From assembly GCA_031549365.1 (NCBI GenBank), contig JAVBPX010000006.1, positions 1-54,153 of the forward strand: a stretch of DNA of 54,153 bases. The letters run 5' to 3'. Made by a program: the position numbers and the translations under genes. This DNA is from Alphaproteobacteria bacterium. GTDB lineage: Bacteria; Pseudomonadota; Alphaproteobacteria; Rs-D84. The number at the start of each line of letters is the position of its first letter. The stretch's first letter is position 1. The notes beneath the pieces were generated by a model. The model was not told where the DNA came from. It made no database searches and saw only the letters and a list, made by a program, of their open reading frames with translations. Shown piece by piece: positions 1-54,153 of this stretch.

Positions 1-31
1 CTGGATCCTTTCGGCAAAGCCTCAGGATGAC
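1..31. repeat. REP-like short palindrome (GGATCC...GGATGAC type)
   Basis: ctggatcctttcggcaaagcctcaggatgac; ends in the same GATGAC/AATGAC signature as other repeats in the window. Confidence 0.5.
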
Positions 32-73
32 CAAGGGTTTGGGGTGGTTTAATTGTGGTTATTGTTTTTATTT

Positions 74-170
74 CCCCCTCTCTATAAAACATGATGATCA
101 AAGATCATATGTTTTATTATCTCTCCCCGTTGGGGCGAGATGGGTTTTAATTGCAATGATCCATCTGCAC
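74..170. repeat. Palindromic repeat (CCCCTCTCT...CTCTCCCC..GGGGCGAG), copy 1
   Basis: Same architecture and trailing aatgatc..atctgcac as 10321-10416. Confidence 0.65.
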
Positions 171-193
171 GTTGTTTCGCCGAGATAAAGATT

Positions 194-259
194 GCCACGG
201 AGTTGTGGTTTCGAGGGATGACAAATGAAAAGTTGCTGTCGCAACGTTTGTTTTACTGG
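194..259. repeat. Dispersed ~66 bp repeat, copy 1
   Basis: Near-identical to 16870-16936 (gccacggagt..gagggatgacaaat.aaaagttgctgtcgcaacgttt.ttttactgg). Confidence 0.8.
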
Positions 260-289
260 ATCCTCGGTTTGTTTTAACCGGTATAGAGT

Positions 290-317
290 AAAAATCCCGA
301 AATTATTTCGGGATTTT
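290..317. terminator. Bidirectional intrinsic terminator
   Basis: aaaatcccgaaa-tta-tttcgggatttt hairpin just past the stop of the 334-906 gene. Confidence 0.7.
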
Positions 318-333
318 GTGTTTTATGATGTTT

Positions 334-906
334 TTATTTTGAAGTTTTTTTCTTTTTCATTTTGACGCGGGTACGATTGAAAATAAAGCATGTGGCGGCG
401 CCAACAATGACAATTAGTGAATACATCATCCATGGGGTCGATTTACGTGGTAATTCACCGGGTTGGTTTAATTGTTCGATTGGTTCTTCTGGTAATTCAG
501 TTTCAGCCTTTTTTTTTGCGTCGGCAGAAGCAGTTGATTCGACGGATTTTATTTTTTCAATTTCGGATTTAATGGCGTTGCGATATTCATCCCCTGTTTT
601 TGGGCCGTAACCTTGAAAGCATTTGTCCCCGATCACAACCAGTGGGACGCCGTATGATGTCAAATTGCATTTTTTAAGGTCGGATTCGAATGTTTTACGG
701 AATTTATCCTCGGCCACATTTCTCTGTTCAAAGTTAATTGATGGGAATTCTTTGGCCAGGGTGTTATAAATAAATTCACGAGCATCATGGCAATGGCCGC
801 ATGTCGTTAGATAGTATATGTGGGCGTTAACTTCGGCCTCTTGCGCGTGGGCGGAAAAGCCCAAGGTTGTTAAGATGGCAGTTGATAATAATAAATTTTT
901 TAACAT
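334..906 (-). CDS. Exported thioredoxin/glutaredoxin-fold protein with C-terminal membrane anchor
   Basis: Signal peptide (MLKNLLL..AHA), CGHC motif, GVP cis-Pro motif, C-terminal TM plus Lys tail; start moved to ATG 906 behind an AGAGGA SD. Confidence 0.75.
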   Translation of the reverse strand: MLKNLLLSTAILTTLGFSAHAQEAEVNAHIYYLTTCGHCHDAREFIYNTLAKEFPSINFEQRNVAEDKFRKTFESDLKKCNLTSYGVPLVVIGDKCFQGYGPKTGDEYRNAIKSEIEKIKSVESTASADAKKKAETELPEEPIEQLNQPGELPRKSTPWMMYSLIVIVGAATCFIFNRTRVKMKKKKTSK

Positions 907-1085
907 TTTAATCCTCTCTGGTTTATTGATGAGTAAGATTATAGCGAATGAGGCACGATGAATCAATAGTAAATGTTTTTAATTAGATTATGTATTTGCG
1001 TTTTGTTTCTGTGAGGCTGGTTTTGCGGAACCGTGACGTTTGGTTGAAGAAATTAAAAAACACCCAAGATGGGTGTTTTGGTTTA

Positions 1086-1161
<76 letters not shown>

Positions 1162-1338
1162 GGATTAACAATGCGAAGGCATTTTATATTCTTTTTTTTT
1201 AAAGTGCAAGTGTTTTATACGGTTTTTGAGTTTTGTGCGGGATTTGTTTTGGTTTTTATCTGAATTTTTTGGGATTTTTGTTTTATTTTGATTGGATTTG
1301 TGATATAATTAGTGGGTTAAAAATCATGGAGAGCAGAG

Positions 1339-2664
1339 TTGAAAACCAAAGTTATTTATATTTCCGGTGGGGCCAAATTTTCCGAGGCTGAAATTAATGC
1401 TGTGTTTACAGAAATTCGTCAGCAAATGGGTTGGGATGACGTTGTGTTATTTGGTGTTCCAATGGATGATCCGGTGGAATTTAATTCCGATAGGGGTACT
1501 TTGGATGTTGGGCAAGAGATTTTGAACCAAGTTCAGACTGACGATGTGATTGAAGGGGCAATTTCGGGAAAATGGGCACAGAATAACCCAATCGAGGATG
1601 ATGTTTTGATGAATGAGCCGCTGGTGGACGCGGTTTGTGCGGCGACCATTGTTGATGATGAAATTGTTGATGTTTCATGCGAAGCAATTAAGGCGGATGA
1701 AGTTATTGAAGTAGTTGCGGATAAAGTGGATGAGATTGCCGCACCAGTAGAGTTGAGCCGCAATGACAATAATATTGAGGCGGAAGAAGCGTCTGTAAAT
1801 ATAGCGCCGATATTGAGTGTTTTGGGTGCTGTTAAGAATATTAGTGAAGTGGTTGTTGAAAATAATGCGGATATTGCAAGGGCAACGGAATTGGTTCGCA
1901 ATGATAATATTGACGAGATTTCAGAAGAATTAGATGATGAAAAATCATTGGTTGCGGCAATTTTTAATGTCGATGAAAATGTTGAGAGTGTTACACAAGC
2001 AGAATTGATTCGTAATGACAATAATTTAGAGAATGTTGAAGTTTCAGTTACTTTGGTGCCGATTTTAGATAATGAGGGGGGCGAGGTTTCTGTAACATCT
2101 GAGATGGTTTCAGAGGATGAAGATGAAGTAATTTCCATTGCATCAACCCCAGTTGATTCAGATGAAAATTCAGAAGTGGCTGATGTGCTTATTGTAAAAC
2201 CGATTGATCTTGATCATGATCCGTTTTGTTTTGGCGATGCTTCGACGTTATCATTTGATCAGAATGGTGCGGATTTAAATTGTCCAACAGCGCCAGAAAT
2301 CGAAGATGAAGAGGATGAAGAAATATTTTCAGTTAAATCATCTTTTACGATAGAAGATATTTTGCCGACAGTGCCAGGATTGACCGAAGAAAAACCGCAA
2401 GATGCAACTTTGCAAGAATTGGCGCAACAGTTCAGCGAGCACAAGTCGGACGAGCCGATTGATTCTGTGGATAAGCCGTCCGGGTTTTCCAAGCTGCGTC
2501 AGATGTTATTTTTGAAAAAAAATGATAGCGAAACAGAAACAAAAACAAAGACCAAGGCAAAGAAAAAAGAGCCTATGTTTGGTTTGTTGGATTTAATTGA
2601 TCAAGCTGATGATGATGTGGATTCTTTTGATTTGCCAAAGTTTTTAAGGCCGGGCGCAGTATGA
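1339..2664 (+). CDS. Acidic, largely disordered protein with FtsZ C-domain-like N-terminus and FtsZ-like C-terminal peptide (no GTPase domain)
   Basis: TTG start with GGAG SD; N-term VIYISGG..EI..IR..VLFG; D/E-rich linker; C-term DSFDLPKFLR. Confidence 0.6.
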   Translation: MKTKVIYISGGAKFSEAEINAVFTEIRQQMGWDDVVLFGVPMDDPVEFNSDRGTLDVGQEILNQVQTDDVIEGAISGKWAQNNPIEDDVLMNEPLVDAVCAATIVDDEIVDVSCEAIKADEVIEVVADKVDEIAAPVELSRNDNNIEAEEASVNIAPILSVLGAVKNISEVVVENNADIARATELVRNDNIDEISEELDDEKSLVAAIFNVDENVESVTQAELIRNDNNLENVEVSVTLVPILDNEGGEVSVTSEMVSEDEDEVISIASTPVDSDENSEVADVLIVKPIDLDHDPFCFGDASTLSFDQNGADLNCPTAPEIEDEEDEEIFSVKSSFTIEDILPTVPGLTEEKPQDATLQELAQQFSEHKSDEPIDSVDKPSGFSKLRQMLFLKKNDSETETKTKTKAKKKEPMFGLLDLIDQADDDVDSFDLPKFLRPGAV

Positions 2665-3725
2665 AGAAAATTATCGCGGGCGCATTTCTGATTTTTTTTG
2701 GGGCTTCGGGTGCGTTTGCGGTTTCTGATTTTGAAATATTACAGAGATTAAATGATTCAGGGATGCCGGCGACGCTAATTTCAACACCGAATGGAGATGT
2801 TTTTCGCGTTTTGGATACCACTTGTTTTGCGTACAGTATTCGTAATTTTATTGATTTCGCACAGGATATTTTATATTTTATAACAGCATTATTATTGTTT
2901 GGTTGGGGGATTTCTGCGATTCGTGGGTCCAAGATTGATTGGATTGAAAATACAAGAAATTTGTTTTTAATATTTGCCGTGGCTACATCAATTAATCCGA
3001 TTATGTCTGTGATTTATGGTGGGCAGGAAATTCATGAAATTGTTTGTCCGACGATTGATGTGCCGGCGGATTCTGTGCGGATGGCTTTGAATGGACGTGC
3101 GGTTTTAAACATGCCAAAAGTTGTTGAAGAATTGGTTGTTGAACGTGGAGCGGAACAGGAAGTTTATACGCGTTCGGATGGTCAAACGTCGTTAATGTTA
3201 ACTGGGCCGGATTATGATCCCGCGCTGGTTTTATCGATGAAATCGGATACAACATTTAGGCGCGCGATGGATATTGTTGCGCGTTTAGAAGGTGGATATG
3301 CAAATAATCGCGCTGATCGTGGTGGACGTACAAATTTTGGTATTACTGAACGATCGTATGGGGCGGATGAAGTTAATAATATGACAAAAGATCGTGCGGA
3401 ATATTTAATGTATAGAGATTTTTATCGAGTGCGTGGAATTGATACCTTGCCCGATACAATTCGGGATGTCGCGTTTGATATGTCCGTTAATTCTGGGCCT
3501 GGGGCTGCTGTTATCAGTTTGCAAAAAGTTTTGGGTGTGTCCCAAACGGGCAAGGTTGATGATGCAACATTAAGTGCGGTAAATAATTACAGGGGGGATT
3601 TGCGCGATGCTTATTTGCAAGAACGCGTTGATAAATACAATCGCATTATTAAAAATAATCCCAGTCAGGAAGTGTTTAAAAAGTCTTGGATGAGGCGAAT
3701 TGATGCATTGAAAAATGCAGCGTAA
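2661..3725 (+). CDS. Membrane-anchored glycoside hydrolase family 108 lysozyme with PG-binding domain
   Basis: EGGYANNRADRGGRTNFGIT GH108 motif, FDMSVNSG, C-terminal F..SW.RRI; signal peptide and two TM segments; ATGA overlap with upstream gene. Confidence 0.85.
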   Translation: MKKIIAGAFLIFFGASGAFAVSDFEILQRLNDSGMPATLISTPNGDVFRVLDTTCFAYSIRNFIDFAQDILYFITALLLFGWGISAIRGSKIDWIENTRNLFLIFAVATSINPIMSVIYGGQEIHEIVCPTIDVPADSVRMALNGRAVLNMPKVVEELVVERGAEQEVYTRSDGQTSLMLTGPDYDPALVLSMKSDTTFRRAMDIVARLEGGYANNRADRGGRTNFGITERSYGADEVNNMTKDRAEYLMYRDFYRVRGIDTLPDTIRDVAFDMSVNSGPGAAVISLQKVLGVSQTGKVDDATLSAVNNYRGDLRDAYLQERVDKYNRIIKNNPSQEVFKKSWMRRIDALKNAA

Positions 3726-4157
3726 TTAATTCATAAAATATGTTTCTGTATAATTAATTAAATCAATAACGTATGTTTTGATGTATGTTGCTGTTTTTTC
3801 GGCAGCCAGGCCATCTGTCATGGATCCGCATTTTGGATAGCATTCATCAGGACCATTATAAATATTTATTGAAGCAGCGGCGGTTTTATTGGCCAAATCG
3901 ATTAAATCGCGTTTCATCTGTTTTGCGGATGATTTGTAATAAGTATCAATTAATCGGCCAGCCACACGGATATAGCAATTTGTTTTTGTGTTGGTTGATG
4001 CCGTCATATTTGATTGGGAAAAATCGATATCCATTGATTGTTCGGATTCCATATCGCAACCATTTAAATCATTACGGTATTTTGATACATCGACATTTGC
4101 GTTTGCGGACGCAATTGTCCCAAATATTAATGAAAATGAAATAATCCATGGTTTCAT
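3726..4157 (-). CDS. Secreted hypothetical protein (Cys-containing)
   Basis: Signal peptide MKPWIISFSLIFGTIASANA; start likely ATG 4157. Confidence 0.6.
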   Translation of the reverse strand: MKPWIISFSLIFGTIASANANVDVSKYRNDLNGCDMESEQSMDIDFSQSNMTASTNTKTNCYIRVAGRLIDTYYKSSAKQMKRDLIDLANKTAAASINIYNGPDECYPKCGSMTDGLAAEKTATYIKTYVIDLINYTETYFMN

Positions 4158-4224
4158 TTTGTTCACCAGTTTTTTTATGTGTTTTGATTCTAGCACAATT
4201 TGAAAATAAACGAAAGGAGTTTAT

Positions 4225-5625
4225 ATGAGTAAAAATATTTTAACAATGTATCGCATGGCGAAACAGCAACGTGCCGTTTGGGATAAACGTTGGGATGATT
4301 GTCAACGATATACAATACCAATGAGAGATGATGAAAGTGCAAGTTTATTTGATGCAACTGCCGCGGATGCGGTTGATATGTTGGCTGCATCATTATTTTC
4401 ATTGATGACGCCGCCGGAAAGTTTTTGGGTGTCGTTGACGTCGGCAGATTCTGAAATTAATGTCGATTTCACTCGTTCAGAAAATGCAATACGAAATCAT
4501 TTAAATCAATCAAATTTTTATACCGAAATTCATCAGTGTTATTTGGATTTGGCGATTTTGGGGACTGCATGTTTATACATGAGGGAAGCCCCAATTGGTG
4601 CAGAATCTGCATTCCAATTCCAAGCAATTCCGATGAAAAATGTTTATGTTAACCGCGATTCTGTTGGCGATGTTTCATCTGTGTTCTATGTTTGTTCAAT
4701 GACATCAGATGATGTTGTTAATACGTATTCGGATTGGGATATATCCGATAATTTTGCAACCAAATTTAAAGAAAATCCAGATGCGCATGTGTCAATTGTT
4801 CAATCAATAGTTCGGAATGATTCTGGATATTCGTATGTTGCATTTATTGATTCCGAAAATGATAATTTTGAATCGTGTATTTTATCGCGTGGACAATTTG
4901 TTAAAAATCCATTTTTGATTTTTCGTTGGTCTGCAATGTCGGGTGAAGTTTACGGACGGTCGCCTGTGATGCGGGCGTTGCCAGATATTAAAACTGCGAA
5001 CAAAGTTGTTGAATTGGTTTTGAAAAATGCAACGATTGCGGTTTCTGGTATTTGGCAGGCGGATGATGATGGTGTTTTAAATTTATCAAATGTTCAATTA
5101 ACGCCAGGTGCAATTATCCCCAAGGCTGTTGGGTCGGCTGGTTTGACTCCGTTGCGCGCAGGGGCCGATTTTGATGTGTCGCAATTGATATTAGAAGATT
5201 TACGTGCGCGTATTCGTCATGCTTTGTTGGCGGATCGTTTGTCGATTATGTCGGACAAAGTTATGACCGCCACAGAAATCATAGCGCGAAATACCGATAT
5301 GATGAGAATCTTGGGTGCAACATATGGGCGGATGTTAAATGAATTTATTCGGCCGATGATTGATCGAGGGATGTATATTTTGGCCCGTCGTGGATTAATA
5401 GATCCTGTTATGTTGGATCGTGGTGTTATGACATTGCGCTATGTCGCGCCGATTGCGCGATTGGCTAGCGATGAACAGGCAAATCAAGTTTTATCATGGG
5501 TTAATACAATGGATGTTTTGGGAGTGTCTGGTTCTGTTGATAAATCGGCAACTGTTAAATGGTTGGCGAATGCGTTGCATATTCCAAACGAATTAATAGT
5601 GGTGGATGAAAATGGAATTGCGTAG
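4225..5625 (+). CDS. Phage portal / head-tail connector protein (T7/BPP-1 Bbp21-like)
   Basis: FDATA, SNFYTEIH, GTACL, RW..GEVYGRSP..ALPDIK, MTATEI motifs of podoviral portals; AAGGAG SD. Confidence 0.88.
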   Translation: MSKNILTMYRMAKQQRAVWDKRWDDCQRYTIPMRDDESASLFDATAADAVDMLAASLFSLMTPPESFWVSLTSADSEINVDFTRSENAIRNHLNQSNFYTEIHQCYLDLAILGTACLYMREAPIGAESAFQFQAIPMKNVYVNRDSVGDVSSVFYVCSMTSDDVVNTYSDWDISDNFATKFKENPDAHVSIVQSIVRNDSGYSYVAFIDSENDNFESCILSRGQFVKNPFLIFRWSAMSGEVYGRSPVMRALPDIKTANKVVELVLKNATIAVSGIWQADDDGVLNLSNVQLTPGAIIPKAVGSAGLTPLRAGADFDVSQLILEDLRARIRHALLADRLSIMSDKVMTATEIIARNTDMMRILGATYGRMLNEFIRPMIDRGMYILARRGLIDPVMLDRGVMTLRYVAPIARLASDEQANQVLSWVNTMDVLGVSGSVDKSATVKWLANALHIPNELIVVDENGIA

Positions 5626-5815
5626 TGTTGAATTGGCCGCCGCGAGATGTTTTGAATCGCGAGAAGGGGCAATAGTATTAAATCATTTGCGCTCCATTAC
5701 ATTTGGGCGTGTTTTGGGCGTAAATGCAACCGAGGCAGAGTTGCGGAGTTTGGAAGCGCAACGTTTGTTTGTAAGGCAGATTGATGGATTAATTGGGAGA
5801 GGAAAAAACGTTTGA
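5612..5815 (+). CDS. Small phage protein (Bbp19-like) following the portal
   Basis: F.S.EG..VL..LR...LG.....EL...E.QR..V..I pattern; overlaps portal 3' end. Confidence 0.65.
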   Translation: MELRSVELAAARCFESREGAIVLNHLRSITFGRVLGVNATEAELRSLEAQRLFVRQIDGLIGRGKNV

Positions 5816-5902
5816 AAAACTTGTTTTCATTCATTCTATTTTGAAACGTTTTATGGCTTGATTTTTATCAGGCAAGGAATATGGAATTAATTTTTAGCCT
5901 GT

Positions 5903-6589
5903 TTAACGGGATAATAAATCGTGGATGTTATTTTTGAATTCTGTGGCGCCTCCGTTTGCCGGGTGACGAACACGTGTAACAGTATATCCCATTCCTGTCA
6001 AAGTTTCATGCGCAATGCGGCCAACCGCCACCACGGTGGCGTTTGGAAACAGATTTAGGAATTCGACCAATAAATGTTTGCCAGATTCTACTTCGTCATC
6101 TGTTGGTGTTCGGTTCGTTAGTGTGTCGCCAGGTTTATGTGGATGAAAGGCGAATGTATTCCAATGCAGCCAAGAAGTTGGTGTTGGCATTAATGATAGC
6201 ATTGTTTTCCAAACAATTGATCCGGTGGGTTCACAAAATCCGCCGGATACCAATGCTGGTTTTCCCGCCGCTGCCAATTTGGTTGGGCATGATGTGCGGC
6301 ATGGTTCGGAATCAAAAAAATAGCATGATGGCATTGTTTTAAATAAACGTTCGGATGTCATGGCGATGCCGCTGAAATGACCGCCTTGGTAGCCCAGAGC
6401 TTCCGCCACCAGGATAAATTTTGCATCACGGCGAGCAATTAAATAGTTATATAGATTTTCACTGCGTTTTACTGCTGCATCAGCCCCGATATCCCATTGA
6501 TTATCAGATTCTGACCAAGGGTTAAAGATGTTTTGGCGGTGGTATTTTTGCAAATTGGTTATGAATGATTTTACTTTATTTTCAAACAC
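5903..6589 (-). CDS. Uracil-DNA glycosylase superfamily protein
   Basis: AEALGYQGGHFSGIAMTSE, WN.FAFHPH, NRTPT, VAVGR, RHPANGG motifs. Confidence 0.85.
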   Translation of the reverse strand: MFENKVKSFITNLQKYHRQNIFNPWSESDNQWDIGADAAVKRSENLYNYLIARRDAKFILVAEALGYQGGHFSGIAMTSERLFKTMPSCYFFDSEPCRTSCPTKLAAAGKPALVSGGFCEPTGSIVWKTMLSLMPTPTSWLHWNTFAFHPHKPGDTLTNRTPTDDEVESGKHLLVEFLNLFPNATVVAVGRIAHETLTGMGYTVTRVRHPANGGATEFKNNIHDLLSR

Positions 6590-6613
6590 GTTGAAGGCCT
6601 CTGATTTATTTTT

Positions 6614-6638
6614 AGATTCTGAAATAAATTCAGGATGA
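6614..6638. repeat. REP-like palindrome (GATTCTGAAATAAATTCAGGATGA)
   Basis: Sister copy at 45328-45351 and degenerate in-frame copy at 1516-1542. Confidence 0.6.
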
Positions 6639-6661
6639 TTAATGGTAATCTTTTGATTTTA

Positions 6662-6736
6662 TGGCGCACCCAAGAGGATTCGAACCTCTATCCCGGCCTC
6701 CGGAGGGCCGTGCTCTATCCATTAAACTATGGGTGC
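6662..6736 (-). tRNA. tRNA-Arg (CCG)
   Basis: GCACCCA acceptor, CGGCC-CT-CCG-GA-GGCCG anticodon arm, GGTTCGAATCC, CCA. Confidence 0.96.
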
Positions 6737-6823
6737 GAACTGTTGCAGTTTATATATTTTTTAAAAAATTTCAATATTATTTAATTTTTATGGTTTTTTG
6801 TATTTTGTTCATTTGGATGATAT

Positions 6824-6851
6824 CTTGAAATTTTGGTATTTGCAACTATGT
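6824..6851 (+). promoter_or_regulatory. Putative RpoH (sigma32) promoter of clpB
   Basis: CTTG-N17-ACTATGT, close to the alphaproteobacterial CTTG-N17-CYTATNT consensus. Confidence 0.5.
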
Positions 6852-6936
6852 TGATTGGGAAAATAATCCAAATGATGTCGGGATGATTTTATGTTATCAT
6901 TATGGGTGTTGTTTGGGCAAAAGATGAGGTTTGAAG

Positions 6937-9477
6937 ATGGTTGATATTGAAAAGTTTTCAGAAGCGTCACAGCGTGCATTGGCAACAGCGCAACAAATTG
7001 CGGTTGCTAGGAAAAATCCAGTTGTATCGCGCGGGCATTTAATGCGAGCAATTTTGGATGATGAAACGGGTGTGATTGCAAATGTTATTGATTTTGCGGG
7101 CGGTGATTTAATTTCTTTGGATCGTGAGGTTGATGAACTATTTGCCAAGGAACCAACGGTTTCGGGGTCGAATGTGTCGCCCACTTTTTCCGAACAGGTT
7201 ATTGAAGTTTTAAATAATGCCCAGGGATATGCGCGTGCCACGCACGAGGATTATGTTACGGTTGAACGTATTTTTCAGGCCCTGATTAATGCGGGTATTG
7301 GACGTAAATCCAATTTGACAGCCAATGGGGTCGATGCGGCATTAGTGCGTGCGAGGGATGGGGTGGATATTTCGTCCCCAAATGCCGAGGACAAATATCA
7401 AGCATTGAAAAAATACACGACTGATTTTACGGATTTGGCGGCCAAGGGTAAATTAGATCCTGTTATTGGGCGAGATGAAGAAATTCGACGCACAATTCAA
7501 GTATTATCACGTCGTACAAAAAATAATCCTGTGTTAATTGGAAATGCGGGTGTTGGTAAAACAGCCATAGTCGAAGGTATGGCGCATCGGATTATTTCAG
7601 GTGATGTTCCAGAAAATTTATTGCGTAAACGTTTGTTATCGTTGGATTTGGGCGGATTGTTGGCAGGGGCCAAATATCGTGGCGATTTCGAAGAGCGTTT
7701 AAAGGGTGTTTTAAAAGCTGTCAAAGATTCAGGTGGTCAGATTATTTTATTCATTGACGAATTACATACCATGGTTGGTGCGGGCAAGGCCGAAGGGTCA
7801 ATGGATGCCGGCAATTTATTAAAGCCGATGTTGGCCCGTGGAGAATTACACTGTTTGGGGGCAACCACATTGGATGAATATCGCGAACATATTGAAAAAG
7901 ATCCCGCATTGGCGCGCCGTTTTCAGCCTGTGTATGTTGATGAACCCACGGTGGATGATACGATTTCAATTTTGCGCGGGTTAAAGGAAAAGTACGAAGG
8001 ACATCATGGGGTTCGTATTGCCGATAATGCGTTGGTGGCTGCTGTTCGTTTGTCCGATCGTTATATTACCGACAGATTTTTGCCAGACAAGGCGATTGAT
8101 TTAATTGACGAAGCTGCCGCACGTGTTCGTATTGAAATTTCGTCCAAGCCGGAAAAATTGGATGAAGTTGATCGTCGTTTAATGCAATTGAAAATCGAAC
8201 GAGAATCTTTGAAGCAAGAAAAGGATGAAGAATCCAAAAAACGTTTAAAAGATTTGGAAAAAACTCTGGCGGATGTCGAGGCTCAATCAAATACTATGAC
8301 CAAGGCATGGCGGGCGGAACAGGAAAAAATGCATGGATTATCGCATGCGATAGAAGAATTGGATTCAGTTAAGGCCGAGATGCTGTCTGCGATGCGGTCT
8401 GGGGATTTTGAACGGGCCGGGGCTCTGCAATACGGCAAGATTCCAGAGTTGGAAGCCAAAATCAAAGAATTGGAAAAAAACAAAGACGCGGCGAAAGACT
8501 ATAAAACCGTTAATTCCGATCATGTGGCGGCAATTGTTTCGAAATGGACTGGGGTTCCTGTTCAAAAGTTGGCTTTGGCGGAACAAACGAAATTGTTGGA
8601 TATTGAAAAAGATTTGTCCAATCGGGTTGTTGGTCAAGAACATGCATTGGACGTTGTTGCACGTGCAATTCGTCGTTCCCGTGCTGGATTGTCAGATCCG
8701 CGCCGACCACAGGGTTCATTTATGTTTTTAGGGCCGACAGGTGTTGGTAAAACCGAATTGGTGAAATCATTGGCGGATTTATTATTTAATGATGATAATG
8801 CCATGGTTCGGATTGATATGTCAGAATATATGGAACAACATTCTGTTGCGCGTTTAATCGGATCGCCCCCTGGGTATGTTGGATATGATCAGGGCGGAAT
8901 ATTGACCGAGGCCGTTCGTCGCAGACCATACCAAGTTGTTTTGTTTGACGAGGTTGAAAAAGCTCATCCAGATGTATTCAATGTTTTATTACAGGTATTG
9001 GATGATGGGCGTTTGACCGACAGTCATGGGCGTGTTGTTAATTTTTCGAATACAATAATTATCATGACCAGTAATTTAGGATCCGATATTTTATTGGAAA
9101 ATCCGACGGCAGATGATTTGGTGATGGAGCGTGTTCGCAAACATTTCAGACCGGAATTTTTAAACAGAATTGATGAAATTGTTATGTTTCGTCCATTAAC
9201 ACCTGCCGTTATGGGATCAATTGTAAAAATTCAATTGGATAGATTGAATAAACGCTTGGCAGATCGTCAGTTATCATTACATGTATCCGATCGTGCGATT
9301 GAATGGTTGGCGGATAATGGGTTTGACGCCCAATATGGCGCGCGTCCATTGAAGCGATTAATTATGTCCGAGGTGGAAGACAAAGTTGCTGATTTAATTT
9401 TAATGGGCAAGACGAAAGAGGGACAGGAGATAGTGGTGGATGTGGATAAGAAGAGTAAGACATTAAAAATCAGCTAA
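6937..9477 (+). CDS. clpB: ATP-dependent chaperone ClpB
   Basis: Two AAA+ modules ([16 protein letters not shown]), coiled-coil middle domain, GARPLKR. Confidence 0.97.
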
Positions 9478-9603
9478 AACATTTGAAAATGCGCGCTACG
9501 GCGCGTTTTTTCATTTTTTCGCGGGGTCACGTATGTCTATATATGCTCTGCCCGCTGAAAAAATGAAAAGAACCCACCGGATCATCACATTTTGAAATGT
9601 TTT
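9476..9603 (+). repeat. Long palindromic element (RPE1-like core) containing the clpB terminator
   Basis: Terminator gcgc-gctacg-gcgc plus U-tract, core cacgtatgtctatatatgct, right arm complementary to left arm. Confidence 0.7.
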
Positions 9604-9895
9604 ATGGTTATGGTTCAGAATAATTGTATGTTTATATACACCGCGGGCCTTGAAAAACGATAAATTTTTCCATTCAAACGGCGAAACATACAAATTAAAA
9701 ATTTGTTGTTTTTGTTCCATAAAATAAATATTTACTATTTATTTTATTCCACATTCTGACGCGATTTTTTGTGTATGCGAAATGTTTGTGTTTATAAAAT
9801 TGATTTTTATTAAAGTTTGTCAATAAATTGTCTTGACAAATGATGCCTTGTTTGGGTATGATGAATGTCCGTTCAAAAACAATAAGGATTTAATT

Positions 9896-10228
9896 ATGGG
9901 AAAAACGTATACTGCGGTGGAATTGCAAAATAGTGTAAATGCCCGATTGGGTTTGGTTCATGATATGCAAAAAGCCTTTGATGTATTGACTATGAATCGT
10001 GAAATTGCCATGCAAAATGAAATGTCGGGCGAAGAAGATAGTTTTGATTCAAACGTTATGCCAAAAAATAAAACGTTGAGATTGCGTTCGCGCAATTCTG
10101 CTCGTAAAAATAATTGGTTTAATAAAGTGTTGGTTTTGATTGCTGTTAAAAACAAAAAATATTTTGTTGAAAGCGACAAAAAATTAGATCATTTGGAAAG
10201 AATTCAGAGAGCCAAAGGTTCAAGATAG
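9896..10228 (+). CDS. Hypothetical protein
   Basis: ATG 9896 with AAGGA SD, upstream TTGACA..TATGAT promoter, downstream terminator at ~10255-10282. Confidence 0.7.
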   Translation: MGKTYTAVELQNSVNARLGLVHDMQKAFDVLTMNREIAMQNEMSGEEDSFDSNVMPKNKTLRLRSRNSARKNNWFNKVLVLIAVKNKKYFVESDKKLDHLERIQRAKGSR

Positions 10229-10320
10229 TTTTGTCACAAGTTAGAGTTTGAAATGTTCCCCGGGAAACCGGGGGCATTTTTTATTGTGTGCAACAAAAAA
10301 TGGCGGAATGTTTTATTTTA

Positions 10321-10453
10321 CCCCTCTCTACAAATTTTGCAAATCGGAGATTTGAGAATTTGTTGCCTCTCCCCAACGGGGCGAGGCGGGTAATATTGTA
10401 ATGATCAGATCTGCACTTGGTTTCCCTCCTTTGTTAAAACTACGGTGGACAGG
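10321..10453. repeat. Composite REP cluster (CCCCTCTC family copy 2 plus CCTCCTTTGTTAAAACTACGGTGGACAGG)
   Basis: Matches 74-170 architecture; second short palindrome at 10425-10453. Confidence 0.6.
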
Positions 10454-10627
10454 TAGGATGGCCAGGTATTAATATTTGGCGTATTCGTGGGGCGAGGGAA
10501 TGGTAATTATAGAATTAGTGCAATTTTTTGTTTGGTTTTTGATGCCGATATTTATTTTTTTATTTGGAGATTATTGAATGGTTCGAGATGTGCCCTATGT
10601 TATGTGCGAGGACCAAAGGAGACAAGT

Positions 10628-10966
10628 ATGAAAAAAATTGTTGTTGCAAAGCCAAAAGAAGGGTTGGTTTTATTTGTTAAAAGATTGATGGTTAAATTTA
10701 GTGCAAAGAAAGAACCTGTTTATGGTTCATTTGATGGGGCATGTGTCGAAGTATTGGCCCAGAATAAAGTGAAAATTTGTGCGTATGAAAATGAAACCAT
10801 TTTGGATTATATTAAACGCGTGGTCAGTATTTCAAACATGTGTCAGGTGGGCGTTTCGGCCATGCACAGTGGTGTGAAATTTGTTGTTTCAAAAACAATG
10901 AATATGCAGGAAGCATTGCGCAGTTTTAACAGGACCAGGGACGGGATTGTTTCCGCTGGCCGATAA
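10628..10966 (+). CDS. Hypothetical protein (paralogue of next gene)
   Basis: ATG 10628 with AAGGAG SD; shares the SGV(K/R)FVVS motif with 11023-11277. Confidence 0.7.
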   Translation: MKKIVVAKPKEGLVLFVKRLMVKFSAKKEPVYGSFDGACVEVLAQNKVKICAYENETILDYIKRVVSISNMCQVGVSAMHSGVKFVVSKTMNMQEALRSFNRTRDGIVSAGR

Positions 10967-11022
10967 TTATTGACATCAGAATAAATTGTGGTACCGTATT
11001 AATGCAACCAAGAGGTTTGCAG

Positions 11023-11277
11023 ATGGTTCATGAAGCAATAGAGTTTAAGTGTCCGCGCGCTGGGTTAATGCCCATGGATGTTATAATTTTGATGTTATGT
11101 CGTGCGAATGATATGCGGTCTGATGTTATTGCCAATATTTCGGGTGTGCGGTTTGTTGTGTCGTGCGGCATGACCGCAAAACAAGCAATGGATATGTATC
11201 AATTGGAAGCATTTTATTCAATGGGTGCGATTACTCTGGATGAATATGTGAAAAGGAAGAAAAATTACGGCAGATAG
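11023..11277 (+). CDS. Hypothetical protein
   Basis: ATG 11023 after GAGG (alternative start 11002); own TTGACA promoter; terminator at 11301-11327. Confidence 0.65.
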   Translation: MVHEAIEFKCPRAGLMPMDVIILMLCRANDMRSDVIANISGVRFVVSCGMTAKQAMDMYQLEAFYSMGAITLDEYVKRKKNYGR

Positions 11278-11383
11278 TTTGGCATTTTGTGAAAAGTTTA
11301 ATCCCCGCGGGTGCGGGGATTTTTTTGTTGCAATGATTGCTTTGATGTCTTGACATCCGGCAATGGCAATTTGTTGCCTTTTG

Positions 11384-12655
11384 TTATTTGGCGGGGGTGA
11401 GGGTTTCCAAACCGCCCAAATATGGTCGTAAAATTTCAGGAACGGTTACCGATCCGTCGGCATTTTGGTAGTTTTCCAAAATGTTGGCCAGTATTCGAGG
11501 TGTCGCTACCGCAGTATTATTCAAAGTATGACAGAATTTAACGTCATTTGATCCATTTTCTCGGTAACGCAAATCCGCACGGCGGGATTGGTATTCGTGG
11601 AATGTCGAACAGCTGTGGGTTTCGCGGAATGTGTTTTGTGATGGTAACCAGGTGTTGACGTCGTTCATGCGGACCTTGCCTTGGCCCATGTCGCCAGTGC
11701 AGCAATCAACAACCTGGTAATGTAAATTTAAATCGTCCAGGATTTCCATTGTAATGTTCAACAATGCTGTGTGCCATTTGCGTGATTCATCCGGGTCGTT
11801 TTTACAGATTACAAACTGTTCGACCTTCATAAATTGGTGAACGCGGATAAGGCCACGGACGTCACGGCCGTAGGAGCCGGCTTCGCGTCGGAAACAGGGC
11901 GAAAATCCAGCGTATAAAATTGGTAATTGGTTTTCGGTTAACATTTGGCCGCTGTGTAATGATGTTAATGCAACCTCGGCCGTGCCGGCCAGGTATAAAT
12001 CATCATTTGGCAATTGATATATTTCATCGCGGGAACCCGGAAACATGCCGGTGCCGTATAATGCCCCCTCGCGGACCATGGATGGGACTGTAATTGGCGT
12101 GAATCCGTGTTTATTCAATTTGTCCATAGCAAACATCCATAACGCCATTTCCAATCGGGCAACATCGCCACGCAATGCGTATGCACGGGATCCGGATACG
12201 TTGGCGGCGCCTGTAAAATCGGCCCAGTTGTTTTTTTCCAATAATTGGATGTGATCCAGTGGTTCAAATTTAAATTCTGGTTTTTTCCCAACAGTTTTAA
12301 TTACAATATTGTCATGTTCATCATTTCCCAATGGCGCGTCGTCGGCCGGGATGTTTGGAACAGAATACATTATATCCATGAATGTTTGTTCCAATTCACG
12401 CAATTTATTTTCAGATTCAACAACAGCATCGCCAATTTTTTTGGATTCAGCGATTAATGGGGCGCGGTCGGTGGCCGTCGGTATTGATTTGGAAATACGG
12501 TTTTTTTCCGCGATTTGGTTTTGAATTTCAGTTTTTAATGCGCGGATTTGTTCATCAATTTTCAGTAAATTATCAATATCAACGTTCATTTTTTTAACGC
12601 GTATTGCGTTTTTTATGATTTCTGGATTTTCGCGAATGAATTTAATGTCCAACAT
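11384..12655 (-). CDS. serS: Serine--tRNA ligase
   Basis: MLDIKFIREN, N-terminal coiled coil, GTAE, FRREAG, RVHQF, HTLNNT. Confidence 0.97.
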   Translation of the reverse strand: MLDIKFIRENPEIIKNAIRVKKMNVDIDNLLKIDEQIRALKTEIQNQIAEKNRISKSIPTATDRAPLIAESKKIGDAVVESENKLRELEQTFMDIMYSVPNIPADDAPLGNDEHDNIVIKTVGKKPEFKFEPLDHIQLLEKNNWADFTGAANVSGSRAYALRGDVARLEMALWMFAMDKLNKHGFTPITVPSMVREGALYGTGMFPGSRDEIYQLPNDDLYLAGTAEVALTSLHSGQMLTENQLPILYAGFSPCFRREAGSYGRDVRGLIRVHQFMKVEQFVICKNDPDESRKWHTALLNITMEILDDLNLHYQVVDCCTGDMGQGKVRMNDVNTWLPSQNTFRETHSCSTFHEYQSRRADLRYRENGSNDVKFCHTLNNTAVATPRILANILENYQNADGSVTVPEILRPYLGGLETLTPAK

Positions 12656-12843
12656 AGATTTTCCCCATGGTTAATGTGCCGATAATATTACTTTTTTTCA
12701 TGTTTTGCAACAGAAAATAGGGGTTTTTTGTTTTATCATGGGATTTAACAAAAAAAGTGGGCTGGTTTTGTAAATAATGCTTGACTTCCGTGGGCGATTG
12801 GTATATTTTAGGTGGGCTTATAACGAACAACAGGTGTATTAAA

Positions 12844-13143
12844 ATGACATTCGCAGTTATTCAAACCGGAGGAAAACAATACCGTGTCCAAAAGGGAGAC
12901 GTGATTCTGGTGGAAAAATTAGATGCTGATAAAAGCGTTGAATTCAATGACGTTTTGATGGTTGGCGACAAAGTTGGTAACCCAACTGTTAAGGGCGCAT
13001 CAGTCAAAGCAGACGTAGTTGAGCAAACACGCGGCGACAAAATTATCATTTTCAAGAAAAAACGTCGTCATAATTATCGCAGAACACAAGGTCATAAACA
13101 ACATTTGACCGTTTTGAAAATTACCGACATCGTTGGCGCATAA
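12844..13143 (+). CDS. rplU: 50S ribosomal protein L21
   Basis: [15 protein letters not shown]...[16 protein letters not shown]; start ATG 12844. Confidence 0.97.
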
Positions 13144-13155
13144 TAGGAGAAGATA

Positions 13156-13419
13156 ATGGCAACAAAGAAAGCTGGTGGATCAGTTAATAATAATAGAGAT
13201 AGTGCCGGGCGCCGTTTAGGTGTTAAAAAATACGGCGGTCAAAATGTTATCCCAGGTAACATCATTGTTCGTCAACGTGGAACAAAAGTTCACCCAGGTA
13301 CACATGTTGATATGGGAAAAGACCACACAATCTTTGCGACAGTTGAAGGCAAGGTTGAGTTTAAGAAGGGCAAGAATAATAGGGCGACTGTGTCCGTTGT
13401 TCCAGCAACAAAACATTAA
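13156..13419 (+). CDS. rpmA: 50S ribosomal protein L27
   Basis: [31 protein letters not shown]. Confidence 0.97.
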
Positions 13420-13941
13420 AACACATGAAAACGGCCATCTAGGCCGTTTTCTTTTTCAAAATCCTCGGTTACGTACGTCTATGTACGCGCCCTTCGGCTG
13501 TTGAAAAACAAAACGTCTATATGACTCGTTTTGCTGTGTTTTAGAAAAAAGAAGGGCGCATCATTTGGATGCGTTTTTAATTTTCTCGGGGGTATCTCGG
13601 GTGTCTATACCCGCTCAACCCCTCGAAAATAAAATAACCCACCCACTATACTTGTTTCGACTATGCCTATCTGAATTGGTGCTTGGGTCGTTTGCCCGTC
13701 GGTAACGACCGGGAATTCATAAATTTTTATCATTGCCATTCAAAAATTAATTCATTCCGGGGTCGGTGTGATTAATTTTATTAATATTTGGTGCCTCGCG
13801 TTATGGCGCGTTTTTTCATTTTTTGCGGGGTTACGTACGTCTATGTACGCGCCTTTCGGCTGTTGAAAAACAAAACGTCTATATGACTCGTTTTGCTGTG
13901 TTTTAGAAAAAAAGAAGGGCGCATCATTTGGATGCGTTTTT
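13418..13941 (+). repeat. Cluster of three RPE1-like palindromic elements plus a second repeat family
   Basis: Elements at ~13418-13542, ~13556-13655 and ~13795-13903; ~112 bp direct repeat 13467-13578 vs 13829-13941; 13655-13767 is an inverted copy of 30017-30130. Confidence 0.8.
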
Positions 13942-13964
13942 TAATAGTCTTATGTTGCGGGTGT

Positions 13965-14675
13965 TTATCTGGTGGAGCGGAGCAATTTTGCGAATTGGGA
14001 TTCGATGAATTTCAGTTGCGATTTAGTCCAGTCAAATTTGTCCAGTTTTTTGTTTGTAAAATAATTGTGTGCGTCTTCGACAGCCGGGGGTTTTAATTGC
14101 CCGTCGGTTAATTTTTCAGCACCCATTGCGCAATAATCATCAATCATTTCCAGCATAGAAAGTTTTGGCATCAACCATATATATTCCCAAAATTCAGGAT
14201 GATGAGAATTTATTAATTTATGTCGTTTTTCCAGAGATTCCCCAATGTGATCCAGGCTGTTTTTCCAATATTCAGTATGGTATTGATTTGCATCAAAGGG
14301 TTTTCCCGTATGATCAACAATGATGTTTTCGTTTGGTTTAAAATTAGAGTCCGGGTTCCGCATCCAGGAATACATGGACCATGCGGCGATTTCTTTGGGC
14401 CCGGACGAGAATTTATCAAAATCGTGGAGCGGGAATGAAACACCAGAAATTTCTGCAAATTGGTTTACCAGATATCTGTGGTACATCGTCCGACGTATAA
14501 AGTATCCCAGGTATACGTCGTTGGTATAAAATTCATTTAATTTTTCGTTTTGTAAAAGATTGCCGGAATAAACATATGTGCGGTCGAGGCATCGATTGGG
14601 ACGAACTCGATGATTTGGTCGTATGATTTTAGTATTCAGAGTTTCGAAAAAAGTATAACCAAAATTCAATCCCAT
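13965..14675 (-). CDS. HD-like (DUF5662-like) protein
   Basis: H..LV, HDFDKF, HK..NSHHPE, EMIDDYCAMG motifs. Confidence 0.6.
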   Translation of the reverse strand: MGLNFGYTFFETLNTKIIRPNHRVRPNRCLDRTYVYSGNLLQNEKLNEFYTNDVYLGYFIRRTMYHRYLVNQFAEISGVSFPLHDFDKFSSGPKEIAAWSMYSWMRNPDSNFKPNENIIVDHTGKPFDANQYHTEYWKNSLDHIGESLEKRHKLINSHHPEFWEYIWLMPKLSMLEMIDDYCAMGAEKLTDGQLKPPAVEDAHNYFTNKKLDKFDWTKSQLKFIESQFAKLLRSTR

Positions 14676-14882
14676 GATGGAATTCCTCGCTTTTGTTTAT
14701 TCTCTCGTTTCCCTGTGGGTTGGAATATACCATGTTTTTATATAAATGCAAGGTAGTTTTTATTTATGGTTTGGTGTAAATTTGGCTGGCTTTGGGTTTG
14801 GGTTTTGTATAGAATGGTTGTAATAATTGCCTTTGGGGATTGGTCCCGAGCAATGACAGTAATATAAAACAAAGGGAAAAAT

Positions 14883-15302
14883 ATGAATAAATTTAATTTG
14901 GTTTTGGCGGCAACATTGGCATTAACAGTTGCTGGTTGCGACAAAGCGGGTAATTATATCAGCGTTTTGGATAACGAAGGTGTAAAGAGTGCGATAAGCA
15001 TTGCTGATACTGCGGTTAATAACAAAAAAGAAGATGGGTCAATTGATTATATGGCTGTTTTGACCAAATTGTTGGGCAATACAAATGTGTCCGCAGAAAA
15101 GGCTGTGCAGGATGGGGCTCTGGCATCCATTACCAAGAGCATAAACAAACAATATTCAACAAGTTATACAGATGAGCAGGTTAAGCAAATTTATGAAATT
15201 GCAAAGGCCGAGGATATTGATTTTGCGACTGTGGCAAAAGAAGCTGCAATTAGCAAAGCAGGTGCAATTATTTTTAGTGGAACAGAAAAAGCGGCGGAAT
15301 AA
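14883..15302 (+). CDS. Lipoprotein of unknown function
   Basis: Lipobox VAGC; terminator at 15322-15347. Confidence 0.75.
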   Translation: MNKFNLVLAATLALTVAGCDKAGNYISVLDNEGVKSAISIADTAVNNKKEDGSIDYMAVLTKLLGNTNVSAEKAVQDGALASITKSINKQYSTSYTDEQVKQIYEIAKAEDIDFATVAKEAAISKAGAIIFSGTEKAAE

Positions 15303-15535
15303 ATTTGTTCTGATTATTTTGTCCCCGCGGTTGCGGGGGCATTTTTTATTTTTTAAAATGAATGTTTGATTAGGTAACAATCTGTATTGCGGGGAATATG
15401 GCTATGGCGTGACAGTTGTTGAATGAGCTCTTTTATTTGAGTTTAAGAAATCGTAGCTGTGGAATATAAAAGGATATTGTTTTTGTTGACAGAATTTGAA
15501 ATGTGGGGTAGTATTACAGTACGTTAAGGATCCAT

Positions 15536-16015
15536 ATGAAAAAGACAGAGATTTTATTTAAAAAATTATATTGGTCGGCAATATTACGGTTGAATGCTGA
15601 ATTAATTGCGATTACATTGTCTTTGATTGCAATAGAGAATATGATTTTAATACATGCATATGATAGAGGCGATTGGCAACAACATAGTTTGGGGGTTTTT
15701 GGAGTTTCATTATTTTTATTTTTTTGTTTAATTTCGTTGCAAAGACGGTTTGTTCGTAACAATCGTTTGTTTAAAAAATTATTGGCGGGTAATATTTCGA
15801 ATTCTGATTTGAAAGATTTAATTTCAGGTACATCAAAAAATGCTGCATTGCGCGCTCTGGCTGTAAACAATAAATGTTGTGTAAAGCAAGTTATGGATTT
15901 TTGTAAATTTCATAAAAAGGGAAATGTTCGTGCCGAAATGTTAGGCAATATTAATAAAGAATATTCAAAATCGTTGCAGATTTTAAACGATTGTATAAAA
16001 AATATGGAGAAATAA
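15536..16015 (+). CDS. Hypothetical membrane protein
   Basis: AAGGA SD, two hydrophobic segments. Confidence 0.65.
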   Translation: MKKTEILFKKLYWSAILRLNAELIAITLSLIAIENMILIHAYDRGDWQQHSLGVFGVSLFLFFCLISLQRRFVRNNRLFKKLLAGNISNSDLKDLISGTSKNAALRALAVNNKCCVKQVMDFCKFHKKGNVRAEMLGNINKEYSKSLQILNDCIKNMEK

Positions 16016-16016
16016 A

Positions 16017-16838
16017 ATGGTAAACAATAGCAATGGAAATATGATTGGTGAATTCGATTCTATGGATCGTGAGGATTTATTAGGTGGAAACAAATCTGTG
16101 AATGCTGCGTTTAAAATGTATAGTGACCAAGCGGCAAAAGGTATGCAGAAACGTTTGGACGAGTATAATGCCAAAGTAGATGCAGAAGTTAAGCCGTTTG
16201 AAGTTGATACATGGGATATTAAATTTTGGAAGATTGCGCCATCGACTTGGGTTGCATTAAATGCAACAACGTTACAAAAATTATTTCGTTGGGGATTGGC
16301 TTGTGGAATTTTAGGGGCAGGAGCATATGCAATTCGTGGCGAAGACGTTTCAATATTGCATGATTTATTGAATATGGGTGTGTACGTATCGGGTGGTGTT
16401 ATGATGTTTAATTTTGTTCGATTGCTTTTTAGAGCAAGTCATTTCAAAGAATTGTTGAACAGCGTTTCAATTAAACAAAAAAAGATTTCATCTGATGATT
16501 TGGCGTATTTAATGCAAGAACCAATTGATGTCGAAAATGCATTAAATCAGCATAAAAAAGTTTTAAATAGGCGTATGGATAAATTGTTAAATAAATTTAG
16601 AAAAGAGCAATATCAAAAGGATGTGGCGTTTTCAAAAAAATCATTTCCAAAGGGATATTATTTTGGTGGTGATATCGGATCTGCTTGGTATCAGGACGGC
16701 AGTGCTGTTATGAACCGTGCGATTTTATCAGATGTTATGGATCGCGCCGAAGAGATTATTGAAAATAAGAAGGCGTTGGAGAATTCAAGGTATTATGCGG
16801 CAGTGATCAAAGTAGAGCAAAGCAGGATAATACGGTAG
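16017..16838 (+). CDS. Hypothetical membrane protein
   Basis: GGAG SD, coupled to upstream gene, two TM segments. Confidence 0.7.
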   Translation: MVNNSNGNMIGEFDSMDREDLLGGNKSVNAAFKMYSDQAAKGMQKRLDEYNAKVDAEVKPFEVDTWDIKFWKIAPSTWVALNATTLQKLFRWGLACGILGAGAYAIRGEDVSILHDLLNMGVYVSGGVMMFNFVRLLFRASHFKELLNSVSIKQKKISSDDLAYLMQEPIDVENALNQHKKVLNRRMDKLLNKFRKEQYQKDVAFSKKSFPKGYYFGGDIGSAWYQDGSAVMNRAILSDVMDRAEEIIENKKALENSRYYAAVIKVEQSRIIR

Positions 16839-16869
16839 TTCGTAGATAAGAGTTTTGATTGCAATTATC

Positions 16870-16936
16870 GCCACGGAGTCGTGGTTGCCGAGGGATGACA
16901 AATAAAAAGTTGCTGTCGCAACGTTTCTTTTACTGG
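16870..16936. repeat. Dispersed ~66 bp repeat, copy 2
   Basis: Near-identical to 194-259. Confidence 0.8.
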
Positions 16937-17155
16937 GGCCTGTCGGCTATTTGATCCGGATGACAAAATAATATTGCATTGAAATGGTTTTGTTTGAATG
17001 GATGTTTCCCCGGCCTGTTCAACAAAATATTATATATTGCCACAGTTTTAGCGTTGTGAATTTTTGGTTAATAAAGTAGTTTTTTCGTGCTTCTTGACTT
17101 TTTTATAAAAAGATAGTAATCTGATCCAGCTGATTTAAAAAAAGGAGCAGCTTAT

Positions 17156-17605
17156 ATGTCTCTTAAAAATGGGATAGAAAAATTATCCAAAATGATGGAC
17201 CAAATGGGTTTATCAGAAATTACAGTTGAACAAAGTTTTTTATTTGGTGTTTGGAAAAAAGAAATTCATTTATCAAAAGCGGGGCGTGCCACAGTGGCGA
17301 TGAATCCAGGCGTTGTGTTTGAAGCACCAAAGGCAGCATCGGTTGCAGCGTCAGCACCGGTAGCGGCCCCAGTTAATGCGGTTAATTCTCCAATGGTTGG
17401 TGTTGTTTATTTCGCGCCAGAGCCAGGAGCAAAACCATTTATTACCGAAGGATCATCAGTAAAAGCCGGTGATACATTGTGTTTAATCGAAGCCATGAAG
17501 ACATTTAATCCAGTTAAATCGGATCGTGCCGGCAAGGTTAAATCGATTTTGGTAAAAGATGGGCAAGTGGTTGAATTTGACACTCCGTTAGTCGTAATCG
17601 AATAA
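17156..17605 (+). CDS. accB: Acetyl-CoA carboxylase biotin carboxyl carrier protein
   Basis: SPMVG, EAMK biotinylation motif, Ala/Pro linker. Confidence 0.95.
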   Translation: MSLKNGIEKLSKMMDQMGLSEITVEQSFLFGVWKKEIHLSKAGRATVAMNPGVVFEAPKAASVAASAPVAAPVNAVNSPMVGVVYFAPEPGAKPFITEGSSVKAGDTLCLIEAMKTFNPVKSDRAGKVKSILVKDGQVVEFDTPLVVIE

Positions 17606-17728
17606 AACGTGTGAAAATCAACGCTTGGGCGCGTTTTTAATTTTTTGCCGCGGCACGTACCAATATGTACGCTGGCGCGCGGTCAAAAAATAAAAGAACC
17701 CACCCAATCATTTGATTTTGATGCATTT
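17604..17728 (+). repeat. RPE1-like palindromic element between accB and accC
   Basis: ~50 bp core ttttttgccgcggcacgtaccaatatgtacgctggcgcgcggtcaaaaaat identical to 45198-45249. Confidence 0.8.
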
Positions 17729-17791
17729 GAAAGGTTAGTTTTATAGATTTGAAAGTTAGGTTGCCAGAGTTATCAATAAAAGAGGATTAAG

Positions 17792-19144
17792 ATGGCATTA
17801 TTTAAAAAAGTTTTAGTCGCGAATCGTGGTGAAATTGCGTTGCGCATCATTCGCGCTTGCCGTGATATGGGTATTAAAACAGTGGCTGTATATTCGACCG
17901 CCGATCGTGATGCGACGCATGTTCATTTGGCCGATGAATCGGTTTGTATTGGGCCTGCGCCCAGTAAGGATTCATATTTAAATGAATCTGCGATTTTAAC
18001 GGCGGCATTGTTAACAAATGCAGATGCGATTCATCCTGGGTATGGGTTTTTATCCGAACGCGCAGGATTTGTTGAAAAAGTTGAATTACATAAAATTACT
18101 TGGATTGGTCCAACGGCAGAAATGATTGCCAAAATGGGCGATAAAGTTGAAGCAAAGCGTACTGCTATATCTGTTGGATTGCCTGTTGTGCCGGGTTCGG
18201 ATGGGGCTGTTGATACCCTGGATGATGCATTAAGGGTTGCGAATCAAATTGGTTATCCTGTGATGTTAAAGGCATCAGCTGGTGGTGGCGGTAAAGGTAT
18301 TCGCCCGGTTCAATCTGCGGATCAGATGCCAGAGGTATTTAAATTAACCAAAGCCGAAGCAAGGGCTGGATTTGGTGATGATACGTTATATATTGAAAAA
18401 TTGTTAACTCATCCGCGTCATATTGAATTTCAAGTTTTGGCCGATCAGCATGGCAAAGCCGTTATTTTCGGTGAACGCGATTGTTCTTTGCAGCGTAAAA
18501 ATCAAAAAATTATGGAGGAAGCGCCTGCCGCCATTTTAAGCCAAAAGCAACGCGATGATATGATTGAAGTTTGCAAGGAAGCTGTTAAAAAAATGGGTTA
18601 TACCAATGCGGGAACTTTGGAATTTATGTTCGAAGATGGGAAATTTTATTTCTTGGAAATGAATACGCGTTTACAGGTTGAACATCCTGTTACCGAAATG
18701 GTTTATGGTATTGATTTGGTTCGTGAACAAATTCGTATTGCGGCGGGCGAAAAATTGGGATATTCGCAATCTAATTTGGTTGCCAATGGGCATGCTATTG
18801 AATTTCGAATTAATGCCGAAGATCCGGAAACATTTGTGCCATGTGCCGGAACAATTACACAATACAGCCCCCCTGGTGGATTGGGCGTTCGTGTGGATTC
18901 CGCGGTGTATACTGGGTATAAAATTCCGCCTACATATGACAGCATGGTTGCAAAATTAATTGTTTGGGCGCCAAATAGGCCGCAATGTTTAATGCGCGCA
19001 GCTCGGGCTTTGGATGAATTTGTGGTTGATGGTGTTAAAACAACAATTCCGTTGCAACAAAAATTATTGAAAGTGAGTGATGTTAAAACTTTGCAGTTCG
19101 ATAATGCATGGTTGGAAGCGTGGTTAAAGTCTGAAAAAAAATAA
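17792..19144 (+). CDS. accC: Acetyl-CoA carboxylase biotin carboxylase
   Basis: ANRGEIA, HPGYGFLSE, GGGGKG, EMNTRLQVEHPVTE. Confidence 0.97.
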   Translation: MALFKKVLVANRGEIALRIIRACRDMGIKTVAVYSTADRDATHVHLADESVCIGPAPSKDSYLNESAILTAALLTNADAIHPGYGFLSERAGFVEKVELHKITWIGPTAEMIAKMGDKVEAKRTAISVGLPVVPGSDGAVDTLDDALRVANQIGYPVMLKASAGGGGKGIRPVQSADQMPEVFKLTKAEARAGFGDDTLYIEKLLTHPRHIEFQVLADQHGKAVIFGERDCSLQRKNQKIMEEAPAAILSQKQRDDMIEVCKEAVKKMGYTNAGTLEFMFEDGKFYFLEMNTRLQVEHPVTEMVYGIDLVREQIRIAAGEKLGYSQSNLVANGHAIEFRINAEDPETFVPCAGTITQYSPPGGLGVRVDSAVYTGYKIPPTYDSMVAKLIVWAPNRPQCLMRAARALDEFVVDGVKTTIPLQQKLLKVSDVKTLQFDNAWLEAWLKSEKK

Positions 19145-19199
19145 TTGTGCCTTTGGTTGGCGGATTATTTTTAGGAAAATCGTAGTTTAAAAAATAGTA

Positions 19200-19295
19200 T
19201 TGCTATTTTTTGCGGTTTGTGGTATAATATAGTATGTAATGGACAAGATTTGTCCGATGTTTATTTATCCCGACGGTTTCGTCGGGATTTTTTAA
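19200..19295 (+). promoter_or_regulatory. TTGCT-N-TATAAT promoter and two-hairpin leader of Mtd_N gene 1
   Basis: ttgcta-17-tataat; ggacaa-gat-ttgtcc; tcccgacg-gttt-cgtcggga followed by T6. Confidence 0.6.
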
Positions 19296-19311
19296 TTCAA
19301 AAGGATTTTTA

Positions 19312-19863
19312 ATGGCGAGAGCAATTCAATTAAGGCGCGGTTCCCGCGTCGAACATAAAACATTTATTGGACGTGATGGCGAAATAACAGTTGATACAAC
19401 AAATAAATCATTGGTGGTGCATGATGGCGATATTGCGGGCGGTTATGAACTGGCCCGGGCCGATTTGTCGAATACAGATGTAAATGTCGCATTGAGCAAT
19501 TTGCGCGTGGAAATGAACGCGATGAGGGTCGAGTTGGAGAATAAAATAGTAGAGCCGGCGGATTATGTTGTTGATTATTATCCACGCGAATCGGATATGG
19601 CAAGTTGGGATGGAGTATCAGGATTTAGAAAATATAACAGCGGATATATCGAACAATGGGGCCAGGTTGGCGAAGGATCAACAATAATAGTAAACTTTCT
19701 CTGCCCTATGAGAAATACGGGCTATAACATATCTGTATTTAATGGGGATGGCGGGATATCAGCTAATTACAGATTATCATATTCTGCTATGACTATAACA
19801 TCGGTAAAAATTGTTTCAACAGTATCAACAATTAGTGGAAAGCGTTGGCGTATTGCAGGATAA
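19312..19863 (+). CDS. Phage tail-fibre-like protein 1 (Mtd_N N-terminus, gp53-like C-domain)
   Basis: IQLRRG...GEITVDTT.KSLVVHDG..AGG..LARADLSN; GFRKYNSGYIEQWG. Confidence 0.8.
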   Translation: MARAIQLRRGSRVEHKTFIGRDGEITVDTTNKSLVVHDGDIAGGYELARADLSNTDVNVALSNLRVEMNAMRVELENKIVEPADYVVDYYPRESDMASWDGVSGFRKYNSGYIEQWGQVGEGSTIIVNFLCPMRNTGYNISVFNGDGGISANYRLSYSAMTITSVKIVSTVSTISGKRWRIAG

Positions 19864-19866
19864 ACC

Positions 19867-19892
19867 AATGCCCCAAAATTAATTTGGGGCAT
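19867..19892. terminator. Hairpin between convergent genes
   Basis: aatgccccaaa-attaa-tttggggcatt. Confidence 0.6.
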
Positions 19893-19896
19893 TATG

Positions 19897-20871
19897 TTAT
19901 AAACGTTTGTTTGGCAATGTGAATAGTCCGCCGAATTTGAAGTCCCATTCTGATGGGTTAAATGGTCCCATGCCATTGTCCGAATAAAATGTTAGTTCTG
20001 AAAAATATAACTTTCCATTAACATTAAACCAATCAACGCGAACAAATGGAAAATCAGCCGACAATATATTTGATAATTTCAGCATTTCATCGTAGTTTTT
20101 TGGCATTTTAAACTTTGTGAAATTATTCCCATGTGCGCGATTAAACGGATATTTATTAAATTTCATATCAAAAAAGTCCATTTTAACGTCTGTTGAGCGT
20201 TCAGAGCACAGGAAAAAGTTTTTAATTTCTCCGTTATATGATTGAAATTTATAATCAAATAAATCTCCATCAATCTGTTCAATATATTTTTCAGCAATAA
20301 TTTTTGGTTTAATGTTTTTATATGCCCATTCGAAACTGTAAAAATAATGATTTGATTTTGGATTCATCCATTTGCGTAATTTTTCTTTTGCATCATCAAT
20401 ATCCAATTTTGATTTATCACTACAAATTATGTTTTGGCCACTGCCCCAATTAATTTTTAGAGCAAATTGGTTGGGCAATAAATCCCAATCAATATCGTCG
20501 ACCGAATCCCAAACACCCAATAACGGCACTAAATATTTTTCCCCGATTTTGTTTTTGATGTATTCTCGTACAGCAAATTTGTCAGCACATTTTGTCATTA
20601 ATGGATCGTGATAGTATAATTTTAACCATTGGATTTTTTCATTAAACGATTTCGGATTATCAATATCTGGTTTATATCCAACAGAATTTTCGAATTGATA
20701 TTTCAATATGAATTTTTTATCTTTGATTGATAAATTATTATCAAAACGGCGAGCATATAGTTTGTTATATAACTTTTTTTGTGTATCTGATCTTTTAAAA
20801 GAAAATATCTTAACTTTAAACAAATATATCCGAACACGACCTCTCTTTTTTTCAATTTTAAATATTTTCAT
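19897..20871 (-). CDS. TupA-like ATP-grasp amidoligase (polysaccharide modification)
   Basis: NPKSFNEKIQWLKL, DKFAVREY, DYKF, FPFVRVD, SELTFY motifs. Confidence 0.9.
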   Translation of the reverse strand: MKIFKIEKKRGRVRIYLFKVKIFSFKRSDTQKKLYNKLYARRFDNNLSIKDKKFILKYQFENSVGYKPDIDNPKSFNEKIQWLKLYYHDPLMTKCADKFAVREYIKNKIGEKYLVPLLGVWDSVDDIDWDLLPNQFALKINWGSGQNIICSDKSKLDIDDAKEKLRKWMNPKSNHYFYSFEWAYKNIKPKIIAEKYIEQIDGDLFDYKFQSYNGEIKNFFLCSERSTDVKMDFFDMKFNKYPFNRAHGNNFTKFKMPKNYDEMLKLSNILSADFPFVRVDWFNVNGKLYFSELTFYSDNGMGPFNPSEWDFKFGGLFTLPNKRL

Positions 20872-20916
20872 TTGTCCCTCTCGGATGTAAAATTATTAAT
20901 TTATAATAGTTTTTCA

Positions 20917-21777
20917 TTAATGGTGTTTCCCTTGTTTAGAATTATAGGTAAGTTTGAAATCATTCTTTCTGAATCTAAATGATGGATTAGTAAGGTTTGG
21001 GATATTCAACTTGTTTTCCCATAAAACATAATCCAGGCTGAGTTGATCCCGTCTGGAATAATTTTCGATAAAATGCCACCATTCGTTCATAATCTTTATG
21101 CATTTTTTATCCATATGTTTTCGAAAAATCAAGGTTGTTTCGTGTAGACCATAATTTTTTGGAAATTTATCGGATTTTAAAATTTGCTGCATTTTTGACA
21201 TGATTTTTGGGTTGTCTTTTGACGATTTTTCGCATGCAGATATTTCATCGTATATGCAGTTACGCTCGAAATGTTCCGGGATCGACAGAATTTTGTTTTT
21301 TTTAATTATATTTTTAATCCTATTAAAAATATAACCACTGATAATATTTACATTCCCATCGACCCATAGGGAATATTCATAATTTTGCAATAATTCATGT
21401 GGATGGGTTTTATGCCACCGTGCATTTCGAATATTATCAGATTTAGTGTATTTAAGTGCACGGATTTCCCAAATGTCAATATTGCCAGCATTAATTAATT
21501 TTTCATTGTCGGTAAAACAAATATAATCCCAATCAAAGTTTATATATCGTTGATATTGCAAATCATCATATTCCCCAGTTATGCAGGTATATACAGTGTT
21601 TTTTGCAATACGCCTTTTTTTATACTCTATATATTTTTTTATATTTGATTTTTGATATAGTTTGTCAATGTCGTCATTGATTTTGTTTTTATGCTTTTTA
21701 TAACTCTTGGGTGATAAAATGCCTATGAAGCGTAATATTTTGTACCAAATTATTAAATAGTAAAATTTTAATTTCAT
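20917..21777 (-). CDS. Glycosyltransferase domain protein (DUF616/TOD1-MUCI70-like)
   Basis: VYTCITGEYDDL, YICFTD, K.HPH, SLWVDGN, H..RNCIYDE, RDQLS. Confidence 0.85.
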   Translation of the reverse strand: MKLKFYYLIIWYKILRFIGILSPKSYKKHKNKINDDIDKLYQKSNIKKYIEYKKRRIAKNTVYTCITGEYDDLQYQRYINFDWDYICFTDNEKLINAGNIDIWEIRALKYTKSDNIRNARWHKTHPHELLQNYEYSLWVDGNVNIISGYIFNRIKNIIKKNKILSIPEHFERNCIYDEISACEKSSKDNPKIMSKMQQILKSDKFPKNYGLHETTLIFRKHMDKKCIKIMNEWWHFIENYSRRDQLSLDYVLWENKLNIPNLTNPSFRFRKNDFKLTYNSKQGKHH

Positions 21778-22721
21778 TTATTTCTCTTGAAAGCGATACT
21801 TTTTGGAATCGATATGTAAAATATAGGTAAATGAAACAATCGAATTAAAAACCGATAGTTTCCATTTTTTTTGTACCGGCCCCGAATTGATAAAAAACTT
21901 TTGTTGATTAAATCAAAAAATACATATTGGAAACGGCGATTTTTAAAATTTCGAATTACTTCTGGATCTACTGTTCGCGTCAGATTATTTTCGATGAGTT
22001 CGGCCAGTTTTTTATTAGTGCATTTTATTGATCCGATAATGTTTTTTATTGATCCGATAAAGTTGCTATCGTTGTTATAAAATGCAGCCTTTTTAACGAA
22101 TGGGACACCATGATTTAAAACCCAGATCGGATTTAAATAGGGCCAATTTAAACGATATTTTACCAACGGATTTAATTTGTGCCCATGCTTTTTAATTAAT
22201 TCGGACAATCCAATTTCATATTTTTCAATGATTAGATCTTTGTGATTTTCGTGCTTAACCGATTTCATAAATTCATTGAACCAATCGGATAGAAATATTG
22301 AAGAGGACAATCCGACAAACCAAGACTGAATATGTGGACGACTATAATCCAACATAAACATCCCGACCGCGTCCGAGCCAGAATTTTCCAATTTTTCAAC
22401 AATTGGCTTTAAATCAGATGTTGGACCATAAGCACTGTCGTTTACCAAATAAACCCAATCGTATTTTGATAATAAATCGTTGTCGCGGGCCCAAAAATAA
22501 GCACGCTTATACGAACCAAAATCATATTCGCCGTGTTTGCCGATAATTTGATGAATTGTATATGGTTTTACTTTTTTAGCCTGGGCATCCGAATTGTCAT
22601 TATCCGTTACAAAAATAATATCGCCCAACTTGGATAATTCAGCCAGATAATAAATAACATAATCATCAATTATTGCGTCGCGGTCATAGCTGGCGAACAG
22701 AAAGAGGCGGATTTTGGTCAT
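21774..22721 (-). CDS. Rhamnan synthesis F (RgpF)-like protein, copy A
   Basis: FASYD..IDDYVIYYL, YDFGSYK, LVNDSAYGP, HIQSWF, YEIGLS, PFVKK. Confidence 0.8.
   Translation of the reverse strand: MTKIRLFLFASYDRDAIIDDYVIYYLAELSKLGDIIFVTDNDNSDAQAKKVKPYTIHQIIGKHGEYDFGSYKRAYFWARDNDLLSKYDWVYLVNDSAYGPTSDLKPIVEKLENSGSDAVGMFMLDYSRPHIQSWFVGLSSSIFLSDWFNEFMKSVKHENHKDLIIEKYEIGLSELIKKHGHKLNPLVKYRLNWPYLNPIWVLNHGVPFVKKAAFYNNDSNFIGSIKNIIGSIKCTNKKLAELIENNLTRTVDPEVIRNFKNRRFQYVFFDLINKSFLSIRGRYKKNGNYRFLIRLFHLPIFYISIPKSIAFKRNK
21814..21923. repeat. Inverted repeat (3' block, 110 bp) pairing with 23901-24010
   Basis: Three mismatches by manual alignment. Confidence 0.85.
22363..22694. repeat. Inverted repeat (5' block) pairing with ~23148-23479
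   Basis: High identity over ~330 bp; 22363-22484 is identical (122 bp) to the reverse complement of 23358-23479. Confidence 0.9.
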
Positions 22722-22848
22722 AAATTATCCATTTTGTATATTATAGTATGTGGATTTTGGATGATTATAGTGTTCAAGTCAAGGGGAAATTTATTTGCTT
22801 GATTAAACCGCGGGTTGAAATTCTGGATTTGTTTCAATTATTAAAAGA

Positions 22849-22891
22849 ATATTATAGTCTGTCGACTTATAGTGTGTGCTTTTTTTATAAT
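22849..22891 (+). promoter_or_regulatory. C-box-like double operator and -10 of a likely leaderless transcript
   Basis: ATATTATAGTC-TGTC-GACTTATAGTG vs the PvuII-type GACT-N3-AGTC-TGTA-GACT-N3-AGTC; TATAAT at 22886-22891, 6 nt before ATG, no SD. Confidence 0.7.
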
Positions 22892-22897
22892 TTTTAT

Positions 22898-23131
22898 ATG
22901 ATTGAAAATTTATCCCAAATCATTGCAGAGCGTGTGCAATTTGAGCGTAAAAAATTGCATTTATCGCAAGAAAAACTGGCCGAGAGAGCGGGGATTCACA
23001 GGACTTATGTTGGAATGATCGAGCGGGCTGAAAAAAATGTTACAATTTACAGCTTGGCCAAGATTTGCGGTGCGTTTGGGATTACATTATTTGAATTTTT
23101 TAATGCAAAAGAGTTTAAAGATGAAAAGTAA
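22898..23131 (+). CDS. XRE-family HTH regulator, R-M controller (C) protein-like
   Basis: 77 aa; LSQEKLAERAGIHRTYVGMIERAEKNVTI contains the HRTY recognition helix of C proteins; overlaps next gene. Confidence 0.85.
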   Translation: MIENLSQIIAERVQFERKKLHLSQEKLAERAGIHRTYVGMIERAEKNVTIYSLAKICGAFGITLFEFFNAKEFKDEK

Positions 23132-24050
23132 GCGATTGTTTTTATTTGCCAGCTATGACCGCGATGCAATAATTGATGATTATGTTATTTATTACCTGGC
23201 TGAATTATCCAAGTTGGGTGATATTATTTTTGTAACGGATAACGATAATTCGGATGCCGAAATCGCGCGCGTAAAACCATATACAATCCATCAAATTATT
23301 GGCAAACACGGCGAATATGATTTTGGTTCGTATAAACGTGCTTATGTTTGGGCTCGTGACAACGATTTATTATCAAAATACGATTGGGTTTATTTGGTAA
23401 ACGACAGTGCTTATGGTCCAACATCTGATTTAAAGCCAATTGTTGAAAAATTGGAAAATTCTGGCTCGGACGCGGTCGGATTATTTTATCACGATTATCT
23501 GGACGAGGCGTATTTGCAATCCTGGTTTATTGGGTTAAAGCCAAAAATATTCAAATCACGTTGGTTTGATCACTTCATTTCTGATGTAAAAAAAGAAAAG
23601 ACTAAGGAATTAGTTGTTGAAATGTATGAAATGAAATTTACAAAATTATTAAAAGAAAAAAAACACACCATATCATTTATAACAAAACACAAAAAAAACC
23701 AAACATTTATTGATCCAATATGGGCATTGAATAGTGGGATTCCTTTTATAAAAAAGGCTTCGTTTTACAATATCGAAGGGGAATTTCTGGACAATGTGCA
23801 ATGGGGCAATGATGATTTGGAGCGTGCGGTTAAAAAAAATATAACACGCGTTATGGATCAGGATGTTTTGAAAAACATGAGAAACAGACGGTTCAGGTTC
23901 GTATTTTTTGATTTAATCAACAAAAGTTTTTTATCAATTCGGGGTCGGTACAAAAAAAATGGAAACTATCGGTTTTTAATTAGATTGTTTCATTTGCCTA
24001 TATTTTACATGTCTGTGCCGAAAAAATGGGCCATCAAGGAGGATAAATGA
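23121..24050 (+). CDS. Rhamnan synthesis F (RgpF)-like protein, copy B
   Basis: Paralogue of 21774-22721; start ATG 23121 by alignment to copy A. Confidence 0.8.
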   Translation: MKSKRLFLFASYDRDAIIDDYVIYYLAELSKLGDIIFVTDNDNSDAEIARVKPYTIHQIIGKHGEYDFGSYKRAYVWARDNDLLSKYDWVYLVNDSAYGPTSDLKPIVEKLENSGSDAVGLFYHDYLDEAYLQSWFIGLKPKIFKSRWFDHFISDVKKEKTKELVVEMYEMKFTKLLKEKKHTISFITKHKKNQTFIDPIWALNSGIPFIKKASFYNIEGEFLDNVQWGNDDLERAVKKNITRVMDQDVLKNMRNRRFRFVFFDLINKSFLSIRGRYKKNGNYRFLIRLFHLPIFYMSVPKKWAIKEDK

Positions 24051-24991
24051 AAGATTTAATTTCCGTTATTATTCCGGTATACAATGTTGAAAAATATGTA
24101 GAACGATGCTTGGATTCTGTTATCGCGCAAACATATAAAAACATTGAAATTATTGTAATTGATGATGGTTCTGTTGATAGTTCTGTTTCGATTATTAAAA
24201 AATTTAAAGACAAGCGTATAAAACTGATTGTCAAAGGGTATAATTCAGGGCAAAGTGATTCAAGAAATATCGGATTGTCTTTGGCCAAAGGTAAATACAT
24301 CGGTTTTATCGATAGCGATGATTATGTTGATTTGAACTATTTTGAAAAAATGCACAATGCTGCAAAACAGAATGATGCTGAAATTGTTATGGTTGGGATG
24401 TGTTCCGATGATGGATATAATAAAATTTATGATCGTATAATGGATAATGTTTATGTTTCGTTTTATGATAAATTAAAAACTGCAAAAAACGGTAGTACGT
24501 GCAATAAATTATTCAAGTATGATTTTATAAGAAAAAATAAAATAAGCTTTCCAACAGGATTGTTTTGGGAAGATAATGTCTTTATTTTGCATGCCGTATA
24601 TTATGCGAAAAAAATGGCAACCGTGTCAGATGTGTTTTATTATTATGTTAAAAATCAATCTTCTACTACTCGTTCTGAGGCTAATATAAAAAAGAGATCT
24701 GATGATAGTATTACTGTGATAAAACAAATGATGGATTTTGCCAAAGCAAAACAATTTTCAAAACTGGATATAGATTTGCTGGTAAATTTTTGTTTTAGCA
24801 ATATTGTTGCAAAATCGGATATGAAAAATAGGGCTTATGTTAAAAAACTTGATTCTGCAATTGGTATACATGGAGTATTGAATAAAAGACGTCCAAAATT
24901 TCCATTTTGGTATAAAATTATAGGCTTGTTTTTGGGACGAAAAAAATACAAAGAATTCAAAAATAACTGGAAAAAGGCACGCTATGATTAA
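24047..24991 (+). CDS. Glycosyltransferase family 2
   Basis: ISVIIPVYN, IDDGS, FIDSDD, WED. Confidence 0.92.
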   Translation: MKDLISVIIPVYNVEKYVERCLDSVIAQTYKNIEIIVIDDGSVDSSVSIIKKFKDKRIKLIVKGYNSGQSDSRNIGLSLAKGKYIGFIDSDDYVDLNYFEKMHNAAKQNDAEIVMVGMCSDDGYNKIYDRIMDNVYVSFYDKLKTAKNGSTCNKLFKYDFIRKNKISFPTGLFWEDNVFILHAVYYAKKMATVSDVFYYYVKNQSSTTRSEANIKKRSDDSITVIKQMMDFAKAKQFSKLDIDLLVNFCFSNIVAKSDMKNRAYVKKLDSAIGIHGVLNKRRPKFPFWYKIIGLFLGRKKYKEFKNNWKKARYD

Positions 24992-26534
24992 ATTGTTATA
25001 TTTTAATGCGGAACGCAATTTTGGGGATGAGCTGAATGTTTTAATTGCAAAAAAGATGTTTTGCATTGATGTTGTGCCAGAGGGGGGTAAAAAAGCGGAT
25101 GCGATTTTCATTGGCAGTTTGTTGCAAAGTTTGACTGTAAATAAAAATCCGCGTTTTTGGAAAAATCTGTTTAGAATATTTAAAAAGAAAAAACGGCCCA
25201 TTAATGTTTGGGGGTCTGGTTTTATTAGCGCACCAGCTGGCCGAGAATATTTACCCAGGCCATTGAATGTTTATGCAGTGCGCGGTAAATACAGTTTGGA
25301 TCGTTTGAAAAAATTAACTCATAAATCTTTGGATAATGCTGTGTTGGGGGATCCTGGCTTGTTGGCATCCAGGTTTATTCCACAGCAATCAAAAAAATAT
25401 GATGTTGGGATTATTCCGCATTATGTAGATAAAAAAAATCCGGCGTTAAAAAATATAAAATTAAAGGGATTATCACACAAAATAATTGATGTTCAACAAG
25501 ACCCAGAAACTGTTATTAAACAGATTTCTGAATGTGGATTTATTTTGTCTTCGTCATTACACGGTTTGATTATTGCTGATAGTTACGGCATCCCAAATCA
25601 ATGGATTGAGTTATCCGATATGGTTCTTGGAAGCGGGTATAAGTTTGCAGATTATTATTCTGCGTTTGGATTGTCAGGTATCAATCAGGTCGATTTGCGT
25701 ATAACACAAATTGTAGATGCTGATATTAAAAAATGGACGAAAGCATATCCGGTTAAACAAAATGTGGTTCAAAAATTATGTGATGGTTTGCAGAAAGCAT
25801 TTCCGTACAAGGTAAAATTTACATTGCCGTTACATTTAATACAAAATATTCGATTTTTAACGGCTGTGGCGGAACAATTTCCAAATGTCGTGGTGGACAA
25901 GGAAAGCAAGCAAATAATTGATCATTTAAATAAATATTTTAAATACAATATCGAAACAGTTGATAAAAATTCGGTAAATGTTTTTGATATAAAAAATATA
26001 TCGTTCGAACATAAAACTCCTGTTGTTCGATTTGGAGACAGGGCGTGGCCGTTGGTTTTTTCAAAACAAATGTTGGACTTTTGTCAGAATGTGGTGGGAA
26101 AAAATGGTATTACATTTTCTGGATTTAAAACAAAAATGCGCGTTAGTTGTTTAGAAAGATGGATTAAAAATATTTTAAAGAATGATTTTGAGTTTGATGG
26201 AGATAAAAAGAAGTTTTCCATTAAAAATCCGGTTGATGTTGAAATAACGTTTTCAAATAATGGTCGAGATTGGCCAGAAAAGTCTTGGGATAATGAATAT
26301 TATTTGGAATTAAAAAAATCTGAATTTGTTTTGTGCCCGAATGGCGATTTTATTTGGACATATCGGTTTTTTGAATCAATTATGTGCAATGCAATCCCGA
26401 TAGTCGAGGATGTGTGCGATTTGTATGATGGTTTTTATTTTTATGATATGAAAACCCCGTTGTCCCGATTGAAATATAATAAAAAATGGGCCCAACATAA
26501 TTTAAAATTGTTTATTGAAAGATATATGTTTTGA
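24984..26534 (+). CDS. Polysaccharide pyruvyl transferase fused to an exostosin/GT47-like domain
   Basis: NFGDELN, WGSG, AVRG, GDPGLL, IIPH, SSSLHGLIIADSYGIP; C-term SEFVLCPNGD..WTYRFFESI..AIPI. Confidence 0.8.
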   Translation: MIKLLYFNAERNFGDELNVLIAKKMFCIDVVPEGGKKADAIFIGSLLQSLTVNKNPRFWKNLFRIFKKKKRPINVWGSGFISAPAGREYLPRPLNVYAVRGKYSLDRLKKLTHKSLDNAVLGDPGLLASRFIPQQSKKYDVGIIPHYVDKKNPALKNIKLKGLSHKIIDVQQDPETVIKQISECGFILSSSLHGLIIADSYGIPNQWIELSDMVLGSGYKFADYYSAFGLSGINQVDLRITQIVDADIKKWTKAYPVKQNVVQKLCDGLQKAFPYKVKFTLPLHLIQNIRFLTAVAEQFPNVVVDKESKQIIDHLNKYFKYNIETVDKNSVNVFDIKNISFEHKTPVVRFGDRAWPLVFSKQMLDFCQNVVGKNGITFSGFKTKMRVSCLERWIKNILKNDFEFDGDKKKFSIKNPVDVEITFSNNGRDWPEKSWDNEYYLELKKSEFVLCPNGDFIWTYRFFESIMCNAIPIVEDVCDLYDGFYFYDMKTPLSRLKYNKKWAQHNLKLFIERYMF

Positions 26535-26576
26535 TATAAAAACTCCCAATAGGGAGTTTTTTATTTGAGGTCGGGT

Positions 26577-27173
26577 TTATTTTCCTTCGGCCGAAAACCA
26601 GCCAATGAAGTTTGTTTGATTCCCTGTGCCACTTTTTGGATATACTGTAAATGAGGTGAGTGAATTATTTATTTGTGGGTTTACGCTGACCGATGTTGCG
26701 CCTGCGGCTGGGATGCCGTTTGTTGTTGGTGTGAGGCTGAGATTTGAAACGCGTGTTGTAAATGCGACTGGATATGTTATTGTGCCTCCATATGAAGCCG
26801 CTGATACAAATGATTTAACTTGTTTATGTCCGGATTTTCGGATTTCCCATTTCGTATATCCGTCCCATGTTGCCATATCCGATTCGCGGGGATAGTAATC
26901 AATAATATAATCGGCGGCGGAATTTGTTCCTGATTCTAATTCATTTTTTATTTCTTGGATTTCGTTTCGTAATGCATTTAAGTCTTGGGTTGATGCAAAA
27001 TTTGAATTAGTATTCGATAAATCGGCACGAGCTAGTTCGTATCCTCCGGGTTTTTCATTATCGTGTACGACCAATGTGTTATTTGTTGTATCTACGGTTA
27101 TTTCCCCTGTTTTCCCAATGAATGTTTCGTGTTCGGATTTTGTCCCACGACGTAATTGAATCGAACGTGCCAT
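26577..27173 (-). CDS. Phage tail-fibre-like protein 2 (Mtd_N N-terminus)
   Basis: MARSIQLRRGT..GEITVDTT..LVVHD..GGYELARADLSN; shares DYYPRESDMA.WDG with 19312-19863; YPVAF..W.AEG C-domain. Confidence 0.8.
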   Translation of the reverse strand: MARSIQLRRGTKSEHETFIGKTGEITVDTTNNTLVVHDNEKPGGYELARADLSNTNSNFASTQDLNALRNEIQEIKNELESGTNSAADYIIDYYPRESDMATWDGYTKWEIRKSGHKQVKSFVSAASYGGTITYPVAFTTRVSNLSLTPTTNGIPAAGATSVSVNPQINNSLTSFTVYPKSGTGNQTNFIGWFSAEGK

Positions 27174-27174
27174 A

Positions 27175-27336
27175 TTATTCCACCGTTATTTCTGGTTCAA
27201 TAATTTCAGGTTGGTCGATTAAAATCAATTCGCCGTTTTCAACGGATAAAATTTTGCCCGATGCGTTTGCCTGGATTGCCATTTCTGTATAATGTTTAGG
27301 ATTTTGATTAAATATTGATATTAATTGTTGTTCCAT
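27175..27336 (-). CDS. Small protein upstream of tail-fibre-like gene (possible fibre chaperone)
   Basis: ATG 27336 with AAGGAG SD; 53 aa; stop 1 nt before the Mtd_N start. Confidence 0.55.
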   Translation of the reverse strand: MEQQLISIFNQNPKHYTEMAIQANASGKILSVENGELILIDQPEIIEPEITVE

Positions 27337-27360
27337 TGTTTTTGCTCCTTTGGTAAAAAA

Positions 27361-27447
27361 TAAAAAAGCCGGCGAAAGCCGACCAAATAAAAACCCAATC
27401 AATTGGGAATATGTGTGCATTATATCATAAATGGTTGAAAAAAGCAA
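27361..27447 (-). promoter_or_regulatory. TTGCT-N-TATAAT promoter and two-hairpin leader of Mtd_N operon 2
   Basis: On minus strand: ttgctt-17-tataat; cccaa-ttga-ttggg-T5; gtcggc-tttc-gccggc-T6. Confidence 0.6.
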
Positions 27448-27545
27448 TTGAAAATGAAGTTTGGGGTCCTCTATTTATGGTTGAGGACAGGATTGTTTTA
27501 TGGTATAATTGCACGCAAGAGAAGTTTGAAAACAAGGAGAAAGAT

Positions 27546-28355
27546 ATGAATAAATATGTCGGGATGTTGGCAGGTGTTGGAGTTTTGTTTGCTGGCGCGG
27601 TTAATGCTGGGGATGCGGATAAGGCAAAGGCTGCAGCCGAGATTTCAAAACAATTATCAAACCCTTTGGCAAAAATTATTAATATGCCATTACAGCAAAA
27701 TTGGGATTATGGTGCAGGGCCAAATGATGATGGACAGCATTATTATTTGCAGATTCAACCAGTAATTCCTGTGGAATTGGGGACTGATTGGACGATGTTA
27801 TCGCGTACAATTTTCAAATTAGAAAATGAACACAATATGGGTTATGACAGCGCGACTGGGCTGGGTGATGTCAGTCAGACTTTCTTTTTTGCGCCAAACG
27901 GGAATTTTCATGGTTGGTTGGGAGGAGTTGGACCGGTTTTTTTAATTCCTCTGGCTTCGCAGCCTGAATTGGGGTCAAAGAAATGGGGGGCTGGTCCGTC
28001 CGCAATTGTGTTGCGTCAAACAGAACATTGGACTTACGGATTGTTGGCAAGCCATACTTGGTCATTTGCAGGAAATGAAAATAGGCCAGATATTAATAGT
28101 ACGTTTTTGCAACCATTTATTGCGCGACAATTGCCTGGGGCGTGGAGTGTAACTGCGGCATCGGAATATTCATATGATTGGAATACGGATGAAGAAATAT
28201 TTCCTGTTAATTTAATGGTGGCCAAGGTTGTTCATATTGGTAAAATGCCAGTCAGTTTTTCAGTTGGAGGGCGCTATTATTTGGATAAGCCGTCTGGCGG
28301 ACCAGATTGGGGGTTACGTGGGATGGTGACGTTGGTTTTACCCAATATATTTTAA
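27546..28355 (+). CDS. Outer-membrane beta-barrel / putative transporter family protein
   Basis: Signal peptide, LSNPLA, IQPVIP, GLGD, GPS, amphipathic C-terminus; AAGGAG SD. Confidence 0.75.
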   Translation: MNKYVGMLAGVGVLFAGAVNAGDADKAKAAAEISKQLSNPLAKIINMPLQQNWDYGAGPNDDGQHYYLQIQPVIPVELGTDWTMLSRTIFKLENEHNMGYDSATGLGDVSQTFFFAPNGNFHGWLGGVGPVFLIPLASQPELGSKKWGAGPSAIVLRQTEHWTYGLLASHTWSFAGNENRPDINSTFLQPFIARQLPGAWSVTAASEYSYDWNTDEEIFPVNLMVAKVVHIGKMPVSFSVGGRYYLDKPSGGPDWGLRGMVTLVLPNIF

Positions 28356-28359
28356 AACA

Positions 28360-28524
28360 AACATTCATGAAAACGGCCATAATACCACCCAAACAAATAA
28401 TTTGTTTGGGGCCCGGTGTAGGCCGTTTTTCTTTTAAAAATCCTCGGTTTCGTATGTCTATATACGCGCCCTTCGGATTTTTAAAACAGAAAACGTCTAT
28501 ACGACACGTTTTGATGAATGTTTT
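28360..28524 (+). repeat. RPE1-like element with a ~38 nt hairpin inserted in its terminator loop
   Basis: Same as 13418-13542 but with aataccacccaaacaaataatttgtttggggcccggtg between acggccat and taggccgt. Confidence 0.75.
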
Positions 28525-28634
28525 TATTTTTTAAATTCAGATGTGATTTTCCGTGAATGCCTAGCTGTTTAAAAAATAAAAAAACCGCCGTGGGGCGGTT
28601 TTTGATGGTAGTTTTTCGTTTTGTTTTTAGAGCC

Positions 28635-29171
28635 TTATTTTGTCATGGACAATTGTTGGGCGATGATTGCTGTGGTTGGTTTTTTGTGGGCAAAAATTGT
28701 ACGTTCAACTACTTCGGCTGGTCCGTTTTTGTATTTTGGCCCTTTGGCGCATTTTTTCATTTGTTCGATGATTTTCTGCATTGCGTTTTGGGTCGGGTAT
28801 TTTGGCAAGACTATTTCCTTGGTTGTGTAGCCCATGAATGGATCGGCAAACATTATTTTGAAAAAGCGATGTCCGCAATCGGTGAACATTGTGAATTTTG
28901 CATGTTCTTCGGTTTTTATGCTTTCCCCATTTAACATGGTTTTTACCGATACAGGGGAATGGCAGTCGGATTTGTTGGGGCCGGAAATGATGCGTTGTTC
29001 AAAAGATTTGAACCAAAATATTAATGTAAAGTCAGATTTATGTAATGGGTCAGGGTATGACAGATGGATTGTGTTTTCAACCAATTTAATGGTGAATTCT
29101 TTGTCGCGTAATGATGTGGTTTCAGAATGTTTCCATTTGCCCGATACGGTTTCCATGATTTCGTGTGCCAT
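28635..29171 (-). CDS. Hypothetical protein
   Basis: ATG 29171 with GGAGG SD; terminator at ~28580-28603. Confidence 0.65.
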   Translation of the reverse strand: MAHEIMETVSGKWKHSETTSLRDKEFTIKLVENTIHLSYPDPLHKSDFTLIFWFKSFEQRIISGPNKSDCHSPVSVKTMLNGESIKTEEHAKFTMFTDCGHRFFKIMFADPFMGYTTKEIVLPKYPTQNAMQKIIEQMKKCAKGPKYKNGPAEVVERTIFAHKKPTTAIIAQQLSMTK

Positions 29172-29313
29172 TTTTGCCTCCGTAATTTTTTGTTGTGGGG
29201 ATATTATAGGAATGATTTCCACAAATGCAAGAAAAAAATCGTTTGTCAACCGAATTGTTTTTTAGATGATTGTTGGGTTGGGGGCATTTGTTCGGATAAA
29301 TTAAAAATTGTGC

Positions 29314-29358
29314 TTGCAAGCAGAACAAAAGTAGAATATAATGGAACAAAAGTAAAAC
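29314..29358 (+). promoter_or_regulatory. lexA promoter with two alphaproteobacterial SOS-box-like sites
   Basis: TTGCAA-17-TATAAT; GAAC-N7-GAAT (29323-29337) and GAAC-N7-AAAC (29344-29358). Confidence 0.75.
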
Positions 29359-29372
29359 GAATGGAGGAATAA

Positions 29373-30002
29373 ATGTTGACCCCAAAACAGGCAATTTTAT
29401 TGCAATTTATTACTGATTATACAAATGTGCATGGTGCTGCACCCAGTTACGACGAAATGCGCGAAGCAATTGGATTAAAATCAAAATCTGGGATTCATAA
29501 ATTAATGAACAGTTTAATTGAGCGTGGATTCATAGAACAAATTCCGAACAAGGCGCGTGCATTGCGTGTTGTTAAAAATTTGCCTGGCGTTATTGATGAT
29601 CAGCGTGTTGATTATGAAAATGGAGGGGCCAGGTCGATTCCGATGTATGGAAAAATTGCGGCAGGTACGCCCATTTTGGCAATGAACGATACGCATGCAA
29701 CGTTGGATATATTTGGTTTGGGGCGCGGGGATTATTATGCATTGACTGTATCCGGGGATTCCATGATAGAAGCTGGAATTTTTGATGGAGATACGGTTGT
29801 GATTGAGCACACAAATAATTTTTTACGCAGCGATGTTATTGTGTGTTTGGTTGATGATGCCGAAGTAACATTGAAATATGTTCAAAAACAAGGTGATCGT
29901 GTTGTTTTGGTTCCGGCTAATCGCGAATATCAACCGCGGATTTTGGATTCGCGCAGGGTTCAGTTTCAGGGCAAGGTGGTGCAGTTAATTCGTCACTTTT
30001 AA
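29373..30002 (+). CDS. lexA: LexA repressor
   Basis: MLT.KQ, PSYDEM..LKSKSGIH, IAAG cleavage site, GDSM, TLK. Confidence 0.95.
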   Translation: MLTPKQAILLQFITDYTNVHGAAPSYDEMREAIGLKSKSGIHKLMNSLIERGFIEQIPNKARALRVVKNLPGVIDDQRVDYENGGARSIPMYGKIAAGTPILAMNDTHATLDIFGLGRGDYYALTVSGDSMIEAGIFDGDTVVIEHTNNFLRSDVIVCLVDDAEVTLKYVQKQGDRVVLVPANREYQPRILDSRRVQFQGKVVQLIRHF

Positions 30003-30016
30003 TAAAATCGCGTGAA

Positions 30017-30130
30017 ACCGACCCCGGAATGAATTAATTTTTGAATGGTAATGATAAAAATTTATGAATTCCCGGTCGTTAGCGATGGGCAAGCGGCGCA
30101 AACACCAATTCAGATTCGGCATAGTCGAAA
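30017..30130. repeat. ~113 bp structured repeat (inverted copy of 13655-13767)
   Basis: Reverse-complement match with scattered substitutions. Confidence 0.85.
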
Positions 30131-30149
30131 ATGCGCACTTGAAAACAAG

Positions 30150-30258
30150 TTCCCATAAATTTTGGAATCTTATGTATTATTGTAGCAAATCATTATTAAT
30201 GATTTGACATCGCGGGGACGCCCCGCACCCCGTACCGCGATCCCAAAATTTATGGGAA
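30150..30258. mobile_element. MITE-like element with 16 bp terminal inverted repeats
   Basis: ttcccataaattttgg ... ccaaaatttatgggaa; internal GC-rich ggggacgccccgcacccc. Confidence 0.5.
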
Positions 30259-30383
30259 TTTTTTACAATTACATAATTCTGACGCGATTTATAGGGTTTA
30301 CGTTTTGAGTGGTTTTGTTTATATTTTGTTGCAAGTTCTGGATTCGTGTGTAACAATTTATTCAGAGCCAAGGGAGGTTTTTA

Positions 30384-30737
30384 ATGAAAAAAATATCTAT
30401 GATTGCATTATTATCGATTATTTCTGGTGCTGCGGTTGCCGGATTTCAACCAAATGGTGGTTTTTCTGGCAGTGGTGTTGTGCCAATGACCGTGGAAAAT
30501 GTTAAGCAAATGAAAGACGACACAAATGTTGTTTTGCAGGGGAACATTATTCAAAAAATTAAACATGAAAAATATTTGTTCCAAGATGCGACTGGATCAA
30601 TCGTTGTCGAAATTGATAATGATGATTGGAATGGTTTGGTTGTTACAGAAAAAGACAAGGTTGAAATTGTTGGTGAAGTTGATAAAGATTTTTGGCGCAA
30701 GGATGCCAAGATTGATGTTGATCAGATCAGGAAGTAG
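30384..30737 (+). CDS. YgiW/YdeI-family periplasmic OB-fold (BOF) protein
   Basis: Signal peptide, GGFSG, DDT.VVLQGNI, YLFQDATGSI.VEID, GEVDKD. Confidence 0.9.
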   Translation: MKKISMIALLSIISGAAVAGFQPNGGFSGSGVVPMTVENVKQMKDDTNVVLQGNIIQKIKHEKYLFQDATGSIVVEIDNDDWNGLVVTEKDKVEIVGEVDKDFWRKDAKIDVDQIRK

Positions 30738-30806
30738 TATTGCAATGATTGCTGTGGGGTGAAATTTTATATTGCGAAGCATGTGGAATAATGGTATCAT
30801 TTTGAA

Positions 30807-31050
30807 CGAGTCCACTGGGAAGTGGGATCGGGTCCTTCAAAAAGACCACACTAGACCGGCATTAAAAGTATGCTGGAATCCGCAGAGATAAGGCATGGCG
30901 CGGATTGCGCCGTTTGTTTTATCGTCCCCCGTATGGTCGGGGAGCCGCAGGTTATAAAATAGGGTTATTCCAAAGACCAGCGGGGTCATCGTTTAGTGTG
31001 ATTTTTTGAACTCCCCGGCCGCCAATTTCCTGTTGGCGGTTGTTTTTTAT
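30807..31050 (+). ncRNA. Candidate structured leader/ncRNA (multi-branch)
   Basis: TTGCGA-17-TATCAT promoter; closing stem 30836-30856 / 30991-31010 enclosing four hairpins; terminator-like hairpin 31017-31048. Confidence 0.45.
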
Positions 31051-31063
31051 TCAGGGGGTGTTT

Positions 31064-31531
31064 TTGAAAGAAATTGTATTGTTTTTTTTATTTTTGCTGA
31101 TGTTTGTAAAGCCTGGTTTTTCCGATCGTATGGATATCCTGTATGATCGTAGGAGAGGAGGTATTGCAAGGGAAAGAGTTGTAAATGTTGGGGCGAAATA
31201 TAATAAATTAAATACTGTGAGTGCGGAGAGTATTGAATCACAGAAGTTGTTTGATTCTGCGATAGAAATAAATAATCAAGAACTGGAGTTGGCAAAATTA
31301 TCCGAGAATATAAAATTTTTGGAGCAGGAAATTTCCCAAATAGATTTAGAGTTATCAAAATGTGAACGATCTAAAAAGGGCTGGAAAGCGGCGACAGTTA
31401 TAGGATCTGTTGGTGTGGTTGGTACAGGAACTGGGATTGTCGTTCAGTCGGTTCAATTAAAAAAAGCAAATAAGGATAGCGATGGGAAAAGGGATGATGT
31501 TTCTGTAAAAGATGAGGTCGAGGATAAATGA
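31064..31531 (+). CDS. Secreted/membrane hypothetical protein
   Basis: TTG 31064 after AGGGGG; signal peptide, coiled coil, Gly-rich hydrophobic segment. Confidence 0.65.
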   Translation: MKEIVLFFLFLLMFVKPGFSDRMDILYDRRRGGIARERVVNVGAKYNKLNTVSAESIESQKLFDSAIEINNQELELAKLSENIKFLEQEISQIDLELSKCERSKKGWKAATVIGSVGVVGTGTGIVVQSVQLKKANKDSDGKRDDVSVKDEVEDK

Positions 31532-31911
31532 AAAAAACAATTATGATGATTGTATTAAATTTATTGCTTTGTTGGGATTGCGTCGCGTCGACAGGAAATT
31601 ATGGAGCCAATATTTTGAATAATCGTTTGCAAGATTTAGAGAGTGAGCGTCAACGAAAATCGGTTGCCTTGCAAAAATGCGAGAAAGAGGTTGAAAATTT
31701 TAAGTTTGCAGGGCTGTCAACATTGGCATTGACAGGTGTTGGGATATACGCAAATTCTGAAATTCGTAAAAAAATAAACAATGTGGAAAATTATAGATTA
31801 AATGGAAATTCCGGCGTTGGGTCGGAAGCGAGGTCTGTGGAACAAATTTCTGCGGATAATATCAGTGAACTGTGTCTTGAATTTCCGGATGAGCCGGAAT
31901 GCAAGAAATAG
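31528..31911 (+). CDS. Secreted/membrane hypothetical protein (paralogue of previous gene)
   Basis: ATGA overlap; L.KCE...(W/F)K.A...G.GI motif shared. Confidence 0.7.
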   Translation: MKKTIMMIVLNLLLCWDCVASTGNYGANILNNRLQDLESERQRKSVALQKCEKEVENFKFAGLSTLALTGVGIYANSEIRKKINNVENYRLNGNSGVGSEARSVEQISADNISELCLEFPDEPECKK

Positions 31912-31937
31912 TAATTAACAAACCAAAAGGATGAAAA

Positions 31938-32648
31938 ATGAAAGTAAAAAATATTTTAATGACAACTGTTGCGATGGCAATGGTTTGTGGGGCCTCGGTG
32001 GCTCAGGTTCCAAATGCTCCAAAGATGAGCAAAGAGCGCCAAAAAGAGTTGTGTAGCAAAAGCGCGACAAAGATTTGGGTTGAATTTACTGGTGCCTGTA
32101 TTCCGAAAAACCCTTGTAAGGATTCTTCTTATGAAGGTTATTGTGTTAGATTATTTAAGGATATTCAAGTGGCAGATGTCGCTACTGTAAAAAGTATTGT
32201 TGAATTGTATGCCAAAAAAAATGGAGCGAATTGTAATAAGTTTATTAATCTGAATGATGGTATGGGATTTCAAGGGGCAAATGTTACTGGCCAGGATTAT
32301 TTTGCTTGTGATATGAATGGAAGATATATTGCCTTTGAATTTGACGATGCTTCGGAAAATGTTAAAAATACGGCCAATATAGGTAAAAACAAAGCGGCGT
32401 GTTTGGCAGTAGGAGGAACTGCATCTGGTCGTGGAAAAAATAGTTTAGTGGTTGCTGCGGCGCCAGCTGTTGTTAGCCCTATTATTGGAGGAGCGATTGC
32501 TGTTTCGAATGTCGCTTTGGAAGATAAAGAAATGGCATGTTTTGGTATATCCCAGAGTGTTTGTAATGAAGTTTGGCAGAATGCTGCTTGGTCAAAAGAT
32601 GAAAATGTATGCATAATAAATTTTAGTAGTTCTATTGTTAATTTGTAA
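31938..32648 (+). CDS. Cys-rich secreted hypothetical protein
   Basis: Signal peptide, many Cys; terminator at 32662-32689. Confidence 0.75.
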   Translation: MKVKNILMTTVAMAMVCGASVAQVPNAPKMSKERQKELCSKSATKIWVEFTGACIPKNPCKDSSYEGYCVRLFKDIQVADVATVKSIVELYAKKNGANCNKFINLNDGMGFQGANVTGQDYFACDMNGRYIAFEFDDASENVKNTANIGKNKAACLAVGGTASGRGKNSLVVAAAPAVVSPIIGGAIAVSNVALEDKEMACFGISQSVCNEVWQNAAWSKDENVCIINFSSSIVNL

Positions 32649-32772
32649 TGCGGCGTTCGTTAAAAAACTCCCATTTTGGGAGTTTTTTTATTTGGGTAAA
32701 TTTATTTATGTGTTAATAAGAAATTAAACTATGTCGTTTTTTGGCTTTACAAATATTATATAAAATGCGAAA

Positions 32773-32946
32773 CTGAACCTGTAACAGATAAATGTTACTG
32801 GGAGTCAAAGCCCATTCATCAGCGCCGGGCAAGGCGAGAATTTGCACCACTCTGAACCTGTATGGTTGGAGGGTTGCAAAATATACTGAATATGCACCTA
32901 TCTGATGATAGCTTTGAACCTCCAACCGCCTTTAATTTGGCGGTTG
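32773..32946 (+). ncRNA. Candidate structured leader/ncRNA (rod with central bubble)
   Basis: ggag-tcaaagc..catcag pairs with ctgatg..gctttga..ctcc; apical stem tttgca..tgcaaa; hairpin caaccgcc/ggcggttg. Confidence 0.45.
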
Positions 32947-32971
32947 AAAAACATTAACAAAAGGGTTCAAA

Positions 32972-33712
32972 ATGAAAAAAGTAATTACATCGATTTTATT
33001 AACAGGATTCATAAGTTCTGGGACGGCGGCGTATGATTATTCAAATTTAAATTATATGGTATACTCTAAGAAACAGGAAAATCAATCAACGTTGATTCCG
33101 TATTTTTCAATAAAGGGTGGGGCTGTGTATTCAAGTCAGAACGTAAAAACTGAAGCTGTAAATGTTAGAGTTTTTACGGATTGTAATGATCAAAATCCTG
33201 GGGACGAATGGTGTAATATTCGTGTGGGTGAAAATTCATACAAAATGTCGGGCAATTCATTTGTTGGGCGTGCCGCGATTGGCTTGATCTTTGGTGATAA
33301 TATGAGGGGCGAGTTGGAATATTCGTCACCAACAAAATTATCCAAAACAGTTGGCGATATTAAAGTATCCGCACAGCAGTCGACAATATTGGGGCATATT
33401 TTGTACGAATTTCGTGAAAAGCAATCAAAGTTTATTCCGTATGTTGGGATGAATGCCGGAGTTTCAATGGCCAAGGCAACAATAGATGCCCCTGGGTCGA
33501 CGCAATTGTATGGTATAGGTGGTGAGATACATACAATTTCAAACAGACGTTCGGAATCTGAAACCCCGTTGGCGGGTGGAATTACCATGGGTATTCGCGT
33601 CCCGCTATCAGATACATTCGGTTTGGATTTTGGAGGAAATTACACTTATATAACTGGTGATTATGGTGGAAATTTATTTGGTGGATCAGTTGGATTAATG
33701 GTAATGTTTTAA
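32972..33712 (+). CDS. Outer-membrane beta-barrel protein (8-stranded, OMP_b-brl-like)
   Basis: Signal peptide, PYFSIKGG, RGELEY, FIPYVG.NAG, C-terminal Phe. Confidence 0.8.
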   Translation: MKKVITSILLTGFISSGTAAYDYSNLNYMVYSKKQENQSTLIPYFSIKGGAVYSSQNVKTEAVNVRVFTDCNDQNPGDEWCNIRVGENSYKMSGNSFVGRAAIGLIFGDNMRGELEYSSPTKLSKTVGDIKVSAQQSTILGHILYEFREKQSKFIPYVGMNAGVSMAKATIDAPGSTQLYGIGGEIHTISNRRSESETPLAGGITMGIRVPLSDTFGLDFGGNYTYITGDYGGNLFGGSVGLMVMF

Positions 33713-33765
33713 CAAAAATCCCCTGGTTCAGGGGATTTTTAGTGTTTGATTATCAGAATAATGTT

Positions 33766-34500
33766 TTATTTCATTTGATTGCGGAGTTGGGATAGTTTTG
33801 ACATTAATAATTGGGATGGTAGTTTTAAATTTAGGTTATGTCGGTATCCGAATATTGTTAATACGCCGCCGACGCAGTCAGTGGTTCTGAATATTTTGTT
33901 TATGTCTTCGGACACTCGGCCGATTTTTTGATCGAATTCAATATCATCTGGTAAATTATGATTTTTATAGACGGTTATTGACAGCCCTTGGTTACGGCGA
34001 TTTTTTGAAATGATTTTTTCTAAATCATCAGTTTTGGTTTCTATGATTATGTTGTTGAACGAAATAGTTGTGGTTGTGGATGTGATCCTAATGTTTGCAA
34101 GCAATAATTCATTTGTTGAAACAGAGAAATCATTATCTTGGGTCGCAATGGTTGTTTTAAATTCAACAAAGTTTTGTTTTTCCAATTGTTCGGGTGTGAA
34201 ATTTTTGTTTAATGCATCATTGATATATTCCAGTGGAATAATCATTTTTTCCCAGCCTGTGGATGTTGGGTGTTGGATTGTGATGCTTTGTTTGCTGTTG
34301 GTGGTGCCAATTATTGCGTGTGTCCGCTTGGTTTTTGGTAGGCCAATTTCATAAATAACGTCCGATACAATAGCAATTTTTGCGTTTTGATTTTTTTCAA
34401 TATTGCGGACTTCTTTGATCTTTTGTCGGATTTGATCGTCTTTCCACATTTTAATCGCTGGAATTTTGTCGATTGGTTGTGTTGGTTTTTTATTTGGCAT
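33766..34500 (-). CDS. Hypothetical protein
   Basis: 244 aa ORF with AAGGA SD. Confidence 0.7.
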   Translation of the reverse strand: MPNKKPTQPIDKIPAIKMWKDDQIRQKIKEVRNIEKNQNAKIAIVSDVIYEIGLPKTKRTHAIIGTTNSKQSITIQHPTSTGWEKMIIPLEYINDALNKNFTPEQLEKQNFVEFKTTIATQDNDFSVSTNELLLANIRITSTTTTISFNNIIIETKTDDLEKIISKNRRNQGLSITVYKNHNLPDDIEFDQKIGRVSEDINKIFRTTDCVGGVLTIFGYRHNLNLKLPSQLLMSKLSQLRNQMK

Positions 34501-34509
34501 GTTTAATCC

Positions 34510-34626
34510 TTATTTACCCTTGGCCGCGGGCATGATTTGTTCAAAAAAATGTTTAATTACAAATAACACAAACAGCATCGAGATCAAAGATCCGAATACT
34601 GATGTAATTGCGATGATTGGGTCCAT
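34510..34626 (-). CDS. Possible small membrane protein
   Basis: MDPIIAITSVFGSLISMLFVLFVIKHFFEQ...; stop overlaps the SD of the next gene. Confidence 0.35.
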   Translation of the reverse strand: MDPIIAITSVFGSLISMLFVLFVIKHFFEQIMPAAKGK

Positions 34627-34801
34627 GCCGAACATTTTTGCCACCGTTTTGTTTGTTATGTCTTTAATATAGGACGGAAAATGCCGAGTGTCAACATGTT
34701 TATTGGGTTTTAATTGCAATGATTGGTGCGGGGTTATGGCTGCCGAATAATGGCATGTAAAAATCCCGAATTAATTCGGGATTTTTGGATTGTGTATTGA
34801 A

Positions 34802-35149
34802 TTAATTTTCTGGGACTGGTTTTACCAATTTTTCAACTTCGGGTGATACTGGGGTTCCCATGTCCGCTTTTGGTCCGACCAATTCTGAACGCAATTCAGA
34901 CATTTGACGGGTTGAGCCCTGTTTCGAAACCAGGACAGCCAACAAAATGCATAATACAAAGAATATAGTTGCAAGTATTGCTGTTAATTTGGTCAAAAAA
35001 TTGCCAGCGCCAGCGCCTGTCATGATGCCTGCGAACATGTTGGATGCGGATTGGCCGGACATGCCGGACCCCTCGGACTTTTGTAATAAAATTACGCCGA
35101 TCATCATAATTGCAACGATAATTAAAAGTGTTAATAAGACTGTGAACAT
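34802..35149 (-). CDS. secG: Preprotein translocase subunit SecG
   Basis: TM-VILLQKSEGSG..FAG..NFLTKLTAILATIF. Confidence 0.92.
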   Translation of the reverse strand: MFTVLLTLLIIVAIMMIGVILLQKSEGSGMSGQSASNMFAGIMTGAGAGNFLTKLTAILATIFFVLCILLAVLVSKQGSTRQMSELRSELVGPKADMGTPVSPEVEKLVKPVPEN

Positions 35150-35292
35150 TTTGAATCCTTTTTGGTTTGTGTTTGGATTTTAAAGTTTGGTGATCAAAAT
35201 TGCAAGGAAAATTAAAAAAGACTTGACGTTTTATAAAAAAAGAATAAAATAGCCGAGCACGACAAGAGTTTGAGTTGTGATTTTGTTTATAT

Positions 35293-35369
35293 GCGTCCTT
35301 AGCTCAATTGGATAGAGCACCTGACTACGGATCAGGAGGTTATGGGTTCGAATCCTCTAGGACGCGCCA
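35293..35369 (+). tRNA. tRNA-Arg (ACG)
   Basis: GCGTCCT acceptor, CCTGA-CT-ACG-GA-TCAGG, GGTTCGAATCC, CCA; upstream TTGACG-TAAAAT promoter. Confidence 0.97.
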
Positions 35370-35558
35370 TATTTACATGAAAACGCACCATCTGGGTGCG
35401 TTTTTTGTTTTTCTCGGCGGGCTCGTATGTTTATATACGCTAACACGCCTCGAAAATTCAAAATAACCCACCCATTTGATACATTTTGATGTAAATTTTT
35501 TTTCGATGAATTGAATTAATCCTCTGGGACGCGCCATATTTATATGAAAACGCACCAT
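35351..35558 (+). repeat. 41 bp direct repeat of the tRNA 3' end enclosing an RPE1-like element
   Basis: 35351-35391 vs 35518-35558, two mismatches; element core cgtatgtttatatacgct. Confidence 0.8.
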
Positions 35559-35682
35559 ATTCCCACCCAAAACAAATTTCATTTATTTTGGGACCCGGGT
35601 GGGTGCGTTTTTTGTTTGCATGGTGTTGCCAAATTTGATATAATGTCGTTATGTGTATTTATAAGATATCAAAGGGTGTGTT

Positions 35683-37314
35683 GTGCAAAAATTAAATATT
35701 TATGAACGCTTGCTTCGTGATTTGACTGAAAATAAAGACAAAGTTGATGTTGTAAATGGTTTTACAATATATGATATTTTCCCAAAATATTCAAAGTTTG
35801 ATAGTGATGAATTTATGACCAAGGATTTACTGGAGGCGTTTTCAAAGAAAAAAGAAGTTTCAGAAATTTTTAATGATAAGATTCATTACGTGGCAATGAA
35901 TACAATTTCCAAAATTTTGCTTGAGCGTGCGATAAATGAAAGTCGTAAAAATCAAGCGCAGATTTTTAACACAGTATTTGGTTATTATGAATTAAATAAA
36001 CCAAAGCATGGTGTAGACTATATAAGTAGGTTGATTGAGGATGAAAAAGATCAAAGTTTTGATAAATATAAGAATTTGTTGTATAAAAGTTTAGCTAAGG
36101 CATATTCAACGTATAATGAAATTGGTAAAAGACTGGATGCTCCTGTTCTTGAAATCTTTAATAAAATATTTTCGTATTATGATGGTTATAGTCTTGGGGA
36201 TCTGTCTCGGTCGGTTATAAATAAAGGTAACCGCAAAGCAGTTGAGCCAGGAGAGGGCAAGTTATTAAGAAAGGGTGATAAATTAGATTATTATAAATTG
36301 AGCGAGTTATTGCGAGAGAAAAAGATATTTACGATTACGTTTGCGGATTTTGAGAAGCTTTTCGATAAGATGAAAGCAGAAAATCAAAATTTGTTGCATT
36401 ATTTGGTTTCTGGCAAGATAAGGCTGGAGAATGATTCTTTGGAGAGTTTAGCTGATAGAAAGAAGCATGTTGAATTTGTTAGAAAAAAACTTTTGGAAGA
36501 TGAAAAGCGTTATTCTGAAGCTCTGCTTAAGGGAGAAAAGAATCTTGAAGCTGCAAAAAAGTTAAACGAACGTTTGGAAAAAATTGATAAAAAAGAAAAG
36601 GTATTGAAAGAAATTTATCGAGAATTAGGTGAATTGACCAAATTTGTTAATTTTGAATTTAAAGATTTTAGTGAAGAAGAAAAAAGTAAAATAGGTTTAA
36701 GCGAATTAGATAAAGCAATTAAGGATAATTCTATTTTTAATTTTATTGAAAATGGTAAGTTAGAGGAAAAAATAAGACCTTTGAAACCAGGTTTGTTTGG
36801 CAAGACAAAGATAGAGGCTAGAAATGTAAAGATTTTTGAGCTTGTAAAAAAATTAGAAGAATTACATAAATTGGCAAAAGGGATAGAAATAAATCATAGT
36901 AAAGTTTCAATAAATCAGATGTATGGTGATTTTTTTAAAAAGTCGAAGTCTAGGATGTATAATCAGGGACTTAACGATTTAGGCCTTTCTGAAGAATATG
37001 GTGGCAGCGGGTTAATCGAAACGAAAGGTTTGATTTATGATATAGAGTTTTTAGAAAAAGAATTGAGACAGACTAGGGCTGCTTTGAGTTTGTATCCAGA
37101 AATTGATAATTCTGAATTAGTTAAAAAGGCAGCACAACGTTTGAAAAATAAAGATGGATTTGGATCAGATGTTTCTGGTCATAAAATGGGCGATGACAAA
37201 CAAATGCCGAAAATGACAGATAAATGGAAGCAAGAAAAATTGGTAAAAGCTCCAAACTTGACGGAAGAACAGTTACAAGAAGTTTGGTTGAAAAATATTG
37301 GTATGAAACGATAG
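35683..37314 (+). CDS. Lys/Glu-rich coiled-coil hypothetical protein
   Basis: 543 aa ORF, GTG start, visibly AT-richer than neighbours. Confidence 0.75.
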   Translation: MQKLNIYERLLRDLTENKDKVDVVNGFTIYDIFPKYSKFDSDEFMTKDLLEAFSKKKEVSEIFNDKIHYVAMNTISKILLERAINESRKNQAQIFNTVFGYYELNKPKHGVDYISRLIEDEKDQSFDKYKNLLYKSLAKAYSTYNEIGKRLDAPVLEIFNKIFSYYDGYSLGDLSRSVINKGNRKAVEPGEGKLLRKGDKLDYYKLSELLREKKIFTITFADFEKLFDKMKAENQNLLHYLVSGKIRLENDSLESLADRKKHVEFVRKKLLEDEKRYSEALLKGEKNLEAAKKLNERLEKIDKKEKVLKEIYRELGELTKFVNFEFKDFSEEEKSKIGLSELDKAIKDNSIFNFIENGKLEEKIRPLKPGLFGKTKIEARNVKIFELVKKLEELHKLAKGIEINHSKVSINQMYGDFFKKSKSRMYNQGLNDLGLSEEYGGSGLIETKGLIYDIEFLEKELRQTRAALSLYPEIDNSELVKKAAQRLKNKDGFGSDVSGHKMGDDKQMPKMTDKWKQEKLVKAPNLTEEQLQEVWLKNIGMKR

Positions 37315-37420
37315 TATTTTATCTGGTTAATATTTGCCTTTGTTTTGTCATTTTTTCATGGACGTAATTTTATAAATCTACTATAATGTTTTTGCAAGGA
37401 ACAATTTTTGGGAGATAAAT

Positions 37421-38878
37421 ATGAAAAAATATGGTTTGATTTTGGCTGTTTTAGCGGTGGGTGCCTGTCAATCAACATCTGCAAAACAAGATCAGTCAAT
37501 TGATCCAAAGGATACACCGACTGTTGCGTTTATTGAAACGCTGGATGTTTATTCGGCCCCGCACAAGGATTCTTTTTTGAATCAGTTGGCTATGAATTAC
37601 CGCTCGTATGCATTATATAATCAATATGTTGTGTTGGACGCAACGATGTCTGAACGTTTTGCGCAAAAAGCTGTGGTCGCTTTTTCGGGCGAGGTTCCAA
37701 TGCCGGAATCAATGGCTGCGTGGCCGGTTGCTGATAACAAAATTGTTGAATTAACACAGGCTTGCGATTCATTGATTGATGTTTTACGCAAAGACGCAAG
37801 TTACAAATACCCTGGTTTGGCCGCCGAAGCGCAATCAAAGTTTGATTGTTGGTTGACTGCGGAATCAATTGGTAATGATCAGCAAACAGCCATGGAATGC
37901 AAGGATCGTTTCATGAGTGCAATGGATGCATTGTTAAATAATATGGAAAGCAACAAGGGTAAAAAGCCAGCCAAGGACCCAATGTATGCAAAGACCAAAG
38001 AACCAAAACGTCAGGCAATATTGCCAGATACAAGAAGTTTGGATTCTATGAATTATTCGGGGCGCGCGCGTGAAAGTATTGTTATTGTCAATAATATTAA
38101 TGTGCCTGAAAATTTGATTAAACCACAGCCTGTGCCGCCGATTGTTTTCGAACAAAACATTATTAACAATGCGAAAACAAATGTTACTTGTGGCCCAAAT
38201 GGCGAGGGTTGTCCAATGCCGGAACCAGTTCAACCACGTGAGGTTTATATTCAGCCTGATTTGTCTGGTTTGACCGATGGAATGGTCAGCCGCGATGAAT
38301 TTATCAATATGATGATGGCGTTGCGTCAAGAATTGGCCGATATTAATTCCAAGGTTGATAATTTAGGGGCCGAAACTGCAATGACATTAAAGGTTCAACA
38401 AATCCCAACAATGTTGGAACCAAAGCAGCATATTATGGAAGAAATATTCGAAGTTCACTTTGATTTCGATAAATCAAAAATTAAACCAGAATACGAAGAT
38501 GTAATTCACAAATTGGCTGCAACAACCCAGGCAAACAAAAATGTAAAGGTTTCTGTGGTTGGGCATACCGATACTGTTGGCGGTAAAGACTATAATTTTG
38601 CATTGGGTGGACGTCGTGCCGAAGAAGTGCAAAAAATGTTGGTAAAATACGGTATTCCAAAGGACCAGATTGTTGTTGTATCCGCTGGTAAAAATGATAA
38701 CAAAGTTCCAACAGGGGATGGAGTTAAAAATGCAGACAATCGTCGTGTTCGCGTGGTCAAGGAAGTTCATTATACAGAACAGCCAAAACCAGCAGAACCA
38801 CGTGATTTGCAGGTTTATGTAACGTCGGATCCAAGAGGGCAGATGGAACCAGAAGTTGTGGTTGAAGTTGTTGAGTAA
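37421..38878 (+). CDS. OmpA-domain (PG-binding) lipoprotein
   Basis: Lipobox VGAC; AQSKFDCW; VHFDFDKS, VGHTDTVG, NFALG.RRA, NRRV. Confidence 0.88.
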   Translation: MKKYGLILAVLAVGACQSTSAKQDQSIDPKDTPTVAFIETLDVYSAPHKDSFLNQLAMNYRSYALYNQYVVLDATMSERFAQKAVVAFSGEVPMPESMAAWPVADNKIVELTQACDSLIDVLRKDASYKYPGLAAEAQSKFDCWLTAESIGNDQQTAMECKDRFMSAMDALLNNMESNKGKKPAKDPMYAKTKEPKRQAILPDTRSLDSMNYSGRARESIVIVNNINVPENLIKPQPVPPIVFEQNIINNAKTNVTCGPNGEGCPMPEPVQPREVYIQPDLSGLTDGMVSRDEFINMMMALRQELADINSKVDNLGAETAMTLKVQQIPTMLEPKQHIMEEIFEVHFDFDKSKIKPEYEDVIHKLAATTQANKNVKVSVVGHTDTVGGKDYNFALGGRRAEEVQKMLVKYGIPKDQIVVVSAGKNDNKVPTGDGVKNADNRRVRVVKEVHYTEQPKPAEPRDLQVYVTSDPRGQMEPEVVVEVVE

Positions 38879-38937
38879 AAACTTCTTGACAAAATGGAAC
38901 AATATGTTTATTATTTGTTAACAAAAGAGGTAGAACA

Positions 38938-39177
38938 ATGCCAAAAGATTTAAAAAAAGCTGCTGGAAAGCTGATTTTGAAGAAAGATAAAGTTGTGGCT
39001 GATAAGGGTTTGAAGGCTGCGGCGGGTAGATTATATGCAAAAACAGAACACAGTAACCGTGGAAGAGTTGATGGCAAGGGGAATCCAGTTAAGACTCTGG
39101 ATTTTGGTGCTTTGACCCAATCTGGCTTGAAAGCGGCAGAAGTTGTTGGTAAAGTTTTGGAAAAAGGCAAAGAATAA
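38938..39177 (+). CDS. Small basic hypothetical protein
   Basis: GAGG SD, own TTGACA promoter, terminator at 39191-39218; repeated LK(K)AA. Confidence 0.7.
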   Translation: MPKDLKKAAGKLILKKDKVVADKGLKAAAGRLYAKTEHSNRGRVDGKGNPVKTLDFGALTQSGLKAAEVVGKVLEKGKE

Positions 39178-39220
39178 TACATTGGATTTGTCCCCGAGTT
39201 TTTATCTCGGGGATTTTTCA

Positions 39221-39308
39221 TTGCTTTTTTTTGTATTTTTTGATATAATGGTATAGTTATCCCGATTTGGGATTTTTTTATTGTCCGGCGTTTCGCCGGA
39301 TTTTTTAA
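39221..39308 (+). promoter_or_regulatory. TTGCT-N-TATAAT promoter and two-hairpin leader of Mtd_N gene 3
   Basis: ttgctt..tataat; atccc-gattt-gggat-Tn; tccggcg-ttt-cgccgga-T6. Confidence 0.6.
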
Positions 39309-39336
39309 TTGATCAATTAGATATACAGGAGTTTTT

Positions 39337-40116
39337 ATGGCAAGAATAGTTCAACAGAGAAGGGGAAATTCAAATTCCCATAAAATATATACAGGAATGG
39401 ACGGCGAAATTACGGTTGATACAACAGACCGCACAGTTGTTGTGCATGATCAACAAACTGCGGGTGGATTTCCATTGGCGCGTGCAGATTTATCAAATGT
39501 TTCGGACGATGTTTTATCGAGCCGAATTTGCGATATGGGGACAGGGGTTGTTGATGTGGCGACGACGGATGTGTTCGGCACAGTTAAATTGGCAGAGATT
39601 GGAGATATAACATCGGAAAATTGTGTTGTTACGTCGGCTGGTTTGGGAAATGCAATTTCAAATTTGGTTGGTGTTAATTTAAATAATGTGCCGGATGAAG
39701 ATTGGAATGCGCTGTTTGCAAAATTTGGTTTGGCACCGATGCGGTTTAAACAGAGTTCTGAAATTGAAATGTTTGCAGGATCGGCAATGGCGCATATTTT
39801 TGGAGTGCGGGGTTCATTGTTTCAAGATATAAATCGTGTTCGTGCGGATGCAATATTGGTTTGTAAAACAGCCGAGGGTGGTTACGAAGCAGGAGATCGT
39901 TGTTATACGTTTGGTGTTCGTATTGATACGACAACTAATGTTAATTTGGCGCCGAATGTTATGGTTCGTTCTGATTCTCTGGGTGATTATATTCAATTGA
40001 ATATTGGTCCAGCCAGTGGTGCAAATACGGGTTTAATCGGACAATTGCGCGATGGCCCAGGGGTATTTAACATAACGTTAAATAAATGGAGATTAGTATT
40101 CAGGGTTTGGTATTAA
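39337..40116 (+). CDS. Phage tail-fibre-like protein 3 (Mtd_N N-terminus)
   Basis: QQRRG..GEITVDTT.RTVVVHD..AGGFPLARADLSN; ATTDVFGTVKLA fibre repeat; L.CKTAEGGY..GD..KWRL...W fibre C-domain. Confidence 0.8.
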   Translation: MARIVQQRRGNSNSHKIYTGMDGEITVDTTDRTVVVHDQQTAGGFPLARADLSNVSDDVLSSRICDMGTGVVDVATTDVFGTVKLAEIGDITSENCVVTSAGLGNAISNLVGVNLNNVPDEDWNALFAKFGLAPMRFKQSSEIEMFAGSAMAHIFGVRGSLFQDINRVRADAILVCKTAEGGYEAGDRCYTFGVRIDTTTNVNLAPNVMVRSDSLGDYIQLNIGPASGANTGLIGQLRDGPGVFNITLNKWRLVFRVWY

Positions 40117-40180
40117 TTTTTAAACCATTGAAAATACTTACTATGGTGCGTTTTTGAATGGTTTTTGTATTGTGATGCGT

Positions 40181-41137
40181 TTATTTAAACCATTTTAAAA
40201 TGTTTGGGATAAAAAAGAAGCGGAATTTAAATTTCATATATTGATTTTTATTAATCATTTGTATGAAAGCTGCATCTTTTTTATCCAGTTTTTTTAAATC
40301 GATTTTTATTCTGTTTAATGCCAATTTGATTCTGTTAAAACATTCCCAAGAATCGTAGCAAAATTTTGTCGAACTGCGTAACATGCGTATCGGTGGTAAT
40401 ATTTTTTTGTCCCAACCATGTTTTTTATATTCATTCCAAATCATAACGAATAAATTAATCATATCCCAATTATTGGATTTGCGTTGTTTTGTTGTGCGAA
40501 TAATTGATGTTGGTGTTTGACGATAAAAATATGTTCCACCGTGTGTTAATGCGACATTTTTAATTTGAGGCATTAAAATGTAATAAAACCAGGTGTCTTC
40601 GAACTTTTTCCCGACAGGGAATTCCAATTTTAATTTTTTAATGGTTGAACGTTTATATAATTTATTCCAAGCATTTACAACGCCGAAAACATGATAAATT
40701 TTATCCGGAGTCATTTCATATACGCCCGGTTTGTGTTTTAATTCAGGACCAGATTTTGGAATGTGTCCCAAAAAGGGGACGATATTGTCATTAATTGCAA
40801 TATCAACGTTATTTTTTGTGGCAGCATTAACCAAGTCAGATATAAATGTTTTTGAAATATGGTCGTCCGAATCAATAAAATATAACCATTCGCCGGTTGC
40901 GTGTTTCATTCCTGTGTTTCGGGCGCCAGATAATCCCATGTTTTTTTGGCGTATGAATTTTATGCGTTTGTCAGATTTTGCGTATTTTTCGATTATTTTG
41001 TGTTCGTTTTCAGGGCTGCCGTCATCAATAATAATTATTTCCAAATTTTGGTATGTTTGATTAATGACAGAATCCAAGCATTCGGATATATATTTTTCAA
41101 CCCGATATACCGGGATTATGACGGAAACTTTCTGCAT
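40181..41137 (-). CDS. Glycosyltransferase family 2
   Basis: KVSVIIPVY, IDDGS, GLSGARN, FIDSDD, FED; start ATG 41137. Confidence 0.92.
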   Translation of the reverse strand: MQKVSVIIPVYRVEKYISECLDSVINQTYQNLEIIIIDDGSPENEHKIIEKYAKSDKRIKFIRQKNMGLSGARNTGMKHATGEWLYFIDSDDHISKTFISDLVNAATKNNVDIAINDNIVPFLGHIPKSGPELKHKPGVYEMTPDKIYHVFGVVNAWNKLYKRSTIKKLKLEFPVGKKFEDTWFYYILMPQIKNVALTHGGTYFYRQTPTSIIRTTKQRKSNNWDMINLFVMIWNEYKKHGWDKKILPPIRMLRSSTKFCYDSWECFNRIKLALNRIKIDLKKLDKKDAAFIQMINKNQYMKFKFRFFFIPNILKWFK

Positions 41138-41256
41138 TTGGGCCCCCATGGTTATGATCATTATGGATTGTTTGAATTATGTTGTCAAACTTTATTGACT
41201 TTGATTTCTGGTGTGTTAAAATCGCGGCATCATTTAATTAACCAAAGGGGTAAGTA

Positions 41257-42507
41257 ATGTATGTTTTGGCTTTGAATTGTGGAAGCTCGTCACTGAAATA
41301 TCAAGTTTATAACGCGGATGAAAAAACTGTTGCGGCGTCCGGAAATGTTCAAAGAATTGGTGATGACAATTCTTTCGTTTCATATAAACACGGATCGCAC
41401 AAGGGGGAAACACCCGTTGCCTTGCCAAATCATGCGGTTGCATTAAAGCAAGTTATGGATATGTTGATTAATCCAGAAATCGGCGTTTTAAAGAGTTTGT
41501 CTGAAATCAAAGCTGTTGGACATCGTGTTGTCCATGGTGGTGATAAATTTGCATCGTCAGTTGAAATCACAGACGAAGTAATTCAAACGTTGGAAGAATT
41601 ATCATATTTGGCGCCATTACATAATCCAGCCAATGTTGTTGGTATTTTGGCCGCGAAACAAGTATTGCCAGATGTAATTCAGGTTGGTGTATTTGATACG
41701 GCATTCCATCAAACGATGCCTGATTTTGCGTATCGTTATGCTGTGCCAACATCGTGGTATCGTGATTTGGGTGTTCGTCGTTATGGGTTCCATGGGACGT
41801 CGCATTTGTATGTCTCGAAACGTATTGCCGCGCATTTGGGCCGTGATGCCAAAGATTGCAACGTAATTTCATTGCATATTGGTAATGGTGCGTCTGCGTG
41901 TGCTATTAAAAATGGACAATCTGTTGATACTTCGATGGGATTGACGCCGTTGGAAGGTTTAACGATGGGGACTCGTTCAGGAGATTTGGATGCCGCTGTC
42001 CCTTTCATGGTTAAACAAAAATTAAATTTAACAGATGCCGAAGTTTTGGATCAATTAAACAAAAAATCTGGTATTTTGGGAATTACAGAATGTTTTACAG
42101 ATCGTCGTGATGTTCAAGATAACAAAGGCACAGATGATCGTTGTCGTTTGGCTGTTGATATTGAAACATATCGTATAAAAAAACATATTGGTATGTATAT
42201 GGCTGCGTTGGGTCATGTTGATGCGATTGTGTTTACTGCGGGTGCGGGCGAAAATGATTCATTTTTGCGAGAACAAGCAATTCGTGGATTGGAAGAATTG
42301 GGTATCAAAATTGATTTGGCCAAAAACGAAGCCGCATTGGCATTTCGTGGCGTTGGCGAACAGGTAATTTCAACAGATGATTCCAAAGTGTTGGTTATGA
42401 TGATTCCAACAAACGAAGAATTGGTTTTAATCGAAGATACGTTGGCAGTTGCGAATGGAACGTATAATTCGAATCATTTGGAAATGAGTTATTCATTTTT
42501 AAAATAA
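41257..42507 (+). CDS. ackA: Acetate kinase
   Basis: NCGSSSLK, GHRVVHGG, APLHNP, FDTAFH, YGFHGTSH, TSMGLTPLEG, PTNEEL. Confidence 0.97.
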   Translation: MYVLALNCGSSSLKYQVYNADEKTVAASGNVQRIGDDNSFVSYKHGSHKGETPVALPNHAVALKQVMDMLINPEIGVLKSLSEIKAVGHRVVHGGDKFASSVEITDEVIQTLEELSYLAPLHNPANVVGILAAKQVLPDVIQVGVFDTAFHQTMPDFAYRYAVPTSWYRDLGVRRYGFHGTSHLYVSKRIAAHLGRDAKDCNVISLHIGNGASACAIKNGQSVDTSMGLTPLEGLTMGTRSGDLDAAVPFMVKQKLNLTDAEVLDQLNKKSGILGITECFTDRRDVQDNKGTDDRCRLAVDIETYRIKKHIGMYMAALGHVDAIVFTAGAGENDSFLREQAIRGLEELGIKIDLAKNEAALAFRGVGEQVISTDDSKVLVMMIPTNEELVLIEDTLAVANGTYNSNHLEMSYSFLK

Positions 42508-42610
42508 TCAATGAAAACGCGCCCAAGGGCGCGTTTTTAATTTTTTGTTGCGGAACGCGCCATATGCACGCTGGCGTGCAATGAAAAAATTTCAAAACAC
42601 AACTAATATG
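42508..42610 (+). repeat. Degenerate RPE1-like element containing the ackA terminator
   Basis: aaaacgcgccc-aa-gggcgcgtttt then core cgcgccatatgcacgctggcg. Confidence 0.65.
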
Positions 42611-42784
42611 ACAACGCAGCCACCAATCAAAGATTGGATGTGCTATTTCATAAAAACAAATGTTATTCCACATTTTGATTGAGTATTCCTAAACTATGGT
42701 CCTGAAAAATAACGGATTATTTACATTCATCTGATTTTGAACGTTATTTTCTGATATGAAAATTTAAAGATTTTTTTATTTATT

Positions 42785-43426
42785 TTAATTTTTGGATTTG
42801 GGCCAGTATGGATTGTTTTGTTTCATGTATTCAAAATTTTGCATGTGGCCGTGGCCTGGGATTATTAATGTTTTATTATCAAAGTTTTTTGAATGTAATT
42901 TTTCAATTGATTGTTTCATTAAATTATCCGATCCGCCCGGCAAATCCGTACGACCAATCGTGTCTGGGAATAATGTGTCGCCGGATATTAAAATATTTTC
43001 ATCCGCGATATAAAAACACAATCCACCAGGTGTATGTCCAGGGGTTTCAATAATATCGACATCAATATCCAATAACAATTTTTGTTCGCCGGCTGTTAAT
43101 GGGATGGCGGGCGTTTTTGGAATATCAATCATTGTATGACCAGTTGCTGGTAAAAAATCATTGTTGCCGTGTACGATCGACAAATCATTTTCGTTTATAA
43201 ACCATGGGATATTATAAACAGATACCAATTCAGCCACAGCCATAATGTGGTCAAAATGTCCGTGTGTTATATAAATTCCCAGCAAGTTTAAGTCATTTTG
43301 CTTTATAAAATTTGTCCATTGTTGGGCAAAACCGGACGGATCAAACAATATCGCGTCGTTGTCGCGCATGACAAGTATTGAATTTGTTTCCAATGACCCG
43401 GTTGGGATTATTTGCATTTTTATCAT
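42785..43426 (-). CDS. MBL-fold metallo-hydrolase (glyoxalase II/YcbL-like)
   Basis: THGHFDH, TPGHTPG, SGDTLF..IGRTDLPGG, PGHG. Confidence 0.92.
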   Translation of the reverse strand: MIKMQIIPTGSLETNSILVMRDNDAILFDPSGFAQQWTNFIKQNDLNLLGIYITHGHFDHIMAVAELVSVYNIPWFINENDLSIVHGNNDFLPATGHTMIDIPKTPAIPLTAGEQKLLLDIDVDIIETPGHTPGGLCFYIADENILISGDTLFPDTIGRTDLPGGSDNLMKQSIEKLHSKNFDNKTLIIPGHGHMQNFEYMKQNNPYWPKSKN

Positions 43427-43549
43427 TTTGTCATTGTACCAAAAATGGGTTATGTCTGCAACGAATTTAATTCCAGCGGCGCCCAAGAAAGAGTTGCGGG
43501 CGATTTACAATTATGGTAAAATATTGAATATTAGGAAAGGGAGAGTCCG

Positions 43550-45166
43550 TTGAATTTTAAAACATTATTTGCAAGTTTTATGGGTGGAATGGTTTGTTTG
43601 CCTGTGATTGCTGCGGTTAATCGCCCCTGGGGATCGGGTGGCGGTACAACGTCGGCGGCGTCAAATCAGCGTGCCGCATTAATGGGGAATCAGACGACGA
43701 ATACGGCGGCCATAACCACGACAACATTACCGATCGCTGTCCCCGATGCCGAATTGGCGCGCCGTGTTTTGGCCGGTGATAAAACAGTTGGATTTGATGC
43801 CGAAGATTTGAGTATTTGCGGATCGACCTGGCCCAATGGGGAATTTGCTTGGACGAAACCAAATGCTGGAATTTCATCGACCGGGGCATCTGGTTTGGCG
43901 GGTGGTATTCCATCAACGTGTTCGGCTGTTGTTGAATTGCGTGATTCAACCAGCGATGTTTTGTTGGCGACCGCATATGCGCCGATGGGTGGTACAATGG
44001 ATTGCAATATTGATGCATTTCCGACATCTGGATATTTGCCGGCGATTGAAAAGTTTACTTTCCCCAGTGATCGTGAGCCAACCGAGGATGAAGTTATTGA
44101 CCAAATGGATCAAGAACGTCGATCAAATGCAAAAATGAAATTAATTGCAGGTGCGATTGTTGGCGGAATTGGCGCGAATGCGATGACTGCGTCCGATTCT
44201 GGTAAATCCGCGATTTCATTTGCCAAAGGCGACCAACAAAATGCAAAGATTGGAAACACGTTATTGGGTGCTGTTGGGGGCGCTGGGTCAATGTATGCGA
44301 CTTCGCAGATGGGGACTGTGGCTGGGACTGCGACGGAATCCGCGATTATTAATGCCGCGGGCGGTGCTGTTGTTGGAAACATGGCGTCCGGTTTGTATGG
44401 CAATTCAACAAAACCACGAACACGCATGATTGGTGGAGAAGAATATATCGAAGGCGTGATTGTTTCTGGTGGTGAATATAAAGCAAATGTTTATTATGAT
44501 GGAAAATTCACTTATTATGTTTGCCAGGATACTAAAAATGATGATTGTGAACGCAAGGCTGTTACGGGTTTTGTTTCCGATTTGGCACGTGCAACCGAAG
44601 AAACCGAAGACAAAAAAAGTGGTGTTAAGTTGGGTGGTGAATATATGAAATCGCACAAGGCCGAACCAACAGCCATAACTGGTAAATTTAAAATTGAAGA
44701 AACAACAGGGACAACCGATGTTTTAACCAAGGGTGTTGGGTATGTTGATGGCGTGCAAAAACCCGCGATTGCAAAGGTTAATCCAGAATTAAAAGAGTCC
44801 GTTCGTTACAAAGCAAATAATTTGGTATCCATTTACAATATGAATTTAAATGGAACATTGGGTGATGCATTTGAGGGTGAAAAATCATCATTCCGTGCAT
44901 CCAGCCTGTCCGCGTCCGAGGGGCGTTTAATTGATTTTCAAAATGAAGCACGTAACAAAGCAACATTGGTTGGTGCCGGTGCAGGTGCCGGTATCGGTGC
45001 ATTCGCCGGGATTCAGCAAGCAAATGATGAAGTATCACAACGTTATGTTGCATCTGTTCAGCAATACAAAGATTCATTGCGCAAGTTTTATTGCCAATCG
45101 GGGACACGGTTTTTGGGGTATTATAATGAGTTGTTGATCTTCCCCAAACCCGGAAGTAAAAATTAA
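43550..45166 (+). CDS. Exported/membrane hypothetical protein with glycine-zipper segments
   Basis: TTG start with GGGAG SD, signal peptide, several GA..GG..G hydrophobic stretches. Confidence 0.75.
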   Translation: MNFKTLFASFMGGMVCLPVIAAVNRPWGSGGGTTSAASNQRAALMGNQTTNTAAITTTTLPIAVPDAELARRVLAGDKTVGFDAEDLSICGSTWPNGEFAWTKPNAGISSTGASGLAGGIPSTCSAVVELRDSTSDVLLATAYAPMGGTMDCNIDAFPTSGYLPAIEKFTFPSDREPTEDEVIDQMDQERRSNAKMKLIAGAIVGGIGANAMTASDSGKSAISFAKGDQQNAKIGNTLLGAVGGAGSMYATSQMGTVAGTATESAIINAAGGAVVGNMASGLYGNSTKPRTRMIGGEEYIEGVIVSGGEYKANVYYDGKFTYYVCQDTKNDDCERKAVTGFVSDLARATEETEDKKSGVKLGGEYMKSHKAEPTAITGKFKIEETTGTTDVLTKGVGYVDGVQKPAIAKVNPELKESVRYKANNLVSIYNMNLNGTLGDAFEGEKSSFRASSLSASEGRLIDFQNEARNKATLVGAGAGAGIGAFAGIQQANDEVSQRYVASVQQYKDSLRKFYCQSGTRFLGYYNELLIFPKPGSKN

Positions 45167-45285
45167 TGAAAAGCGCAGCATTTGGCTGCGTTTTTCATTT
45201 TTTGCCGCGGCACGTACCAATATGTACGCTGGCGCGCGGTCAAAAAATTTCAAAACACAACCAACTACTACGTTTTAATTGATTT
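45163..45285 (+). repeat. RPE1-like palindromic element
   Basis: Core identical to the accB-accC element. Confidence 0.8.
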
Positions 45286-45373
45286 TTTAATGCTATGATT
45301 CTGATGCGATTTTATAAGTATTAAAAAGTCTTGAAATAAATTCAGAATGACAGTAGTAAAAAATAAATAACCG

Positions 45374-47830
45374 TTAATAAAATCCGCCGACGGTGGCCGC
45401 AGGGGCCGGTGTCGTTGATGGCGATGATGTATTTATATTAACGTTGCGATCCGTTGATGTTGGATTGTTCGACATGTATTTTAATTGTTCCGGTTTAAAT
45501 ACTTCGTTAATAATGGTGCCGCCCATGCCAGGTGTCGCGATTTTGCCGGTTTCGCGTTGTACACGCATGAATGTTAATCCCGCGGGTACAGGGAATGGTT
45601 GGTTGGTTTTTCCAGCCAATGCGGTTGTCATGAATTCTGAAAATACGCGTGCGGCCATGTGGCTGCCCGAACCGGGGCCCAATGTTTTTGGTTGATCAAA
45701 TCCCAAATATACGCCGACGGCCAAATCTTTCGAAAAACCGACGAACCAAACGTCCTTGACATCATTTGTGGTTCCGGTTTTGCCGGCAATTGTGTGGCCT
45801 GGGACGGCGGCCTGTTTACCGGTTCCGCGTTCGACAACACCCTGTAATATTGAAACAACTTGGTACAAGCTGGCTGGGTCGGATAATGGTTCGTTTTGAA
45901 TTTCTATTGATGGTGGTAAATCGCCAGATTCAAATTCATTTGTATTACATTTTTCGCATTCAACGGGACGGTTGTTGAATAAGGTTTTCCCGTCACGATC
46001 CTGGATATAATCGACCAGGGACGATTCAATTCGATGCCCGCCATTTATAAATGCAGAAAATGCCAAAGTCATATTTTCCAATGTTGTTTCGCCGGAACCC
46101 AATGCCAATGACAAATTGATATTTGATAAACTGTCGTTATATACGCCGAATTTTTTTGCTGTGTCGATTACGTTGCGGACACCCAAATCCTGGACCAGGC
46201 GAACAGTTGTAACGTTACGCGATGTTTCGAGCGATAGGCGCAATGGCATTTCGCCCTTGAACTGTTTGTCGTAATTGACTGGTTTCCATAGGGATCCGTC
46301 CTCTTTCTCGCCCACAATCGGGGCGTCCAGAATTAATGTGGTTGGATTATAATTTGCACGTTCCAGAGCGTTTAAATAAATGAATGGTTTTATTGTGGAT
46401 CCAGGTTGGCGTCGAGCCTGGGTCGCGCGATTGAATGATGATTCGTTAAATGAAAATCCGCCCGCAACCGCAACAATACGGCCGGTGTGTGGATTGATGG
46501 CAATCATTCCGCCCTGGATTTTTGGGGATTGGCGCAATGCATATCCGGCACCAGATTTTTCAACAAAAATTACATCGCCACGTTTTACAACGTTTTTTAA
46601 ATCTGTTGGTTGGCTGCCGACGGTTTGGGTTTCAGGATTGTTTTTGCGTGCCCATTTTGATTCGGACAATAATAATTTGTCGGTTGTGCCACTTTCAAAT
46701 CCGATATCTGCAGATTCAGAGCCAACGGATAAAACGATTGCAGGACGCCAAGATTCTGGCATTCCCAATGCACGTTCGGCGCGACGTAATGCGCGGGCCC
46801 AATCGGAATTTTCAGGTTTTGATAAATCGACGCGCGATTCAGGGCCGTGGTATCCACGTTCGCGATCGTAATCCAGGATGCTGCGGCGTAATGCAGTCAT
46901 CGCGGCGATTTGTAATTTTGGGTCCAATGTTGTTTTTATGTACAGGCCATCTTCGTACAATTTTTCACGGCCCAATTGGTCCAGCAAACGGCGGCGAACT
47001 TCTTCGGCAAAATACAGGAAGTCTTCCTTTTGTTGGCCCATGAAATCGTTGTTGATTTTAAGATCCGATTGTTTTGCTTCGTTCGCTTGGTCTGATGTTA
47101 CGTATCCCTCGGACTTCATTCTGTCAATTACCCAATTGCGGCGACCAATTGCGGCATTGTAATTTGTGGTGGGATTATAATTATTTGGAGCCTTGGGTAA
47201 TGATGCCAAGAATGCAGCTTCGGACAAAGTTAATTCATTAACCGGCTTATTAAAATACATCAATGATGCAGCGCCAATTCCGTATGCGCGGGCGCCTAAA
47301 TAAATTTGATTTAAATATAGTGTCATGATGTGTTCTTTGGAAAAAGTGCGTTCCAATTTTAACGCCAGTAACATTTCGCGAATTTTACGAGATATTGATT
47401 GTTCGCGCGACAGGAAGAAGTTTTTTGCAACCTGTTGTGTAATTGTTGATGCGCCTGAAAAGCGAGCCGGTCCGCCCAACATGCGGATTGTGTTATTCAT
47501 CATTGCGCGGGTGATTCCCATAATGTCGATACCAGGGTGGGTCCAGAAATTTTGATCCTCGGCCGCGACAAAGGCGTTAACAACGACCGCAGGAATATCA
47601 TAATATTCAATAAATACACGACGTTCAGCGGCATATTCAATTAATAATGATCCGTCAGCCGCGTATAAACGTGTTGCAATTGGAGGGCGGTATGTGGCCA
47701 GTCCCTGATAATCTGGCAAATCGTTTCCATAACGGATGAAAATTGCAATCAATCCGATTAAACCCACCAATGTTAACCAGAACATGGCGCGGAGAATCCA
47801 ACCGAAAACGAGCATTAGTTTTTGTTTCAT
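45374..47830 (-). CDS. mrcA: Penicillin-binding protein 1A (transglycosylase/transpeptidase)
   Basis: AAEDQNF, GASTITQQVAKN, RKIRE, RQPGSTIKP, SRN, GKTGT. Confidence 0.93.
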   Translation of the reverse strand: MKQKLMLVFGWILRAMFWLTLVGLIGLIAIFIRYGNDLPDYQGLATYRPPIATRLYAADGSLLIEYAAERRVFIEYYDIPAVVVNAFVAAEDQNFWTHPGIDIMGITRAMMNNTIRMLGGPARFSGASTITQQVAKNFFLSREQSISRKIREMLLALKLERTFSKEHIMTLYLNQIYLGARAYGIGAASLMYFNKPVNELTLSEAAFLASLPKAPNNYNPTTNYNAAIGRRNWVIDRMKSEGYVTSDQANEAKQSDLKINNDFMGQQKEDFLYFAEEVRRRLLDQLGREKLYEDGLYIKTTLDPKLQIAAMTALRRSILDYDRERGYHGPESRVDLSKPENSDWARALRRAERALGMPESWRPAIVLSVGSESADIGFESGTTDKLLLSESKWARKNNPETQTVGSQPTDLKNVVKRGDVIFVEKSGAGYALRQSPKIQGGMIAINPHTGRIVAVAGGFSFNESSFNRATQARRQPGSTIKPFIYLNALERANYNPTTLILDAPIVGEKEDGSLWKPVNYDKQFKGEMPLRLSLETSRNVTTVRLVQDLGVRNVIDTAKKFGVYNDSLSNINLSLALGSGETTLENMTLAFSAFINGGHRIESSLVDYIQDRDGKTLFNNRPVECEKCNTNEFESGDLPPSIEIQNEPLSDPASLYQVVSILQGVVERGTGKQAAVPGHTIAGKTGTTNDVKDVWFVGFSKDLAVGVYLGFDQPKTLGPGSGSHMAARVFSEFMTTALAGKTNQPFPVPAGLTFMRVQRETGKIATPGMGGTIINEVFKPEQLKYMSNNPTSTDRNVNINTSSPSTTPAPAATVGGFY

Positions 47831-47995
47831 GGCTGGTATGATAAACGTCGGGTTGTAAAATTACAAGCTATTTTTATTACATCTCTCTCGCCGGGACCGC
47901 ATTATTCTCGGTTCTTTTTATTCGGGTGGGTTTTTGTTGCGGGTTTTAATTTTTATTGCTATAATGCACGGGTAATAAATAAGTGGGAGGGATAA

Positions 47996-48235
47996 ATGGT
48001 AGCCAAGAAAAAAGTTGCACCAAAAAAGGTTGCTTCAAAAAAAGTTAATAAGCCAATGGTTGAAGCCAAGCAATGCAATTGTGGTGGCGATTGTGCGTGT
48101 CATGCAACACCAAATGAAATGGCGGTTCGTCATTTAAAACAGTTTCGGATGTTCAGTTTGGTTTTGATAGTTTTATTGACGATTTTATTGGTGGCGTTTT
48201 TTGTGAGTAGGCCCACGATTCAAATTTTCATATAA
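47996..48235 (+). CDS. Small membrane protein (basic N-terminus, CxCGGxCxC motif, C-terminal TM)
   Basis: GGAGG SD, TATAAT upstream. Confidence 0.7.
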   Translation: MVAKKKVAPKKVASKKVNKPMVEAKQCNCGGDCACHATPNEMAVRHLKQFRMFSLVLIVLLTILLVAFFVSRPTIQIFI

Positions 48236-48248
48236 TTTTAATTGCAAA

Positions 48249-48281
48249 GATTGCCATGGGGTCGTGACCCCTCGCAATGGC
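48249..48281. repeat. REP-like palindrome (GATTGCC...CTCGCAATG)
   Basis: gattgccatggggtcgtgacccctcgcaatggc; relative at 14826-14857. Confidence 0.6.
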
Positions 48282-48325
48282 ATTATAAAAAACTCTGCGA
48301 TGCAGAGTTTTTTGTTTGGTTTGCT

Positions 48326-49279
48326 TTAACGCGCGACATCGCCAGCGATTTTTTCATGGCAAATATAGTTTTCCAAAATAAAATCTTTGGCTGTCCAATT
48401 CAACATTCCATTCCAGTTTTCATCCGGAATTTTAACAGTTGGCAATTTTTTTGGTTCGCGAACTAATTGTAATTTTGTTTGTTCAATATGATTTACATAT
48501 ATATGTGCATCATGTAATTCCCCGGTTAACATGTGCGGGGTCAGGCCGCTTTCTTTGGCGTATAATAACAATAACAAAGCATAGCTTGCAATGTTATATG
48601 GTACACCCAAGAACATATCGCATGAACGTTGTGTCCAAGTTAATGAAATTTTACCATCGCGTACAATCAATTGGTGCATTAAATGACATGCGGGTAAACC
48701 CTGTTGCGGAAGGTCAATAGGATTCCATGCATTAACAATCATTCGACGATCCGAAGGATTGTTTTTCAATTTCCAAATTGCTTCGGCCATTTGGTCGATG
48801 CCTGGGTTTTTATGATCAAAATTGTCAGTTGGGTCAATCGCGATTCGTGCCGGGTCCCATTGATATTTACTGCCCAGGTGGCGCCATTGATACCCATAAA
48901 TTGGGCCAACGTCACGTTCGTTATCGATGATTTTATTTTTTAATGCTTTCTTTTCATCATCAGTCAAATTTGGGTTTTTGGCCAGTTGGCGTTCGTATTC
49001 TGCGTTAACTTTCGTCGGGTTTGACCATTCATCCCAGATGTGACATTTGCGATCTTGGAGCCATTTTTTATCAGTAATTCCACGAATAAAAAATTCCAAT
49101 TCGGTTGCAATATTTTTTAATCCCATTTTCTTGGTTGTAATTAACGGAAAGCCGTCCGCCATATTATGTTTAAATGTTGCCCCGTCAGGTAACCCGATAT
49201 CCGGTATTCCGGTGCGGTTTTCACGAATGTCATGACAGGTAGTGATGATTTTTTGCATGATATCCAAGTATGCTTTCAT
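48326..49279 (-). CDS. thyA: Thymidylate synthase
   Basis: FPLITTKK, IWDEW, GPIYGYQWR, RRMIVNAWNP, LPACH, QRSCDMFLGVPYN, HIY; start ATG 49279. Confidence 0.96.
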   Translation of the reverse strand: MKAYLDIMQKIITTCHDIRENRTGIPDIGLPDGATFKHNMADGFPLITTKKMGLKNIATELEFFIRGITDKKWLQDRKCHIWDEWSNPTKVNAEYERQLAKNPNLTDDEKKALKNKIIDNERDVGPIYGYQWRHLGSKYQWDPARIAIDPTDNFDHKNPGIDQMAEAIWKLKNNPSDRRMIVNAWNPIDLPQQGLPACHLMHQLIVRDGKISLTWTQRSCDMFLGVPYNIASYALLLLLYAKESGLTPHMLTGELHDAHIYVNHIEQTKLQLVREPKKLPTVKIPDENWNGMLNWTAKDFILENYICHEKIAGDVAR

Positions 49280-49354
49280 TTTTTCTTTCCTGTTTGGGTT
49301 TGTATTAAATTTGGTTTTTGCACATCCTCTTTCTGGGTTACAGAGTGGCAATAA

Positions 49355-50437
<1,083 letters not shown>

Positions 50438-50477
50438 ATCCCGTATAATGTAATATTATAGGGAAAGAGGATTGTTC

Positions 50478-51746
50478 ATGCAGAAATTATTTGCATTATT
50501 GGGTATGGTTGCAATCGTATCGGTTGCGCATGCTGATTATTTCATGGATTCAGGGGTTGCGCGTTCTGCAGTTTCTGGCAATAATACTGTTCGTGTATCG
50601 GCCAGTGATATTGCGCCGCGCGCAGCATCCAACAACAGTTCAACGCGTGGAAATGGTTCCGCCAGTTTAACCAGCCAATATCGCAGAAACCAATTGAATT
50701 CATATTACATGGTGGCGACTCCGGATGTGGACAGTGTTTGTCGTACGAAAATTTTCGAATGTTTGGCTGAATATTGTGGCGATGTTACGGTGTTGCCTGG
50801 GCAGCGTGGATCCCGTTGCGATTACGCGACCGAAGGAGAATTATACAATTGGACTTTGATTTGTTTGCAAAAGGATAATTCAAATTTAATTCCGCAATAC
50901 AACACAAATTTACAAACTTCGGGCCGCGGTATGAATACTGCTGCGCGTTTATGCCCGTCGTACGTTCAGCAAGAATTAATGAGTTATTTATCCATGGCAA
51001 ACATGGCCGAGAAATTAACTTTGCAGCGTTCGTCCGAATGTATGACAAAACGTGCAGAATTGGAAGCTGCGATGACTTGCCACGAAGTTGCTTTGTCATA
51101 TGGGAATGAAACAAACAATGTTTTGGTTTCGAATTTAACTGATGCCTGTGGTGATGGTGTTCATGGTGGATCGTCTGCAATGGTTCAAAAGTTTTCAACT
51201 GCTGGCAATGTTGGTGGAAATATTTGGGGATGGGTTGAAAAAACCGTTACTTTGGATTTATCCAAAAAGGGCGCCAATTGGCAGGAAGCAATGGATTCAG
51301 TATTGGCCGGGTATGTTAATCGTATGAATTTGGCCTGTGGTGAAAATTTGCAATTACAGGATCAGGCCAGAACGCCAGAAACCAATACGGTTCAAGTTTT
51401 GGGTACGGCATTATTGGCCGGACAAAATGCCGCGTTGAATGTTCAAAATTCGGCAAATGTTGCGCCAGCTGCGAAATTGACGTTGGACATCACATCGAAT
51501 TCGCCGGTTTATGATTATTCGACTGCGAAACAAGTGATTCAGGCTGGATTAACAAATTCAGTATTAACACAAAATGCGTTTTTAACATCCGCGCAAATGT
51601 CGACAATGCAGGATAATTACAAAAATGGAACCAAGGTATTTATTTTACGTGATTCCGCCCGTTGTTATACCGTTGTTATGGGGGCGTTGAGTCAGACCGA
51701 GAGTGCGTTGGTGGCCCAGCAGTACGCATCCTGTGTAGCAAATTAA
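50478..51746 (+). CDS. Cys-rich secreted hypothetical protein
   Basis: Signal peptide ending AHA, AGAGG SD. Confidence 0.8.
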   Translation: MQKLFALLGMVAIVSVAHADYFMDSGVARSAVSGNNTVRVSASDIAPRAASNNSSTRGNGSASLTSQYRRNQLNSYYMVATPDVDSVCRTKIFECLAEYCGDVTVLPGQRGSRCDYATEGELYNWTLICLQKDNSNLIPQYNTNLQTSGRGMNTAARLCPSYVQQELMSYLSMANMAEKLTLQRSSECMTKRAELEAAMTCHEVALSYGNETNNVLVSNLTDACGDGVHGGSSAMVQKFSTAGNVGGNIWGWVEKTVTLDLSKKGANWQEAMDSVLAGYVNRMNLACGENLQLQDQARTPETNTVQVLGTALLAGQNAALNVQNSANVAPAAKLTLDITSNSPVYDYSTAKQVIQAGLTNSVLTQNAFLTSAQMSTMQDNYKNGTKVFILRDSARCYTVVMGALSQTESALVAQQYASCVAN

Positions 51747-51837
51747 ATCGCATAATTCTGACGCGATTTATTGGGGTCTGCGTTTTGATTGATTTCAAAG
51801 AATGCTTTGGTTGTTTTTTGATTGGGAATTTTTAATC

Positions 51838-52341
51838 TTATTTGTTTTTATGTGTTTTCAGTTTGGCTTCAATGAAACTATTTAATATACTGCTGGCATA
51901 TACCGGCAGGCTTTCAAATTGTAATAGGGATGCGGTTTGCATTACGGCAGAATCTCGGATTTGTAATGGTTGGGTTACAGTGCCGTTCAAATTTATTATT
52001 CCGCGAGCTAAATCCAACGAAAAAGCGCGACACAATGCATAAACCGATCCAGATAACACACAATTACGATTTAGTGTTTTGTAAATGCTGTCGTTTGGGA
52101 ATGGATCATTTTTTGCGTCATGTCTTTTTATTATTTCGATGTATGTTAAATTGTTTTTATAGTATTGTCCTTGAATTACGTCGGTTATATGTGTGTTTTG
52201 TATTATGTTCTGGGCGGCCAAAGTAGTGTTAATCAGAACGCGTTGATTGTTATAATAAAATTCTGGTTCTATGATTTCAATGGCGCGAATGCGCAGGTCA
52301 AAAATTTCGTTTGGCTTTGTTTGGATGATTTCATTTTTCAT
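51838..52341 (-). CDS. Hypothetical protein
   Basis: AAGGA SD, 167 aa. Confidence 0.65.
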   Translation of the reverse strand: MKNEIIQTKPNEIFDLRIRAIEIIEPEFYYNNQRVLINTTLAAQNIIQNTHITDVIQGQYYKNNLTYIEIIKRHDAKNDPFPNDSIYKTLNRNCVLSGSVYALCRAFSLDLARGIINLNGTVTQPLQIRDSAVMQTASLLQFESLPVYASSILNSFIEAKLKTHKNK

Positions 52342-52457
52342 AATAGTTCCTTGTTCTTATATCACGATAATAGTTAAAATTTTAATGTTGTCAACCATTT
52401 TAAGTTGATATTGGCGTATTGTGTGGTATAATATGTTGGTAGAAAAAGGATATTGGT

Positions 52458-53574
52458 ATGGCGATTGATGTAAATGACATGATGAAAAAAATTAATGCGG
52501 ATTTGTCTGTGATTCGGGGGTTTCTTTGACCCGGATAGTATAAGTCGTGAATTAAACGATTTGGAAATCCTGGTAAATAATCCAGAATTATGGAATGATG
52601 CAGATGCCGCGCGCGTTGTAATGCAAAAGAAATCTGCGTTGGAGCGAGTGTTGAATGATTTTGTTGACTTGGAACGCGATGCCGCAGATTTATCCGATTT
52701 ATATAATATGGCTGTATCCGAAAATGATATGAAAACTGTTGCGGATATTGAAAAATCAATTATTGATTTGGCCCATCGTGTTGATGATGCGAAATTGGTT
52801 ACTTTGTTTTCGGATCCTGCGGATAAAGCTGGTGCGTTTTTATTTATCCAAGCCGGTGCCGGTGGGACCGAGGCCCAAGATTGGGCATCTATGTTGGCAC
52901 GCATGTATGTTCGTTGGGCGGAACGTCATGGATATGTTGTTGATGTTATTGATGAACATCCGGGGGATGAGGCTGGCATTAAATCAATTACTTTGCAAAT
53001 TGCTGGATTACGTGCTTATGGTTGGTTAAAGGCGGATGCTGGTGTTCATCGTTTGGTTCGGATTTCCCCGTTTGATTCAAATGCGCGGCGACATACTTCG
53101 TTTGCATCTGTTGATGTTTGGCCAGATATTGATGATGACATTGTTGTCGATATTGCCGACAAAGATTTACGAATTGATACATATCGGGCCAGTGGTGCAG
53201 GTGGGCAACACGTTAATAAAACCGATTCTGCCATTCGGATTACACATATTCCAACCAATATTGTTGTTACGTGTCAAACAGATCGATCACAGCATAAAAA
53301 TCGTGATATGGCGATGAAAATGTTGAGATCAAAATTGTACGAATTGGAAATGAAAAAACGTCAGGAAGCCGAGGCCGCATCCAAAGAAGGGCAAAAGAAA
53401 ATTGAATGGGGATCACAAATTCGATCATACGTTTTACAGCCATATCAAATGGTCAAGGATTTACGCACAGGTGTCGAGAGTACGGATCCTGATTCCGTGT
53501 TGGATGGGGATATTGATCGATTTTTGATTTCAATGTTGCAAAATAACGTAAAAACCGATTCGGGAATGAATTAA
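52458..53574 (+). CDS. prfB: Peptide chain release factor 2 with programmed +1 frameshift
   Basis: ATG 52458; GGGGG-TTT-CTT-TGA-C slippery site at 52516-52530; +1 frame has SPF and GGQ motifs. Confidence 0.96.
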
Positions 53575-53682
53575 TTTTTAAAAGATCGTGTAAATTATGT
53601 GCTTTTTATTAAATGATTTTGGTTGACAAATAGTAATTTGCGTTTATTATATGTGTATGATAATTAAAACAAGGGGATTGTT

Positions 53683-54153
53683 ATGGTTGCTCTGACGGTT
53701 GATATGCAAAAACGTTTGGAAAACGCAGTGGAAAAGGCGGATGTGAAAACATTGGCGGTGTTTGCTGGGGTTAATTCCAGTGTCGTGGATAGAAATATCG
53801 ATGTGTTGCTTGGTTTTATAGAGGCAAATAATTATGCCGCAATTTTAAAAATGGCTATTGGTAGTTTTAATTCAGGCGATTTTTATGCTGTATATTCGTC
53901 GATTAAAAATGTGAATGATAGGGAATCGTTGTTAAAGATTCAGAATAATTATGGAAATACAGTTTTGCATTTAATGGGTGATGAATATAGGGTTCAGGTA
54001 ATCAAGAGTTTAAAGCCAGAGGTTATGGAATCGTTGTTAAAGATTCAGGATAATGATAAAAACACAGTTTTGCATTTAATGGGTGATAAATATAGGGTTC
54101 AGGTAATTAATGGTTTAAAGCCAGAGGTTATGGAATCGTTGTTAAAGATTCAG
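53683..54153 (+). CDS. Ankyrin-like repeat protein (runs off window end)
   Basis: ATG 53683 with AAGGGG SD; 105 nt / 35 aa tandem repeat ESLLKIQ.N..NTVLHLMGD.YRVQVI..LKPEVM starting at 53923, 54028 and 54133. Confidence 0.8.
   Translation, partial: MVALTVDMQKRLENAVEKADVKTLAVFAGVNSSVVDRNIDVLLGFIEANNYAAILKMAIGSFNSGDFYAVYSSIKNVNDRESLLKIQNNYGNTVLHLMGDEYRVQVIKSLKPEVMESLLKIQDNDKNTVLHLMGDKYRVQVINGLKPEVMESLLKIQ

Follow-up and report, generated by a model that had tools for sequence, protein, structure and literature searches.

Bacterial division is organised almost universally by FtsZ, whose essential job is debated: it may be to supply force, to guide wall synthesis by treadmilling, or to serve as a scaffold. 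The window analysed here, a stretch of 54,153 nucleotides from an alphaproteobacterial draft genome (GCA_031549365.1, JAVBPX010000006.1:1-54153; 97.6% complete, 15 contigs), carries a gene with FtsZ-like ends and no GTPase domain. The loss of the FtsZ GTPase raises the question of how bacteria of this family divide. Our overall best explanation, to which we assign a probability of roughly 55%, is that the gene is an ftsZ descendant working as a non-polymerising division hub. That it is a truncated ftsZ orthologue at the ancestral locus we hold with high confidence; a role as a division hub that docks on FtsA we place slightly below even odds. The gene, called the remnant below, and its surroundings are as follows.

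1086..1161, minus strand: tRNA-Phe(GAA) (ARAGORN), divergent from the remnant; ancestral synteny anchor
1328..1331, plus strand: GGAG, Shine-Dalgarno-like, 7 nt 5' of the TTG start (sequence read directly)
1339..2664, plus strand: FtsZ remnant, very probably a truncated ftsZ orthologue, 441 aa, without GTPase domain
2661..2664, plus strand: ATGA stop/start overlap of the remnant and its partner gene
2661..3725, plus strand: partner, predicted membrane-anchored peptidoglycan hydrolase, 354 aa (Pfam, hydropathy)
4225-5625, plus strand: T7-like portal (Pfam Head-tail_con, E 9e-101), downstream synteny anchor
5606-5815, plus strand: Bbp19-like gene (Pfam Phage_Bbp19, E 4.6e-7), downstream synteny anchor
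6662..6736, minus strand: tRNA-Arg(CCG), possible further synteny anchor, also found downstream of ftsZ and the portal in G020

The remnant starts with a TTG codon at 1339, a position consistent with the invariant M1-K2-K4 of the family alignments. It stops with TGA at 2662-2664, which is overlapped by the ATG of the partner at 2661-2663. A sequence-only reading of the window had described an ORF with an FtsZ-like N-terminus, an acidic linker and an FtsZ-type C-terminus, much as we find it, although the linker measures 360 aa and not ~370. It had also noticed that the stop overlaps the start of a GH108 gene, which the ATGA overlap and the Pfam match (E 1.6e-17) bear out, and that only tRNA-Phe lies upstream where a GTPase half would be expected; just 177 nt separate the tRNA gene from the remnant start. 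A DNA contig of run X1 covers 1127-9500 with zero differences. In run X2, which belongs to the study that includes the probable source run, one contig of the RNA library agrees fully with 1372-1572 at a depth of ~4; the rest of the gene pair has no X2 cover. DNA carry-over may explain this contig, so that it proves neither transcription nor an operon. Promoter and terminator scans returned sites no more numerous than in shuffled sequence.

The surroundings of the remnant are those of ftsZ. In sister families of the order Rs-D84, tRNA-Phe is followed by full-length ftsZ, a small membrane partner and the T7-like portal, and the gene order in the window and in G003 is that of the sister ftsZ locus. 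tRNA-Phe stands directly upstream of full-length ftsZ in 5 of the 8 sister loci examined (divergent in G022, G026 and G019, on the same strand in G020 and G024), and likewise upstream of a degenerate ftsZ in G021 and of the remnant in G003. A partner homologue follows ftsZ in G022 and G027 (both with a 4-nt overlap) and in G026, and lies one gene away in G023. The portal comes directly after ftsZ in G020, G029 and G024, after the partner in G022 and G026, and is also present in the G021 locus. As the sequence-only reading had suggested should be looked for, the gene pair and both termini of the remnant are conserved in relatives; the two genes usually share the same ATGA overlap or are separated by at most ~20 nt.

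The distribution of the remnant complements that of FtsZ. The FtsZ C-terminal domain profile (FtsZ_C) matches none of 271 genomes of the window's family and not the window's own genome, and matches 25 of 29 genomes from other families. In a family-only sample it is again absent (0/201, of which 179 are at least 90% complete). The family samples include assemblies of 1-5 contigs. The remnant profile finds its target in 264 of the 271 family genomes and in the window's own genome, and in 0 of the 29 others. By synteny and by this complementary distribution, the remnant is the positional orthologue of ftsZ. It may be dispensable, since it was not found in 7 of the 271 genomes, one of which is a single-contig genome of 0.7 Mb that is also missing the partner; three of the remnant matches listed contain an in-frame stop.

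The sequence comparison points to the same origin. When the family alignment was compared with full-length sister FtsZ by hhalign, it matched over 48 columns at residues 272-320 of the G019 FtsZ, the predicted place, with an E of 3.3e-4. Against the corresponding sister segment it aligned end to end over 46 columns (probability 95.4%, P 1.7e-8). These about 46 columns correspond to roughly the second half of FtsZ_C without its last strand. A 50-column N-terminal profile searched against the six-frame translation of G019 had its best match inside ftsZ (E 1.4e-5). A correctly placed match was absent from 4 of the 5 sister genomes searched: there was no match in G020 or G022, one outside FtsZ in G023 and a shifted one within ftsZ in G026 (E 0.024). 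In the reverse direction, a profile of the sister FtsZ segment had the remnant as its top match in 3 of 5 window-family genomes (E 0.004-0.023) and did not pick it in the window's own genome or in G013. At the other end, FtsZ carries a conserved peptide on which membrane anchors such as FtsA dock. When the 4786 six-frame ORFs of 60 aa or more from the window's genome were screened for the tail motif [DE][ILVM]P.[FYW][LFI][RK] in their final 15 residues, the remnant was the only one to have it. The C-terminal block and the ends of sister FtsZ align at their very termini in a weak hhalign match (P 0.029, 23 columns), and the C-terminal profile never matched ftsZ in the five sister genomes. The prevailing tail in the window's family is ...F[SAT][IM]PGFF, without the basic residue found in the window's gene, in G003 and in most sister FtsZs. 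The linker architecture is common to the remnant and sister FtsZ (by eye). General searches were negative: Pfam gave no match to the remnant at E<=1, including the complete FtsZ C-terminal domain (PF12327, 95 positions); the full FtsZ HMM of the order gave none at E<=10; and PDB profile searches, with the whole family or its N-terminal 50 columns, returned no FtsZ at E<=10, the best and unrelated match having an E of at least 0.26.

Within the remnant, the following parts can be told apart.

1339..1470, plus strand: N-terminal module, aa 1-44, a homologue of a single strand-helix-strand from the C-terminal domain of FtsZ
1474..2553, plus strand: acidic linker, aa 46-405, predicted disordered (composition, pLDDT)
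1804..1827, plus strand: conserved linker motif APILSVLG, aa 156-163 (family conservation)
2344-2394, plus strand: conserved linker motif, aa 336-352 (conservation)
2401-2442, plus strand: conserved linker motif, aa 355-368, predicted helix (conservation)
2482..2520, plus strand: basic-hydrophobic motif GFSKLRQMLFLKK, aa 382-394, matching the family's GKIGKLKNILPFKK
2572..2661, plus strand: C-terminal block, aa 412-441, with the FtsZ-type tail ...DSFDLPKFLRPGAV at its end

The strand-helix-strand of the N-terminal module is, we take it, S8-H10-S9 in the naming of the FtsZ literature. AlphaFold2 gives this module a pLDDT of 64-88 over blocks 1-40, with a helix at 16-30, and over the first 50 residues the alignment columns average 76% identity (28 sequences). 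The net charge of the linker is -68, and ELxRNDN is repeated within it, at aa 141 and again at aa 225. The linker is mostly below pLDDT 50 and is highly variable in alignment. Within it, I158, L159, S160 and L162 of the APILSVLG motif are invariant or nearly so, and the helix at 355/356-368 is predicted with a pLDDT of ~75-78. Motifs like GFSKLRQMLFLKK are present in sister FtsZ linkers (by eye). This motif, where the first AlphaFold2 model alone has a helix (383-392), is possibly an amphipathic element that binds the membrane or a partner. The C-terminal block reaches a pLDDT of ~72 with a short helix at 434-436 in the second model. Over the whole protein the mean pLDDT is 47 (15 sequences) or 51 (87 sequences), and neither model has a globular domain or an N-terminal element that packs on a linker motif. 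Estimated with dS near saturation, dN/dS is ~0.10 at the N-terminus and ~0.05 at the C-terminus; the ~0.42 of the linker is inflated by unreliable alignment. Five separate conserved motifs keep their order across the family, and residues are invariant across at least 16 genera. On these alignments, both ends are under strong purifying selection.

In the genomes searched, no second piece of FtsZ was found that would make up for what the remnant lacks. Neither Tubulin (PF00091, at E<=1) nor FtsZ_C matched the window's genome. Over its 10,565 six-frame ORFs, the FtsZ profile of the order (hmmsearch, unfiltered) had a best E of 1.7 and phmmer with the degenerate G021 FtsZ a best E of 0.21. In a control search FtsZ_C was recovered in 13 of 14 reference genomes. 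The remnant itself is without the tubulin-type GTPase domain and glycine-rich loop (PF00091) by which the FtsZ family is recognised. We infer that, having lost the tubulin-type GTPase domain entirely and the C-terminal domain by half, it cannot bind GTP, polymerise or treadmill. Of the readings proposed from sequence alone, the FtsZ-derived relic without its GTPase half is the one that agrees with the synteny, the complementary phyletic pattern and the profile matches. A split FtsZ is not supported: neither Pfam Tubulin/FtsZ_C nor the order's own FtsZ profile recovered a GTPase half from the genome. A decoy is not supported either, as a polymer of FtsZ on which it could act as an antagonist is missing.

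The degenerate FtsZ of G021, the sole sampled genome of another family, may illustrate how such a gene arises. It is a 408-aa protein (L127:5522-6745, minus strand) in the same locus as the remnant and in a bacterium of the same order, with tRNA-Phe before it and the partner, portal and Bbp19 after it. Its alignment with sister FtsZ spans 227 columns (probability 93%, E 2.8e-7), over which it retains the full two-domain layout that has been deleted in the window's gene. Its glycine-rich GTP-binding loop is lost, and Pfam FtsZ and Tubulin gave no match to it at E<=10. In a tree of RpoB, a marker chosen since a ClpB query matched only in the window's family, G021 is sister to the window's family (SH-aLRT 96), with the window's genome at the family base; the G021 branch is very long (2.22) and its placement unsure. 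The G021 FtsZ is possibly an intermediate on the path to the remnant. A second FtsZ_C match, in G219, was also considered as an intermediate and was rejected as a phage-like protein on a short contig.

Much of the division apparatus around FtsZ is in place. The window's genome retains FtsA (fused to Rpe), FtsQ, an FtsI-like PBP, two SEDS proteins, MreB and ZapA. Its FtsA, encoded at G000:C8:67413-69281, has the actin-like fold with the SHS2 (1C) insert (PF14450, E 5.1e-17; PF02491, E 2.1e-11) and matches TIGR01174 with an E of 2.1e-49 at 166.6 bits, below the curated cut-off of 175.85. The ZapA of the window's genome is encoded at G000:C10:22785-23033. Across the family, the fusion partner of FtsA is the oligomeric enzyme Rpe, and zapA has been relocated beside the remnant gene: in 77 of 79 loci it stands upstream in divergent orientation, at a distance of 183-323 nt. 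ZapA is reported to grip FtsZ at the N-terminal tail and the subunit junction (PMC12216130; PMC12754632). The FtsZ parts reportedly gripped by ZapA are missing from the remnant.

The partner is laid out as follows.

2661-2720, plus strand: signal peptide (hydropathy)
2721-2867, plus strand: small domain with Cys55
2868-2921, plus strand: TM1 (hydropathy)
2922-2960, plus strand: basic loop
2961-3023, plus strand: TM2, followed by Cys129 (hydropathy)
3270-3497, plus strand: GH108 (Pfam)
3507-3698, plus strand: PG_binding_3 (Pfam)

Three hydrophobic segments are found in the protein. Residues 204-279 match Glyco_hydro_108 (PF05838) at 64.2 bits against a cut-off of 21.2, and PG_binding_3 matches above its Pfam cut-off (E 8.3e-7); the G003 orthologue also matches GH108 (E 7.7e-18). 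The sequence contains an EGGY-type stretch, which presumably marks the GH108 active site. The N-terminal module with its two invariant cysteines is kept in the window's family and three others, and the C-terminal enzyme domain varies by lineage (GH108, M23, VgrG3-like, an unknown domain, or none). A disulfide between Cys55 and Cys129 and an N-out/C-out topology are proposed. The G027 partner resembles TrbC/VirB2 pilin weakly (E 4.3e-5, below cut-off). The conserved parts appear, from the predicted topology, to be periplasmic, the cytoplasmic loop being of 13 residues only; on the cytoplasmic side, just this loop would be at hand for the recruitment of a hydrolase that the sequence-only reading had considered. 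The C-terminal half matches both Pfam families of the phage-type muramidases that combine GH108 with PG_binding_3; unlike those enzymes, the partner is fused to a signal peptide, a small domain and a two-helix membrane module, and is encoded in the putative ftsZ operon. Coupling of the partner to full-length ftsZ is already seen in sister families.

We propose the following history and function. About 270 5' codons of ftsZ would have been lost in the common ancestor of one Rs-D84 family (Candidatus Enterousia and kin), which removed the GTPase/polymerisation domain in full, along with the C-terminal domain's first half. One strand-helix-strand, a long acidic disordered linker with short motifs and a C-terminal docking peptide would have been left over. 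The remnant may still serve division as a disordered multivalent hub: its tail would dock on FtsA, the latter fused to ribulose-phosphate 3-epimerase, and the N-terminal element and linker motifs may bind other partners or each other. The remnant and the membrane-anchored cell-wall hydrolase would be made from one transcript. Constriction would then be driven by FtsA, FtsQ, wall synthesis of the FtsW/FtsI type and MreB, as in other FtsZ-less bacteria. The Candidatus Enterousia family consists of small-genome Alphaproteobacteria of animal guts.

How far the gene descends from ftsZ at all, and whether a complete ftsZ has simply been overlooked, can be judged from the locus. In a draft of 15 contigs, one might fear that an ftsZ was missed because it fell into a gap of the assembly, was lost in binning or uses another genetic code. 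We find this hardly credible: FtsZ_C is missing from all 271 relatives as well as the window's own genome, assemblies of 1-5 contigs included, and was detected in 13 of 14 control genomes; the remnant starts 177 nt from a tRNA gene inside a 54-kb contig; and the X1 contig over 1127-9500 is identical. Only a little less improbable is that a disordered protein unrelated to FtsZ replaced ftsZ at this locus and resembles it by chance or convergence. The lack of any Pfam or PDB sequence match, the shortness of the matches (45 and ~20 residues) and the failure of several profile searches would fit such a replacement. It would then have to be coincidental that the locus, the orientation and the neighbours on both sides are all those of ftsZ, that two collinear matches fall at the correct ends, that the linker resembles that of sister FtsZ (by eye), that a possible intermediate sits at the G021 locus, and that the distributions are perfectly complementary.

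The remaining alternatives concern function. The remnant and its hydrolase partner might serve the neighbouring phage-derived genes and not cell division; a domesticated particle could use them for lysis, release or envelope penetration. GH108 with PG_binding_3 is a typical phage-lysin make-up, and it is the make-up of the partner, whose enzyme domain has been swapped among lineages (GH108, M23, VgrG3-like, none) and which in G027 has the weak pilin match. Immediately downstream, in the window as in sister genomes, come the portal and the Bbp19-like gene, both of which are kept, with further phage-like genes, throughout the order. We nevertheless regard this as unlikely: the partner is translationally coupled to full-length ftsZ by the 4-nt overlaps of G022 and G027, most of the window's family pairs the remnant divergently with zapA and not with the portal, and the parts of FtsZ that were kept are those that dock division proteins. 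Rather less likely still is a decaying leader ORF, without function as a protein, whose translation drives the overlapping hydrolase gene. The ATGA overlap would suit a leader, as would a mostly predicted disordered and fast-evolving protein that was not found in 7 of 271 family genomes and has in-frame stops in a few copies. A leader would have no need of a product of 280-440 aa, and neither the dN/dS of 0.05-0.10 at both ends nor the residues invariant over at least 16 genera and the five motifs in one order are expected of one; moreover, in most relatives the genes do not overlap and lie 2-20 nt apart.

The remnant can be set against known systems. With canonical alphaproteobacterial FtsZ it shares the locus and neighbours, the strand-helix-strand, a linker that is long and acidic, and an end of the D-[IL]-P-x-F-L-[RK] type; the canonical protein has in addition a tubulin-type GTPase domain and a full C-terminal domain, of which the remnant lacks the former entirely and half of the latter. 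Chlamydiae and most Planctomycetes divide without FtsZ. Like them, the window's family has no FtsZ GTPase and keeps MreB, SEDS/PBP pairs and FtsQ-type proteins; we know of no ftsZ-derived gene kept in those groups, whereas the window's family keeps the FtsZ tail and linker under selection, together with FtsA and ZapA. Hyphomicrobiales have truncated FtsZ paralogues in which the GTPase domain is present and both linker and tail are missing. The remnant is their mirror image, with linker and tail kept and the GTPase domain gone, and is the sole ftsZ-derived gene in its genome. Like the remnant, these paralogues are shortened FtsZ derivatives under selection in Alphaproteobacteria, with a link to the regulation of septal wall synthesis. 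The paralogues, such as Agrobacterium tumefaciens FtsZ1, are truncated duplicates beside a canonical FtsZ that were found by searching for FtsZ GTPase domains (PMC13732431). Our literature search found no paper on FtsZ in Rs-D84 or Enterousia, or on an FtsZ lacking the GTPase domain, and a term search of the genome paper on the group (PMC12306168) found neither ftsZ nor cell division in it.

Taken further, and more tentatively than the hub function itself, gut Alphaproteobacteria of an entire family, with at least 16 genera and hundreds of species-level genomes, may divide without a tubulin-like polymer, keeping a free-standing FtsZ linker and docking tail as a multivalent hub that would link FtsA, ZapA and the septal wall enzymes, with G021 as the step before the deletion. 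This would extend the short list of bacteria that lack FtsZ by a proteobacterial clade. With the polymerising GTPase deleted, the linker and tail selected, and FtsA, ZapA, FtsQ and FtsW/FtsI-type proteins kept, the lineage amounts to a natural separation-of-function experiment; it would show which parts of FtsZ are dispensable and which are not, and it yields concrete proteins to test. If the proposal is true, the hub function of FtsZ is separable from its GTPase motor and outlives it.

The open reading frame at 1339-2664 encodes an ftsZ orthologue without a GTPase domain, hereafter the remnant, which by both locus and sequence is a descendant of FtsZ. It starts at TTG 1339, with GGAG 7 nt before, in agreement with the invariant M-K-T/A-K N-terminus of all relatives, and its 441 residues comprise a short N-terminal module, an acidic linker (aa 46-405, net charge -68) and a tail. 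The TGA stop shares an ATGA overlap with the ATG of the next gene, the partner, whose 354-aa product is a predicted membrane-anchored peptidoglycan hydrolase matching Glyco_hydro_108 (E 1.6e-17) and PG_binding_3 (E 8.3e-7) in Pfam. The sequence-only reading had described the same N-terminus, acidic linker, C-terminus and overlap with a GH108 gene, all of which are confirmed, as is its observation that only tRNA-Phe lies 5' of the ORF; the tRNA gene leaves no space there for a GTPase half. The features of this region are:

1086-1161, strand opposite to the remnant: tRNA-Phe
1339-2664 (+): remnant
1759-1827 and 2011-2088: the two copies of an internal repeat in the linker
2661-3725 (+): partner
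3726-4196 (-): ORF of 156 aa with a hydrophobic N-terminus, convergent to the partner
4225-5815, 3' of the partner: T7-like portal (E 9e-101) and Bbp19-like gene

The internal repeat, ELSRNDNN...APILSVLG (from aa 141) and ELIRNDNN...LVPILDNEGG (from aa 225), partly accounts for the remnant exceeding most relatives in length by about 100 aa. The 156-aa ORF has no Pfam family above the cut-off; a contig from an RNA library (run X2, of the same study as the likely source run of the window) is identical to 3927-4161. Beyond the Bbp19-like gene lie a UDG-like gene, tRNA-Arg(CCG) and clpB. ClpB (6931-9477), used as a query at E<=1e-50, has matches in 15 of 18 relatives belonging to the window's family (Candidatus Enterousia and its kin) and in none of the 12 genomes from sister families, that is, other families of the order Rs-D84. 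Several matches within the window's family begin near residue 153 and look shorter at the N-terminus.

The window is an entire contig of a 911-kb genome (15 contigs, 97.6% complete) that contains no FtsZ_C match and no Tubulin match at E<=1; of 14 control genomes, 13 were positive in the same FtsZ_C search. When its full set of 10,565 six-frame ORFs (40 aa or longer) was searched without filters, the best E-values were 1.7 with an HMM built from FtsZ of the order and 0.21 with a degenerate FtsZ from another family (G021, below). Of the origins that the sequence-only reading had entertained, a split FtsZ is rejected, as the genome has no FtsZ_C or Tubulin match that could be the other half, and so is a decoy, as there is no FtsZ polymer remaining to antagonise. 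A relic of FtsZ is strongly supported by the ftsZ locus, the complementary distribution and the sequence matches.

Relatives of the remnant in public genomes are recorded as Candidatus Enterousia or as Alphaproteobacteria MAGs from animal guts. The available text of a study of the Enterousia group (PMC12306168) assigns it to Rs-D84, with genomes below 1 Mb and a lifestyle that is probably partner-dependent, and does not contain the terms 'ftsZ' and 'cell division'. Across an order-wide sample of 301 Rs-D84 genomes, FtsZ_C is found in 25 of 29 genomes of other families (by family 3/4, 17/19, 0/1, 2/2 and 3/3), in 0 of 271 of the window's family and not in the window's genome. The remnant profile, conversely, is found in 264 of the 271 and in the window's genome, and in 0 of the 29; no sampled genome has both. 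In a family-only sample of 201 genomes, of which 179 reach 90% completeness or more, FtsZ_C was likewise found in none. The partner is also missing in 4 of 5 checked among the 7 genomes of the window's family without a remnant. By the searches run, two of the seven, G041 (a single contig of 0.7 Mb) and G007, have neither FtsZ_C, remnant nor partner module, and some of the smallest genomes may have dropped the pair completely.

Eight sister loci around full-length ftsZ were compared. A divergent tRNA-Phe lies immediately 5' of ftsZ in three genomes (G022, G026, G019), exactly as in the window; in G020 and G024 it is in the same position on the same strand, and in G029 a few genes off. A partner homologue directly follows ftsZ in G022 and G027, both with 4-nt overlaps, and in G026, and is separated from it by one gene in G023. 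The T7-like portal lies 3' of the partner in G022 and G026 and directly 3' of ftsZ in G020, G029 and G024. In G003, the closest relative found, the remnant likewise lies beside this tRNA-Phe and is paired with a GH108 partner. Since ftsZ and the remnant share these neighbours, the remnant sits in the ftsZ slot. The portal adjoins the ftsZ locus in 5 of 6 families of Rs-D84, an order with reduced genomes (the window and fetched loci L108-L112 and L127), is accompanied in the window and G021 by a Bbp19-like gene, and has more phage-like ORFs near it in the sister loci; the set looks like long-kept, possibly domesticated phage-derived genes.

At the sequence level, a profile of 15 remnants against one of six sister FtsZs gave a single match (E 3.3e-4, probability 38%), aligning remnant residues 1-48 with residues 272-320 of the G019 FtsZ, within the C-domain. 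A 28-sequence N-terminal profile matched a 50-residue segment of eight sister FtsZs end to end over 46 columns (95.4%, P 1.7e-8, uncorrected for search space as the segment was picked from the first alignment). In six-frame searches of five sister genomes, the N-terminal profile hit the right place within ftsZ in G019 (E 1.4e-5), gave just a shifted weak match in G026 (E 0.024) and found nothing on ftsZ in G020, G022 and G023. The reverse search with the sister segment had the remnant as top match in G005, G015 and G003 (E 0.004-0.023) and failed to pick it in the window's genome and G013. Among 4786 ORFs of the window's genome, only the remnant has the tail motif; the C-terminal end aligns with sister FtsZ ends at P 0.029, and a C-terminal remnant profile found no sister ftsZ. 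By eye, sister FtsZ linkers carry a basic-hydrophobic motif, a hydrophobic-acidic stretch (LMDL in G022, for example) and an I-P-x-F tail in the same order as the remnant. The retained N-terminal element comprises what we take to be S8, H10 and S9 of the FtsZ structure literature. Of the features that define the FtsZ family, the GTPase domain is absent from the remnant and the C-domain is incomplete.

The first 50 residues of the remnant have a mean column identity of 76% (28 sequences), and five more short motifs are kept in unchanged order. Median pairwise dN/dS (79 relatives, 400 random pairs, NG86) is 0.10 over the first 45 codons, 0.05 over the last 42 and 0.42 in the linker; these figures are rough, given a nearly saturated dS and an unreliable alignment of the linker. 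AlphaFold2 models (mean pLDDT 47 with 15 sequences, 51 with 87) are moderately confident in no more than three places, residues 1-40 (with a helix at 16-30), the helix 355/356-368 and the tail, and contain no strand and no globular domain, a result that fits a half-domain dependent on a partner or on another copy of itself. Profile comparison supports the proposed likeness of residues 1-45 to FtsZ_C; in Pfam and PDB sequence searches the remnant matched nothing.

Of 80 public loci, 78 have an ORF close behind the remnant, mostly no more than about 20 nt away, and contig ends cut the other two; the gene pair and both termini are conserved among relatives. The partner's N-terminal module, kept in the window's family and three others, consists of a signal peptide (lacking in Enterousia), a 45-residue domain and two membrane helices joined by a short basic loop, with two invariant cysteines, one per outer side. 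We infer that both flanks are periplasmic, with only about 13 residues cytoplasmic; the flanks may be disulfide-linked. The C-terminal enzyme varies:

Window and G003: GH108
One MAG: Peptidase_M23
G026: VgrG3-like domain
Enterousia: domain without a Pfam match
Short forms: none

The partner homologue of G027 has a weak TrbC/VirB2 pilin match, under the cut-off. The pairing of ftsZ and partner is older than the truncation, and it therefore points to an ftsZ operon rather than to a new adaptor for a lysozyme. The remnant may nevertheless recruit the hydrolase, as the sequence-only reading suggested.

A possible intermediate is found in G021, the sole sampled genome of its family, which lacks FtsZ_C and the remnant but has the partner, in the order tRNA-Phe, 408-aa ORF, partner, portal, Bbp19. 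An alignment of 227 columns (probability 93%, E 2.8e-7) relates the 408-aa ORF to sister FtsZ; its glycine-rich loop is replaced by a shortened, non-glycine stretch, and it has no Tubulin or FtsZ_C match in Pfam at E<=10. An RpoB tree (quick IQ-TREE search, LG+C20, SH-aLRT) of 26 Rs-D84 genomes, with 14 other Alphaproteobacteria as outgroup, omits G003, G018 and G011 (RpoB split or partial) and G010 and G030 (no match). It resolves one clade of two families with canonical ftsZ and another of two further families, G021 and the window's family. The window's genome branches at the base of its own family, whose sister is G021 (support 96), a placement made less secure by the very long branch of G021 (2.22). 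If this placement holds, the partner would have been acquired beside ftsZ, followed by decay of the GTPase and then deletion of the decayed part. Elsewhere in the order, a 12.6-kb contig (C39) of G219 carries a 353-aa ORF (L125:5004-6062, +) 3' of terminase-like and portal-like ORFs, whose C-terminal part matches FtsZ_C positions 54-94 (E 9.9e-9) and includes ANIIFGVALDSSLDDEMVVTVVATGFG; the product seems to be a phage-like protein with a fragment of the FtsZ C-domain.

Division genes present in the window's genome (G000) comprise a cluster of an FtsI-like PBP, FtsQ and FtsA, two SEDS proteins, MreB and ZapA. FtsA (G000:C8:67413-69281; L104:910-2778, +) keeps the SHS2 insert and is fused C-terminally in frame, through a basic-hydrophobic stretch, to ribulose-phosphate 3-epimerase (residues 412-604, Pfam E 8e-47). 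The fusion recurs in 10 of 10 FtsA genes retrieved from further genera of the family. Sister-family FtsAs have 409-420 aa and stop after a short basic-hydrophobic stretch. The clade with the fusion is the clade with truncated ftsZ. Next to ftsI-ftsQ-ftsA, G000:C8:62263-64410 (-) (L192:3264-5411) encodes a coupling protein of type IV secretion (T4SS-DNA_transf E 7.6e-49, TraG-D_C). ZapA was detected in 17 of 18 relatives that belong to the window's family and in 11 of 12 from other families. In 77 of 79 public loci (L017-L096), from Enterousia-type genomes, zapA is divergent, 183-323 nt 5' of the remnant; in the window and G003 the ancestral tRNA-Phe is there instead, and the window's ZapA lies at G000:C10:22785-23033.

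Truncated FtsZ paralogues of Hyphomicrobiales keep the GTPase domain and are missing the tail; the remnant is the reverse in the parts kept. Those paralogues are, in the available text of PMC13732431, duplicates retained beside a canonical copy, whereas the remnant stands alone. No report of FtsZ loss or of such a remnant in this group was found in the literature searched. The C-terminal peptide of FtsZ binds membrane anchors such as FtsA, and in Caulobacter the linker affects cell-wall metabolism (bioRxiv 10.1101/632075, available text). Because it keeps both linker and peptide, the remnant is probably still able to dock on FtsA and to modulate enzymes of the septal wall, though it would not polymerise; its N-terminal half-domain may bind a further copy of itself or a different protein and so make the hub multivalent.

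Follow-up and report, generated by a model that had tools for sequence, protein, structure and literature searches.

A portal–Bbp19 gene pair as the probable detached end of an inherited podovirus-type particle gene set in the alphaproteobacterial order Rs-D84

We analyzed a window of 54,153 nucleotides on contig C4 of a 911-kb genome and found that a portal gene and a Bbp19-like gene near its start are probably the detached 3′ end of an inherited podovirus-type particle gene set, which may serve gene-transfer-agent (GTA)-like delivery to kin; its remaining genes are on contig C8. The gene set is kept under purifying selection by all sampled families of Rs-D84, an order of tiny-genome gut Alphaproteobacteria. 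We are highly confident that it is domesticated and selected, and consider the odds about even that its use is gene transfer. The most likely explanation as a whole is a domesticated podovirus particle that we infer to be GTA-like, as judged from sequence comparison. The gene pair and one phage-type neighbor are as follows.

2661..3725, + strand: protein with a signal peptide, two hydrophobic segments, a GH108 lysozyme domain and PG_binding_3 (PF05838, phrog_315)
4225..5625, + strand: portal (head-to-tail connector), T7/HTVC010P-type, 466 aa, intact (PF12236, phrog_332)
5606..5815, + strand: Bbp19-like small protein, 69 aa (PF25181, Phage_Bbp19)

The initial annotation described an intact portal and a Bbp19-like gene, and both were recovered. 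The portal ORF matched PF12236 (Head-tail_con) in Pfam with an E-value of 9e-101 over profile positions 2–489 of 489 and phrog_332 in PHROGs with 2.2e-88, and it was the single PF12236 match in the whole genome. The Bbp19-like ORF, which overlaps the portal 3′ end by 20 bases, matched PF25181 with an E-value of 4.6e-7 (30 bits, cut-off 25). The strong Shine-Dalgarno sequence (AAAGGAG, 5 bases 5′ of the portal ATG) and the host-like composition (GC of 0.37–0.42 around the pair, 0.385 for the contig) were likewise as first described. A consensus promoter scan of 3600–6950 gave 10 sites where 11.8 ± 4.2 were expected. Among 80 related loci, 74 have a Bbp19-like gene 3′ of the portal, and 7 columns were invariant in the alignment of 20 sequences. 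Its structure model (pLDDT 94.4) predicted a three-helix protein, for which the best PDB match was no better than E 2.9.

In the window, neither the 55 ORFs searched against Pfam nor the 31 searched against PHROGs included a terminase or capsid gene, and the three tyrosine-recombinase matches of the genome were all on contigs C14 and C15, with an integrase at neither the C4 nor the C8 locus, in agreement with the reported absence of terminase, capsid and integrase beside the pair. The flanks had also been called non-phage, which does not hold throughout because the 2661–3725 protein has a phage-type GH108 lysozyme domain (PF05838, 1.6e-17; phrog_315 endolysin, 4.7e-41). A gene sharing the N-domain of this ORF adjoins the portal in two relatives (G027 and G032), the latter of which has a GH108 gene within its particle cluster, and we regard the protein as a possible lysis or wall-opening enzyme of the particle system, its membership being uncertain. 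The 441-aa and 156-aa neighbors of the portal had no Pfam or PHROG match and were not counted as system parts; just the first ∼45 residues of the former recur in the family.

The pair had been regarded as an orphan, but the rest of the structural and packaging set is present in the same genome. When pelagiphage ORFs were compared with the genome by tblastn, they matched C8:9998–17680, where the capsid was 44.5% identical to that of phage Hodr, and a check of the genome for other structural genes recovered scaffold, capsid, tubes A and B, fiber stub, two terminase pieces and hydrolase at this locus.

C8: capsid (PF19821, 7e-71)
C8: T7-type scaffold (PF05396, 1e-11)
C8: tail tube A (phrog_394, 9.5e-38)
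C8: nozzle/tail tube B (phrog_376, 5.9e-94)
C8: large terminase, ATPase and nuclease genes (phrog_38 positions 290–458 and 468–706, two ORFs)
C8: other members, namely p95 small protein, wall hydrolase, p75, p150 and a 191-aa fiber-anchor stub (p191)

Together with the portal, these genes provide the gp8-type portal, T7-type scaffold, capsid, tubes A and B and gp17-type fiber anchor of the T7/HTVC010P-type module. The p191 model had pLDDT above 90 for residues 1–72, and its fold matches podovirus fiber anchors (LME-1, E 1.4e-7; T7 gp17 N-terminus, 1.2e-3). In place of the single-chain large terminase that is a feature of such modules, this genome has two ORFs with 426 bases between them. The ATPase piece was an ORF of its own in 14/14 loci of the order and the nuclease piece in 12/14, and the Walker A, Walker B, GTPH and nuclease acidic motifs were invariant across the aligned pieces. 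Translocation of DNA is not known for a terminase that is cut between the ATPase and nuclease domains. Neither a small terminase nor a GTA_holin_3TM-type holin was identified, and an Rfam scan of C8:5300–18500 returned tRNA only, with no match for a promoter-hairpin element between the terminase pieces. The first 141 bases of C4 overlap the end of C15, itself a repeated end, and the ends of C8 overlap nothing; adjacency of C4 and C8 is thus unsupported by contig-end overlaps.

Internal core or ejection proteins equivalent to gp14–16 were not found, in that nothing in the genome matched the large ORFs of Hodr (1247 and 783 aa) or HTVC010P at an E-value of 0.01, a result that leaves room for divergent or non-homologous substitutes, and DNA delivery may therefore be impossible or proceed via unrecognized proteins. 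This result, together with the reduction of the fiber to a stub, would fit a domesticated particle with a non-transfer purpose, such as a lysis-released structure that binds or damages neighbors or a partner, or an empty or protein-filled capsid, with terminase and portal kept for assembly. The lineage presumably depends on partner cells (PMC12306168), and it has been proposed that RcGTA remnants in endosymbionts were repurposed (PMC9254644). We nevertheless consider such a purpose unlikely: portal, nozzle and tube A are all retained, and every catalytic motif of both terminase pieces is kept under purifying selection, which would make little sense if no DNA were being cut and packaged.

The domesticated, selected gene set was traced through the order Rs-D84 (Candidatus Enterousia and kin), with counts over 41 genomes that include the genome under study. 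The portal was found in 32/41 genomes and the capsid in 34/41, mostly with one match per genome, so that the single-copy conservation to be checked was largely borne out across six families. Portal orthologues were 41–63% identical in 31 of 40 relatives, capsid identity was 63–81%, and at least 584 related stretches were present in the genome contig collection. In relatives, the particle genes lie together in a single syntenic cluster with portal–Bbp19 at its end (23 loci in six families; 80 named loci), often followed by an Mtd_N gene, and this contiguous cluster is the ancestral state. In the present genome a rearrangement has separated the portal from a pilin-like gene of the cluster, while the portal side has stayed near serS–rplU, as in family f4; the L21–SerRS genes abut Bbp19–portal in G027 and are nearby in the window. 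The initial idea of a dispersed system therefore stands insofar as the genes are scattered here, but the scatter is secondary.

Median dN/dS was 0.17 for the portal, 0.12 for the capsid, 0.14 and 0.18 for the N- and C-terminal terminase pieces (TerL-N and TerL-C), and 0.20–0.36 for the others, so that the ratio below 1 anticipated for a maintained system was observed throughout. A six-gene tree of 29 genomes required 5 family-label changes, which is the minimum and was reached by 0 of 200 shuffles; the gene tree thus follows host families, as vertical phylogeny predicts, a clustering of labels that is also expected for host-specific phages. Neither portal nor capsid was found in 6 of the 41 genomes (completeness of 63–98%; 98% for G009), which indicates that the set can be lost, and single stop codons were found within a few matches (portal in G008 and G029, capsid in G032 and G010). 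These losses and stops, and the break of the cluster in this genome, are what would be seen if the set were mere prophage debris that is slowly decaying and has left the portal pair behind. However, in six families with genomes below 1.1 Mb the frames are open in nearly every genome, and this, the dN/dS values and the capsid identity bring the debris explanation close to refutation; we give it very little weight.

Outside the order, homologous compact clusters were found in about a quarter of the sampled Alphaproteobacteria (Azospirillum and others), where they track host families; this occurrence outside the order is a new finding. The clusters, seen in Azospirillum, Niveispirillum, Rhodovibrio, Roseospira and other Alphaproteobacteria, are 9–13 kb long and, like those of Rs-D84, have orthologous genes in the order portal-Bbp19-scaffold-capsid-p75-tube A-tube B-fiber-terminase-p95-hydrolase. 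Their capsids are 50–69% identical to that of this genome, and the clusters group by host family. Unlike in Rs-D84, their terminase is a single ORF of 487–499 aa (read in L144 and L145), and two of them (L143 and L151) have a full-length pectate-lyase-like tailspike where the present genome has a stub. An S24 repressor-like gene and a GTA_holin_3TM holin were each found in 6 of 7 annotated loci.

The nearest isolated viruses were the HTVC010P-type pelagiphages (Hodr, OQ414635.1; HTVC010P, NC_020481.1), with portal identity of 28–30% and capsid identity of 30–44.5%. They share the order of portal, small protein, scaffold, capsid, tube A and tube B with this set, but are autonomous phages of 34–36 kb with replication genes, large internal proteins and, in the two phages of the terminase alignment, an unsplit terminase. 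The components had first been labeled BPP-1-type, which is a loose label. The Pfam families Bbp19 and Mtd_N, both matched here, are named after proteins of Bordetella phage BPP-1, but Bordetella was absent among the 25 best rows and the ten commonest names, BPP-1 relatives were absent among the best portal or capsid matches, and BPP-1 was rejected as the nearest relative.

These relatives bear on whether the set could still be a selfish element, that is, a satellite or defective phage that co-diverges with its hosts and uses a helper for replication or ejection. The clusters outside the order resemble inducible prophages in their S24 repressor-like and lysis genes, the nearest phage group includes temperate members, some with integrases (PMC8477408), and within the order the cluster flanks differ among genera of four families. 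On the other hand, the seven annotated class-level loci and both loci of this genome have no integrase or replication gene, either inside or adjacent, the cluster keeps its positions from family to family, and essential host genes are interleaved in the cluster, such as dnaB between the terminase pieces in L046. A 71-row tree also placed each family of at least two members on one side of a branch (f5 with a support of 48), except for f89, which fell in an unresolved trio with f200. We judge a selfish element to be quite improbable.

The Mtd_N genes of the window are candidates for the receptor-binding part of the particle. These genes and their leaders are listed below.

19200–19228, + strand: promoter-like TTGCTA-17-TATAAT in the Mtd1 leader (read from sequence)
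19269–19293, + strand: hairpin and T-run in the Mtd1 leader (read from sequence)
19312..19863, + strand: Mtd1, Mtd_N protein, 183 aa (PF18454, 3.6e-13; phrog_9648, 1e-11)
26577..27173, − strand: Mtd2, Mtd_N protein, 198 aa (PF18454, 4.7e-14; phrog_9648, 1.7e-13)
27175..27336, − strand: small ORF immediately 5′ of Mtd2, 53 aa when counted from the ATG (read from sequence)
39221–39249, + strand: promoter-like TTGCTT-17-TATAAT in the Mtd3 leader (read from sequence)
39259–39306, + strand: two hairpins with T-runs in the Mtd3 leader (read from sequence)
39337..40116, + strand: Mtd3, Mtd_N protein, 259 aa (PF18454, 1e-5, 28.7 bits, above cut-off; phrog_9648, 2.8e-11)

Three intact Mtd_N genes at 14–35 kb from the portal were thereby confirmed; they are the only ones in the whole genome, and all three matched phrog_9648 (‘tail protein’). 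The matched Mtd part is the Mtd_N domain only, and the C-termini are Gp53-like or without assignment. The alignment of Mtd1 has a conserved N-terminus of 50 residues and a variable Gp53-like C-terminus, making this protein a candidate receptor-binding fiber. The ackA-side position of Mtd3 is common to four related genera, and an Mtd_N gene lies beside ackA in L261, L270, L271 and L273. Sigma70-type promoters had been ascribed to all three genes and were seen by eye for Mtd1 and Mtd3, both with a TG ahead of the −10 element, while Mtd2 is preceded instead by the small ORF. This ORF has no Pfam match, is itself preceded by a hairpin and T-run, and is linked to the system by its position only.

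In the whole genome, 16 terminator-like sites were located within 45 nt upstream of 950 ORFs, and 4 of them precede particle genes, namely the capsid, the terminase nuclease piece, Mtd1 and Mtd3 (P 9e-5). Such hairpins in the leaders of several particle genes suggest co-ordinated antitermination control; the remaining sites precede CcrM, a methyltransferase-like protein and others without annotation, and formed no wider regulon. A metatranscriptome of the same study has RNA contigs identical to p75, the 3′ part of the capsid gene and p266, which may include DNA carry-over and give no gene ranking. No RNA contig is listed over the terminase pieces, and the portal region had next to no sampled words in common with the two RNA runs that a run search gave beside the probable source run.

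Whether the Mtd_N proteins belong to the particle can be argued from their neighborhoods. Most copies are far from the cluster, polysaccharide genes adjoin Mtd_N at 8 of 20 loci in relatives and at all three here, and the genome has just two GT2 genes, both beside Mtd_N genes. This would be the case if the Mtd_N proteins were glycan-associated and independent of the particle, whether at the surface or secreted, or if they were what remains of seroconversion-type cassettes. However, an Mtd_N gene is directly 3′ of Bbp19 in 10/80 related loci, and Mtd_N was confined to genomes with the cluster, being found in 26/35 genomes with capsid or portal and 0/6 with neither (Fisher P 0.001, kin not being independent). 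Since the conserved N-terminus with a variable C-terminus is typical of fibers and the leader-terminator design is shared with the capsid and terminase genes, a place outside the particle appears improbable for these proteins.

A link to gene transfer was assessed by comparison with known GTAs. The annotated C4 and C8 loci hold chromosomal phage-derived structural and packaging genes without genes for replication, excision or integration, and the trees, dN/dS and the flank shared with f4 point to co-divergence with the host lineage under purifying selection. The system had been proposed to be distinct from the siphoviral RcGTA, and this was upheld, as a search of the genome for the HK97-type capsid PF05065 gave none with a positive Caulobacter control. 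The siphovirus-derived RcGTA type (Rhodogtaviriformidae) has that capsid and a PF04860-type portal, whereas capsid and portal here are PF19821 and PF12236. RcGTA/CcGTA-type systems are, like this one, alphaproteobacterial, vertically inherited and under purifying selection, with a head-tail cluster devoid of replication and integration genes and with accessory genes elsewhere, and RcGTA remnants in reduced endosymbionts (PMC9254644) are kept even in genomes below 1 Mb, as here. FpGTA of Faecalibacterium prausnitzii (Nat Commun 2026, PMC12946183) is likewise from a gut bacterium, phage-derived and probably podovirus-like, and its genes for capsid, portal, terminase, receptor binding and lysis are distributed over two loci, but it belongs to Firmicutes and its packaging of host DNA has been measured. 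The present system also differs from FpGTA in its conservation over a whole order and its split terminase. No description of the cluster was found in the literature on Enterousia/Rs-D84, podovirus-type GTAs and HTVC010P prophages, supplements aside.

For the GTA-like particle that we favor, the portal would be where the cell starts to assemble its capsids, which would then be filled with DNA by the joint action of both terminase pieces. As genes for replication, excision and integration are all missing from the set, this would be host DNA. The tail would bear the p191 stub, to which the separately encoded Mtd_N proteins may attach as exchangeable receptor-binding tips, and their location beside surface-glycan genes suggests that they probably recognize polysaccharide of the cells themselves. 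Lysis would release the particles, which would then deliver DNA to kin in the fashion of a gene transfer agent. More tentatively, and with less confidence than in gene transfer itself, the set could represent a second ancient podovirus-derived GTA family in Alphaproteobacteria beside RcGTA, with an ancestral S24-repressor-controlled cluster of ∼9–13 kb (Azospirillum to marine Rhodospirillales), from which Rs-D84 might have evolved a two-subunit terminase and a fiber stub with trans-encoded Mtd_N tips that are linked to glycan genes and aim at same-coat cells.

If the particles work, presumably partner-dependent bacteria with genomes below 1 Mb would gain a built-in DNA exchange and an escape from mutational decay, and gene transfer in Alphaproteobacteria would rely on two virus lineages that were domesticated independently. 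With its natural split, the terminase would be a ready means of asking if a packaging motor needs its ATPase and nuclease domains on one chain, and the linkage of fiber and glycan genes suggests a simple genetic way of aiming transfer at kin.

The genome comprises 911,163 bases in 15 contigs (97.6% complete), of which the window is one whole contig, C4. Profile matches and reading of the sequence bore out the predicted pair of a portal and a Bbp19-like gene with base composition like that of the host, the portal ATG being preceded by AAAGGAG at a 5-base spacing:

4225-5625, portal, 466 aa, PF12236 end to end (E 9e-101), the sole PF12236 match in the genome
5606-5815, Bbp19-like ORF, 69 aa, PF25181 (4.6e-7), overlapping the portal by 20 bases

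The initial annotation described the flanks of the pair as non-phage, which holds for the housekeeping genes on the rest of the contig (clpB, serS, rplU, accBC, lexA, secG, ackA, class A PBP, thyA, obg and prfB) but not for a gene at 2661-3725 with a phage-type GH108 lysozyme domain. A gene pair at 1339-3725, encoding a 441-aa acidic protein and then a signal-peptide/two-TM protein, is found repeatedly in family f1, where the N-termini are conserved and the C-termini vary, and its N-domain gene adjoins the portal in two relatives (G027 and G032).

We then translated all ORFs of Hodr and HTVC010P, the nearest isolated phages (portal identity 28-30%), and used them as queries against the whole genome. 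The matches defined a second locus at 6.8-18 kb of contig C8, on a single strand throughout, whose genes were identified with Pfam and PHROGs in the following order (coordinates are those of L096, the fetched stretch of C8):

p95, phrog_29007
wall hydrolase, Hydrolase_2-like
T7-type scaffold, PF05396
15456-16031, minus strand, histone-H1-like lysine/alanine repeat gene between scaffold and capsid, PF07382 (6.8e-34)
13704-15415, p266 gene and GNAT acetyltransferase gene, an insertion that separates the scaffold gene from the capsid gene in the present genome
capsid, PF19821 (7e-71)
p75
tail tube A, phrog_394
nozzle (tube B), phrog_376 (6e-94)
p150
p191
terminase ATPase ORF (TerL-N), phrog_38 positions 290-458
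terminase nuclease ORF (TerL-C), phrog_38 positions 468-706
6302-6823, pilin-like gene, weak N-terminal methylation motif

The portal-Bbp19 pair is thus not an orphan, since the terminase, T7-type scaffold, capsid and tail tubes A and B that were to be sought elsewhere in the genome are present on C8. No HK97-type capsid was found in the genome, which agrees with the proposed distinction from the siphoviral RcGTA. Ejection proteins, a small terminase and a holin were not detected in the genome, which is a chief weakness of reading the genes as a particle system. The three tyrosine recombinase matches of the genome all lie on contigs other than those of the two loci. The pilin-like gene may belong to the cluster, because it is placed between TerL-C and the portal in several families (L100, L109, L111, L112, L114 and L115). 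Contig-end overlaps join the start of C4 to C15, not to C8; window positions 1-141 overlap the C15 end, which in turn overlaps C10, C11 and C12 at their ends, and are repeated sequence at contig breaks.

Related loci come from animal-gut MAGs filed as Candidatus Enterousia, 'Rickettsiales bacterium' or 'Alphaproteobacteria bacterium'; the accessible text of one study places Enterousia in the order Rs-D84 and describes reduced genomes in all members of the order (PMC12306168). Conservation in single copy, suggested earlier as a check, was found across six families, with the portal in 32 and the capsid in 34 of 41 genomes (the present one counted), mostly one match per genome, at identities to relatives of 41-63% and 63-81%, respectively. 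The order in 80 named loci was scaffold, capsid, p75, tube A, tube B, p150, p191, TerL-N, TerL-C, portal and Bbp19, with Bbp19 after the portal in 74. Synteny was kept with local rearrangements in 23 loci covering all six families, and in 22 of 29 genomes the portal and capsid were on one contig, separated by 3.7-22.6 kb. In G027 (family f4), rplU and serS adjoin Bbp19-portal, and in the window the same genes lie 5.5 kb past Bbp19, so that the portal end has kept its place, with the break on its other side. In one Enterousia locus (L046, 5776-9497), the replicative helicase gene dnaB, a double-HTH regulator and a third gene lie on the opposite strand between the terminase pieces, and the downstream flank is bamA-rseP-cdsA-uppS-frr. 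A portal (40% identical) and a capsid (66%) of the present element type also occur in MT838907.1 (L281), an unverified 'Bacteriophage sp.' entry of 5,084 bases and human faecal origin, whose DNA probably comes from a bacterial chromosome and was filed as phage.

Selection and descent within the order were also as the initial annotation had anticipated. Median Nei-Gojobori dN/dS for within-genus pairs was 0.17 for the portal, 0.12 for the capsid, 0.14 for TerL-N, 0.18 for TerL-C and 0.20-0.36 for the other cluster genes, thus below 1 throughout (0.12-0.36), the ratios being rough and if anything too high because dS was about 1. On a six-gene tree of 29 genomes, family labels changed five times, the minimum possible, against a shuffled mean of 11.4 with none of 200 shuffles as low.

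TerL-N was a separate ORF of 171-213 aa in all 14 loci examined and TerL-C one of 265-357 aa in 12, while the stretches L106 and L113 yielded no TerL-C. Alignment with unsplit terminases from outside Rs-D84 placed the cut just past the GTPH motif. Invariant in the alignment were GTPH, which we take to be the coupling motif, and what are presumably Walker A (SGKS), Walker B (CDDVEVP) and the nuclease motifs (W..DPS, E.N, DD..DA). Between the two genes, the 426-base gap (L096 7710-8135, minus strand) contains TTGACA-17-TATATT, then ∼130 bases rich in pyrimidines, and a terminator with a strong hairpin; it matched no Rfam family. A two-piece terminase is not known to have a mechanical precedent, which is a second weakness of the particle reading.

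A structure model of p191, based on an alignment of 16 sequences and with pLDDT >90 for residues 1-72, matched podovirus fibres at their tail-attachment domains, best LME-1 (E 1.4e-7), followed by Carin-1, HRP29, PhiM1 and the T7 gp17 N-terminus (1.2e-3). By these matches, p191 is a fibre anchor bearing only a short shaft. The three distant Mtd_N genes reported initially were confirmed, and the genome holds no others:

19312-19863, Mtd1, Mtd_N
26577-27173, minus strand, Mtd2, Mtd_N
39337-40116, Mtd3, Mtd_N

The N-terminal 50 residues hardly vary among Mtd_N proteins, and the C-termini are unrelated. Of the 80 loci, 10 have an Mtd_N gene immediately after Bbp19, and such genes occur in 26 of 35 genomes with a capsid or portal gene and in 0 of 6 that lack the two (Fisher p 0.001, the relatives not being independent). 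We infer that Mtd_N proteins serve as exchangeable tips of the particle and would contact the p191 stub. Glycosyltransferase genes adjoin all three in the window, and the only two GT2 genes in the genome are both neighbours of Mtd_N genes. Mtd1 and Mtd2 point towards each other from either side of a low-GC island with seven polysaccharide genes (19312-27173, 0.28-0.34), and a GT2 gene comes after Mtd3 (39337-41161). Among 20 Mtd_N loci of relatives, 8 adjoin a polysaccharide gene, 2 are ambiguous, 4 are beside ackA, which is the Mtd3 position in the window, and 6 adjoin neither.

Scanning 950 ORFs of at least 60 aa for a terminator-like hairpin and T-run no more than 45 bases upstream gave 16 ORFs, four of which were capsid, TerL-C, Mtd1 and Mtd3 (hypergeometric P 9e-5):

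window 19269-19293, leader hairpin of Mtd1
window 39259-39306, leader hairpins of Mtd3
L096 7710-7760, leader hairpin of TerL-C
L096 13375-13420, leader hairpin of the capsid gene

The nearest ORF upstream of these four genes is 159-426 bases off, which leaves space for a promoter, and promoter-like hexamers were read 5' of the hairpin for Mtd1, Mtd3 and TerL-C. The hairpins suggest a possible antitermination control by analogy with the Caulobacter GTA, for which such control has reportedly been published (PMC11150451). One metatranscriptome, from the study that is the likely source of the DNA, contained contigs identical to p75, p266 and 3' sequence of the capsid gene, and to host typA/bipA, a DEAD helicase and a Skp/OmpH-like gene region with a neighbouring 360-aa ORF; contig depths do not rank the genes, and DNA carry-over is possible. 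The 266-aa p266, covered by an identical RNA contig, had a match in only one of 80 related loci. Summed RNA depth was very high for the histone-H1-like gene, whose repeats may draw reads of other organisms.

Beyond the order, the capsid query matched 98 of 401 sampled Alphaproteobacteria, ∼65 at 50-69% identity, mostly as single matches in genomes of 1.1-6.6 Mb. In 36 loci fetched around the 50-69% matches, tblastn recovered genes of the Rs-D84 cluster with their relative order unchanged; about half had the full set, and the others were partial within the 20-kb stretch, one having the capsid only. These orthologous podovirus-type clusters (L141-L156 and L237-L256) span 9-13 kb, are embedded in housekeeping genes and occur in about one in four of the sampled Alphaproteobacteria. 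In the two loci where it was read, the terminase was one unsplit ORF (L144, 487 aa; L145, 499 aa), and a pectate-lyase-like tailspike of 675-708 aa occupied the Rs-D84 stub position in L143 and L151. Of seven annotated loci, six had a GTA_holin_3TM holin and six an S24 repressor-like gene beside the cluster; flanks were housekeeping genes, with no integrase or replication gene seen. By record title, the best 80 loci were mostly from Azospirillum, most species of which are carriers, plus Niveispirillum, Skermanella, Rhodovibrio, Roseospira, Roseomonas and Elioraea.

On a four-gene tree of 71 rows, 29 family labels required 28 changes, the minimum (shuffled mean 50, 0/200 as low), and Rs-D84 formed one clade. 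Flanks were common to both members of four same-genus pairs (f60, f114, f127 and f144) and not common between the genomes compared in f88, f89, f93 and f139, which were of different genera where both codes are listed. Among isolated phages, no capsid was closer than 44.5% identity. The class-wide results point to an old element that has mostly descended vertically, with the Rs-D84 form as a derived, reduced variant. Part of this pattern could be mimicked by host-specific phages.

No published description of the present cluster was found in the literature searched. FpGTA of Faecalibacterium is described, in the available part of its report, as a podovirus-like GTA-type element (PMC12946183). 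GTA remnants under purifying selection are known from reduced alphaproteobacterial endosymbionts, and these are of the RcGTA type in the accessible portion of that study (PMC9254644), whereas the Rs-D84 cluster is of the podovirus type. For Azospirillum, 10-kb particles were taken for GTAs, and the text available pointed to RcGTA-like genes, not to the present cluster (PMC3899980). In sum, the portal-Bbp19 pair is a displaced part of a domesticated gene set for a putative podovirus particle, which is most likely GTA-like.

Follow-up and report, generated by a model that had tools for sequence, protein, structure and literature searches.

An HTH regulator gene of the controller (C) type stands between two divergent operons for glycan-decorating enzymes in the window (the whole 54,153-nt stretch of DNA that was analysed), and it is accompanied by a double C-box and a second operator copy. 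In restriction-modification (R-M) systems, controller proteins are the textbook device for timing. We read the locus, with confidence that is evenly balanced, as a C/QseC-like autoregulated switch that may control two alternative glycan operons. Switches of the C type that act outside R-M have been published before (QseC/QseM; Sorokin 2009), and the wiring to glycan operons would be a new variation of them.

The controller gene and its operators

The open reading frame at 22898-23131 of the forward strand encodes a 77-amino acid HTH protein with an HRTY recognition helix (translation IHRTYVGMIER), a helix that Mruk (2007) tied to PvuII-type C-boxes and leaderless mRNA. Residues 16-67 match the Pfam family HTH_3 (1.3e-13), and the length lies within the roughly 70-100 amino acids typical of these small single-domain proteins. 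When PDB entries are ranked by their match to the protein, C.BclI comes first (3.7e-11), C.AhdI third (1.4e-6) and C.Esp1396I fourth (2.1e-5), and the match to QseC (4e-5) is weaker than that to C.BclI. In a 24-sequence alignment, all 19 family-invariant residues are kept, including H34, R35, T36 and Y37. Judged by its sequence, the product is a member of the C family rather than a generic XRE protein; its closest characterised relatives are C proteins, in line with the initial annotation. The PADLOC match to 'Control_protein' (1.4e-16) was dropped as a discriminator, since unrelated XRE proteins reach 1e-11 to 1e-13. The public gene call at this locus is a 127-amino acid ORF (P0004) with a start at 22748; the 77-amino acid start is preferred because it matches the N-termini of the homologues.

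Upstream of the gene lies ATATTATAGTC-TGTC-GACTTATAGTG, the main double C-box (Table 1). Compared with the published consensus GACT-N3-AGTC-N4-GACT-N3-AGTC, it agrees at 12 of 16 symmetry positions and in the central GT, with 1, 4, 4 and 3 of 4 matches in the successive half-boxes, the single match being that of half-box 1A. Its distance to the ATG of the C gene is 23 nt, the same as in the nearest clade. ATTATAGT is present as well at 22740 and 22764, and these two sites, which the initial annotation had listed as extra sites, fall within the second operator copy, which starts 17 nt away from the start codon of gene A. With a weight matrix derived from 58 distinct operators of C-homologue loci, the main and the second operator rank 5th and 8th of 1,821,336 genome positions. 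The clustering of the box motif at the C locus exceeds chance: TTATAGT is found 11 times on the two strands of the window (4.55 +/- 1.96 in shuffles), with four of these sites on the forward strand inside 22741-22873, and three of the 21 copies of ATTATAGT in the 911-kb genome (both strands) fall within 112 nt here.

The promoter-like sites are arranged around the same operator. TATAAT at 22886-22891 ends 6 nt before the ATG of the C gene with no purine-rich stretch or Shine-Dalgarno (SD) sequence in between, its -35 sits inside the C-box, and this geometry fits a putative leaderless transcript. The two opposite-strand sites that reach 10/12 have positions 22860-22867 in common, inside the C-box, as pattern matches only; over the region, promoter-like sites are not enriched (48 versus 43 +/- 5.6 in shuffles). 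The HRTY gene, the C-box and the TATAAT without SD were all named in the initial annotation, and all are present in the sequence. A search of 19000-27500 against Rfam with E up to 0.1 found no family; a structured leader of gene A was considered, and its folding is not unusual (z -0.52).

Table 1. Features of the C locus and of the two operons (positions in the window).
Feature	Position	Strand	Basis
Terminator-like hairpin closing the leftward operon	19866..19894	-	pattern
TupA-like ATP-grasp gene, final gene of the leftward operon	19897..20871	-	Pfam 1.4e-52
TOD1/MUCI70-like glycosyltransferase-like gene, overlaps gene A by 4 nt	20917..21777	-	Pfam 9e-13
Inverted-repeat left arm, pairs with 23103-24052	21772..22739	.	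sequence comparison
Gene A, RgpF-like GT-A glycosyltransferase, 315 aa, leads the leftward operon	21774..22721	-	Pfam
Second operator copy, same orientation, 9-nt insertion between its two boxes	22738..22772	+	alignment and weight matrix
Second leftward promoter-like site (TTGACT, 17 nt, CAAAAT), overlapped by the second operator copy	22754..22782	-	9/12, pattern match only
Leftward promoter-like site (TCGACA, 17 nt, AATAAT), -35 overlaps the rightward -35 inside the C-box	22837..22865	-	10/12, pattern match only
Main double C-box: box 1 22849-22859, spacer TGTC 22860-22863, box 2 22864-22874	22849..22874	+	
Rightward promoter-like site for the C gene (TCGACT, 18 nt, TATAAT)	22862..22891	+	10/12 pattern matches
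Controller-type (C/QseC-like) HTH regulator gene, 77 aa	22898..23131	+	HTH_3, C-protein matches, invariant residues
Inverted-repeat right arm	23103..24052	.	sequence comparison
Gene B, RgpF-like GT-A glycosyltransferase, 309 aa, directly downstream of the C gene	23121..24050	+	Pfam, structure model
GT2 glycosyltransferase, overlaps gene B by 4 nt	24047..24991	+	Pfam 2.6e-38
Pyruvyl-transferase / GT47-like fusion, final gene of the rightward operon	24984..26534	+	Pfam PS_pyruv_trans 1.5e-22

Inverted glycosyltransferase paralogues in a low-GC island

The C gene overlaps gene B by 11 nt (from the ATG at 23121 to the C stop) and is divergent from gene A, which runs from 22721 to 21774; both relations stand as initially annotated. 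The same holds for the nature of the flanks, which contain neither a methylase nor a nuclease: genes A and B match the Pfam family RgpF at 6e-15, with scores of 55.2 and 55.3 bits (cut-off 25) and with matches that span the N-terminal 206-245 of 503 profile positions, and neither has a PADLOC match. The predicted structure of the gene B product (pLDDT 87.8) has a GT-A fold and resembles nucleotide-sugar transferases, including the rhamnosyltransferase RmlT, with a TM of about 0.4.

Genes A and B are inverted paralogues, each at the head of its own glycan operon, and this relation had been missed in the initial annotation. Their products have the same sequence over residues 5-120, in the donor-binding half, and diverge over residues 121-260, in the acceptor half. 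A 216-nt block that is 96% alike pairs 22356-22571 with 23271-23486, and the inverted arms also hold a second near-identical block at the 3' end. A repeat reaching 18 nt upstream of both start codons was considered; only 8 of these 18 positions match by eye, and the homology of A and B is therefore placed from about codon 4 onwards.

The inverted arms offer a mechanism of their own: the 0.95-kb paralogues could invert or gene-convert at the 96% block and re-aim the segment with promoter and C gene, so that rearrangement, and not bistability of the C circuit, would yield variation. The mosaic, with its ends conserved and its middle divergent, is a typical pattern of ongoing gene conversion, and the two near-identical blocks in the inverted arms also speak for recombination. 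We consider this explanation quite improbable, because a Pfam scan of 46 ORFs of the window found no recombinase domain, and because both genes have complete starts, so that either orientation yields two whole genes.

The mirror arrangement could also be a chimera that was formed during assembly at the near-identical blocks, and the contigs of the run that contains the locus do end exactly at these blocks. The read-level data are assembled contigs in all three runs, from which orientation or inversion is not readable. How the central segment is oriented to the two variable halves is taken from the assembly, since the contigs stop at the 96% repeat. An artefact is nonetheless extremely improbable: an 819-nt contig covers 22512-23330 without a difference and links the starts of A and B with the two operators and the C gene, and both variable halves and the centre have a depth of about 32-35, the same as the flanks. 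One contig joint, from 20876 to 24649, was discounted, as its 22-nt side is too short to be trusted. Two stretches of the A arm, 21191-21445 and 22042-22370, have exact matches among the contigs of one metatranscriptome, with DNA carry-over as a possible source. RNA contigs over the C-B arm are absent, an absence that is no evidence of silence.

Gene overlaps of 4-8 nt occur along both arms, and the island has a GC content of 0.25-0.37 versus 0.40-0.44 in the flanks, which suggests that it is acquired DNA. Two Mtd_N / gp53-like (tail-fibre-like) genes bracket the island, a third adjoins another GT2 gene, and phage-like portal and lysozyme genes are found at 2.6-5.6 kb; in addition, Table 1 of Sorokin, Severinov and Gelfand 2009 (PMC2632904) lists phage-related ORFs for the majority of C-like loci. 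These observations would suit a prophage-type conversion module, in which receptor-modifying genes derived from a phage or element are placed under an immunity-type XRE repressor. Such a module is highly unlikely here, as no integrase, capsid or att-like repeats adjoin the island, the housekeeping genes accB and accC do adjoin it, and RgpF-like genes occur widely in the host family, in 18 of 36 genomes. Among the scanned ORFs of the window, neither conjugation nor integrase domains were found.

Relatives of the regulator and of the locus

The C protein is 50-64% identical to the family of its nearest homologues, and an operator of like kind is found upstream in all 80 nearest homologue loci, 77 of which match AGTNTGTNG. 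By hand count over the 75 homologue loci with readable neighbours, a DNA methylase stands beside the gene in 58 and a named REase family directly downstream in 20. None of these homologue loci contains an RgpF-like gene, and 341 neighbour ORFs of the C-homologue loci bear no resemblance to A or B (phmmer, E up to 10). The PvuII-type layout claimed in the initial annotation can be kept in part: the double C-box, its usual distance and the leaderless-type start stand, but most close homologues show a convergent C-R / M layout and not the divergent one of PvuII.

The nearest branch in the C-family tree, which is poorly resolved and places the C protein on a long branch (2.03), is a proteobacterial group of seven loci without recognisable R-M genes. 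Its members stand alone in variable contexts that are partly phage-like or plasmid, and no conserved partner gene was found among the seven loci, except for one pair common to two Paraburkholderia loci.

The arrangement of C with A and B was seen in one assembly only. In 40 relatives no close C homologue was found (best 35% identity), and beside the RgpF homologues of 14 relatives neither a C-like gene (tblastn, E up to 10) nor a box cluster was detected. The initial annotation had made its reading answerable to conservation in related genomes, and motif and synteny are both lacking there. When metagenomes were scanned with the B protein, none of the 42 loci recovered exceeded 48% identity, and thus no sister strains were found. 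As no relative searched has the same arrangement, the functional reading rests on one assembled genome. Literature searches that paired C-box or controller proteins with glycosyltransferase or polysaccharide returned nothing relevant, and a search on orphan or off-target C proteins returned nothing on glycan genes.

The lack of conservation in any searched relative, the long branch, the low GC content of the island and the stand-alone, partly phage-like or plasmid contexts of the nearest clade would all be compatible with a passenger or relic, in which case the C gene would have come in, together with its operators, with a mobile element or a lost R-M system and would autoregulate only or be idle, while the glycan operons use their own promoters. 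The intact ORF with its full set of invariant residues, the two operator copies and the exact stop-start overlap of C with B speak against this explanation, as does the finding that neither the island nor the rest of the window holds an R-M remnant, the Pfam scan of the 46 window ORFs having found no R-M domain. We therefore regard it as unlikely.

A possible either/or switch between two glycan operons

With C.PvuII, C.BclI, C.AhdI and C.Esp1396I, the regulator has in common its size, the HTH_3 fold family and the HRTY helix, and its locus the double C-box, the GT-centred 4-nt spacer, the -35 within the operator, the -10 adjoining the ATG, and the overlap of the regulator gene with the gene that it leads. 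In contrast to these R-M systems, no endonuclease or methylase is linked here, the downstream and divergent genes being paralogous glycosyltransferases; half-box 1A is degenerate, the spacer is TGTC and the second operator copy carries 9 additional nt. With C.PvuII, activation is reported to have been abolished whenever the spacer TGTA was altered. For C.Kpn2I, and for the Esp1396I and EcoRV C proteins that repress the methylase gene, a 2025 review (PMC12707154) describes exclusion or a roadblock at a divergent or second promoter; from its position, a roadblock or repressor role may be proposed for 22738-22772, although the sites in those systems govern R-M genes.

Another parallel is QseC of ICEMlSymR7A from Mesorhizobium, also Alphaproteobacteria, a C-family protein without an R-M link (Ramsay and co-workers, PMC8789080). 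As described there, dual operators lie between overlapping divergent promoters, the qseC transcript is leaderless, and self-activation combined with repression of the divergent gene leads to a bimodal, heritable state, the targets being a quorum-sensing antiactivator and ICE transfer. Two divergent promoter-like sites over one C-box would give a similar layout here, as pattern matches in a region that is not enriched in such sites. The divergent partner here is a glycosyltransferase instead of an antiactivator of the qseM/traM type carried by an ICE or plasmid, and the locus showed neither qseM or traM homologues nor ICE genes. Sorokin, Severinov and Gelfand 2009 (PMC2632904) predicted many C proteins with PvuII-like double boxes at loci without R-M genes and with unknown targets, a situation that the seven proteobacterial loci nearest to the C protein resemble; Table 1 and the discussion passages of that study mention no glycan-gene target. 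Because C-type switches outside R-M are known from these two studies, the direct co-option of an R-M timing circuit that was initially proposed is not needed as an origin, while the C-family protein and the operator on which the proposal was based stand.

If the C/QseC-like reading holds, C protein dimers most likely bind the double C-box at 22849-22874. At low levels, the protein would activate its own leaderless transcript, which would run through gene B, the GT2 gene and the pyruvyl-transferase fusion up to 26534, and at high levels it would limit this transcript. The main operator holds a -35-like hexamer on the opposite strand, and the expanded second copy lies between this hexamer and gene A, so that bound C protein would shut down or block the leftward operon with gene A and the TOD1-like and TupA-like genes. 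The cell would then settle, in a self-sustaining way, on one or the other of two glycan-decorating operons.

Phase-variable modification of surface glycans is known from the gtr operons, which respond to Dam and OxyR, and from the invertible promoters of Bacteroides capsule loci. The likeness lies in the on/off or either/or control of glycan-decorating enzymes; the difference lies in the means, which are DNA methylation patterns or site-specific inversion in those systems and, as we propose, a C-type autoregulatory switch here. The more far-reaching version of this proposal, in which one or the other of two surface-glycan operons is heritably expressed through a bistable C-protein circuit, without DNA rearrangement or methylation, and in which homologous inversion at the 96% repeat could also re-aim the switch, is rather unlikely in our estimate. 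If true, it would add a mechanism to those known for surface-glycan phase variation, one made from an R-M controller module. As the lead transferases have the donor half in common and differ in the acceptor half, a clonal gut-symbiont population would then display two glycan types. That such variation serves to mask phage receptors, as the initial annotation suggested, is pure conjecture.

With QseC, a C module was shown to act as a heritable on/off switch of gene transfer. Wiring to glycan operons would extend the C module to surface variation, a trait that governs phage adsorption and host recognition, and the locus would offer a compact natural toggle of about 400 bp with one 77-amino acid protein and two outputs. 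For the question raised by Sorokin 2009, that of the targets of C-like proteins lacking R-M partners, it would also provide a concrete, testable case.

The controller gene and its operator

The C gene lies between the two RgpF-like genes A and B, and the initial annotation of this locus agrees with the sequence point by point. The open reading frame encodes a 77 amino acid long protein that includes IHRTYVGMIER and is preceded by a double C-box, ATATTATAGTC-TGTC-GACTTATAGTG, and by a TATAAT that lies 6 nt 5' of the ATG, with only T or A in between. The C gene overlaps the ATG of gene B by 11 nt, gene A runs away from it, and further copies of ATTATAGT are present at 22740 and 22764. In the public annotation this gene (P0004) starts at 22748, with 127 predicted amino acids; the 77 amino acid start matches the N-termini of 80 homologues in the alignment.

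Features of the C locus and of its surroundings in the window
Feature	Position	Strand	Description
Gene A	21774-22721	-	RgpF-like glycosyltransferase
C gene	22898-23131	+	Controller-type HTH protein, 77 aa
Gene B	23121-24050	+	RgpF-like glycosyltransferase
Main operator	22849-22874		Double C-box
TATAAT	22886-22891	+	Before C gene ATG
Rightward promoter-like site	22862-22891	+	TCGACT, 18 nt, TATAAT; promoter scan, pattern match
Leftward promoter-like site	22865-22837	-	TCGACA, 17 nt, AATAAT; promoter scan; core common with rightward site
Second operator copy	22738-22772		Same orientation as main operator; alignment with 9-nt insertion
Second leftward promoter-like site	22782-22754	-	TTGACT, 17 nt, CAAAAT; promoter scan; overlapped by second operator copy
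A/B repeat block	22356-22571 with 23271-23486		216 nt, 96% alike
Leftward operon			A, TOD1/MUCI70-like gene, TupA-like ATP-grasp gene; tightly packed
Hairpin end of leftward operon	19866-19894
Rightward operon			C, B, GT2 gene, pyruvyl-transferase/GT47-like fusion; tightly packed
Mtd_N/gp53-like paralogue	19312-19863	+	Tail-fibre-like
Mtd_N/gp53-like paralogue	26577-27173	-	Tail-fibre-like
Mtd_N/gp53-like paralogue	39337-40116	+	Tail-fibre-like
GT2 gene	40181-41161	-	Beside third Mtd_N/gp53-like gene
GH108 lysozyme-like gene	2661-3725		With peptidoglycan-binding domain
Portal gene	4225-5625		T7-type head-tail connector

The published C-box consensus, GACT-N3-AGTC-N4-GACT-N3-AGTC, is most conserved in the central GT of its spacer, and the HRTY helix is associated with TGTA as the spacer; the strong transcript that depends on C has no leader, and its -35 element shares bases with the spacer and with half-box 2A (Mruk, Rajesh and Blumenthal 2007, PMC2175313). 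The main operator reads atat-tat-AGTC-tgtc-GACT-tat-AGTg and matches this consensus at 12 of 16 symmetry positions, with a retained GT core, a poor half-box 1A, and TGTC instead of TGTA as spacer. As in PvuII, the -35 of the rightward promoter-like site would thus fall within spacer and half-box 2A; the region shows no excess of promoter-like pattern matches (48 versus 43 ± 5.6). In the second operator copy, which starts 17 nt from the gene A ATG, the alignment with the main operator runs as ATATTATAGT, A for C, TGT, G for C, GA, the gap and TTATAGTGT.

A weight matrix trained on 58 distinct operators from homologue loci ranked sites 22846 and 22735 fifth and eighth among 1,821,336 genome positions. 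Their scores of 6.3 and 4.2 are far below the training median of 42.2, as both sites lack the outer portions of the family operator. The motifs themselves are clustered: TTATAGT occurs 11 times on both strands of the 54-kb window, versus 4.55 ± 1.96 in shuffles, with four copies on a single strand inside 133 nt at the C locus, and three of the 21 copies of ATTATAGT in the 911-kb genome lie here inside 112 nt.

Family membership and the neighbours of homologues

Judged by its sequence, the C gene product is a member of the controller family. Pfam detects HTH_3 alone; C.BclI (3.7e-11) is the best match among solved structures, with C.AhdI and C.Esp1396I after it, and the matches also include the non-R-M protein QseC (4e-5). 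The protein keeps each of the 19 residues that are invariant in a 24-sequence alignment, and the top non-self match in a collection of 5.8 billion proteins has 64% identity over 77% of the length. A PADLOC control-protein match (1.4e-16) was discarded as evidence, since unrelated XRE proteins also reach 1e-11 to 1e-13.

The homologue scan, with one genome per species, recovered 546 relatives, and the best 80 of these 546 loci were examined. A similar upstream operator was found in 80 of 80 (type example GCTAACTATAGTATGTAGAACTAAAGTTAGC, L018), and AGTNTGTNG was matched at 77. Neighbours were counted by hand at the 75 readable loci, the other five being cut by contig ends. A DNA methyltransferase domain is encoded in one of the first two downstream ORFs at 57 of the 75 and upstream at one more (58/75); at L091 the methylase match is under the Pfam cut-off and the first ORF encodes a BsoBI-family nuclease. 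The ORF directly 3' of the C homologue belongs to a named REase family at 20 of the 75 loci (HindIII, BglII, ScaI, MunI, Bsp6I, MamI, AccI, BsoBI, Alw26I). The commonest layout, C-R followed by a convergent M, is also that of an annotated Aeromonas plasmid. While R-M partners define the family at such loci, the C gene of the window is instead accompanied by two paralogous glycosyltransferase operons, and no ORF resembling A or B was found among 341 neighbour ORFs.

Some homologue loci have neighbours of a different kind. In five Patescibacteria loci (L019, L020, L044, L066, L077) the second downstream ORF is a methyltransferase fusion of 522-566 amino acids with N-terminal LexA DNA-binding and S24 peptidase domains, which occur with N6_N4 and with C5 methylases. 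In L065 and L089 a Schlafen group 3 helicase-like ORF (674-688 amino acids), followed by a C5 methylase, lies directly 3' of the C gene in the classical endonuclease place. L035 (Desulfonema magnum) has a Wzz/GNVR chain-length-determinant gene 511 nt 3' of a C homologue with the family operator and lacks R-M genes within two ORFs on either side; it is the sole other polysaccharide-related neighbour among the 75 readable loci.

The C-family tree comprised 78 distinct rows and 71 columns, after three identical rows had been dropped and one trimmed to 75 residues. With the bootstrap not settled, it places the C protein on a long branch (2.03) as sister of seven Pseudomonadota loci (support 88/89) from Ralstonia, Paraburkholderia, Pseudomonas, Thermomonas, Silvimonas and Salinisphaerales. 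All seven have the operator, 22-23 nt from the ATG as in the window; neither a recognisable R-M neighbour nor a common partner gene was found at them, and one is next to recombination genes of phage type. In Cupriavidus, a homologue is carried by a conjugative plasmid, with hypothetical genes around it.

The glycan island and its relatives

Genes A and B (both RgpF in Pfam, 6e-15; PADLOC matched neither) are paralogues with 209 identities in 316 aligned columns and form a gene-length inverted repeat that the initial annotation had missed. Besides the repeat block, there is another near-identical block towards the 3' ends; in the middle, similarity is only about 50%. The structure of B modelled by AlphaFold from 35 sequences (pLDDT 87.8) matches nucleotide-sugar GT-A transferases, including the rhamnosyltransferase RmlT, at a TM of about 0.4, and the invariant N94-D95-S96 falls in the half common to both proteins. 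From the identity pattern, the model and this position, A and B are predicted to have a common donor-binding half and a different other half. Another ATTATAGT, at 22341-22348 (- strand) on the gene A coding strand, lies where the variable region begins, just past position 22356, at which the 96% block ends; it may be a chance occurrence.

The island (19900-26550) has a GC content of 0.25-0.37, compared with 0.40-0.44 in both flanks and a genome mean of 0.39. It is bracketed by two Mtd_N/gp53-like paralogues whose first 116 residues are 59% identical; all three such genes of the genome lie within the window, each convergent with a glycosyltransferase-type gene. This may reflect a functional link between the fibre-like proteins and the glycan enzymes, or else these genes may delimit an island that was acquired. 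The lysozyme-like and portal genes near the window start point to a phage remnant or to an element of GTA type.

All of this evidence comes from a single genome, assembled from the gut sample of an invertebrate. Contigs of the sequencing run carrying the locus break at the A/B repeat blocks, so the variable half behind C is placed as in the original assembly; a contig of 819 nt bears out the centre (22512-23330), and coverage is even. Contigs of one metatranscriptome are identical to the A arm over 21191-21445 and 22042-22370, which shows that A-arm sequence is present in the RNA library; DNA carry-over could also account for this.

The initial annotation had suggested looking in related genomes for the same combination of C and RgpF-like genes. 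It was not found: the C gene is single-copy, its best match among 40 related genomes from the same family and order (35% identity) is located elsewhere, and neither a C-like gene nor a box cluster was found at 14 relatives' RgpF-like loci. RgpF-like genes occur in 18 of 36 host-family genomes (36-48% identity), and none of 42 metagenome loci exceeds 48%. Thus, the arrangement is known from this single assembly. Five of the 42 (L120, L123, L128, L131, L132) carry, about 200-300 nt upstream of the RgpF-like gene (position about 4001; 2099 in L131), an XRE gene in divergent orientation. These XRE proteins are longer (102-121 amino acids), different and without HRTY; their leaders contain repeated CATAGT-type motifs and a terminator-like hairpin directly before the transferase gene. 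XRE regulators beside such genes are therefore not unusual.

A possible switch between two glycan operons

We consider the chances about even that the C protein acts as a switch between the two operons; that the arrangement is not conserved tells against a regulatory role. Little C would be made from a basal promoter, and C dimers would occupy the better box pair, the main operator, and stimulate a leaderless transcript that, given the observed gene overlaps, probably reads on through B and the GT2 gene to the end of the pyruvyl-transferase fusion. Bound there, C would also cover the leftward -35, and the expanded operator copy before A could add exclusion or a roadblock, such that the A arm would fall. 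Through positive feedback the state would sustain itself. In cells lacking C, the A arm would run and the C-B arm would stay basal.

Similar circuits have been described. In Mesorhizobium, an alphaproteobacterium, an ICE is under the control of QseC, a C.PvuII-like protein without R-M linkage. Its binding sites OL and OR lie between divergent promoters that overlap; QseC activates its own gene, which is leaderless, and represses qseM on the divergent side. A heritable bimodal state results, and at least six C-like families adjoin qseM homologues across Alphaproteobacteria (Ramsay and co-workers, PMC8789080). Hysteresis was shown for the PvuII circuit (Williams, Savageau and Blumenthal 2013, PMC3695507), and a 2025 review (PMC12707154) covers the repression of a divergent methylase promoter by C proteins, as well as the Kpn2I case. 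Many predicted C-family proteins with PvuII-like double boxes were reported in loci without R-M genes, in an account that names no settled targets for them (Sorokin, Severinov and Gelfand 2009, PMC2632904). Our literature search returned no paper tying C-boxes or controller proteins to glycan genes. Since C-type switches outside R-M systems are already documented, the C locus is a variation on a known theme and no new kind: on sequence grounds, a controller-family regulator with its operator, beside glycan operons that replace the R-M partners.
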